Assembly: GCA_964642765.1 (NCBI GenBank)
Contig: CAZXRI010000002.1
Span: 1 to 24,208, forward strand
Direction: 5' to 3'
Length of the DNA: 24,208 bases
DNA from: an uncultured Methanosarcinales archaeon
GTDB taxonomy: Archaea > Nanobdellota > Nanobdellia > Woesearchaeales > CAZXRI01
In this document: piece by piece, positions 1 to 24,208 of the stretch
Layout of the letters: every line of letters starts with the position of its first letter
How positions within the stretch are numbered: the first letter of the stretch is position 1
The notes under the pieces: generated by a model
What the model was told of the DNA's origin: nothing
The model's input: the letters and a program-made list of their open reading frames with translations, nothing else
Database searches by the model: none
Translations under genes and position numbers: made by a program

Positions 1-475
1 ATGTTATGAATTTAGGGTCATTTAAGCTGTTCTCATTATTCACTTTATGATACGCTTTAATTGACACATCAGATAACATAGTTAAAGTATCATGAGAAAC
101 AACAATATCTAATTCCTTCAAAGATGCACACGCCACAATCAAAAAATCATTACGAACATCCTTAAAAGAAAGATTTCCGCCATATCCTCTGTAAGCATTA
201 TAATATTCTTCTGCAATGGTTTCTGTAACTTTACCTATTTTGATATTATGATTCTCCTTATAGATAAATTTGTCATATATTTGTAACAGTAATATTTTTG
301 CTGACCTATTGCCAAGCCTTATCCTTGTAGGCGTATCTCTTAATTCATCCCTGATAATAGGATTTCCATAGATTATTAATTCTTTCTTAGAGAACTGTTC
401 CTCTATTTTTTTTAAGGAGTTTATCTCTAAGATTAATTCTCCATATACACTTGTATCAAACATTACTCGTTTCAT
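1..475 (-). CDS. PIN-domain (VapC-like) protein, 3' end beyond window edge; paralog of 1447..1968
   Basis: Manual translation from ATG 475: MKRVMFDTSVYGELILE...IIYGNPIIRDELRD...NDFLIVACASLKELDIVVSHD..., open to base 1. It shares MKRV-DT, IIYGN-IIR-ELRD and NDFLIVACAS with the 1447..1968 protein. Absent from the ORF track, presumably because no stop lies in the window. Confidence 0.85.
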   Translation of the reverse strand, partial: MKRVMFDTSVYGELILEINSLKKIEEQFSKKELIIYGNPIIRDELRDTPTRIRLGNRSAKILLLQIYDKFIYKENHNIKIGKVTETIAEEYYNAYRGYGGNLSFKDVRNDFLIVACASLKELDIVVSHDTLTMLSDVSIKAYHKVNNENSLNDPKFIT

Positions 476-561
476 TTAACCACCACAAAACTATCCATAA
501 CCATAATTATCAAAAGCATCATCAAAATCCATTCAGTTGTCTCCTTATCCATCCTAATCAT
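472..561 (-). CDS. 29-aa leader ORF starting inside repeat R1 (MIRMDKETTEWILMMLLIIMVMDSFVVVK), stop overlaps the PIN start (ATGA)
   Basis: Manual translation. The start lies downstream of the repeat's AGGTGG SD and the stop is coupled to the next gene. No evidence of translation. Confidence 0.3.
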   Translation of the reverse strand: MIRMDKETTEWILMMLLIIMVMDSFVVVK

Positions 562-586
562 TCTCCACCTGCGAAATGTTTAAATA
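548..586 (-). repeat. Cassette repeat R1 (type A)
   Basis: + strand tccatcctaatcattctccacctgcgaaatgtttaaata; 37/39 identical to R3. Confidence 0.95.
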
Positions 587-632
587 GTTTTCATTAAATA
601 TAATATATTTATTAAATACACAAGAGGGAAAA

Positions 633-875
633 ATGTCAAAAAATGTAAATGTAACATTATCTGTACCAACAGAGCTAAAAAAAGGAATGGACTCCCTGCC
701 AGAAATAAATTGGTCTGAGGTAATGAGGCAGGTATTATCCGAGAAAGTACAAAGACTTGCATTATTGCGGAAGATAGACGAATCAACAGCTGGCTCAAAA
801 CTCGATGAGAAAGATATCGAAATAATCTCAGAGAAAATTAAAGAAGGAATAGCAAAAAGGCACGGGCTGAAATAG
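633..875 (+). CDS. Ribbon-helix-helix-type antitoxin (VapB-like)
   Basis: N-terminal NVTLSVPTELKKGM...INWSEVMRQ beta-helix-helix pattern, 80 aa, stop abuts the PIN start. Confidence 0.75.
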   Translation: MSKNVNVTLSVPTELKKGMDSLPEINWSEVMRQVLSEKVQRLALLRKIDESTAGSKLDEKDIEIISEKIKEGIAKRHGLK

Positions 876-1280
876 ATGAGATTAGTCATAGATGCAAATC
901 CTCTCATTGCAGGATTCTTGAGGGATTCAACTTCACGAAAAATAATCTTCTCAAATGAGATTATCCTTTTTTCCCCAGACTGGTTAAGAGATGAATTTGA
1001 TAGAAATGAAACTGAACTAATGAAAAGATTTCCTACCCCTGAAAAATTTTCAGAAACTAAATCCGCATTATTTAGATTTGTAAATATTATTCCGTCTACA
1101 GAATATTCCTCATGTCTTAAAGAAGCATTATCTCTTGTAAAACATGATAAAGATGCTCCGTATTTTGCTCTTGCGTTATATCTTGGAATCCCTATCTGGT
1201 CAGAGGAGAAATCATTTAAGTTACAGTCTAAAGTAATGATATACTCTACATCTGAATTGATAAGATTGCTTTCATTGTGA
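876..1280 (+). CDS. PIN-domain toxin (VapC-like)
   Basis: RLVIDAN, DEF, DKDAPYFALA, IWSEEK acidic PIN motifs; 134 aa; directly follows the RHH gene. Confidence 0.85.
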   Translation: MRLVIDANPLIAGFLRDSTSRKIIFSNEIILFSPDWLRDEFDRNETELMKRFPTPEKFSETKSALFRFVNIIPSTEYSSCLKEALSLVKHDKDAPYFALALYLGIPIWSEEKSFKLQSKVMIYSTSELIRLLSL

Positions 1281-1295
1281 TTTATTATTTTATTA

Positions 1296-1341
1296 TCCAT
1301 CCTCATCATCCACCTTCAAAACATTTAAATATAAAGCTTGC
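1296..1341 (-). repeat. Cassette repeat R2 (type B)
   Basis: ccatcctcatcatccaccttcaaaacatttaaatataaagcttgc (1297-1341) is identical over 45 nt to 3159-3203. Confidence 0.95.
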
Positions 1342-1353
1342 CTTATTGCAAAT

Positions 1354-1470
1354 ATGACACAAAATAAATCTGAAAACTTTGATAAACTCTGGGAAAGGAT
1401 TGAATCCATAAGGAAAGACCCAGAATCCATGAAAGCATTAGACGAATTAATCAAGATTCACACCTCTTAA
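1354..1470 (+). CDS. 38-aa small protein (MTQNKSENFDKLWERIESIRKDPESMKALDELIKIHTS), convergent with and overlapping the PIN gene 3' end
   Basis: Manual translation. TATAAA at 1330 lies 24 nt before the ATG, consistent with a leaderless archaeal promoter. Confidence 0.55.
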   Translation: MTQNKSENFDKLWERIESIRKDPESMKALDELIKIHTS

Positions 1471-1968
1471 CAATTTTTTAAATTTTTCAAATCTAATAAA
1501 CTCAGGCATTTTATAACGATAAAGCCCATTTACAGATTTATATGAATTAATTGAAATCTCAGAAAGCATGGTTTTTCTGTCTTCACTAACCACTAAATCA
1601 AGATTATTTACAGATGCACATGCCACAATCAAAAAATCATTCAGAATCTCATTTCTTGGAATCTTACCGCCCAAAGCCCTAAATGCAATGGAGTATTTAT
1701 CAGCAAGAAATTCAATATCAACATTCAGCATGTAATGATGCTTTCCTACTAATAAATCATATAGTGATAATAGTGTTATTCTTAGATTTTGAATATTCTC
1801 CCCTGAATAGTTTAGCTTATACTTAGGAATATCCCGCAGTTCTCTCCTTATGATATCATTACCGTAAATAATTAAATCTCCTGCAACAATTGACTTTTTT
1901 AAGCTATCCCTGTCTATCTCTTTCAAAACAAATTCATAAATATTTGTATCTAAAATTACTCTTTTCAT
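1447..1968 (-). CDS. PIN-domain protein
   Basis: VILDTNIY, RRELRD, NDFLIVACA, LVVSEDRK motifs; 173 aa. Confidence 0.85.
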   Translation of the reverse strand: MKRVILDTNIYEFVLKEIDRDSLKKSIVAGDLIIYGNDIIRRELRDIPKYKLNYSGENIQNLRITLLSLYDLLVGKHHYMLNVDIEFLADKYSIAFRALGGKIPRNEILNDFLIVACASVNNLDLVVSEDRKTMLSEISINSYKSVNGLYRYKMPEFIRFEKFKKLLRGVNLD

Positions 1969-1982
1969 ATTACTCCACTATC

Positions 1983-2032
1983 TCCATCCTAATCATCATC
2001 CACCTGCGAAATGTTTAAATATAAATGTTGCC
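1983..2032 (-). repeat. Cassette repeat R3 (type A), begins 9-aa leader MMIRMEIVE (1970..1999)
   Basis: tccatcctaatcatcatccacctgcgaaatgtttaaatataaatgttgcc; abuts the HEPN stop codon at 2033. Confidence 0.95.
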
Positions 2033-2509
2033 TCATTTTTGAATCACCGCATAAATATTCTTAAAAAACTTTTCAGCATTCCTTACAGATTCTTCTGACG
2101 GTTTTACATTTGCCTGAGGCAATCTATGATAAGTAAACTCTCCCCGCTTTTTCTTCTCCTGAGAGAATATCGCAAGCAACTCATCAGCCTTTACAATCAA
2201 AGACTTATAAATATTAAGAAGCTCATAATCCAGAATCCCAGTCTTTACAAGCCTTGCCTCAAACTCGTCTAATGTTTTCCTATGTTCATCAGGCGGATAA
2301 GTCTCAACTCCATGTTTAAGCAGAATAGACTTTGCACAATAAAAAATGCAATAATATGCATGAGAAATAACATGGGAATAAAATGTCATTTCCTTTGGAA
2401 TAAAAAGTTCCAGTTTAATTCTCTCCTCAGAAGATAGCATAAAACTTGCCTTAGCAAAAGTAATCTCATTCTCTGCCCTCTCAATATAAAGCTTAACCTT
2501 TGAATCCAT
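2033..2509 (-). CDS. HEPN-domain protein (partner of MNT)
   Basis: AYYCIFYCAKSIL, DEH and KRGEFTYH motifs; 158 aa; overlaps the upstream MNT gene by 17 nt. Confidence 0.85.
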   Translation of the reverse strand: MDSKVKLYIERAENEITFAKASFMLSSEERIKLELFIPKEMTFYSHVISHAYYCIFYCAKSILLKHGVETYPPDEHRKTLDEFEARLVKTGILDYELLNIYKSLIVKADELLAIFSQEKKKRGEFTYHRLPQANVKPSEESVRNAEKFFKNIYAVIQK

Positions 2510-3107
2510 GATAAACAGCCTCCTTTAAGACATTAAAATAAATCATATGATTAAAAGCCACGACGGAATTCCTGAATATCTGTTTTCCAAGATTTTCCTC
2601 TTTTGCAATCAACATCTCCTCGAACTCAGCAAGTGAAATATAATGGATATGCAAATCAGTCAATGATTTTAATTTTGCATTTTCAACAAGAGGCAGGAGT
2701 CTCTTTTTATCTGAATCTGTTCCGATCAAAAAGCAAATATCAATGTCAGAATCTGCTCTTTGCTTTCCTGATGCAAAAGAGCCAAAAAGTATTAAGCAAT
2801 AATTCTGGCAAAAGTTTAGCTTGTTTATTATTGCTTTGTCTATCTTTAAATTGTTATATCTAACAACATCTACATAAGATAAGTAATTTATTGTATCTAT
2901 CTCATCAAGATTGAGCTTATAAAAATTTACTCCGCCAATTGTTTTTTTGAGGATGATTTTTTTCTCATTTAGTACTTCCAAAAATCTAAACAACCATGCC
3001 CTTGACAAACCCCTGATTGATTTAGTTAGATAAGAAAGTGTAAACTCCTCGAGAATATTTCTTCTTAAAACTTCCATAATCCTTATATGTGTTTTTGTTA
3101 GTATCAT
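2493..3107 (-). CDS. Minimal nucleotidyltransferase with probable N-terminal HTH (MNT antitoxin)
   Basis: LFGSFASGKQRADSDIDI (GS-x10-DxD) motif; N-terminal helix-turn-helix-like segment. Confidence 0.9.
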   Translation of the reverse strand: MILTKTHIRIMEVLRRNILEEFTLSYLTKSIRGLSRAWLFRFLEVLNEKKIILKKTIGGVNFYKLNLDEIDTINYLSYVDVVRYNNLKIDKAIINKLNFCQNYCLILFGSFASGKQRADSDIDICFLIGTDSDKKRLLPLVENAKLKSLTDLHIHYISLAEFEEMLIAKEENLGKQIFRNSVVAFNHMIYFNVLKEAVYHGFKG

Positions 3108-3158
3108 TTTTGATATTGAATAGTATTTATCTTGATATTCTTTGGTTTTAGTAATTCA

Positions 3159-3203
3159 CCATCCTCATCATCCACCTTCAAAACATTTAAATATAAAGCT
3201 TGC
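3159..3203 (-). repeat. Cassette repeat R4 (type B), begins 7-aa leader MMRMVNY (3148..3171)
   Basis: 45/45 identity with R2. Confidence 0.95.
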
Positions 3204-3216
3204 TTAAATGGTAATT

Positions 3217-3369
3217 ATGCCTCAAAAAACAAAAGACATAAACGACATAAACCCTGCAGATTATAATGACCCTGTTGAGTTAGCCAGAGATATAAAAAAA
3301 TTAATGCACACAGATTTTCTGGAGCAATATTCAAGCCTCAAAAAATCCATGAAAGCTAAATCTCATTAG
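3217..3369 (+). CDS. 50-aa small protein (MPQKTKDINDINPADYNDPVELARDIKKLMHTDFLEQYSSLKKSMKAKSH), convergent with and overlapping the PIN gene 3' end
   Basis: Manual translation. TATAAA at 3192 lies 25 nt before this ATG, nearly the same spacing as for 1354..1470. An alternative in-frame ATG is at 3208. Confidence 0.55.
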   Translation: MPQKTKDINDINPADYNDPVELARDIKKLMHTDFLEQYSSLKKSMKAKSH

Positions 3370-3847
3370 GCGACATTATTCTTATCTCGGATAGTCCATT
3401 CCTCTTAAGCACCTCGTTAATTTTTTTCTCCATATTCTTCAAGTGTTTCCTGTTATATGAAATAACATAATCCAAATCCTGAATGCTAGCAATTAAAATT
3501 ATTAGTATGTCTTCCTCTTTTATTCCTTGTGATTTAAATTCTTCTTCTATCTCATCAAAAGAGATTTTCTTAATATTCAGTCCTGCAATAATCTCAATCT
3601 TATCAATAAATTTCGTTGTTGCGTCCTTATAAAAATCCAAAATTTTATCTCTTAATTCCCTGAATTTCCATTTTCGCAGCAATATCTCAAAATTGGATGG
3701 AGTAATAATTTCAAATTCTCCCTTATTTGCTCTCTCTATAAATGATAGGCAATATTCTTTGCGCAAATCATTAGATGGAAAATAGGCAACTGTAATTACA
3801 TCTAAATCAACCATGATTCTTTTTTTGTTATCTTTAATTTGCATCAT
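3356..3847 (-). CDS. PIN-like domain protein starting inside repeat R5
   Basis: RIMVDLDVI, EEDILIILIA, DYVISYNRKHL fit the PIN pattern; 163 aa. Confidence 0.7.
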   Translation of the reverse strand: MMQIKDNKKRIMVDLDVITVAYFPSNDLRKEYCLSFIERANKGEFEIITPSNFEILLRKWKFRELRDKILDFYKDATTKFIDKIEIIAGLNIKKISFDEIEEEFKSQGIKEEDILIILIASIQDLDYVISYNRKHLKNMEKKINEVLKRNGLSEIRIMSPNEI

Positions 3848-3868
3848 CCACCTGCGAAATGTTTAAAT
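3842..3868 (-). repeat. Cassette repeat R5 (type A)
   Basis: catcatccacctgcgaaatgtttaaat, 27/27 identical to the matching part of R3; lies 5 nt from the YhcG stop. Confidence 0.95.
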
Positions 3869-3873
3869 CTCAT

Positions 3874-4845
3874 TCACTTCAACCTTTTAATTATCTCTTT
3901 CTCATCTGGCAATTTAACCTTATAATCAGACACAAAAATCTCTTTCCTCAAATCACCAAGAGCATAACGGACAGTTTCCTCATCTTTTGATTTACATATA
4001 ATTAAACCTATTGGCAACTTCTGTCCCTTTAGCCATCTATTTTCTTTGTACCAATTCAAGTAAGAATACATCTGGCTTACATGAGAATGCTTAAAGGATT
4101 CAATCTTGACCTCAACCAGAACATAACACATTAATCCAGCATGAAACAACTCCAAATCAACCTTATCATAATCCCCAGAAATTAACACAGGAACCTCTCT
4201 TCTACCGACAAAAAAATCCTGTCCTAACTCTCTTATGAAATCTTCAAACTTATTCAACAATTCATCTTTCAAATCCTTTTCCTTGAAATTATTTCTCAAC
4301 TCCAAAAAATCAAAATTATAAGTGCTTTTGAACACATCCTGAGGCATTAATTGTGTCGCAATTGGCGACAATTTTATTATTTCCCCTTTCTTAAATTTCT
4401 TTGCTGCATTATTTCTTATTTGTTCTCTAAGCTGGTTCCTTCCAAAACTATTCTTAATGGAGAGCATCTCATAAATTTTTCTCTCTTCATTGCTCTCAAC
4501 AGCAAGCAACTCGATATAATGCGACCAGCTTAATTCTGTCGCAACCTGCGACAATATTGGATATGTCTTATAAAATTGCAGCATTCTATATAATAATCTC
4601 TCCTCAAACCCTAAATCATTAGACAATTTAACAATTAGCCTATTCCCATAATCAGCCCTTTCTTTAAATCTGAATTCTTCCCTCGCAATTCGCTCGCCTA
4701 TTTGCCAATAAGTTTGAACCCTTAAATTATCAACTGATTTATATGCCTGTAACTTTGCTTTTTCCAGAAGGAATTTAATCTCATTTAAGACGATATTGTA
4801 GTTATCTAATCCTTCCTTTTTAATTATTTCTTCCATCCTCATCAT
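3874..4845 (-). CDS. YhcG/DUF1016-family PD-(D/E)XK nuclease-like protein
   Basis: YWQIGERI, YG..LI.KLS.DL, LSWSHYIELL, FIRELGQDFFVGR, VDL...LVEVK, SQMYSY; 323 aa; starts within repeat R6. Confidence 0.9.
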   Translation of the reverse strand: MMRMEEIIKKEGLDNYNIVLNEIKFLLEKAKLQAYKSVDNLRVQTYWQIGERIAREEFRFKERADYGNRLIVKLSNDLGFEERLLYRMLQFYKTYPILSQVATELSWSHYIELLAVESNEERKIYEMLSIKNSFGRNQLREQIRNNAAKKFKKGEIIKLSPIATQLMPQDVFKSTYNFDFLELRNNFKEKDLKDELLNKFEDFIRELGQDFFVGRREVPVLISGDYDKVDLELFHAGLMCYVLVEVKIESFKHSHVSQMYSYLNWYKENRWLKGQKLPIGLIICKSKDEETVRYALGDLRKEIFVSDYKVKLPDEKEIIKRLK

Positions 4846-4858
4846 CCACCTGCGAAAT
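4832..4858 (-). repeat. Cassette repeat R6 (type A, truncated; array boundary)
   Basis: tccatcctcatcatccacctgcgaaat, then diverges; lacks the gtttaaat segment. Confidence 0.9.
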
Positions 4859-4867
4859 CTTCAACCA

Positions 4868-4960
4868 TCATTCTATTATCTCCAGTATTAAGCTGTCTTT
4901 CCCTCTTGGAAATCTTCTTGCGTGGTGTTCTTCGTCTGAGTTTAGGTCAAGCTTTTCCAT
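4868..4960 (-). CDS. 30-aa hypothetical ORF between the 1116-aa gene and the array
   Basis: MEKLDLNSDEEHHARRFPRGKDSLILEIIE with GAGGAC upstream of ATG 4960; the ORF track extends it to 5065. Confidence 0.3.
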   Translation of the reverse strand: MEKLDLNSDEEHHARRFPRGKDSLILEIIE

Positions 4961-4991
4961 TTTGTCCTCGGTATTTTTTTTGAATAACATT

Positions 4992-7900
4992 TTACGCTGT
5001 GCCTGCATTAGCTGCGGCTCCTGTATCTGCTGCCTGTGCATTACCCTGATTAGATTGCCCCGCACTTCCTGAATTATCAGATGGCTCTTTGTTGAGTATT
5101 TCGCAAAAATCAGGCTGTCCGTTTATTGTTGTGGATTTGGCTTTCAAGCTGTCCTTGACATTTACCCATGTATCAACTGTTTGTGCAAGTGTTTCAAGAG
5201 TAAGCATTGTGCTGTAAGGAATGCACGAGCCGTGCCATCTTACAGCTTGTGTCCCTAAAGAAGAATCTTTATCACAAACATCCCTAAATCCCTTTCTTCC
5301 AAGAACCCATACTGTTGCAAAAGGATTTTCAAATGCGTTTCCAAGAGCCTTAAATGGTTGTATCAGGATATCAGTTAATCCGCCAATTGTTGAGCCTGTA
5401 AAATATTTGCATTTATTCAAGCGGAATTCCCTGTCGCAATCTGTTTTTGTTTGCAATCCTGTTGGTATAACATCCCGATAGCAAACAGCTTTCTCGCATT
5501 TCATCTGACGGTAATTCTGGATATTGGCAGCCATTCCAGGCAAGCAAGCACATCCAATAGCAAATACCCAATTCTTTTTTGCAAATTCAAGGTTTGATTG
5601 CTGAAGTCCGGCTAATACTGTTCCTCGAGTAATTTTAACATCATTTCCATCAGCATCAGTTGTTGTTCCAAGAGATTTTCCAAGAATAGTATTTTCCCCA
5701 AGCTGCCCTCCTGCTCCAAGTAAAGTATCCCTATACAAATCACATAGAGGAGCCTTGCCCACACCAACTGTTTTGCCGAGAATCGGAATTTTTCCTTCCT
5801 TGCCTTGACATGATACAAATCCGCACATAGTATCAAAATAATTACTGATTTTTTCATAGCTGTTAGATGTTGTTTTAAATGCCTGAGTAAGAGAAGCCTC
5901 TCCACTTCCACAAAAGAAACCTGCTGCACCAGCTGAAGCATCATTGCAATCTGCAAAAATAGCTCCGACATAGGAGATTACATTTATTGTCGCTTTATAG
6001 CCTGACCTTGTCCTGCATATTCCTTGTGCAAGATTTGCAACCTTGTCAATCCCATTAGCAATCTTATCCAAGCCTCCATTCACATCATCCTTAATATTAT
6101 CAATCTCATCCTGAAGATTTTCTTCGTCTGTTGATTTATCCCATCTTACAAAAACATTTGCCCTGAGAAGCTGCTGCTCTGGTGTTTTATAGACAACATT
6201 TCCGCATTTAACATTATACTGGACAAAGCATGCGTTTGTTGCACCGATAGCAAGAGATTCTTTTCCTGCGATATTTTGTGGAGTAATATGGAATTGTGCA
6301 AACCCTGAATATGAATTGCCGTTCTGCGAGAAGAAAATCTCCTTGTTTGGAAATTCATCACATTTCAGGACTGGGTTTACAGCCTCTGCCCCTTCTGAAC
6401 ATTTTCCCAAGTCATTAAGCTGGAAATAAATCGGAACAGTGTAATCAACCTGAGCCATTGAAATAAAAATAGATGAGTCAATCGGTGTAATGTAATCCTC
6501 GAGGATAACCATCTCAAAAAGCTGTCCGTCTTTTGGCGAGTCTTTGGTCTGCTTGACAGAAACCTTTTCTTCTTTCTCAACTTTGTTGCCAGCACCATCT
6601 ATAAATGTGAATTTTATTTTTGCATTATCAATTACTCCTGTCCTGTCAATCTTTGGAGTTTCTGCTGTGCATAGCCAGATGTTTTCCTGCTCATCAAACT
6701 CACATGGTATCTCAATTTTATTCCCGCCAATTATCACAGACGAGAAATCAGCATAAGCAGAAAGGATATTTTTCTCTTCAAGAACAGCGCTTATCTGGAT
6801 AATGTCTCCTGTTTTCAGAACATCTCCTATTCCAGAATCACTTTTCCCGAGGATAGAAATATCGTCTTTAATCTCGGGCTTTGTCTTATCGAGGATAACA
6901 GCAAGCGTTACAGCATCCTTTACAGCATTTCCGAGAATATCCTTTGAATCAGTGCCGATGCTTGCCTCATAAGTATCCTCGAGGAGATCTCCTATGTCTG
7001 CATTATTCCACTTGCATGTGAATGTTTTATCACCTGTGCATTCGCTTGCTGAGATTGTTTTTGAGCCAATGTGTAAGATAATATCAGAAGGGCTTATTCC
7101 AGTTACATCCTCGATTGTTGCTGCCAGATTTACACTTGACGAAACATAAATATTCCCATCTGCCGATGGTGTTCCTGATTGGATGGATTTTATTACTGGA
7201 CCAGCATCATCCTTTCCAAGTGCAATGTCAATCTGCGAGTTTGCTGCATCAACAGCATTCCCAAATATATCCTTGACAGAGAGGAGAACTTTTTTTGTTC
7301 CTTCTGCCTGAGGCATTAAGTCAAATTCCCAAATTAAAGTCAGGATGTTTCCGTTTCTTGAATTTGTCGTCGGAGAAACCAATTTAAGCGAAGGATTCAC
7401 CTCTGATAAGTCTGCTGTTATGCTCTGCAAATCTATATCTGCTCCGTCTATTGAAACTGAAAATTTAGCAGGAACTAATTTTCCCGGGAGTATATTTGAA
7501 ATTACCTTATTATTCCTGTCAGTCAGCTTTGCAGTTTCCTTCTTGATTGCCGGAGGAGTTTTGTCAACAGTAAATGTTTTGCATACTTCAGACGAGGATT
7601 TTTCAAATTTATCCTTTGCTTTTGCACAAACAGTTATATCTCCTGTTTCTGCATGAGAATAAGAAACTGATTTTCCTGTTATCGCACAACTGCTGTCAGC
7701 AAGACATTCTTCATTGCATTCAGCTATCATTTTATTATCAGCAGATTTTCCGAGGAAGAATTGCACAAGCGTTGTGCCAGAGCAGGTATTTTTATCTCCG
7801 TTATAACCATAATCAGCAACATCAAAATTAAGATATACATTTCCATTCGGAGATATTTTTTTTCCTTCAAAATCAGTTATGCCACCTATTTCAAATAGCG

Positions 7901-8342
7901 TAATCTGAGGCGCACGGTTATCAACAGTAAGAGAAACATCTTTTCTGTCAACAACATAACCAGCATCATCAACAAGGAGAATTGAGAATTTAGGAGTCTT
8001 TGTCGAGAATCTTTTTTTGCCTGATTCAGGATATTTCAATGTGCATGTCTGCAAGTCTGTTCCAGAAACGCAGGCAAAGAATCCAGATGGGATTGATGCA
8101 GAATCGTATAATATAATATTCTTTGTCAAATCAGCATCTGTGTCAAGCTTTGCTGCTATCTCGAATGTAATCTGATCATTGTCGCTGATTAGGTTTTCAA
8201 ATCCATTTGAGCCAGTAACTTTCACGCTGCCTATCCTTCCTGTTGGGACAGCAGAAACAAATGATATTGACGAGAAAGAAGAAAGCAGCATGATAAATAC
8301 AAGGAAAACTCCTCTATATTTAGCAGGCATCTTTTTCATCAT
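4992..8342 (-). CDS. Large exported protein: signal peptide, Ig-like beta repeats, Cys-rich C-terminal region (1116 aa)
   Basis: N-terminal KYR + hydrophobic stretch + VSA; recurrent VDxTPP/D..GN motifs typical of Ig-like surface domains; many Cys. Confidence 0.85.
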   Translation of the reverse strand: MMKKMPAKYRGVFLVFIMLLSSFSSISFVSAVPTGRIGSVKVTGSNGFENLISDNDQITFEIAAKLDTDADLTKNIILYDSASIPSGFFACVSGTDLQTCTLKYPESGKKRFSTKTPKFSILLVDDAGYVVDRKDVSLTVDNRAPQITLFEIGGITDFEGKKISPNGNVYLNFDVADYGYNGDKNTCSGTTLVQFFLGKSADNKMIAECNEECLADSSCAITGKSVSYSHAETGDITVCAKAKDKFEKSSSEVCKTFTVDKTPPAIKKETAKLTDRNNKVISNILPGKLVPAKFSVSIDGADIDLQSITADLSEVNPSLKLVSPTTNSRNGNILTLIWEFDLMPQAEGTKKVLLSVKDIFGNAVDAANSQIDIALGKDDAGPVIKSIQSGTPSADGNIYVSSSVNLAATIEDVTGISPSDIILHIGSKTISASECTGDKTFTCKWNNADIGDLLEDTYEASIGTDSKDILGNAVKDAVTLAVILDKTKPEIKDDISILGKSDSGIGDVLKTGDIIQISAVLEEKNILSAYADFSSVIIGGNKIEIPCEFDEQENIWLCTAETPKIDRTGVIDNAKIKFTFIDGAGNKVEKEEKVSVKQTKDSPKDGQLFEMVILEDYITPIDSSIFISMAQVDYTVPIYFQLNDLGKCSEGAEAVNPVLKCDEFPNKEIFFSQNGNSYSGFAQFHITPQNIAGKESLAIGATNACFVQYNVKCGNVVYKTPEQQLLRANVFVRWDKSTDEENLQDEIDNIKDDVNGGLDKIANGIDKVANLAQGICRTRSGYKATINVISYVGAIFADCNDASAGAAGFFCGSGEASLTQAFKTTSNSYEKISNYFDTMCGFVSCQGKEGKIPILGKTVGVGKAPLCDLYRDTLLGAGGQLGENTILGKSLGTTTDADGNDVKITRGTVLAGLQQSNLEFAKKNWVFAIGCACLPGMAANIQNYRQMKCEKAVCYRDVIPTGLQTKTDCDREFRLNKCKYFTGSTIGGLTDILIQPFKALGNAFENPFATVWVLGRKGFRDVCDKDSSLGTQAVRWHGSCIPYSTMLTLETLAQTVDTWVNVKDSLKAKSTTINGQPDFCEILNKEPSDNSGSAGQSNQGNAQAADTGAAANAGTA

Positions 8343-8500
8343 ATATCCTTCAGCTCCCTCTGGATTACTTCTAAATCATAGAGCTTCTGCTCCATCAATT
8401 CACGGGCAAGCATGGATTTTTTCTTGCCCAATTTTTTTGAAACTCTCTCAAGAAGGTCATCAATTTCCTTGCTTACTGTTATTCTGATTTGGATGCTCAT
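8339..8500 (-). CDS. 53-aa ribbon-helix-helix (CopG-like) regulator, translationally coupled to the 1116-aa gene
   Basis: MSIQIRITVSKEIDDLLERVSKKLGKKKSMLARELMEQKLYDLEVIQRELKDI; GAGGT SD; TGA overlaps the next ATG (ATGA). Below the ORF-track size cutoff. Confidence 0.8.
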   Translation of the reverse strand: MSIQIRITVSKEIDDLLERVSKKLGKKKSMLARELMEQKLYDLEVIQRELKDI

Positions 8501-8540
8501 CAGGAAAACCTCTTTTGGTGTTTTTTATTTATGGCATAAG

Positions 8541-8555
8541 TATATAAACTTTTCT
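8541..8555 (-). promoter_or_regulatory. Archaeal BRE-TATA promoter for the RHH / 1116-aa operon
   Basis: Minus strand reads AGAAAAG-TTTATATA, ending 40 nt upstream of ATG 8500. Confidence 0.7.
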
Positions 8556-8559
8556 ATGA

Positions 8560-8890
8560 CTTGATTGTTAATTAGATAGACTTAATTAAGACTTTAGATA
8601 GCCTATTTAGTGTTAAAGTAAGTTATGGATATAGAGATAAACTAAGTTAGTCATTATTAGTCCTTAGAATATACTAAATTTAGTATTTATTAGGTATATT
8701 TTAAGTTAAAATCTTTTTCTGTCCCTTAGATTATTATTGAAAAGGCATTGTTTAGACTATAAAAAGCATATATTAATACTTAATTAGTACTTTAAAAATC
8801 TGTAATATATATAGTGGTAGATTTATACATTATTTAGACTAGATTATGCTTTTTGCATTTTATACTCACACACTGAAATAGAATTAGAAA
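8560..8890. other. Very AT-rich divergent intergenic region with 13 TTAG motifs on + strand and a 16-bp palindrome
   Basis: TTAG at 8572, 8594, 8607, 8647, 8657, 8664, 8680, 8690, 8726, 8752, 8784, 8834, 8884 versus 2 CTAA; ATACTAAATTTAGTAT at 8671-8686. Confidence 0.7.
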
Positions 8891-8892
8891 TA

Positions 8893-8912
8893 TTTATATA
8901 TGTATATATACA
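8893..8912 (+). promoter_or_regulatory. vapBC TATA box with adjacent palindromic candidate operator
   Basis: TTTATATA (8893-8900) immediately followed by the perfect palindrome TGTATATATACA (8901-8912). Confidence 0.55.
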
Positions 8913-8925
8913 AACACATATAAAC

Positions 8926-9090
8926 ATGACCAAAATAATCTCGCTTTCAGACAAAGCCTATGAAATCCTGAAAAACCAAAAGCAGAAAAAGGAATCATTT
9001 ACAGATGTAATTCTAAGATTATCACAGGAACAAAAATCCTCTTCGATAATTGAATTTGCAGGCATCCTGAATGAGAGGCAGAAAAAATGA
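8926..9090 (+). CDS. vapB: Archaeal VapB-type antitoxin (54 aa)
   Basis: MTKIISLSDKAYEILKNQKQKKESFTDVILRL matches the T-I-x-SD-x-AY...ESF(S/T)DVI-x-RL pattern; ATGA overlap with vapC. Missing from the ORF track. Confidence 0.85.
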   Translation: MTKIISLSDKAYEILKNQKQKKESFTDVILRLSQEQKSSSIIEFAGILNERQKK

Positions 9091-9485
9091 TGATGCTGGA
9101 TACTGACATAATAATAGAATTGCTTAAAGGAAACAAGGAAGCAATTGAAAAAGTTTCCTCGCTGAGCCAGAGCAATATCCAGCTATGCACCTCTGCAATA
9201 AACGTCCATGAAATTTTAACATCTACAAGTCCTCCTGACAAAAAAACACTAAACAGCATTCTGGATGCGCTTTCAAGCCTGAAAATATTAGAGCTTGATT
9301 TTGATTCAGCAAAAAAATCCTATGAGATATACGCAAGTTTAAAAATAAGCAATGCCAAAAACACAGATGAAAATCATCTAAGGGTTTTGGCAGCATCAAT
9401 CGCAATCACAAAAGGAATTCCTTTAATTACAAGAAACACAAAAGGATATTCAGGAATTCCAAACCTAAAGATAGAAACTTGGTAG
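9087..9485 (+). CDS. vapC: VapC PIN toxin (possibly degenerate)
   Basis: MLDTDIII, SAINVHEI, LITRNTK, IPNLKIETW. Confidence 0.85.
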   Translation: MMMLDTDIIIELLKGNKEAIEKVSSLSQSNIQLCTSAINVHEILTSTSPPDKKTLNSILDALSSLKILELDFDSAKKSYEIYASLKISNAKNTDENHLRVLAASIAITKGIPLITRNTKGYSGIPNLKIETW

Positions 9486-9501
9486 TAAAAAAAGAGGTAA
9501 G

Positions 9502-11457
9502 ATGTATCAGAACAACAGAAAATCACAGGTTACAATATTCATTATCCTCGGAGTAATCATATTAATTGCAATTGGGCTGTTCGTATATTATAGGGCTGTC
9601 CTTATACCAAAAGAAAAAACAGTTATCGAGGAAATTGCTCCTGTGAAAGACTATATTGACTCGTGCATTTCAATGATAGGAAAAGATGGATTGGACACGC
9701 TTGGATTAAACGGAGGATTTATCTATTTCCCTCCTGAGATTGATTCAAAGCCATACAGCTATCTTGCAACATCTCCTATAAAAGAGCTGAAAAATCCTTA
9801 TTGGTGGTATGATGGAATTAACAACACACCGACGCTGGAATTCATGCGGGAAGAGCTTTCAAAATATGCAAATGATAACATAAAAGAATGCCTTGGAGAC
9901 TTTGATGCATTAAATGATGATTTTGAGATAAAAGAGATGGGAGAGCTTTCTGCTGTTGCAAAAATAAATGAAAATGATGTTACATTCGACGTGAAATATC
10001 CTATTCAGATAATCAGCAGGCAGAACGCAACAAAAACAAGGATGGATAAATTCAAGATAACCCTTCCTGTCAGGTTGAAAAAAATGCACGAGCTTGCAAA
10101 TGCAATCATGGGCTCGCAATACAGGGAAGCATTCATAGAGAAAAAGGCAATGGACTTGATTGTTCTCGACAATGACATTCCAACAACAGATGTTGAAATA
10201 AGCTGCAAGAAAAAGACTTGGAATGTTGAAGAGGTAAGAAATAAACTAAAGAGACTTCTTAGCGTAAACATCCCTTACATAAGAGTCGCAAACACAAACT
10301 ATGACACAACAATTTTCGTGCCAAATCCCGACGAAAAAGATGAGACTTACAAAAATTCATATTATAATTACCATTACATCTGGTCAGCAACAGATGTGAA
10401 ATATCCTGAAACTCATGTTGGATTTACCTATGATCCAAAATGGGAAACATCATTCAGGGCTTTTCCAAGCGACGGAAGAACAATGCAATCCAATGGTCAG
10501 AAAGGAACAGAAATGTTGTCATCTTTATGCTTGCATATATGGCATTTCACTTATGATGTTGGCTTTCCTGTAAAAGTAACAATATCCGACGAGAAAACAT
10601 CGGGCCATGATGAGTACACATTTATCTTTGCATTCAAGGCATCAATAAACCACAACAAGCCAGACAGGATAAACCGCTTATCGCAAGGATACACATCTCG
10701 GGACATAATCAGGGATGAGGAGTTCTGCTCTGACACAAGCAATGACATAACAATTATTCCAGAAGATTCCGTCGAAAAAATCTCTGTTTCAGATGTGAAT
10801 GTAACTTTTATCTGCGGCGGATATGAATGTGATTTGGGAACTGTCGAGAGGGATTATAATTCAGGAGGCGAGGCATTCATGACAAAAAAAGTGCCTTACT
10901 GTGTTGCAGGCTACATCAAAACAAAAGGAGAGAATTACATTGATGCAGAAATTCCAGTGCAGACAGACAGGGAAAGAAGCTATACTGTTTCATTAACTCC
11001 GATAAGGGCTTTCCTGAATTACAAGGTTGTAAAGCATTCATTCAACAGCAACAATATCCAGAGTGCTAATTCAAATAATAATATTCCAGCTGGCACTTAT
11101 TCCGTCGGAGAAGCAGAGGAGTTTGCCTCAAATGAAAGGGCAACAATCACAGTAAGCAAAAAGGACGAGGACTTTGAGTCTTACGGAGTTTATCCTGACA
11201 ACATGTTCCCGATAAAAATCCTCGACAAGAAAGATGATGTATATGATGTCTCTGTTTATCTCCTGAGAGATGAGGAAATTGTCGGTGGCTATGTCGGAGA
11301 ATTAAATGTGCAAGCCAGCGAACTGATAAACTCCGACGAGATAATATTCCATGTTATCGAATTAAATCCGCTTCCAAAAGATGAGACAGAAAAATTCCTG
11401 TTCATAGGCGGGCTTCCGACATATTCAAAAAATGCTCCGAGCCCTGAAATAAAATAA
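9502..11457 (+). CDS. 651-aa surface protein with class III (pilin-like) signal peptide
   Basis: NRKSQ|VTIFIILGVIILIAIGLFVYY; the remainder is hydrophilic, beta-rich and contains several Cys. Confidence 0.8.
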   Translation: MYQNNRKSQVTIFIILGVIILIAIGLFVYYRAVLIPKEKTVIEEIAPVKDYIDSCISMIGKDGLDTLGLNGGFIYFPPEIDSKPYSYLATSPIKELKNPYWWYDGINNTPTLEFMREELSKYANDNIKECLGDFDALNDDFEIKEMGELSAVAKINENDVTFDVKYPIQIISRQNATKTRMDKFKITLPVRLKKMHELANAIMGSQYREAFIEKKAMDLIVLDNDIPTTDVEISCKKKTWNVEEVRNKLKRLLSVNIPYIRVANTNYDTTIFVPNPDEKDETYKNSYYNYHYIWSATDVKYPETHVGFTYDPKWETSFRAFPSDGRTMQSNGQKGTEMLSSLCLHIWHFTYDVGFPVKVTISDEKTSGHDEYTFIFAFKASINHNKPDRINRLSQGYTSRDIIRDEEFCSDTSNDITIIPEDSVEKISVSDVNVTFICGGYECDLGTVERDYNSGGEAFMTKKVPYCVAGYIKTKGENYIDAEIPVQTDRERSYTVSLTPIRAFLNYKVVKHSFNSNNIQSANSNNNIPAGTYSVGEAEEFASNERATITVSKKDEDFESYGVYPDNMFPIKILDKKDDVYDVSVYLLRDEEIVGGYVGELNVQASELINSDEIIFHVIELNPLPKDETEKFLFIGGLPTYSKNAPSPEIK

Positions 11458-11479
11458 GTCAAATGAGCAACATGAAAAA

Positions 11480-14400
11480 ATGTCCAAACAAAACAAGGCA
11501 AAAATGATTCCAGCAACAAAAATAATTCATGTAATCCTAATAGTTATCCTCATAGCGAACATAGTTCATGCTATCGACGATATTCGGATTGATATAGAAA
11601 TCCCTCAGACACACAATTCAGAAAAGCTTGATGTTTCAGGAACAACTGAAAAGTCTGCATCTGTTGTTGTGCTTGTAAATGGGATGAAACAGCAGGAAAT
11701 TTCACCTGAGAACAATCCAGACGGTAAATTCACACTAAACCTTATCCTTGCAAAAGACAGCACAAACAAAATAAAAATTACAGCAAGCAAAGAAGATAAA
11801 TCAGCAGAGAAAGAATTTGATGTAACAGTTGATACCAATTCTCCAACTCTTGTTATTGAGCCAATCAAGGATATACTTATTGAGAAAAACCTCGTCGTAA
11901 AAGGAAAAGTCAGCAAGGAAGTTACTGTTGATATTTTCCTCGGAAGAGGCAAGCTGGATAATGTCAAGCCTGCAAAAGTTTCAGGATTAAAAGTTGCTGA
12001 TTCAGAGAATAATTTAATGGACTTTGTTCACATTGAATGGAACAAGAACAGTGAAGATGACATAGACAAGTATATTATATATAGGGAAGATGTTGGAATT
12101 CTCGACACAAATCCGTCTGGAACTGTTTTTGTCAGGGACTTGAAAGTTAATTCAGACACAGAATATGTTTATCGCGTTGCTGCTCTTGATGCATCAGGAA
12201 ATGTTGGAGACAAGTCAGAGCCGCTGAAAATTAAGACTCTTGCAGGAGACAGGAAAAATATTCCAAAGCCAATTGGCCAGAAAGTATCCCAAGAGATTGA
12301 CAGGGCTGTGAAAAGCGTTAAGACAACCAATACTTTCGAGGAGGAAATTCCTCTTTCTTCAGACGGTGATTATCATATCACAATTATTGCAACAGACAAT
12401 GCAGGAAACAGGGCAATTTACAAAAAGAATTTTCTCCTTGACACAAAAGGGCCAAAGATAGAATCAATAACTCCGAGAAGCGGCTCATTTATTTATGAAT
12501 ATGCAGCAAACAGCGTCAAGATAGAAGGAGTTACAAGCCCGAATGTTGAAGTTAAGCTTTTCCTTGACAAAAATGCAGTCGAGAAATTACTTTCCACAAC
12601 ATTGACAGAGCAGCAGGCACTTTTGTATGACAAGGATGTTTACCAGAAACTAAAGGAATCCTATTCAACAAAATCCGACGATAAAGGTAGGTTTGTTTTC
12701 AACAAGGTAAATCTGCTGAATTATGTAAGCGCAAATTTTGCTCCAACTGAGGTTGATCCAAAGGATTTCAATAGAAACAATGATGATACGCAAGGCATTT
12801 CAAGGCAGAATTCTGTTGAGATTGTTATTTTGGCAGCAGATAAATTCGGCAGGTTTGACCAGAAAAGATTACATTACAGATTAGGAACATGCTGGTCAGG
12901 AAACCTTACATGGGATGTGCGTGTTCTCAGCGAATTCCAATCACCAACTTTCTTAAGCACAGAAAGGCTTGCTGAAGGAACAGAAACAATTTACTTTTAT
13001 CTTAATTTCAGCTATCTGGGAGAGTCTTCAGACGCTGGTGCAAGAATCCAAAGCCTGCAGCTCGCAAACGCATGCGATGACTTTGCCAAAGACAATCCGC
13101 GATACAACATAAGCTGCTCAATCATGAAAAATAACTGCGTTACAAAATCAAGCTCAAATAAAAGAACATGGTATGTTGCATGCCCTCTTGCTGGTGTTGA
13201 CGGAATGGACAGATGGCTGAAAGATGACTGGAAAAGCTTTGCAAAGGCTGTTCACAATGAAATGAGTTTCCCATTCAGGATAAGGATTGGATATACAGAA
13301 AGAAAGCAATCTCAGGATGCAAACGATAATACAATTGACTCAAGACAAGTCCAGACAACCTGCGACGAGGTTTCGTATGTTGTTGACAGCTCAAAGATTG
13401 ATCCAAGAAGTGTTCTGCCTGATTTCCTTCTCAGGGATTCAATCAAATGGCTCAACTCCTCGATAAAGGCAATTGACAAGGCACAGGGATATGTAAGGAC
13501 TGTCCTGAACTTCGTCGGAATAGGATGTGTTGGCTCTATATTATTCAAGTTCGGCACAACTGTTTGGAGAGAAACAACATGCAATCTCGAGGGAGTAAGA
13601 GATAGGGCTGATGCAACAATTCCAAAAAACTTGAAATGCCCTCTAACAAAAGAAGATAGAAACAAGCTTACAAATCAGGAGCTTCTTGAAAGATGTCCAA
13701 GCTGCTCAGCACAATGGGATTTTGAGTCAAAACTTTATGGTGTTTATCGAGGATTGTGCGACAGGGTTTTCTGCCACACTGCTCCTGCAAAATGGACAGA
13801 GAGCAAACCTGACGACGAATTAGTAAAAAAACAGTTTGAGATAAAAACACAATGCGGCGAAAAGGATGAAAGCCTGCAAGGACAGCCATTATTAGAGAGA
13901 AGCTGCTCAGCATGGCTCGACGAGGATTTAGACAGAGAAAAAATATCTGCACAAGGAGCAGGAGATACATGCTATCAGGCGCAGATAATCAGGGAAGATG
14001 ACGCAGCAAAATCAAAATATGGAATGGTTTTCATAAAATCAAGTGAGCAGGCATTCAGGGAATCTGGTGTTTACAAGTTCACAGCAGTTTCAAAAGTTTC
14101 AGAGAACCAAAAATCAGCCAAATCCTCAGTCGAGAAATACTATACAGATGACTTGTTTGTCAAGGAATTCAAAGGAAGGTTTATGACAGCGAGAACAGAC
14201 ATGTGCGCTGATGTGTGCAATAAAAGAGGATATACAAATTCCACATGCGGTGATTCTAATGATGCTGTCCAGCTTGAAAATCCGACTGTAGTAAGCAACA
14301 GGCAGGAAGCATATACTAAATTATTTGGAAATGGATTTAATTCTGCCGCAAAATACAAAACACTAAGAGTCGGCTATACAGCAGATTGCTTGTTTGGAAA

Positions 14401-17400
14401 TTATGAAAAAGAAAAAAGCGTAATGAGCAAGCCTCCAACAAAAGATTATACAGACGGGCTTTTGAATAAGCAGGCAAATGACCTTCCTCATGAAGACGAA
14501 TGTATTTGTGTTAATGAGGATAGTGTTGAATTAGGGAAATATTACACTGCAAAGGATGTAAGTAGCTATGAAACTGATCCAACTAAATCAAAACAACTAT
14601 TTCCTGATACTCAAGACAGCGAATATCCACCATTTGATTACAGGTATTACAAGATTAAATTTAAGGCAAAAAGTCAAGGCACTACAGAGCCAATTACATC
14701 AACAGCTAATACTGACAATATTCATGACAGATACAACCCTGCTCGATATCTCGAAGGAAGAGACCAATATGCATGCTTTGGCCAGGATGATTGGGTAAGC
14801 AAGGCACTTGGAAGAGGAGATAATACATTAACATTGGATCCGTTCAGAAGCCATACAGCAGCTTTCCAGTGTGGATGTATTTCAGGAATAAACAATCGCC
14901 TGAATACAGTTAAAAACTTAATGAGTGCAATGCAGAACTGCCTGATTACAGTCAAGGAAACAGGAACAGCAGATGCAGGAGTATGCAAGGAGCTTTTCAC
15001 CCAGCATGTCTGCGGCTTGGCATGGCAAGCAATATCATCTTTCACAAACCAATGCAATCCAGAATCATCAGAGGCGAACAGCACATACTCAGAGCCAGGC
15101 ATAAAAACTATTTTCTCACAGGGGCTTAAGTCTGTTTATACAGCATCTGAAGAAACCCAGAAAGAGATTCAGGAAGAGTATGGCAATGCCCAGCTTACAA
15201 ACCTTCTTGGATTTGGTGAAGAAGGTATCTCGAGGAAAATATGCCTTGCTGCATTTGGCTATGACTGGAATCTTGACATGGATAATATTATCGGAGCATC
15301 ATACACAACACCATACTCAACACTTGTGCTGCCTGCAACAAAGTCAAGAGAATTCCTGACCTATGATCCAAAAACATACAGTGCTGTCTATGAATACAGG
15401 TCTTCATGGCTCATTAATCCAGGATGTGATATTCGGGATTATGATGTTTACCTAAGCTGCGTTTCACAAAATGAAATGGGCAAGTATGATGGGATTGACT
15501 GCACAAAGCAGGATGATGAAACAGGAAACTGCGCATGCTTATCTGCAAATCTCGAGAAGGAACAAACCCTGAAATTTTACGACGGGAAAAGGCTCGCGCA
15601 AGGAAGCCTTGAAAATCGGGACAGGCATGAAGTAATCACATCCCAATACAAGTATGACCATCTTAAATTTGTATTAAGGCCTGATGCAAGAATAAGAGGA
15701 GCAGCAAATGTTAGGCAGGGACAAGCTGTAAGCAACCTCGCAGCAAAATGTCTTCCAGAAGGACATGAAAACGGTGTATTCTATTATCCGATAAAAGACA
15801 AGAGTGCCAGAGACTTAAAAATATGCTATGTTGATTCAAACACAGGAACATTCTCATGCCCTCAGGCTGATTTGTTTTTCGGCCAGAGAGTTACTGCATA
15901 TTTTGATGATGATGGAATGATGCTTAATGAAATCCCTCTCGGCCAGTATGGCAGGGCAAGAACATCAGCTATTGAAATCCCTGTCGGAAGCGACATAAAG
16001 CTAACATCATCTGTCTGGAAAGCGCAAGGAAAGGATGTGTGCCTGCACATTTACTCGCCTGAAAACAAGCAGATAGATTTCATGACAGGAATTAATTATG
16101 TCGGAAAATCTGAATATCCAGAGGCATATATTTCACAGGCAACAATCACCAACAACAGGATGGAATTTGTTGACCAGATTGATTATGAAATTATTAACGA
16201 CATGATTGGTGCAGGAGCAATCTCGCCTAATGCAGACATAAGCACAACAATCACATTCAGGGATTCAAACAATGACGGAGTAATTGACCTTGACTATGGC
16301 AGTGAAGATAAGGTTCATTTCACAGACAGCAAATTTATCTCAGGCATAGACGAGGAAAAGGATGGAATATCAATAGCAAAATACAAGGAATCGCAAAAGC
16401 ATGTTGACCTGACGAATAAATTAGATTTGGGAGGAGAGCCAGGGATAATAATTTACAAGCAAGACTTGAAGAAGAACGAGATGTTTATCCTAATAACATC
16501 AGTTACACTTCCAGGAGCACAAACAGGAAACCCTCAAAAATATGTCGAGAAAACATTCAGGTATCTTCCAGAGAACAGGGCTAATCAGGAGGAGAGATTT
16601 ACCTTGAATCTTGACCTTGTTCATTTAAAGTCAGACGCAGAATTTTTCACAGGGCCGGAAGATTGCAGCAAAGAGGATATTGTTGATTATCAGGACAGCG
16701 ATAAAGGCTCGAGAAGAACTTACAGCATTGTTGTTAAGAGGGAAGCTGCAAAGCCGATTATAACCAGAGAAAATAAGCTTGCAAAGGCAAAAGAATTCGC
16801 TGCTGTCCTTGGCATCGAGCAGAAAAAGATTGACAGCGCAAAAAACATGGATGAGCTTTTGAGCCTTGCTCCAAGTGCTGATGCAGAAACAGCAGAAAGA
16901 TTAATTGTGTTTTACAATGACATACTTACACTCGACGAAAGCCTTGCAAATGTTCATTTCCTGAAAGCGCTTGCAGAGGAAAAAGCTGCAGAAAAGGATC
17001 CCAGTAAAAAAGATGATGCAATTCTATCTTATGAAAAGGCAATGAGAATAGATTCCAAATATTTTATACAGAGTGTATCTTCAGGTCAAAGAATTCCAAA
17101 TGATGATTTAAAACTCCGAGCAACGTTGAAGATAATTGGATTCGTCAAGCAAAAAGATGTGCCAAGTGATGCTTTCATCAAATCAGTCCAGAGAGGTTTA
17201 GGGATAAGCCCTGTTGATGGCATTGTCGGACAGAGAACATCAGGAGAGATTAACAGAATCCTTAATGAGCTTAAGAGAATGAATGTCTTGGGCAATCCAA
17301 ATAATGTAAATCTCGAGTTAGGAAAGGATTATTATGTTATCCCTTCATACGGTAATGACATAAGCCTCAAGGAGCATTTTGCTGAATTACAGGAGAATAT

Positions 17401-18142
17401 ACCAATTATATCTGCTGTGAAAAAAGAGCCTGAAAGATTCTCAATGTTCCTTAATAGTGCAGAGCATAGGATTTTGTTTGACAGGGATAAGAATGATTAT
17501 TTTATCGAGGGAACTGAAACTTCTGCGAGATTAGGAAATAGTCCTGCTGTTGTGTTTATTGTGCCAAGGGTTGAGATTGCAGATAAAAAGCCTGAAATAC
17601 CTCCATCCAGAGTCAATTATGTTTATTTCGACGATAAAAATGCAAACGAGCAGAAATATACTGATGCTGTTTATAGGATTTCGCTGGATAACAATCTTGA
17701 CCCTAAGATAACAAAAGCATTTATACAGAAGGAAACAGGAGGCAAATGGAATGCTGATGCTTTAAGCTATTGTGGAGCTGTTGGCTTGATGCAGATAATG
17801 CCATGCACAGGAGCAGGCAGAGAATGCTTTGATAATACAGGAATTGATACAGGAAACTATCTCAGAACATATTGTTTTGGGAATAAGGATGCTTATAATT
17901 GTGAGGTTAACAAAAAAAGAGTAGATTCAGGAAATGATCCAATAGCAAATAAGCTGAAAGACCCTGAGTTTAATATTCTATGCGGTGTGCAATATATTAA
18001 TTTCCTTAAGAAGAATAGTGGCGGAGAGATTTATGACATTGCTTTATTGTATAACAACAATAATAAAGAATATGCAAATGATGTGAAAGCTAATTATGAC
18101 ACTCTCCAGAAAAAGGAAGCTGACAACATACCTGATAATTGA
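11480..18142 (+). CDS. 2220-aa giant exported protein: Ig-like/FN3 domains, Cys-rich core, TPR-like segment, putative PG-binding segment, C-terminal SLT/GH23 lytic transglycosylase
   Basis: Signal peptide; FN3 (IEWNKN...YIIYR...EYVYRVAALDASGNVG); VQRGLGISPVDGIVGQRT; IQKETGG (Glu2085), GAVGLMQIMP, DPEFNILCGVQY, ALLYN. Confidence 0.85.
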   Translation: MSKQNKAKMIPATKIIHVILIVILIANIVHAIDDIRIDIEIPQTHNSEKLDVSGTTEKSASVVVLVNGMKQQEISPENNPDGKFTLNLILAKDSTNKIKITASKEDKSAEKEFDVTVDTNSPTLVIEPIKDILIEKNLVVKGKVSKEVTVDIFLGRGKLDNVKPAKVSGLKVADSENNLMDFVHIEWNKNSEDDIDKYIIYREDVGILDTNPSGTVFVRDLKVNSDTEYVYRVAALDASGNVGDKSEPLKIKTLAGDRKNIPKPIGQKVSQEIDRAVKSVKTTNTFEEEIPLSSDGDYHITIIATDNAGNRAIYKKNFLLDTKGPKIESITPRSGSFIYEYAANSVKIEGVTSPNVEVKLFLDKNAVEKLLSTTLTEQQALLYDKDVYQKLKESYSTKSDDKGRFVFNKVNLLNYVSANFAPTEVDPKDFNRNNDDTQGISRQNSVEIVILAADKFGRFDQKRLHYRLGTCWSGNLTWDVRVLSEFQSPTFLSTERLAEGTETIYFYLNFSYLGESSDAGARIQSLQLANACDDFAKDNPRYNISCSIMKNNCVTKSSSNKRTWYVACPLAGVDGMDRWLKDDWKSFAKAVHNEMSFPFRIRIGYTERKQSQDANDNTIDSRQVQTTCDEVSYVVDSSKIDPRSVLPDFLLRDSIKWLNSSIKAIDKAQGYVRTVLNFVGIGCVGSILFKFGTTVWRETTCNLEGVRDRADATIPKNLKCPLTKEDRNKLTNQELLERCPSCSAQWDFESKLYGVYRGLCDRVFCHTAPAKWTESKPDDELVKKQFEIKTQCGEKDESLQGQPLLERSCSAWLDEDLDREKISAQGAGDTCYQAQIIREDDAAKSKYGMVFIKSSEQAFRESGVYKFTAVSKVSENQKSAKSSVEKYYTDDLFVKEFKGRFMTARTDMCADVCNKRGYTNSTCGDSNDAVQLENPTVVSNRQEAYTKLFGNGFNSAAKYKTLRVGYTADCLFGNYEKEKSVMSKPPTKDYTDGLLNKQANDLPHEDECICVNEDSVELGKYYTAKDVSSYETDPTKSKQLFPDTQDSEYPPFDYRYYKIKFKAKSQGTTEPITSTANTDNIHDRYNPARYLEGRDQYACFGQDDWVSKALGRGDNTLTLDPFRSHTAAFQCGCISGINNRLNTVKNLMSAMQNCLITVKETGTADAGVCKELFTQHVCGLAWQAISSFTNQCNPESSEANSTYSEPGIKTIFSQGLKSVYTASEETQKEIQEEYGNAQLTNLLGFGEEGISRKICLAAFGYDWNLDMDNIIGASYTTPYSTLVLPATKSREFLTYDPKTYSAVYEYRSSWLINPGCDIRDYDVYLSCVSQNEMGKYDGIDCTKQDDETGNCACLSANLEKEQTLKFYDGKRLAQGSLENRDRHEVITSQYKYDHLKFVLRPDARIRGAANVRQGQAVSNLAAKCLPEGHENGVFYYPIKDKSARDLKICYVDSNTGTFSCPQADLFFGQRVTAYFDDDGMMLNEIPLGQYGRARTSAIEIPVGSDIKLTSSVWKAQGKDVCLHIYSPENKQIDFMTGINYVGKSEYPEAYISQATITNNRMEFVDQIDYEIINDMIGAGAISPNADISTTITFRDSNNDGVIDLDYGSEDKVHFTDSKFISGIDEEKDGISIAKYKESQKHVDLTNKLDLGGEPGIIIYKQDLKKNEMFILITSVTLPGAQTGNPQKYVEKTFRYLPENRANQEERFTLNLDLVHLKSDAEFFTGPEDCSKEDIVDYQDSDKGSRRTYSIVVKREAAKPIITRENKLAKAKEFAAVLGIEQKKIDSAKNMDELLSLAPSADAETAERLIVFYNDILTLDESLANVHFLKALAEEKAAEKDPSKKDDAILSYEKAMRIDSKYFIQSVSSGQRIPNDDLKLRATLKIIGFVKQKDVPSDAFIKSVQRGLGISPVDGIVGQRTSGEINRILNELKRMNVLGNPNNVNLELGKDYYVIPSYGNDISLKEHFAELQENIPIISAVKKEPERFSMFLNSAEHRILFDRDKNDYFIEGTETSARLGNSPAVVFIVPRVEIADKKPEIPPSRVNYVYFDDKNANEQKYTDAVYRISLDNNLDPKITKAFIQKETGGKWNADALSYCGAVGLMQIMPCTGAGRECFDNTGIDTGNYLRTYCFGNKDAYNCEVNKKRVDSGNDPIANKLKDPEFNILCGVQYINFLKKNSGGEIYDIALLYNNNNKEYANDVKANYDTLQKKEADNIPDN

Positions 18143-18153
18143 GACTAAATTGT

Positions 18154-18170
18154 TCAGATAATTATTTAAA
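18154..18170 (+). promoter_or_regulatory. Promoter repeat copy 1 (TCAGATAATTATTTAAA)
   Basis: Identical to 18838-18854; TTTAAA starts 39 nt before the DUF433 ATG. Confidence 0.65.
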
Positions 18171-18203
18171 CTTCAAATTACAATGTCTTTTTAGTGAACC
18201 GAA

Positions 18204-18443
18204 ATGGAAGAAAAACTTTTAGGCAGGATAGTAGTTGATCCTAAAGTAATGGTAGGGAAACCTATTATTAAAGGGACAAGAATTCCAGTTGATATGATAT
18301 TAAGACAGTTAGCACAAGGTACAACAATTGATGAGATGCTGGAAGATTATCCTCAATTGACTAAAGAAGACATTAAGGCTGCTTTAGCATATTGTGCAGA
18401 TGTTATTGTGGGAGAATCAGTAATTCCTTTAATAGAGAAATAG
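18204..18443 (+). CDS. DUF433-family antitoxin
   Basis: RIVVDPKVMVGKPIIKGTRIPV...EMLEDYPQLTKEDIKAALAY is the characteristic DUF433 pattern. Confidence 0.92.
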   Translation: MEEKLLGRIVVDPKVMVGKPIIKGTRIPVDMILRQLAQGTTIDEMLEDYPQLTKEDIKAALAYCADVIVGESVIPLIEK

Positions 18444-18444
18444 A

Positions 18445-18807
18445 ATGTTAAAATTTCTGGTTGATGAAAGCACAGGAAACAAGGTAAGCAGGGCATTGAG
18501 AGAAAGTGGTTATGACACAAGCTATTGCGGTGAATTCTTGTTAGGGTATCCAGATGAAGAGATTATTAAAAAGGCATTAGGCGGTAAAAGAGTAATTATA
18601 ACAAATGACAAAGATTTTGGAGAGATAATATTTAGACAGGAAAAATTAAGTTGGGGTGTAATATTTCTTCGTTTAAAAGTTGACACACCTGCCAATAGAA
18701 TAAAATATGCCTTGGCAACAATAAAACAACTTGATATACAGTTAGAAAAGAATTTTGTAATAGTTTCTGAGAATAAGATAAGAATCCGTAGGATAAAATC
18801 ATTATAA
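18445..18807 (+). CDS. DUF5615 PIN-like toxin
   Basis: KFLVDES, PDEEII, IITNDKDFGE, GVIFLR; adjacent to DUF433. Confidence 0.88.
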   Translation: MLKFLVDESTGNKVSRALRESGYDTSYCGEFLLGYPDEEIIKKALGGKRVIITNDKDFGEIIFRQEKLSWGVIFLRLKVDTPANRIKYALATIKQLDIQLEKNFVIVSENKIRIRRIKSL

Positions 18808-18837
18808 TCTATTTCATTTACTGTAACGGAATAATGC

Positions 18838-18854
18838 TCAGATAATTATTTAAA
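18838..18854 (+). promoter_or_regulatory. Promoter repeat copy 2 (TCAGATAATTATTTAAA)
   Basis: Identical to 18154-18170; TTTAAA starts 38 nt before the hicB ATG 18887. Confidence 0.65.
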
Positions 18855-18886
18855 GTCTGGTTAGTTTATTATTAATAGTGATAAAA

Positions 18887-19165
18887 ATGGCAAAACAGAT
18901 GTTATTGAATGTAATAATCAAGGAAGAAGAAAAGGGATATTCTATTCTATGCCCTGAACTGAATGTTGCAAGCCAAGGGGAAACATTTGAAGAAAGCATT
19001 GCAAACATAAAAGAAGCTATTGAATTATATATTGAAAGCGCAGAGGAGTTAGGCATATTAGATGATGTTCTTGACCAATTAGGTATTTCAAAAGAAGATT
19101 TCAAAAAAGGGAAAATTGCTCCAAGAGTTGTAACTGCAAATGTTCCTATAGAGATAGAAATATAA
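18887..19165 (+). CDS. hicB: HicB-family antitoxin
   Basis: YSILCPELNVASQGETFEESIANIKEAIELY; ATG 18887 preferred over GTG 18878. Confidence 0.88.
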   Translation: MAKQMLLNVIIKEEEKGYSILCPELNVASQGETFEESIANIKEAIELYIESAEELGILDDVLDQLGISKEDFKKGKIAPRVVTANVPIEIEI

Positions 19166-19167
19166 AG

Positions 19168-19260
19168 ATGAAATTGCCATTAGTTTCCAGCGACGAGATA
19201 GTAAAATTACTTCAGAAGGAAGGTTTCTTATTCACAAGGCAAAAGGGTTCTCATGAATAA
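19168..19260 (+). pseudogene. hicA: Truncated HicA toxin (30 aa)
   Basis: MKLPLVSSDEIVKLLQKEGFLFTRQKGSHE-stop: the HicA N-terminus ends one residue after the GSH motif. Confidence 0.8.
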
Positions 19261-20086
19261 AATGCAACAAAACATCCTGCTCAAATCCCTGAAATCCTCT
19301 TTCTCTGCGATAAAGTCTCATATCCTTCTTTCATTCATCCTGCTTATCCTCGAGATTGGCTTTGTTGTTTCACTCGGTATTGTGATTGTTCCAAGCTCTG
19401 TCAACATTATGGTTAATGCACAGGATATCCTGAATTATGCAGAGAGCCTGAATCTCGACGAGAGTTCGCTTGGGAGTAATCTTAAGGAGATGCCAAATGC
19501 ACTTGGTGATGATCCTTTGTTTATTTACAGGAAATTTAAGGAGATGATAAGCCAGATAATATTCACGCTTATTGTCTCGTCGGCAATTATCCTTGTTTTC
19601 AGCACAATCAACTGGAGCCTTACACACCAGCTGTTTGAGAAGTTTGATGCAAAGGAATTTTTCAGGAAGCTTTGGAAATCATTTCTTGCAAATCTTCTTT
19701 TCATCGGAATTTCAATCTTGTTTATTATCGTTTTTTTCCAGCAGTTTTATCTTGATTTAGTCGAGAAAGCTGGGTTTTTCATTGGTCTTGCAATATTTGT
19801 TCTTGCCTTGATTTTTTATTTCATGATTGTCTGCCTCGGGCTTGTGCATCTGAAACTGTCTGGAATGATAAAGGGCTTGTTTTCAGTAGGGACTAAGAAG
19901 GCTTATTATCTTGTTCCTGCTTTTATCCTGAACATTCTGGTAATGTCAGGCTTCTGGCTTTTATCGTATGTTCTTCAGGAGAAGAATTACTTTCTGCTGA
20001 TGGGAATGATTATCCTGAGTTTTGTCTGGATTGTTCTCTCGAGAGTGTTTTGGATAGGGATGTGCAGGGAACTGCCACAAAATTAA
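19253..20086 (+). CDS. Multi-pass membrane protein, unknown function
   Basis: 277 aa with roughly six hydrophobic stretches. Confidence 0.75.
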   Translation: MNKMQQNILLKSLKSSFSAIKSHILLSFILLILEIGFVVSLGIVIVPSSVNIMVNAQDILNYAESLNLDESSLGSNLKEMPNALGDDPLFIYRKFKEMISQIIFTLIVSSAIILVFSTINWSLTHQLFEKFDAKEFFRKLWKSFLANLLFIGISILFIIVFFQQFYLDLVEKAGFFIGLAIFVLALIFYFMIVCLGLVHLKLSGMIKGLFSVGTKKAYYLVPAFILNILVMSGFWLLSYVLQEKNYFLLMGMIILSFVWIVLSRVFWIGMCRELPQN

Positions 20087-20113
20087 GTTTATAGCAAAAG
20101 AATTTTATTGCCT

Positions 20114-20716
20114 TTATTCTGAACCAGATTCAGCAGAACTTTCAGCAACTTCACCAGAACTCTCTGAATTACCAGATTCTTCCTGAGAAGATTCTCCTGA
20201 TGAGCCATTATTGTTTTCCGAGGAAACTTTAGCATCCAATGTTTCTGGTTCAGACGAAGATTCTGCATTAGATTCTTTCCCTTTGTTATCATCATGTTTC
20301 TCAACGTTATATTTAGTAAGCAATTCAACAGCATATGTCAATTCTACAACCTGCTCGTCTGTAAGATTAAGCTCTGCTGCTTTTATTGAGATTCCCCTTG
20401 TCAAATATTTTGCATCCTTACTGTATAAAGAACTTGTCGAGATTCTCGGTTCAAATAAATGCCCGAGCAGAACTCCTGCCAATCCGCCCCATAGTATTGT
20501 CGGAAAGCCACCATACAAAGCACCTATTATGGCACCTGCAGCTCCTCCCCAGAATGATTTATCGCCGAATTTATAGTCTATACCTGAAATGCTCATGCCT
20601 TTTATTGGAGAGATTGGAGAATTATTTACAGAGTATTCTAAAGAAGCCAGAGGCATAGCTGGATTATAAGTTTTGTTTATCGTCGGATTTGGAATGTATT
20701 CCTGAATGAGTGCCAT
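20114..20716 (-). CDS. Hypothetical protein with Gly-rich hydrophobic hairpin and acidic Ser/Glu-rich tail
   Basis: WGGAAGAIIGALYGG...WGGLAGVLLG; C-terminal SSGESSQEESGNSESSGEVAESSAESGSE. Confidence 0.65.
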   Translation of the reverse strand: MALIQEYIPNPTINKTYNPAMPLASLEYSVNNSPISPIKGMSISGIDYKFGDKSFWGGAAGAIIGALYGGFPTILWGGLAGVLLGHLFEPRISTSSLYSKDAKYLTRGISIKAAELNLTDEQVVELTYAVELLTKYNVEKHDDNKGKESNAESSSEPETLDAKVSSENNNGSSGESSQEESGNSESSGEVAESSAESGSE

Positions 20717-20808
20717 TTTGCAGTGGAATATAATTGTGATATTTAAAGATTTACAATATCCAAAAATATACGTAAATAATTAATAGTAATTACATTTATG
20801 TCTTGGAA

Positions 20809-21513
20809 ATGATAACCGTAATCCTCCTCGAGCCACAGAATGCAGGTAATATAGGAGCAGTATGCAGGGCAATGAAAAACTTCGGCTTTTCAAAGCTGGT
20901 TTTAGTCAAGCCAAAATGCAAGCCATTATCCCTCGAAGCAAGGAAAAGGGCAAAGCATGCTGTTGAAATACTTCATAAGGCAAGGATAATCAAAAAGTCT
21001 GAATTGAGAAGTTTTGATTATCTTATCGGAACAACAGGAGCATTAGGCACTGATTATAATATTCCGAGAAGCCCGATAAGGCCTGAAGAACTCTCACAGA
21101 TTCTCACCGGAAAAAAGAGAAACATTGGAGAGAATATTGGGATACTTTTTGGCCCGGAAGGAACAGGACTGAGCAATAAGGAAATCCTCAAGTGCGATTT
21201 TATCGTTACAATTCCAACATCAAAAAAATACCCTGCAATGAACCTGAGCCATTCAGTTGCAATTGTGCTTTATGAGCTGTTCAAAAAATCAGGAAAGAAA
21301 AAAATTGATAGCCACATAAAGCCTGCAACAAGAAAAGAAAAGGAAGTTCTCATGGATTATATCGAGAAGATTCTCGGCAAGATGGAATTCCAGACACCTG
21401 AGAAAAAAGACACCCAGAGAAAAATCTGGAAAAGGATTATCGGAAAATCATTCATGACAAAAAGGGAAGCATTTGCATTGATTGGCTTTTTGAAGAAGAT
21501 TGGAAAGCTATGA
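20809..21513 (+). CDS. trmJ: TrmJ/LasT-family SPOUT RNA methyltransferase
   Basis: LEPQNAGNIGAVCRAMKNFG, LFGPEGTGLSNKE, YPAMNLSHSVAIVLYE. Confidence 0.92.
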   Translation: MITVILLEPQNAGNIGAVCRAMKNFGFSKLVLVKPKCKPLSLEARKRAKHAVEILHKARIIKKSELRSFDYLIGTTGALGTDYNIPRSPIRPEELSQILTGKKRNIGENIGILFGPEGTGLSNKEILKCDFIVTIPTSKKYPAMNLSHSVAIVLYELFKKSGKKKIDSHIKPATRKEKEVLMDYIEKILGKMEFQTPEKKDTQRKIWKRIIGKSFMTKREAFALIGFLKKIGKL

Positions 21514-21523
21514 ATCTTAGATA

Positions 21524-22198
21524 TTAATTCAAGCCAGAAGAAATAGCCATGCCAAAAATCAAGATAAAGAGAACTACAAGAATTATAATCAGAACCGTTA
21601 AAATAGCCGTCGGAATCACAAACGCAGCTACAAAGGCACGTCCCTTGGAAATCTTATGGACTAATGAAAGAGCATAACAATACAGATACCAGCAATAGAT
21701 TAAAACACCAACTGTAATAAGAGTCAGGATTCCAAAAACAGAGAAGTATAAAATAATAGACGATAATGCTCCTGTCTTTATGTCAGGGACAGCCAGTTTC
21801 ATGAAAAAGAATATTATTATGTATATAATTGAAAAAAGAAATGAAGTAATAAATGAATATATATTGGAATTAAACGTATCAACAAACCTGCCTTTTGCGC
21901 CGAAAAGCTTCAGGAATAAATGATGGATTCCGATTGTGATGAATATTCCTCCAAGAGAATAAACAACCATGAACAATGTCATGCCAATTACCCATGCCAA
22001 TACAGTTGACTGCTCACTGAATTTCTGAGAATAATCCAGATAAAGATACGGAATGTATATGATTGTCGTTATTGCCGAGAGAATCAGGTAAAGGATATAT
22101 GCCTCTGTCAGGCTTTTCCTGTTTACAAGAGTTGCAAGGTATTTCTTTGGCTCTGTTAATGATGATTTAACGCTTCCAATTATGTCCATATTTGGCAT
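21524..22198 (-). CDS. Yip1-like membrane protein
   Basis: About five TM segments; HLFLKLFGAKG.F..TF...Y and ALSLVHKISKGRAF patterns. Confidence 0.7.
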   Translation of the reverse strand: MPNMDIIGSVKSSLTEPKKYLATLVNRKSLTEAYILYLILSAITTIIYIPYLYLDYSQKFSEQSTVLAWVIGMTLFMVVYSLGGIFITIGIHHLFLKLFGAKGRFVDTFNSNIYSFITSFLFSIIYIIIFFFMKLAVPDIKTGALSSIILYFSVFGILTLITVGVLIYCWYLYCYALSLVHKISKGRAFVAAFVIPTAILTVLIIILVVLFILIFGMAISSGLN

Positions 22199-22211
22199 TT
22201 AATCTAAATCC

Positions 22212-23039
22212 CTATTTAAACCTATCCTGAGAAAACGCCCTTAATGTTTTCTGCCCCATCTCAGCAGAATATGAAAAAGGATTAATGCTCATGCCTTCTT
22301 TTGCTGCAATAACCTGTGATGATGTTTTCTTCTGAATATCCCTTGTTACAGAGATAATATCATGCTGAAGCAATTCCCTGCTGAAATGCTGGATAATTGT
22401 CAGCTTTGGACTTACCTCTGTTATTATCCTTACTGCATCATCAACAGAAAGGTTGTCTGATTTATCGTCGGAGAATCTAATCGGCACATTCAGGACAAGG
22501 ATGTTTGAATTCTTATATTCATCAGCAAGTGCCTTGAAATATTTAGTGTCTGAGCTGTATGAGAGTGTAAAATAAGGCGTGATAAACTTGAATCCGATTG
22601 CATTCCTGTCAGCATGTTTTGTTCTCAGCGCAATTATATCTATCTCTCCAAGGACATGCTTCTGCCCTGCACTTAATATTATCTGTTTATCGAGAAGGCT
22701 TTTATGGAAATCTGTAATGTAAGGCATATAATTGCTGTCTCCAGATACAAGAGTCTTGTTGGAAATCAATATTCCTCTCTTCTCCTTTCCGTCGGTAATT
22801 GCAGAAATCAGTGCATTTATATCATTGCAATGATTCAGGTGAGAATGAGACACAAGAATTGCAGTAAGCTGTTTTGGCTCGACATTATAATCATTCAGCC
22901 TTGTCAATGCTCCATGTCCGGGGTCAATATGGAAGATATTACCATTTAATGTGAGAAGGAATCCTGAAGACGTCCTGATTTCTCCTTTATTCGAGAATGT
23001 TCCTTTTCCAGTTCCGAGGAATGTTATTGATGCTTCGAT
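22212..23039 (-). CDS. Metallo-beta-lactamase-fold hydrolase; start apparently ATC at 23039
   Basis: In-frame extension of the track ORF: EASITFLGTGKG...FHIDPGHGAL...VSHSHLNHCND...YSSDT...QHF. Confidence 0.85.
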   Translation of the reverse strand: MEASITFLGTGKGTFSNKGEIRTSSGFLLTLNGNIFHIDPGHGALTRLNDYNVEPKQLTAILVSHSHLNHCNDINALISAITDGKEKRGILISNKTLVSGDSNYMPYITDFHKSLLDKQIILSAGQKHVLGEIDIIALRTKHADRNAIGFKFITPYFTLSYSSDTKYFKALADEYKNSNILVLNVPIRFSDDKSDNLSVDDAVRIITEVSPKLTIIQHFSRELLQHDIISVTRDIQKKTSSQVIAAKEGMSINPFSYSAEMGQKTLRAFSQDRFK

Positions 23040-23160
23040 TTTGACACCTTATTGCTGATATAATAATAGATGGGATAGATTGATAGATTTTATTAAATTA
23101 TTGGTTAGATGTATGTTATCCCGAAATATATTTAATGTTCAGTCATGTCCTGAGATTATC

Positions 23161-24093
23161 ATGCCAGAAACAGAAAAAGCAAATTTTAAGCCAAGATTCG
23201 TCGAGAGATTTTCAAAGCTGACTGACTGGGAGCTTTTCAGGAAATATTCAACAACTTACCAGAAGCGTTCAATCAGGGTTAATACATTGAAGATTCCCGT
23301 CGGTGAATTGAAGGAAAGGCTTAAGGAAAACTGGACATTAACGCAAATACCATGGTGCAAAGAAGGCTTCTGGATTGAGCATTCACATACTGACAGAAGG
23401 GATGTTGGAAATCTTATTGAGCATTCTCTCGGGTATATTTACATTCAGGAAAGTGCATCAATGATTCCTCCGATTGTTCTCGAGCCAAAAGAAAATGAGT
23501 TTATCCTTGATATGTGTGCATCTCCAGGCTCAAAATCTTCCCAGATTGCCCAATACATGCAAAATACCGGAATCCTCGTCTCAAATGATTATAAGGGAGA
23601 CAGGCTGGCTGCGCTCGGGATTAATATGCAGAGAATGGGGATTACCAATAATCTTATTACATTAATGCAGGGAACACAGTTTAATGGATTTCAATTTGAC
23701 AAAATTCTTGTTGATGCTCCCTGCTCAGGAACAGGAACTATCAGGAAATCATTCAAGACAATAGAGATATGGAATCCGACGATGATTTCAAGGCTTGCTA
23801 TCCAGCAAAAGCGGCTGATTGAGGCAGGATTTAATAATCTCAGGAAAGGCGGAATAATGGTTTATTCGACATGCTCCTGCGAGCCTGAGGAAAATGAAGG
23901 CGTGATTGATTTTATCCTCGGGAAATACGATAACGCAGAGCTTCTGGATGTTGAGCTGCCAATGAAAAGAAGCAATCCTGTTTTGGAGTTTGATGGAACA
24001 GCATATAATCCATCTATAAAGAAATGCGTCAGGATTTGGCCTCAGGATAATAACACAGATGGATTTTTCATCGCCAAGATTAGAAAAAAATAA
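23161..24093 (+). CDS. NOL1/NOP2/Sun (RsmB/RsmF-like) RNA m5C methyltransferase
   Basis: YIQESASM, LDMCASPGSKS, LVDAPCSGTG, VYSTCS, DGFFIAKIRK; ATG 23161 preferred over TTG 23080. Confidence 0.95.
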   Translation: MPETEKANFKPRFVERFSKLTDWELFRKYSTTYQKRSIRVNTLKIPVGELKERLKENWTLTQIPWCKEGFWIEHSHTDRRDVGNLIEHSLGYIYIQESASMIPPIVLEPKENEFILDMCASPGSKSSQIAQYMQNTGILVSNDYKGDRLAALGINMQRMGITNNLITLMQGTQFNGFQFDKILVDAPCSGTGTIRKSFKTIEIWNPTMISRLAIQQKRLIEAGFNNLRKGGIMVYSTCSCEPEENEGVIDFILGKYDNAELLDVELPMKRSNPVLEFDGTAYNPSIKKCVRIWPQDNNTDGFFIAKIRKK

Positions 24094-24208
24094 TTAAGCG
24101 ATGAACAAATCTCAAGGAATGAAATGACAGAGGTTTTTCATCGCCAAGATTAGAAAAAATAATTAAGCGATGAACAAATCTCAAGGAATGAAATGACAGA
24201 GGTTTTTC
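24064..24208 (+). repeat. Tandem direct repeat, 70-nt and 69-nt units plus start of a third, running off the window edge
   Basis: TTTTTCATCGCCAAGATTAGAAAAAA(A)TAATTAAGCGATGAACAAATCTCAAGGAATGAAATGACAGAGG starting at 24064 and 24134; TTTTTC again at 24203. Confidence 0.9.

What the first reader, a model, noticed from the sequence alone, without database searches (positions are those of the whole stretch)
1..4860. Repeat-delimited cassette array of unrelated toxin/defence genes in an archaeon
Seen: six same-orientation repeats (TCCACC core at 564, 1309, 1999, 3171, 3847, 4845; spacing 745, 690, 1172, 676, 998 nt). Minus-strand consensus is ATTTAAA(C/T)(A/G)TTT(C/T)G(C/A)AGGTGG-ATGATG(AGG/ATTAGG)ATGG. 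They separate non-homologous cargo: YhcG; PIN+small ORF; MNT-HEPN; PIN+small ORF; inverted RHH-PIN; PIN. Two repeats lie 0-5 nt from the preceding stop codon (R3, R5) and two overlap the next start codon (R5, R6). Known: integrons stockpile TA and defence cassettes between attC sites. Inference: this is a cassette-capture system using a short non-palindromic site that doubles as an expression signal. I see no attC-like hairpin and no recombinase in the window, so the mechanism may differ from integrons.
Basis: partly seen in the sequence, partly recalled or inferred. Interest (0 to 1): 0.88.

Follow-up and report, generated by a model that had tools for sequence, protein, structure and literature searches.

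The report
Promoter repeats between stacked toxin cassettes
In a tiny groundwater (DPANN) archaeon, unrelated toxin-antitoxin and defence genes are stacked between two giant surface-protein genes. Each is preceded by a copy of one ~40-base two-way promoter and start signal, and relatives carry no cassette or one at the same spot, so the spot gains genes without any integron parts.

Summary
The six repeats are real and occur nowhere else in the 1.35-Mb assembly. A 99.6% identical 89.7-kb scaffold from another sample shows two more copies left of the window.

The repeat is a compact expression module. Its TTTAAA box lies 29-32 nt before the third ATG on the gene strand. It lies 30-31 nt before a small convergent ORF on the other strand, behind a canonical BRE. 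These are the genome's usual leaderless spacings.

Cargo differs between cassettes:
- three anciently diverged VapC-type PIN genes, each with a convergent small partner
- two YhcG nucleases
- MNT-HEPN
- an inverted RHH-PIN pair

Relatives show gain and loss at the same locus. One (38% identical anchor protein) has no cassette. One (61%) has a single cassette between two repeat copies, and there the repeat is 95% identical while neighbouring DNA is about 70%.

It is not an integron. There is no hairpin, no attC core and no linked recombinase, and the repeat edges are ragged.

Best reading: a cassette-accumulating hot spot where recombination happens at a promoter-bearing junction repeat. Whether cassettes move is inferred, not shown. 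This scan noted similar arrays before in other DPANN genomes.

The parts
544..588 (-). Repeat R1. On the gene strand it starts a 29-codon membrane-peptide ORF followed by PIN_A. Its other face carries BRE CGAAA and the TATA box and points at RHH-PIN_2.
   Evidence: spacing statistics
1297..1341 (-). Repeat R2 (subtype TGTTTTGAAGG). Its reverse face is the leaderless promoter of the 38-aa ORF. Its gene-strand face points into the antisense of PIN_2/RHH.
   Evidence: 89% identical to R4 over 62-69 nt
1984..2031 (-). Repeat R3, before a 9-codon mini-ORF and PIN_B. It is 95% identical over 43 nt to the copy in relative L301.
3159..3203 (-). Repeat R4 (same subtype as R2), before MNT-HEPN. Its reverse face is the promoter of the 50/53-aa ORF.
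3842..3868 (-). Repeat R5, truncated after ATGATG. It lies before PIN_C and starts 6 nt after the YhcG stop.
4833..4858 (-). Repeat R6, which lacks the TATA box. It supplies GGTGG and the start codons of YhcG1.
2..475 (-). PIN_A (VapC-like). It is cut by the contig start and is 173 aa in full in L253.
472..561 (-). 29-codon hydrophobic leader ORF. It starts in R1, and its stop overlaps the PIN_A start.
   Evidence: read; analogous leader peptides occur in relatives
633..1280 (+). Inverted cassette: RHH antitoxin (633-875) and PIN_2 toxin (876-1280).
   Evidence: PF26688, PF10130
1354..1470 (+). 38-aa ORF convergent with PIN_B and overlapping it. It is the predicted binding partner (antitoxin) of PIN_B.
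   Evidence: homologues; score 0.81, best control 0.00
1447..1968 (-). PIN_B, a VapC-fold toxin.
2033..3107 (-). MNT nucleotidyltransferase (2493-3107) and HEPN (2033-2509) pair.
3208..3369 (+). Small ORF convergent with PIN_C. The likely leaderless start is at 3217.
3356..3847 (-). PIN_C, a distant member of the same PIN family.
3874..4845 (-). YhcG/DUF1016 PD-(D/E)XK nuclease. It matches the PADLOC candidate defence family PDC-S02.
4868..4960 (-). Conserved 30-codon ORF between the anchor gene and the first repeat.
4992..8342 (-). 1116-aa secreted anchor protein. It marks the same locus across the order.

Best explanation
The array is a cassette-accumulating hot spot between two large surface-protein genes that lie next to each other in a distant relative. 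Each junction carries one copy of a ~40-nt module. The module is a palindromic TATA box flanked by a canonical BRE on one side, and by GGTGG plus three in-frame ATGs on the other. It can therefore start leaderless transcripts in both directions, and it offers a ribosome-binding site on read-through transcripts. Cassettes are added, lost and replaced by recombination at or next to these copies. The recombination would be homologous between copies, or homology-facilitated illegitimate joining, and each event leaves or reuses a copy. This reading explains three things: copies stay near-identical while cargo is unrelated or anciently diverged, the edges of the copies are ragged, and no integrase is needed. 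Shown here: the repeats, their promoter geometry, the unrelated and ancient cargo, and the differences in locus content between relatives. Inferred: that the repeats are where recombination happens, and that the module drives expression.
For: The motif is locus-specific. There are eight copies in independent assemblies. Genome-wide, TATA hexamers peak 30 nt before ATG, BRE at -37 and SD-like words at -14 to -8. In the repeat, TTTAAA is 29 or 32 nt before the third ATG and 30-31 nt before the ATG of the convergent small ORF, with CGAAA or CAAAA in the BRE position. In a tree, the three PIN genes each group with PINs of other families rather than with each other, yet their repeats are 89-98% identical. 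Locus series: L337 has anchor and terminal gene 9 nt apart with no cassette. L301 has one inverted RHH-PIN_2 cassette between two repeat copies. The window's organism has seven cassettes. In L301 the repeat is 95% identical over 43 nt, while flanking genes are 68-75% identical in DNA and other intergenic DNA does not align. The RHH-PIN_2 cargo between the repeats is only 31-35% identical in protein, against 57-61% for flanking orthologues, which points to replacement. In G400, G243, G250 and G203, other cassettes follow the same anchor gene between genome-specific repeats that copy a promoter and signal-peptide start. The array's G+C is 30-34% against 36-43% in most of the rest of the window.
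Against: No movement was seen. Eight contigs from several samples share one order. Laying Logan contigs gave no convincing new junction. The empty site in L337 has no copy of the repeat, so a simple target duplication from that state is not shown. Strong conservation of the repeat could reflect a bound regulator rather than recombination. No transcript data were available.
Confidence: 0.55

Rival explanations
1. This is a true site-specific cassette system, functionally analogous to an integron. A recombinase encoded elsewhere recognises the conserved ~38-nt core and inserts and excises circular cassettes.
For: There are 15 invariant and 10 nearly invariant columns across ten copies in two lineages. 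Conservation is 95% against about 70% in the flanks. Repeat subtypes combine like half-sites. The assembly has three tyrosine-recombinase genes, on C230 and C20.
Against: No recombinase lies within 10 kb on either side in L253 or L301. The homology edges vary by about 20-25 nt on each side. There is no hairpin. Related cargo in other genomes sits between unrelated, genome-specific repeats. No circles or alternative junctions were seen.
Confidence: 0.2
2. The repeat is only a shared regulatory element, a promoter plus operator that puts all the toxin and defence units under one regulator. It is kept alike by selection, and the array grew by ordinary unrelated insertions.
For: The promoter geometry fits both directions. 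The conserved block beyond BRE and TATA lies where archaeal repressors and activators usually bind (established knowledge). The array itself encodes an RHH DNA-binding protein.
Against: In L301, copy c1 stands between the 3' ends of two convergent genes, where nothing needs a promoter. R2 likewise points into the antisense of PIN_2. Non-transcribed spacer bases are also identical between copies (R2 and R4). R6 has lost the TATA box but keeps the rest.
Confidence: 0.2
3. The array is an assembly artefact: strain variants or paralogous loci joined at a shared repeat.
For: The window starts at a contig end inside the array. Some short contigs of other samples end at or next to repeats (L254 and L256 at R1, L258 at R4). 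The genome has 248 contigs.
Against: An 89.7-kb scaffold and a 12-kb contig from other samples span six to eight repeats in the same order at 99.6-99.9% identity. Six further contigs agree.
Confidence: 0.03

Closest known systems
Insertion with long target duplication of restriction-modification units (Furuta, Abe and Kobayashi 2010, PMC2853133; read)
   Same: A selfish or defence gene unit without mobility genes sits between direct repeats longer than 30 bp that are unique in the genome. The insert has lower G+C. The case is recognised by comparison with a relative that lacks the insert.
   Different: Here the units are serially stacked (seven), the cargo is toxin-antitoxin or candidate defence genes in an archaeon, and the repeat is a working-looking two-way promoter and start module. 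The available empty site (L337) has no single copy of the repeat. That paper found no archaeal case.
Sedentary chromosomal integrons and CALINs, including archaeal ones (Ghaly et al. 2022, PMC9668308; read)
   Same: It is a one-locus array of small cassettes, mostly in one orientation and rich in toxin-antitoxin genes, separated by a recurring sequence.
   Different: There is no attC fold or core, no IntI and no attI. The recurring sequence lies at the 5' end of each cassette and carries the promoter, whereas integron cassettes are mostly promoterless with attC at the 3' end. The repeat edges are ragged.
Cassette arrays in other DPANN genomes noted earlier in this scan (e1-2844516, e1-977575, e1-1250017, e1-2495414)
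   Same: Toxin-antitoxin or nuclease cassettes are stacked beside a surface or membrane protein gene. They are separated by copies of that gene's start or end, with no integrase. I saw the same layout independently in G400, G243 and G250 at the locus syntenic to this one.
   Different: In this lineage the repeat has shrunk to about 40 nt of promoter plus the first 4-6 codons. Only R1 keeps a 29-codon peptide. The repeat is conserved across lineages far more than its surroundings.
Tandem accretion of integrase-less elements at att sites (CIME-type)
   Same: Elements are stacked head to tail between direct repeats. They could be mobilised in trans.
   Different: No att-type precise core and no cognate integrase were identified. 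The site is not a tRNA or other conserved gene end.

Membership tests
Integron / CALIN | attC sites: imperfect inverted repeats that fold as a single-strand hairpin, with R''/R' core GTTRRRY | tested here: not met
   Eight 71-nt windows over the repeats, both strands, folded as DNA gave z-scores of -0.37 to +0.89 against shuffles. No GTTRRRY occurs at the boundaries (read).
Integron / CALIN | IntI tyrosine recombinase and attI next to the array | tested here: not met
   No PF00589 hit is on record among genes within 10 kb either side in L253 and L301. The only PF00589 matches in the assembly are on C230 and C20. The assembly is about 80% complete.
Integron / CALIN | Cassettes mostly promoterless, expressed from a common Pc | tested here: not met
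   Seven of the eight junctions carry their own TATA box at the genome's usual distance from the start codon; R6 does not.
Insertion with long target duplication | Insert flanked by direct repeats longer than 30 bp that are otherwise unique in the genome, with no mobility gene inside | tested here: met
Insertion with long target duplication | A relative without the insert has one copy of the repeated sequence at the same place | tested here: inconclusive
   L337 (anchor 37-38% identical) has no insert and no repeat; its two genes are 9 nt apart. L301 has one cassette and two copies. No genome with exactly one copy was found.
Archaeal BRE/TATA promoter with leaderless start | A BRE-like purine-rich word, two bases, then a TATA box starting about 30 nt before the start codon | tested here: met
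   Genome-wide peaks are TATA at -30 and BRE at -37 (706 ORFs). On the reverse face of the repeat, CGAAA or CAAAA plus 2 nt plus TTTAAATA lies 30-31 nt before the small-ORF ATG. On the gene-strand face TTTAAA lies at -29/-32, without a clear BRE. Transcript starts were not measured.
VapC-type PIN toxin (cargo PIN_A/B/C) | PIN fold with conserved acidic residues | tested here: met
   The model has pLDDT 91.7. The top 30 Foldseek PDB hits are nearly all VapC, FitB or other PIN proteins, with probability 1.0 and target TM 0.6-0.72. D7, E43, D71, D111 and D130 are invariant in 21 homologues. Sequence profiles alone fail.
Toxin-antitoxin pair (PIN_B with the convergent 38-aa ORF) | The small protein binds the toxin | tested here: inconclusive
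   The predicted complex scores 0.81 against a best control of 0.00. That mark was reached by 55 of 80 solved complexes and 3 of 110 mismatched pairs. The contacts include residues around the invariant acidic sites. This is a prediction only.

The most novel reading that the evidence does not exclude
DPANN archaea of this order may keep an integrase-independent, or trans-acting, gene-capture locus behind a conserved giant surface-protein operon. There, every incoming toxin or defence cassette would be joined through a ~40-nt junction that is itself a two-way promoter and start-codon module, so each cassette is expression-ready on arrival. The 95% conservation of the junction across lineages would then mark a recognised recombination site, making this a functional analogue of an integron built on different parts.
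Probability: 0.2. Interest if true: 0.8.

Novelty: new variant of a known kind. Interest (0 to 1): 0.6.

Why it matters
DPANN archaea have very small genomes and depend on hosts, and how they gain and shuffle defence genes is poorly known. A locus that stacks toxin-antitoxin and nuclease genes without integron parts would be a second, independent way to build cassette arrays. Here each cassette also has its own ready-made two-way promoter. The series of no cassette, one cassette and seven cassettes at one syntenic spot makes the question testable. The PIN toxin with a convergently encoded, overlapping small partner is also an unusual toxin-antitoxin layout that is widespread in this order.

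Tried and rejected
- **Collection scans.** Only L141, from the same population, was useful. The viral collection had no match to the 26-nt pattern.
- **Exact-protein look-ups.** Look-ups for YhcG with two different starts found nothing. The word-index search with the 1216-aa protein found nothing. The exhaustive search then showed only C-terminal relatives, one of which led to the empty site.
- **C/D-box guide RNA.** The idea that ATGATGA in the repeat is a C box was rejected. The only Rfam hit is sR35 at 17 bits against a gathering score of 60, at one copy only. No tRNA lies in the window.
- **Recent tandem duplication.** This was rejected for the PIN cassettes, because each groups with PINs of other families.
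- **Repeat as a copy of the terminal gene's coding start.** This holds in G400 and G243 but could not be shown here. The R1 peptide does not resemble the N-terminus of the 1216-aa protein.
- **Restriction site.** The match of CACCTGC in the repeat to a type IIS restriction site is recalled from memory only, is absent from the second subtype, and was treated as coincidence.
- **Reads.** Only assembler contigs at about 3-5x depth were available, so absence of junctions is weak evidence.
Full report
**Observation**

The six repeats exist at the stated places with the stated spacing. Read on the minus strand, which is the gene strand, each copy has this form: TATATTTAAA, (C/T)(A/G)TTT(C/T)G(C/A)A, GGTGG, ATGATG, an optional ATT, then AGGATGG.

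In the whole assembly (248 contigs, 1.35 Mb, about 80% complete; the window is C2:1-24208) the long form occurs only here. The single extra 12-mer hit lies inside a gene on C29. Sixty genomes of the same order have no multi-copy match.

**The array is longer than the window and is not an artefact**

An exact-protein look-up with the MNT protein returned seven contigs from other samples. One is an 89.7-kb scaffold (L253) and one a 12-kb contig (L254). All are collinear with the window at 99.6-99.9%. L141 and L303 agree.

L253 continues past the window's left end. It shows the full PIN_A gene with its convergent 43-aa ORF. Then comes a seventh repeat before a second YhcG gene, and an eighth, degenerate repeat before a 1216-aa gene. 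The array is therefore bounded by two large secreted proteins (1116 aa and 1216 aa) that are unrelated to each other. The rest of the window holds ordinary chromosomal genes, such as rRNA methyltransferases.

**Cargo**

- YhcG/DUF1016, two copies, matching PADLOC candidate family PDC-S02
- MNT-HEPN
- RHH with PIN_2, inverted relative to the other cassettes
- three genes of one further family that has no significant sequence-profile hit

A model of PIN_B built on 21 homologues has pLDDT 91.7. Its best structural matches are VapC and FitB toxins. Acidic residues D7, E43, D71, D111 and D130 are invariant.

Each of these PIN genes overlaps, tail to tail, a small ORF of 38-53 codons. These ORFs share a W..I...DPE..V...EFI pattern and recur beside PIN homologues in other genomes. 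The predicted PIN_B/38-aa complex scores 0.81 against a best control of 0.00. That mark was reached by 55 of 80 solved complexes and 3 of 110 mismatched pairs. This is a prediction and not proof.

**What the repeat is**

Across 706 long ORFs of this genome, TATA-like hexamers peak 30 nt before the ATG. BRE-plus-TATA words peak at -37, and SD-like words at -14 to -8. Many genes here are therefore leaderless.

In the repeat, the palindromic TTTAAA lies 29 nt (or 32 nt with the ATT insert) before the third ATG. Gene callers chose that ATG for both YhcG genes.

On the opposite strand the same box is preceded by CGAAA or CAAAA in the BRE position. It lies 30-31 nt before the ATG of the convergent small ORFs at R2, R4 and the seventh copy. 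At R1 the box faces the RHH-PIN_2 pair, which has its own SD.

GGTGG lies 14-17 nt before the third ATG and could serve read-through transcripts. R6 has lost the TATA box but keeps the rest. The repeat is thus a two-way promoter plus start module. This follows from sequence geometry; no transcripts were examined.

**It is not an integron**

- The repeats do not fold (z between -0.37 and +0.89).
- There is no attC core.
- No tyrosine recombinase is recorded within 10 kb in L253 or L301.
- The three recombinase matches in the assembly lie on other contigs.
- Rfam and tRNA scans are empty.

**Comparison with relatives**

The 1116-aa protein is a good anchor for the locus. A relative with a 61% identical anchor (L301) has the same flanking genes. 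Between the anchor and the orthologue of the 1216-aa gene (57% identical) it has only one cassette. That cassette is an inverted RHH-PIN_2 pair.

The cassette is flanked by two repeat copies. The first copy is 95% identical to R3 over 43 nt. Flanking genes align at 68-75% and other intergenic DNA does not align at all. The second copy is the promoter region of the terminal gene.

The RHH-PIN_2 proteins of the two lineages are only 35% and 31% identical. The cargo between the conserved repeats has therefore been replaced, or it evolves far faster than its surroundings.

A more distant relative (L337) has an anchor 37-38% identical and a terminal gene 36-39% identical over its C-terminal 300-400 residues. 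There the two large genes are 9 nt apart, with no cassette and no repeat.

Further out in the order, genomes G400, G243, G203 and G250 again have arrays directly after the anchor homologue. The cargo is PIN/small-ORF modules, a YhcG, another PIN-like gene and unknowns. G266 has a similar array, with MNT-HEPN, on a contig that does not reach an anchor gene. In these genomes the separating repeats are genome-specific and are built of a promoter plus a signal-peptide-like ORF. In G400 and G243 that ORF copies the N-terminus of the next large gene.

The order of shared PIN types differs between G077 and this genome.

**Age of cargo against age of repeats**

In a maximum-likelihood tree of 44 PINs, each of the three PINs groups outside this genome:
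- PIN_A groups with G077 and G203 (support 99/83 and 100/97).
- PIN_B groups with G250 and G266 (99/91).
- PIN_C groups with a G077 gene (100/100).

They are ancient paralogues or separate arrivals, not recent local duplicates. Yet their repeats are 89-98% identical to one another, including spacer bases that should not be transcribed.

Alignment A1 shows 15 invariant and 10 nearly invariant columns in a ~38-nt core. The left and right limits of similarity differ from copy to copy by about 20-25 nt.

**Reading**

Together these facts fit a hot spot where cassettes are gained, lost and replaced by recombination at or beside the junction copies. The copies are kept alike by that recombination and by selection for expression.

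The ragged edges and the genome-specific repeats around related cargo elsewhere argue against a cassette-borne, precisely cut site. A trans-acting site-specific enzyme and a pure operator role remain possible.

Movement itself was not observed. All population contigs share one order. Logan contigs of four runs, at about 3-5x depth, gave no convincing new joint. Some loose ends at repeat edges match nothing in this genome and may come from related arrays in the same samples.

**Comparison with what is known**

The nearest published pattern is insertion with long target duplication of restriction-modification units (PMC2853133). That pattern is bacterial, involves a single unit, and comes with a one-copy empty site, which I could not find here.

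Archaeal integrons (PMC9668308) have canonical attC and IntI, which are absent here.

A full-text search found no paper that describes such arrays in DPANN archaea. Earlier follow-ups in this scan described similar arrays in other DPANN genomes. Within the scan, this is therefore a further member, with an unusually short repeat that is essentially only a promoter.

Noticed in passing
window 554-1309 (-); L301:13505-14245 (+): An ORF that starts at the repeat's ATGs stays open through the whole antisense of the inverted RHH-PIN_2 cassette in both lineages (251 and 246 codons). The two cassettes are only 31-35% identical in protein. Resampling synonymous codons gives P(no stop) of 0.025 and 0.027. 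All 25 other usable PIN_2 homologues have 1-6 stops in that frame. Either selection keeps a repeat-initiated frame open or this is chance; it is unresolved.
   Followed up: partly
window 1354-1968, 3208-3847; L253:12610-13236: There is a toxin-antitoxin layout in which a VapC-fold PIN gene and a 38-53-codon partner are encoded tail to tail with overlapping 3' ends. PIN homologues occur in 43 of 401 genomes of the order, often in tandem. The predicted complex scores 0.81 against a best control of 0.00.
   Followed up: partly
window 1969-1986 (-) against L301:13445-13466 and window 4868-4890: The bases just after R3 end a 9-codon mini-ORF (...EIVE stop). They match the end of the conserved 25-30-codon ORF that follows the anchor gene (...LEIVE / ...LEIIE stop) at 15 of 17 positions. 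The PIN_B junction may derive from the anchor-proximal junction.
   Followed up: no
window 8339-8500 (-); L337:1465-1626: The 53-aa ORF just upstream of the anchor gene is 89% identical between this genome and L337, although the anchor proteins are only 37% identical. It is a strongly constrained small protein of unknown role.
   Followed up: no
L291 (G077:C33) 8842-8990, 9894-9986, 10763-10824, 11723-11971: In another genome's PIN array the junctions are filled with tandem ~35-nt G+C-rich units (TGCACCTGATTTGG...GGGGTTTTCAT). This junction repeat differs in kind but shares a CAGGTG word with the repeat studied here.
   Followed up: no
G000:C230:474-1810: Two tyrosine-recombinase genes lie in tandem on a 1.8-kb contig. 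They are not linked to the array in the assembly.
   Followed up: no
window places 590, 1288, 1931-1968 (read-laying table 7): Contigs in several groundwater and soil runs match up to a repeat edge, or up to the first codons of PIN_B. They then continue with sequence found neither in this genome nor in any fetched locus. These may be related arrays with other neighbours in the same samples.
   Followed up: partly
L317, L320, L322, L331: Four fetched PIN_2 loci gave stop-free antisense runs over the whole locus in my script. This is probably masked sequence, and I left them out of the count.
   Followed up: no

Follow-up and report, generated by a model that had tools for sequence, protein, structure and literature searches.

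Six copies of a 35–40 nt repeat, sharing a single orientation, are present in the 24,208-nt stretch of DNA analysed here (the window), which belongs to a tiny archaeon of groundwater. Judged from its sequence, this repeat is on balance probably a frame-independent termination–reinitiation (TeRe) coupler acting on a polycistronic mRNA, and its other half would be a BRE/TATA promoter facing the opposite way. We likewise lean towards regarding the repeat as the junction module of a cassette array that lies within an operon of giant surface-protein genes and carries expression signals for both strands. An earlier note on this DNA had described the repeat as a portable module for translation initiation, an idea that appears largely right, except that the likely mechanism is a hand-over of ribosomes and not their fresh entry. 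The stops inside the ATG cluster, the relay ORFs that feed it and the strong opposite-facing promoter in half of the repeat had escaped that note.

Anatomy and conservation of the repeat

The copies in the window, from the first (R6) to R1, are the following.

4833..4867, minus strand: R6, the first repeat; AGGTGG at 4851..4846; ATG#1, #2 and #3 at 4845, 4842 and 4836; no TATA, promoter score below 0 in both orientations
3837..3868, minus strand: R5; AGGTGG at 3853..3848; ATG#1 and #2 at 3847 and 3844; TTTAAA at 3867..3862
3159..3193, minus strand: R4; AGGTGG at 3177..3172
1984..2021, minus strand: R3, lengthened by an insert of 3 nt (long form); AGGTGG at 2005..2000; ATGs at 1999, 1996 and 1987; third-frame TAG at 1991
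1297..1331, minus strand: R2; AGGTGG at 1315..1310; faces the inverted VapBC cassette
549..586, minus strand: R1, long form; AGGTGG at 570..565; ATGs at 561 and 552

AGGTGG closely precedes the ATG cluster in 6/6 repeats, as had been claimed, and the six peptides listed in the earlier note (MMRMEE of YhcG, MMQIK of a PIN gene, MMRMVNY-stop, MMIRMEIVE-stop, MMRMDN and MIRMDK...-stop) are all correct; since the six sites are copies of one sequence, this regularity counts as one observation and not as six independent coincidences. A degenerate 21-nt pattern found the six copies where shuffles predict 0.07 matches, and the core profile scores them at 31–38 bits against 9.5 bits for the runner-up site in the 1.35-Mb assembly. 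The element that stands above chance is the conservation, because a copy at the corresponding locus of another species (L017) is identical to R3 at 37 of 38 positions while the flanking giant proteins are only 57–60% identical and VapC 31%. This copy, Rb, has no cargo; like R2 in the window it faces an inverted cassette, yet both are perfectly conserved. Conversely Ra, the terminal copy of L017, has lost AGGTGG though a real gene follows, whereas the cargo-less Rb retains it. The first repeat copy deviates on its left side and the last copies on their right side, and the subtypes differ at four positions, which are the four least informative ones of the BRE. Nearly every base of the repeat is assignable to TATA, BRE, Shine–Dalgarno (SD) sequence or start/stop cluster.

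Cargo genes and their N-termini

In a longer assembly of the same organism, two giant surface-protein genes flank a total of eight repeats and seven cassettes, while the same chromosomal site in L017 holds a single cassette. The cargo consists of mutually unrelated defence genes, and the repeat keeps its orientation whichever way the cargo points.

4868..4990, minus strand: conserved 40-residue ORF, starting 1 nt past the stop of the 1116-aa surface protein and leading into the array; a homolog exists in L017
3874..4845, minus strand: YhcG/DUF1016 nuclease, its ORF beginning in R6; homologs align from ATG#3 (4836)
3356..3847, minus strand: PIN_c, fused to the ATGs of R5
3171..3148, minus strand: micro-ORF MMRMVNY-stop of R4, then 40 nt to the MNT ATG at 3107
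1999..1970, minus strand: ORF MMIRMEIVE-stop of R3, 1 nt before the PIN_b ATG at 1968
633–1280, plus strand: VapBC, the inverted cassette
472..561, minus strand: micro-ORF MIRMDK...-stop from R1, its stop overlapping the PIN_a ATG at 475 (ATGA)

Three cargo genes start within the repeat (YhcG, PIN_c and, in the full array, a second YhcG, YhcG2), and access to two more is by way of micro-ORFs whose ends overlap the cargo ATG or precede it by 1 nt. What does not sit well with a free-standing translation-start module is the spacing of AGGTGG (see below), the conservation of R2 and Rb in front of no cargo, and the well-placed SD sequences that PIN_a (GGTGG, 9 nt upstream of its ATG) and PIN_b possess of their own. 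The question whether homologs outside arrays lack MMRM can be answered positively: the motif is found in 0 of 60 YhcG homologs, whose N-termini match a protein begun at the third of the repeat's ATGs, and the sole relative of PIN_c starts 5 residues later, without MM.

Overlapping stops and relay ORFs

The ATG cluster is built as ATGATGA, so that the other two frames hold stops overlapping or abutting the ATGs. All six copies have an open ATG frame, a second-frame TGA that overlaps ATG#1 or ATG#2, and a third-frame TAG or TAA within a few nucleotides of ATG#3. Short relay ORFs begin at the stop codon of the previous cassette and end exactly in this cluster; a second one leads on from R3.

4842..4871, minus strand: MMVEDFAGG-stop; ATG overlaps the stop of the 40-aa ORF (ATGA), TGA overlaps YhcG ATG#1/#2
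3844..3873, minus strand: MRFKHFAGG-stop, directly after the YhcG stop; TGA overlaps PIN_c ATG#1
1989..2036, minus strand: 15 codons; ATG overlaps the HEPN stop (ATGA), TAG 1 nt before ATG#3 of R3
1970..1987, minus strand: second relay micro-ORF MEIVE-stop, from R3 ATG#3, ending 1 nt before the PIN_b ATG at 1968
554..1309, minus strand: 251-codon ORF (MMRMDN) from R2 ATG#1, antisense through VapB and VapC; TAG 1 nt before R1 ATG#3

Relay ORFs connect three pairs, 40-aa ORF–YhcG, YhcG–PIN_c and HEPN–PIN_b, each step being an ATGA overlap, a direct adjacency or a 1-nt gap. Under the same rule 11 of 219 (5%) same-strand gene pairs with gaps of 15–90 nt are fully chained in this genome. Finding three of four such junctions chained against this background gives a P of roughly 5e-4, although the junctions share some flank homology and are not fully independent. 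In the fourth (YhcG2 to big2), a gap of 13 nt follows two ATGA links. Stop codons that overlap a start or lie at most 2 nt from it, as in TeRe, occur at R6, R5, R3 and R1 of the window, at R0 and R-1 of L018 and at Ra of L017. No relay ORF enters R4, where the chain is broken between PIN_c and MNT, and behind the PIN_b and PIN_a stops it is not taken up again until 17 and 10 nt later.

The long frame antisense through the inverted VapBC is open in two species (251 codons in the window, 246 in L017) whose VapC proteins are only 31% identical. Resampling with the codon usage of the genome gives P = 0.025 and 0.009, with 1–3 of ~800–900 genomic windows open, but P is only ~0.1 per species when synonymous codons are permuted within the gene. 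Both antisense ORFs end 1 nt before the next ATG or overlap it, and in L017 the chain continues to the giant gene.

Promoters on both strands

Read on the plus strand, one half of the repeat forms a consensus BRE/TATA promoter pointing against the cargo direction.

8541..8556, minus strand: operon-head BRE/TATA, TATA start 8548, 14.1 bits; the first gene of the operon, of 53 aa (ATG 8500), follows 48 nt later
3179..3193, plus strand: reverse BRE and TATA of R4, TATA start 3186, 31 nt before the ATG of a small convergent ORF (3217–3369)
1317..1331, plus strand: reverse BRE and TATA of R2, TATA start 1324, exactly 30 nt before the ATG of a small ORF (1354–1470)
TATA start 579, plus strand: BRE/TATA of R1, preceding VapBC, which has a leader and an SD of its own

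The reverse BRE/TATA matches the profile of the genome itself, with 13.5–14.7 bits (the top 5–25% of 142 promoter-positioned sites), and the reverse reading of the TATA, starting at −30/−31, falls between the 53rd and 85th percentile of real leaderless promoters. Start codons are found at the leaderless distance of this promoter, at +30 (1354) and at +31 (3217, and also for R0 in L018). The operon-head site is the only strong BRE/TATA in the cargo direction within positions 1–8600 of the window; on sequence evidence, the single upstream promoter of promoterless cassettes that an integron-like arrangement calls for would be the one at 8548.

Spacing of AGGTGG and alternative explanations

GGTG and GGAG/GAGG are positionally enriched upstream of starts throughout the genome, and AGGTGG fits this class, the assembly having no 16S rRNA for a reading of the anti-SD. 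Taken literally, the earlier note would have AGGTGG recruit ribosomes de novo, independently of upstream translation and for the benefit of one ATG. In favour of this reading, GGTG-type motifs are the SD of this genome, with an SD 4-mer at −18 to −5 in 37% of operon-internal genes; moreover R6 has no TATA, so that YhcG must be translated from a longer mRNA, and gene callers place the starts of both YhcG and YhcG2 at ATG#3. We nevertheless consider it quite unlikely. GGTG starts at −5, −8 and then −14 (short form) or −17 (long form) relative to the three ATGs, none of which meets the genome-wide peak at −11 to −9. The values −14 and −8 belong to the tails of the SD distribution (a small share of true starts do have −14, 7 of 804 ORFs against a background of about 1, a point in favour of free entry), those of −5 and −17 are near background, and in 113 tightly coupled gene pairs of this genome the −5 and −8 of ATG#1 and ATG#2 are outside or at the edge of the range. 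The distances given for a later ATG after the SD are right, namely 9 nt past the hexamer in R2, R4 and R6 and 12 nt in R3, with R1 (12 nt) to be added, but the "usable spacing" seen in them is marginal at best. Free ribosome entry would also leave unexplained the relay ORFs at the previous stops, the overlapping stops and the open antisense frame, as well as the loss of AGGTGG from Ra and its retention in Rb. In a different view, the TATA would fire towards the cargo and produce leaderless transcripts from ATG#2 or ATG#3, from which AGGTGG would be absent. TTTAAA does start inside the leaderless range of −32 to −28 of this genome, at −29 from ATG#3 in the short form and at −32 in the long form. 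However, the forward BRE is poor (8–10 bits, R1 excepted), and against 142 real leaderless-type promoters the G-rich spacer (−6.7 to −8.3) ranks below the 1st percentile and the full forward score below the 1st–5th; R6 lacks a TATA and the ATGs of R5 are at −20 and −23. Such a promoter is most improbable.

Another view would be that the repeat is conserved mainly as a recombination or attachment core for cassette insertion, its start, stop and SD-like letters being unused by-products. The constant orientation of the repeat, the unrelated cargo, the seven cassettes facing one at the same site in L017, the one-sided deviations of the first and last copies and the near identity of Rb with R3 even without cargo all agree with this. 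Against it, no recombinase is encoded within 21 kb, and the three tyrosine-recombinase (PF00589) hits of the assembly, which is 80% complete, are on other contigs (C230 and C20). Hairpin potential of the attC type was not found when 91-nt windows of the six repeats were folded as ssDNA (z −0.74 to +1.99 relative to shuffles). Furthermore, the copies vary at positions devoid of promoter information and not at the spacer as in known core sites, and almost no base is left without an expression signal. As the main reason for conservation an attachment core appears unlikely. It is at the same time compatible with a coupler, the two not being mutually exclusive.

Model

The coupler that we favour would work as follows. 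The operon-head promoter alone would give rise to a long polycistronic mRNA of the cargo (minus) strand. Having finished the previous cassette, ribosomes would go on to a short relay ORF beginning at or beside the stop codon of that cassette or, in one case, to the 250-codon frame antisense through the inverted cassette. They would stop at the TGA or TAG within the ATG cluster, which reads ATGATGA with or without a TAG behind it, and resume at the ATG that overlaps this stop, with AGGTGG just upstream helping to hold the small subunit. The product of the restart would be either the cargo protein with 0–3 extra residues (YhcG twice, PIN_c) or another micro-ORF ending at the cargo's own start (PIN_b, PIN_a). 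On the opposite strand, the BRE/TATA promoter would drive the small convergent ORFs and the inverted VapBC. We infer the forward mRNA, the translation of the relay ORFs and the reinitiation alike; reinitiation fits better than de novo entry because the ATG cluster doubles as stops for the other frames and is fed by relay ORFs of the previous cassette. ATGA/TGATG termination–reinitiation is known to work in archaea with a variable contribution of the SD (Huber et al. 2019, PMC6728339). Counting against the coupler, PIN_a and PIN_b could start de novo without any relay since each has a well-spaced SD. Also, polymerases from five strong reverse promoters would run counter to the proposed long transcript, which could in addition be terminated by an oligo-T run before R4. 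The break of the chain at R4, the gaps behind PIN_b and PIN_a, the P of ~0.1 for the antisense frame under synonymous permutation and the −5 and −8 spacing of GGTG, compared with coupled gene pairs of this genome, weigh against the coupler as well.

Polarity has been seen in archaeal operons (PMC12548453). It is conceivable, though we put it forward with considerable doubt, that cassettes colonised the operon of giant surface proteins and that selection against polarity, i.e. against loss of the downstream giant gene when translation lapses, forced translation of the whole array to be continuous, resulting in a portable stop–restart module that resets the frame at each junction, relay ORFs at the cassette ends and the open 250-codon antisense frame in two species. 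If true, the array would be a natural read-out of transcription–translation coupling in DPANN archaea and a ready-made coupling part. The coupler itself, if real, would account for the growth of an array of selfish or defence cassettes between two genes of one operon while the downstream gene is not silenced. It would also provide a natural sequence of only ~20 nt by which whatever frame comes in is reset and translation restarted, of possible use for polycistronic expression in archaea, and a concrete system for asking whether polarity of the FttA type has left its mark on the architecture of archaeal genomes. The leader-ORF principle of attI1 would be extended from one bacterial integron site to every junction of an archaeal array devoid of attC and of a nearby integrase.

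Comparison with known systems

In sister lineages (L024, L021, L028, L042, L050 and L054), the arrays found at this site likewise follow the conserved 53/54-aa gene and a giant surface protein, carry the same cargo types (YhcG, MNT, PIN) and have unbroken chains of coupled ORFs; in L024, 9 consecutive ORFs are joined exclusively by links of −1 or +4. Their junctions differ in being modules of 80–140 nt that encode a signal-peptide-like leader ORF of 42–56 residues, which reproduces the N-terminus of the giant protein downstream, and a profile search detected no significant similarity between these modules and the repeat of the window. Sister lineages would use leader ORFs with ATGA overlaps for the same job.

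Known TeRe pairs of archaea and bacteria (PMC6728339, PMC12548453) share with the repeat the ATGA, TGATG and 1-nt-gap arrangements and an SD in the 3′ end of the upstream ORF. They join real genes, often for subunits of one complex, whereas the upstream partners here are relay ORFs of 5–15 codons or an antisense frame, with no likely protein function, and the coupler is a repeated, portable sequence. Integron arrays, including those of Archaea (PMC9668308), also hold unrelated, mostly promoterless cassettes rich in toxin–antitoxin and nuclease genes behind one upstream promoter, an inverted TA cassette having its own promoter, and downstream expression is expected to depend on upstream translation (PMC11511950). 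The present array, in contrast, lies between two operon genes and not beside an integrase; no recombinase or IntI was detected within about 10 kb on either side of it on the 89.7-kb scaffold.

The parallel drawn in the earlier note with the short leader ORF of attI1 is apt. ORF-11, ORF-17 and ORF-18 of class 1 integrons (Hanau-Bercot 2002; PMC8876359) are short junction-site ORFs with their own SD and ATG; they reach up to, or close to, the start codon of the inserted gene and boost it by translational coupling, some cassettes forming N-terminal fusions, and the cassettes are transcribed from one upstream promoter. Unlike attI1, where only the first site has the signal, it is present here at every junction, in an archaeal host and without attI/attC architecture. 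Its ATGs overlap stops of both other frames, the module is itself fed by relay ORFs, and the same 35–40 nt also hold a promoter for the other strand.

The repeat and its occurrence

The window forms the first 24.2 kb of contig C2 in an assembly of 1.35 Mb (37.6% G+C). An earlier note on this DNA had described AGGTGG closely followed by ATG at the repeats, and this observation is confirmed, together with all the peptides listed there. The six copies, numbered by rising coordinate, measure 35–40 nt and all have the same orientation.

Repeats of the window
R1: 549–586
R2: 1297–1331
R3: 1984–2021
R4: 3159–3193
R5: 3837–3868
R6: 4833–4867

On the minus strand, where most cargo genes are encoded, the repeat consists of a TTTAAA box (present in all window copies except R6), eight bases that occur as two subtypes, AGGTGG and an ATG cluster, ATGATGAGGATGG, whose successive ATGs we call ATG#1 to ATG#3. 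R1 and R3 carry a 3-nt insert in this cluster (the long form) while that of R5 is reduced to the first two ATGs.

A profile of the repeat run across the assembly gave 31–38 bits for the six copies versus 9.5 bits for the next best site. A general promoter or Shine–Dalgarno motif of the genome can be ruled out, the repeat being confined to this locus in the assembly. The exact degenerate pattern matched nothing in the species-level genome collection. Searches of 60 relatives, and subsequently of 400 genomes of the order, yielded single 2-mismatch matches only (22 versus 8 in a reversed control) which, those in genomes G244 and G207 among them, look like ordinary Shine–Dalgarno contexts. No repeat array was found in the 400 genomes of the order or in the species-level collection. 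A metagenome scan returned the window's own locus twice and a single other organism (L017).

The array and its genomic setting

The same organism is also represented by an 89.7-kb scaffold (L018), which encodes a protein identical to the window YhcG and carries the full array of seven cassettes and eight repeats. L018, like contig L017, comes from aquifer samples.

Cassettes of the complete array
Cassette 1: YhcG
Cassette 2: PIN_c and a small convergent ORF
Cassette 3: MNT-HEPN
Cassette 4: PIN_b and a small convergent ORF
Cassette 5: VapBC pair, inverted
Cassette 6: PIN_a and a small convergent ORF
Cassette 7: a second YhcG (YhcG2)

Surface proteins of 1116 and 1216 aa flank the array. A conserved gene of 53 aa lies upstream of it, as does a conserved 40-aa ORF placed immediately behind the first giant gene. 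The ORF of ~40 residues (window 4868–4990, minus strand; L017 11643–11762, minus strand) begins 1 nt past the first giant gene's stop codon and forms the lead-in to the array. At the head of the operon, the 53-aa gene (window 8339–8500, minus strand) is 72–79% identical to the first gene of the L021 and L024 loci of sister lineages, and the giant proteins behind it are only 21–29% identical between the window and these loci. A Pfam search of the 53-aa, the 40-aa and two small convergent ORFs gave no match.

The L017 locus, found by one metagenome scan, has the same flanking genes as the window at 57–60% amino-acid identity and holds one cassette, an inverted VapBC with a VapC 31% identical to that of the window, bounded on one side by a perfect repeat (identical to R3 at 37/38 positions) and on the other by a decayed copy. 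In L015, a metagenome contig of the window's locus, 11 nt are missing within YhcG (window 4152–4162); YhcG is therefore frameshifted in part of the population, and a 237-aa product is on record. The window ends with two exact copies of a ~70-nt unit (24064–24208, period 69–70 nt).

Proposed ribosome entry at the repeat

According to the earlier note the repeat is a portable translation-initiation module that provides its cargo with ribosome entry. Among 804 long ORFs of this genome GGTG peaks at −11 to −9 from the start codon (counts of 13, 17 and 18 versus a background of ~1), and the positions are the same in 113 tightly coupled gene pairs and in genes inside operons. Measured back from its three ATGs, the repeat has its GGTG start at −5, −8 and −14, with −17 in the long form; −8 and −14 correspond to the tails of the genomic distribution, −5 and −17 to background. 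The start codons of PIN_a and PIN_b lie beyond the repeat and have a GGTGG at −9 and a GGAG at −8 of their own, respectively. The 16S rRNA, sought in order to read the anti-Shine–Dalgarno sequence, is absent from the assembly (80% complete). AGGTGG resembles a Shine–Dalgarno element, as proposed, but lacks the placement predicted for a de novo site, lying off the −11 to −9 positions.

The N-termini of the cargo proteins followed the note's expectation that homologues elsewhere would lack the repeat-encoded residues. None of the 60 closest YhcG homologues begins with MMRM, their N-termini matching the window protein begun at ATG#3, which is also the start of the second YhcG. PIN_c has a single cluster of relatives (42% identity), outside any array and inside a 2-oxoacid dehydrogenase operon, and this lone relative begins five residues later, without MM. 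The MMR or MM residues are therefore contributed by the repeat. The PIN_c relative (L057, 5001–5620) lies between the E1-alpha and lipoate-ligase genes. The BRE/TATA of a convergent 41-aa ORF in L057 precedes that ORF's ATG by 30 nt and is immediately followed by a GGTG 13 nt ahead of the start of the next gene; in its predicted elements (BRE/TATA of a convergent ORF, then GGTG) this layout matches that of the window repeat.

A proposed stop–restart relay on the cargo strand

With moderate confidence we favour the repeat being a dual-strand expression module, the cargo-strand half of which would act as a stop–restart coupler, all functional steps being inferred from sequence. The ATGATGA of the cluster contains two second-frame TGA codons, each overlapping an ATG; the long form has an additional third-frame TAG 1 nt ahead of ATG#3, and a TAA within the TATA box halts a frame-0 reader. 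Candidate relay ORFs link the preceding stop to the next start as follows.

Relay links in the window
4871..4842, minus strand: 40-aa ORF to YhcG; 9-codon ORF begun at the ATGA of the 40-aa ORF, its TGA overlapping the YhcG ATGs
3873..3844, minus strand: YhcG to PIN_c; 9-codon ORF directly after the YhcG stop, its TGA likewise overlapping the PIN_c start
2036..1989, minus strand: HEPN to PIN_b, first link; 15-codon ORF, its ATG overlapping the HEPN stop, its TAG 1 nt before R3 ATG#3
HEPN to PIN_b, second link: 5-codon ORF from R3 ATG#3, ending 1 nt ahead of PIN_b
R2 to R1: 251-codon ORF from R2, antisense through VapBC, ending 1 nt before R1 ATG#3
R1 to PIN_a: micro-ORF from R1 ATG#3, overlapping the PIN_a ATG

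Between YhcG2 and the second giant gene, L018 has two ATGA-linked micro-ORFs and then a 13-nt gap. The L017 chain runs from an antisense ORF of 246 codons over an ATGA link to one of 7 codons, which a gap of 1 nt separates from the giant gene. By the same strict criterion, only 11 of 219 same-strand gene pairs with gaps of 15–90 nt elsewhere in the genome are fully bridged. For the open antisense frame, P is 0.025 in the window and 0.009 in L017 with codons resampled from genome usage, and ~0.1 per species with synonymous codons permuted within the gene only; such a frame occurs in 1–3 of ~800–900 genomic windows of equal length. No bridging relay ORF was found at the R4 junction, from PIN_c to MNT, and the forward ORFs past the PIN_b and PIN_a stops do not start until 17 and 10 nt later, so the relay is incomplete. 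Past the PIN_c stop and ahead of R4, the cargo strand has a T4 plus a T6 run (window 3225–3245, minus strand); it may be an archaeal terminator, located at the sole junction with a broken relay. Overall, the earlier translation-start interpretation is partly supported and the observation underlying it holds.

Leader ORFs in sister lineages

Apart from identical copies, the closest YhcG genes (identities of 79% and 72%) occupy the same chromosomal site in other organisms, preceded by a conserved 53/54-aa gene and a giant protein. The junction repeat is here an 80–140 nt module encoding a 42–56-aa leader ORF, itself a copy of the signal-peptide end of the following giant protein. In L024, an unbroken row of nine ORFs connects the first giant gene, by way of three cassettes, with the second, each link being an ATGA overlap or a gap of 1 nt, and at least five other genomes of the order have similar ORF chains around YhcG. 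A leader ORF handing ribosomes on to the cargo would thus be a general design of these arrays, and we regard the window repeat as a minimal version of their leader-ORF junction. A profile search did not support homology between the two. We claim no correspondence between the window core and these leader ORFs at their 3′ tail, one L024 copy being alike by eye with no profile match there. Within L024 7730–11420, the third YhcG and the first giant protein are alike in their C-terminal codons, and the 44–45-aa leader ORFs copy the N-terminus of the second giant protein, as though each insertion had duplicated the junction between the giant genes.

A predicted promoter facing the opposite way

A profile was derived from 151 promoters of this genome with TTTAWA 28–32 nt ahead of the ATG; its BRE is (A/C)AAAA at −7 to −3. 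The repeat scores 13.5–14.7 bits when read on the plus strand, within the top 5–25% of real promoter-positioned sites, and 8–10 bits on the cargo strand, where its G-rich spacer falls below the 1st percentile of real leaderless-type promoters. A forward leaderless promoter was dropped as the main reading because of this spacer and a poor BRE. The plus-strand ATGs at 1354 and 3217 follow the TATA start by exactly 30 nt and by 31 nt, a third small ORF, in L018, has the same spacing, and R1 is followed by VapBC with a leader and its own Shine–Dalgarno sequence. The four positions that vary between the repeat subtypes rank lowest in information among the eight of the BRE region (chance 1 in 70). 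Within window 1–8600, the only strong plus-strand promoter sites are five repeat TATA boxes, and the one strong cargo-strand site with a normal spacer lies at 8548, 48 nt ahead of the first gene of the operon, so the cargo genes would most likely be read from one long transcript.

Recombination and known systems

The conservation of the repeat could also have its cause in a role as a recombination joint, a reading that is compatible with the data and agrees with all findings on the repeat. An attC-like folded site is ruled out since the repeats have no hairpin potential, and no recombinase was found near the array in the available assemblies of the locus. Three tyrosine-recombinase matches occur in assembly G000, on contigs C230 (L060) and C20 (L061), two of them adjacent on a contig of 1.8 kb; no available assembly connects any of the three with the array.

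For the repeat as an expression module, the nearest precedent is attI1 of class 1 integrons, where ORF-11, ORF-17 and ORF-18 provide a start region and couple translation to cassettes without one (PMC8876359). In integrons, expression of a downstream cassette relies on translation of the upstream cassette (PMC11511950). The stop/start overlaps of the window are of the same kind as in the termination–reinitiation demonstrated in Haloferax, where the contribution of the Shine–Dalgarno sequence differs between genes (PMC6728339), and archaeal polarity exists and has been ascribed to FttA (PMC12548453, PMC11616081). What is new here is a host array without attC sites or a nearby integrase, a proposed coupler that is present at every junction and would reset the frame, and the use of common letters by this coupler and the opposing promoter.

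Follow-up and report, generated by a model that had tools for sequence, protein, structure and literature searches.

The 2220-residue protein P0001, encoded by a tiny groundwater DPANN archaeon of the Woesearchaeota type, ends in a complete SLT/GH23 lytic transglycosylase domain, and this SLT tail is a rare addition to an order-wide family of cysteine-rich giant envelope proteins, an arrangement that is new here. The best explanation, and one that we regard as reasonably probable, is that the protein is exported and that its murein-cutting tail docks on and opens the wall of a neighbouring bacterium. The features of the window, by which is meant the whole stretch of 24,208 nucleotides that was analysed, are collected in Table 1.

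Table 1. Features of the giant gene and its neighbours, with positions counted from the first letter of the window.
Feature	Position	Strand	Basis or remarks
Cluster member, putatively secreted, Ig-like and Cys-rich, 1116 aa	4992..8342	-	signal peptide, 31 Cys
Upstream partner, 651 aa, one N-terminal membrane helix	9502..11457	+	conserved in L012, L016, L014
Whole gene of P0001, 2220-aa giant protein, predicted secreted	11480..18142	+	uninterrupted frame, 2220 codons
Signal peptide or signal anchor, aa 1-31	11480..11572	+	K-rich n-region, hydrophobic core, VHA before ID
Ig-like / fn3-like domain array, aa 37-450	11588..12829	+	sub-threshold Pfam matches (Big_13, Glucodextran_B, Big_6)
Conserved Cys-rich core, aa 451-1759	12830..16756	+	collinear with P0002-P0011, 31-61% identity
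Helical linker opening the lineage-specific tail, aa 1760-1860	16757..17059	+	six helices, pLDDT 80-95 (AlphaFold)
Degenerate PG_binding_1-like segment with DGIVGQRT, aa 1891-1945	17150..17314	+	P0002 counterpart passes PF01471
Beta-rich spacer, aa 1946-2043	17315..17608	+	strands predicted, low confidence (AlphaFold)
SLT / GH23 family-1 lytic transglycosylase domain, aa 2044-2214	17609..18121	+	Pfam, NCBIfam, PDB, alignment, AlphaFold
Codon of predicted catalytic acid/base Glu2085 (in KET)	17732..17734	+	aligned to MltE catalytic Glu
Cys-bearing 44-aa insertion between GLMQ and DPxxN, aa 2113-2156	17816..17947	+	pLDDT 88-97
Downstream partner, 277 aa, six membrane helices	19253..20086	+	six hydrophobic helices

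The SLT assignment stands well above chance level. The PF01464 profile reaches 36.7 bits (E 3.4e-9) against the entire protein and 42.7 bits (E 4.8e-11) against its C-terminal 371 residues, the gathering score being 21.3 in both cases, and the NCBIfam models that match the tail are those of EmtA, MltC and a flagellar lytic transglycosylase. A search of PDB sequences aligns the tail with MltE in two collinear stretches and sets E2085 on the catalytic Glu, exactly the codon that the original prediction had singled out; in an alignment of 55 sequences E2085, two glycines and a glutamine are invariant. The lysozyme-like fold that was to be expected of such a domain is found in the AlphaFold model, in which pLDDT exceeds 95 across aa 2044-2214, and the top structural matches are all lytic transglycosylases, with MltF, Slt, MltC, Slt70 and MltE in the first ranks (Z 11-14.5, rmsd 2.1-2.6 Å over about 125 residues). 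The motifs had been claimed to occur in the order typical of the family, and every one of them lies where it was placed: KET is followed by GLMQI at 17783-17797 (motif II, GAVGLMQIMP in its longer context), by motif III starting at 17933 (NDPIANKL...DPEFNILCGVQY) and by ALLYNN at 18041-18058.

The sole close homologue, P0002 (61% identical overall), offers a view of what has been kept. The two SLT domains are 49.7% identical and share every motif, and the retention at this distance of the catalytic Glu, GLMQ, DPExN, YN and all six cysteines indicates that the predicted tail is under constraint. Ser2096 and the Gly, Gln, Pro, Asn and Tyr positions, all of them nearly invariant, are likewise retained in both proteins across some 50% divergence. 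In typical SLT matches 7-15 residues separate GLMQ from DPxxN, against the 44-residue insertion of P0001, which is 59% identical to its counterpart in P0002 and has comparable equivalents in P0017, P0059 and P0065.

The remainder of the tail is less uniform. The helical linker is common to P0001 and P0002 only, and the spacer shares just 24.5% identity with that of P0002. Between them lies the stretch VQRGLGISPVDGIVGQRT (17186-17239), which had been likened to the PG_binding_1 pattern, a resemblance that is only partly supported. PF01471 finds no match in aa 1870-1950 even at E<=10, nor anywhere else in P0001 or in the genome when translated in six frames, and although helices are predicted where the family would have its three-helix bundle, pLDDT is below 50 in an alignment just two sequences deep. 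In favour of the likeness, the collinear segment of P0002, 54.5% identical, passes the same model with 28.1 bits (E 2.3e-6; cut-off 23), and a profile built from the two sequences has as its best PDB match, a weak one at E 0.032, the PG-binding domain of an L,D-transpeptidase (5bmq). The segment of P0001 would then be a degenerate PG-binding module.

Export of the giant is a supported prediction, resting on the N-terminal signal, the 46 cysteines (33 of which are kept in at least 90% of the 11 family members) and the Ig/fn3 modules, the homologues of P0001 also carrying precomputed fn3 and Big_13 matches. Residues 15-33 form the only hydrophobic stretch over threshold (Kyte-Doolittle 2.44), and cleavage of the signal would be expected. 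The original prediction spoke of a surface-displayed protein; a signal peptide is present, but P0001 has no C-terminal anchor and the term was overstated. Within the core, aa 1050-1500 are modelled with a mean pLDDT of only 44.

By BLAST, P0001 is collinear from residue 37 to residues 1412-1762 with P0002-P0011, all from Woesearchaeota (records of Candidatus Woesearchaeota archaeon). The giant core occurs in 27 of 41 genomes of the order, closed genomes among them, and the SLT tail (aa 1760-2220) is absent from the nine other family members and from 400 other genomes of the order. As judged by comparison of neighbouring genes, the giant gene is part of a conserved cluster with the genes for the 651-, 1116- and 277-residue proteins. 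The first of these is 75%, 36% and 34% identical to the products of the genes that immediately precede the giant gene at L012, L016 and L014, respectively, and has no match in Pfam, NCBIfam or PHROG; homologues of the 1116-residue protein are found at the same loci (61% at L012, 24% at L014 and 22% at L016), and the 277-residue protein is homologous to the 276-residue product of the gene right behind the giant at L016 (E 8e-17).

A bacterial origin of the contig would have undone the argument, and the archaeal taxonomy holds. The genome contains the archaea-only markers S8e and RpoN, the contig has typical GC and is second closest of 99 contigs to the tetranucleotide mean of the bin, its tRNA methyltransferases are matched best by archaeal models, the homologues of the giant are from Woesearchaeota, and the orthologous groundwater contig bears an archaeal-type ProRS. 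That the contig is a misbinned bacterial, CPR or viral sequence, or a chimera of an archaeal giant gene and a bacterial SLT gene, is very improbable. The genome is a metagenome-assembled one in 248 contigs, the P0001 sequence is found in DNA runs only, where coverage is low (depth 3-5), and three of the four runs yield no contig across the junction of core and tail; an error-free contig (16321-16869) nevertheless bridges that junction, and an independent groundwater assembly has the same core-plus-tail architecture and flanking genes at 61% identity. The central position of the contig in its bin, the occurrence of the core in closed genomes, the archaeal-type methyltransferases and the lack of matches to phage structural genes also speak against an artefact. 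Just as improbable is a housekeeping autolysin of a murein-like wall of the archaeon itself. Many bacterial-type genes are known in DPANN genomes (PMC8204110), and a single Mur_ligase_M match is present in this one; that match contains an in-frame stop, however, and the model also matches archaeal control genomes. No genes for a transpeptidase (PBP), a SEDS polymerase, M23 or Amidase_2 were found, which makes a murein wall of its own unlikely, an absence that is provisional because the genome is only 80% complete.

The course of events that we favour begins with a Sec-exported, disulfide-rich giant envelope protein whose approximately 1760 N-terminal residues represent the order-wide family encoded beside conserved membrane partners, and to which one sublineage would have added a C-terminal tail of 460 residues (helical linker, degenerate PG_binding_1-like module, beta-rich spacer and complete SLT domain). 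The tail would be held at the cell-distal end of the protein, where the PG-binding-like module and the SLT groove could dock onto the murein glycan strands of a neighbouring bacterium; Glu2085, as the single acid/base, would cut the MurNAc-beta-1,4-GlcNAc bond and leave a 1,6-anhydroMurNAc end, and the local opening of the wall might serve attachment, membrane access or the scavenging of muropeptides. The fold alone leaves both the substrate and the lytic mechanism unfixed, since GH23 includes chitinases and goose-type lysozymes. A domain directed at another glycan, whether chitin or chitooligosaccharides, a wall polymer of an archaeal host (pseudomurein, for example), or surface glycans of the archaeon itself, would imply no bacterial partner. 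The structural matches include, at Z 11.4-11.6, goose-type lysozyme and a GH23 chitinase from Ralstonia sp. A-471 (Z 11.6), the SLT domain is very divergent (E 3e-8 for the best match besides the orthologue among 1.8 billion representatives), its insertion adjoins the active-site motifs, and every cultivated DPANN archaeon, to our knowledge, has an archaeal host. We nonetheless consider such a target improbable: the set of E-S/T, GLMQ, DPxxN and YN is that of the family-1 murein transglycosylases, which fill all top structural ranks, the orthologue P0002 carries a PG_binding_1 module, SLT domains of relatives are often fused to M23 (Peptidase_M23) or LysM, and pseudomurein is beta-1,3 linked and lacks MurNAc.

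The tail is probably active on peptidoglycan, and the alternative, that the SLT fold serves as an adhesin for glycan strands with little or no turnover, seems distinctly unlikely. It would fit the adhesin-like giant scaffold on which the domain is carried and several departures from the canonical active site: Thr follows the catalytic Glu where Ser is usual, Cys2098 occupies the position of Ser75 of MltE, and motif IV has degenerated from AYNAG to LYNNN (LLYNNN in its longer context), with MAFFT aligning Y2191 with the nearly invariant Tyr and a pairwise HMMER alignment to MltE instead setting Y2198 (KEYAND) on SYANG. Both orthologues, however, keep the catalytic Glu together with those nearly invariant positions, and P0002 has the canonical E-S. 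SLT domains are native to the order, being present in 29 of its 41 genomes, including closed ones, and their joining to several unrelated scaffolds, often with an M23 endopeptidase, argues for repeated selection for murein activity. The attachment to or breach of bacterial walls that the original prediction proposed is the most economical reading, and the murein-specific M23 or LysM modules in SLT proteins of relatives lend it support.

We know of no DPANN archaeon shown to use a bacterial host, and the chief genomic grounds for supposing that some do are exported archaeal proteins with murein-cutting domains. That the tail marks a change of partner, by which one Woesearchaeales sublineage lives on bacteria instead of archaea, attached to them or as their predator, is a bolder proposition and an unlikely one; if it were true, an ancestral giant envelope protein of attachment would have been refitted with a murein-cutting tip, a first molecular handle on archaeon-on-bacterium episymbiosis would be available, and the order-wide cluster of four genes (1116-aa, 651-aa, giant and 277-aa) would represent a so far undescribed attachment apparatus. 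P0001 is a clean test case: its catalytic set is intact, E2085Q provides a defined control mutant, one close orthologue is at hand for comparison, and the order-wide scaffold makes tail-bearing and tail-less relatives comparable.

The concept of archaeal giant SLT proteins that target murein is not new, as the original prediction had allowed for the domain alone. Large extracellular SLT proteins of Woesearchaeota and Pacearchaeota have been described by Castelle et al. (2021, PMC8204110), whose 'fam00969' has proteins of up to 3000 aa, and by Vigneron et al. (2022, PMC9723730), and attachment to or degradation of bacterial walls was proposed for them; for individual cases found before, credit is given there to Rinke et al. 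(2013) and Castelle et al. (2015). P0001 resembles these proteins in its archaeal group, its very large predicted exported form, its SLT/GH23 domain and its suggested role in binding or degrading bacterial walls, possibly as the tool of an episymbiont or predator of bacteria. Since both the proteins and the idea are already published, P0001 counts as a new, well-documented case, not as a discovery, and it differs in that its SLT domain is a rare C-terminal add-on, missing from the other members of the order-wide giant family. The domain is located elsewhere in five further large SLT proteins from the order, none of which has BLAST similarity to P0001 (E<=1e-3); the large SLT proteins of the order comprise more than one family.

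Family-1 transglycosylases of bacteria (MltE/EmtA, MltC, MltF, Slt70/Slt and LtgA) share the fold and motif order of P0001, but its identity to them is 18-26%, and it is set apart by the Cys-bearing insertion, six conserved cysteines, E-T in place of E-S and a shortened loop behind the YN motif, as well as by its setting in an archaeal giant, the bacterial enzymes being periplasmic or lipoproteins that act on their own wall. SLT-type wall-breaching modules are also familiar from secretion systems, as VirB1-type specialised transglycosylases. The internal core protein gp16 of phage T7 and the type VI effector Tse3 (Z 10.8 each) likewise carry the SLT fold on a much larger protein and open the murein of another cell, or their own, locally, as P0001 might do; the homology of P0001 to them is limited to the SLT fold, and its gene has neither phage structural nor secretion-system genes as neighbours.

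It is clear that the C-terminus of the 2220-residue giant protein is an SLT (GH23) domain. All 2220 codons are open in a single frame, and each motif of the lytic transglycosylase proposed in the original prediction lies in the translated reading frame at the position claimed for it. PF01464 matches above its gathering score (Pfam), with E 3.4e-9 against the whole protein and 4.8e-11 against its last 371 residues, the top NCBIfam models are EmtA, MltC and flagellar transglycosylase, and a PDB sequence search returned MltE and MltC-type transglycosylases only, with the catalytic Glu of MltE aligned with E2085. The family-1 catalytic set appears intact. In an alignment of 55 sequences that takes in the best matches among 1.8 billion cluster representatives, E2085 never varies, nor do three residues of motif II, namely two Gly and the Gln of GLMQ; conservation reaches 90% or more in the columns of S2096, of the MP Pro, of the Pro and Asn in DPxxN and of Y2191. 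Structure prediction agrees. In an AlphaFold model of residues 1760-2220, the tail, pLDDT exceeds 95 throughout residues 2044-2214, and the top structural neighbours of this domain are all lytic transglycosylases (MltF, Slt, MltC, Slt70 and MltE; Z 11-14.5, rmsd 2.1-2.6 Å over ~125 residues). These values come from domain-level comparison, used in place of Foldseek on the whole 461-residue tail, for which global E-values were weak (best 2e-3) because of its low-confidence middle part. Unlike a typical SLT, the domain carries an insertion of 44 residues, Cys among them, that separates motif II from motif III, has E-T in place of the usual E-S, and is shorter than usual in the loop that follows YN; all six of its Cys are kept in the one close orthologue, P0002. 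The feature is real, and the domain probably functions.

Features of the conserved gene cluster and of the C-terminus of the giant protein
Feature	Position	Strand	Remark
1116-aa secreted Cys-rich Ig-like protein	4992-8342	-	homologues beside giant in distant Woesearchaeota
651-aa single-pass protein	9502-11457	+	directly upstream of giant; homologues beside giant in relatives
Giant protein	11480-18142	+	member of cluster
VQRGLGISPVDGIVGQRT	17186-17239	+	within PG-binding-like segment of giant
Glu2085 of KET	17732-17734	+	motif located in giant
GLMQI	17783-17797	+	motif located in giant
DP..NI..G..Y block	from 17933	+	motif located in giant
ALLYNN	18041-18058	+	motif located in giant
277-aa six-helix membrane protein	19253-20086	+	downstream of giant; homologues beside giant in relatives

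The resemblance to PG_binding_1 that had been proposed for the preceding segment is less well supported. The giant's own segment has no Pfam match to this family even at E<=10; a six-frame search of the source genome with PF01471 also gave none. P0002, which shares 61% identity with the giant overall, is collinear with it through the tail, and its equivalent segment, 54.5% identical, passes the model at 28.1 bits (E 2.3e-6, cut-off 23). When the two segments are combined into a profile, the top PDB match is 5bmq, an L,D-transpeptidase PG-binding domain, at E 0.032, and AlphaFold, working from an alignment two sequences deep, gives the segment a pLDDT below 50. The giant's segment can be read as a diverged PG_binding_1-type module, homologous by descent, although its sequence alone cannot demonstrate this.

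The archaeal origin of the contig, on which the original prediction depended, is upheld by several kinds of evidence. The source assembly, of 1.35 Mb in 248 contigs and 80% complete, contains ribosomal protein S8e and RpoN, both of which match only archaeal genomes among the controls; an archaeal SSU rRNA was not found in it and was probably not assembled. Among the 99 contigs of at least 5 kb, that of the window is one of the closest to the mean tetranucleotide profile of the bin, its GC is typical, and the best models for its tRNA methyltransferases are archaeal. Full-length homologues of the giant are named 'Candidatus Woesearchaeota archaeon' in the source databases, and the P0002 gene has the same neighbours as the giant, on a 65-kb groundwater contig that also carries an archaeal-type ProRS. 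The sequence recurs at low depth in several groundwater metagenomes, the runs that contain it all being DNA runs. One error-free contig crosses the core/tail junction, which among the runs only the probable source run spans, the others being too thin. A PHROGs search gave no viral structural signal. For all these reasons misbinning, chimerism and viral origin are unlikely, and an assembly or binning artefact is a poorly supported account of the gene.

The giant begins with a signal or anchor, its only hydrophobic segment above threshold, followed by weak Ig/fn3 matches at residues 37-450. Of its 46 Cys, 33 are conserved in 90% or more of 11 members of the family, a pattern that reads as the signature of an exported, disulfide-bonded protein. 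The core was found in 27 of 41 sampled genomes of the order, closed genomes included, and its location coincides with an SLT match in the source genome only. Nine tail-less family members (P0003-P0011) are 31-41% identical to the giant from residue 37 to about 1760 and divergent beyond; they have no SLT domain, their tails being Ig-like or unrecognised sequence. The full 461-residue tail occurs in the source genome alone among 401 genomes of the order, and an exhaustive search of 1.8 billion cluster representatives found it only in P0002. The tail-less members, the rarity of the tail and the order-wide core together mark the SLT tail as recently and rarely acquired by an old envelope component of unassigned role. 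An architecture with swappable 'warheads', as in polymorphic toxins, is unsupported, since Pfam searches of eight SLT-less C-terminal tails gave only weak Ig-like, Y_Y_Y and chance matches. For core residues 1050-1500, AlphaFold with an 11-sequence alignment was unusable (mean pLDDT 44) and an ESM Atlas feature search uninformative (best score 0.79, generic galactose-binding-like leads).

SLT domains as such are widespread in the order (29 of 41 genomes, including single-contig ones). They are carried by small proteins, some with LysM or Peptidase_M23, and by five other large proteins of 1041-1691 residues, in N-terminal, central or C-terminal position; none of the five is similar to the giant by BLAST at E<=1e-3, so that the large SLT proteins of the order emerge here as heterogeneous. 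M23 is also present in three of the five. At three loci in genomes of the order (L031, L033 and L035; G039:C9, G037:C1 and G029:C27) proteins of 1051-1691 residues pair Peptidase_M23 with SLT, by domain content two-function degraders of murein encoded by archaea that do not themselves produce it. M23 and LysM are both murein-specific, and the recurrent pairing of SLT with them is the best indirect evidence that the SLT domains of this lineage act on murein. An insertion like the giant's was seen in a few metagenomic SLT proteins; one such gene adjoins a T2SSE-type ATPase and one a FEN1-type nuclease. This gives at most a hint that the tail derives from a stock of SLT domains that archaea already had. 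On a JGI metagenome contig (L029, 1888-9122), the insertion-subtype protein P0017 ends a cluster with a 751-residue T2SSE-family ATPase, a 698-residue protein and several small ORFs, which could encode a machine of the pilus or transfer type, equipped with an enzyme of its own for opening walls.

The most probable mechanism is that the tail, at the opposite end from the signal peptide, would contact the sacculus of a neighbouring bacterium, that the PG-binding-like module and the SLT groove would hold a glycan strand, and that Glu2085 would catalyse non-hydrolytic MurNAc-GlcNAc cleavage, leaving 1,6-anhydroMurNAc. The domain might instead act on a glycan other than murein, and a GH23 chitinase is indeed a structural neighbour of the model (Z 11.6); given the M23 and LysM pairings, this is improbable. 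That the tail binds without turnover is distinctly unlikely. Remodelling of the archaeon's own wall is poorly supported: the source genome (80% complete) yielded no gene for a PBP, SEDS, M23 or Amidase_2, and its single Mur_ligase_M match (G000:C49:4794-5210, - strand), to a model that also matches archaeal controls, contains an in-frame TAA, which might reflect a pseudogene, a pair of genes or faulty assembly. If bacterial murein is the target, the tail may serve attachment, penetration, feeding or antagonism, among which sequence cannot tell. Such a reading is already in print. Castelle et al. 2021 (PMC8204110) describe large extracellular SLT proteins of Woesearchaeota/Pacearchaeota (fam00969, up to 3000 aa) and suggest that these attach to bacterial walls or degrade them, with episymbiosis with bacteria possible; Rinke et al. 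2013 and Castelle et al. 2015 are named there as having seen such cases before. From genes for 'large lytic murein transglycosylase' (GH23) in MAGs of Woesearchaeota, Vigneron et al. 2022 (PMC9723730) proposed predation on bacteria, and Strock et al. 2025 (PMC12352652) cite large Woesearchaeota transglycosylases as evidence of archaeal antagonism towards bacteria. What is added here is the domain-level anatomy of the giant, the integrity check of its SLT, and the recognition of the tail as a rare extension of a family that spans the order and is encoded within a conserved gene cluster.

That four-gene cluster is conserved in distant Woesearchaeota (L012, L014 and L016). The three partners of the giant have no family assignment in Pfam, NCBIfam or PHROGs, and the cluster may encode an envelope or attachment apparatus not described before. 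BLAST gave no significant similarity between the giant and its 1116-residue neighbour (best E 0.64); a Cys module, CxC-x20-C-x14-C-x8-C, at 14870-15013 in the former and 5409-5552 in the latter, is aligned by BLAST only at E 28. The giant's copy lies within the most order-wide-conserved part of the core (residues 1100-1400). Between the giant and the 277-residue membrane gene is a PIN-like/Mut7-C (DUF5615) gene (18445-18807, +), which looks like an inserted toxin-type cassette because in L014 and L016 a 276-residue gene directly follows the giant. A second PIN gene (9087-9485) separates the 1116- and 651-residue genes, an arrangement found also in L012. A 200-residue ORF (20114-20716, -) with no family match is Gly-rich and hydrophobic in its middle and ends in a long acidic tail rich in Ser, Glu and Gly, and positions 1-4860 of the window are densely packed with PIN, HEPN/nucleotidyltransferase and YhcG/DUF1016 nuclease genes.
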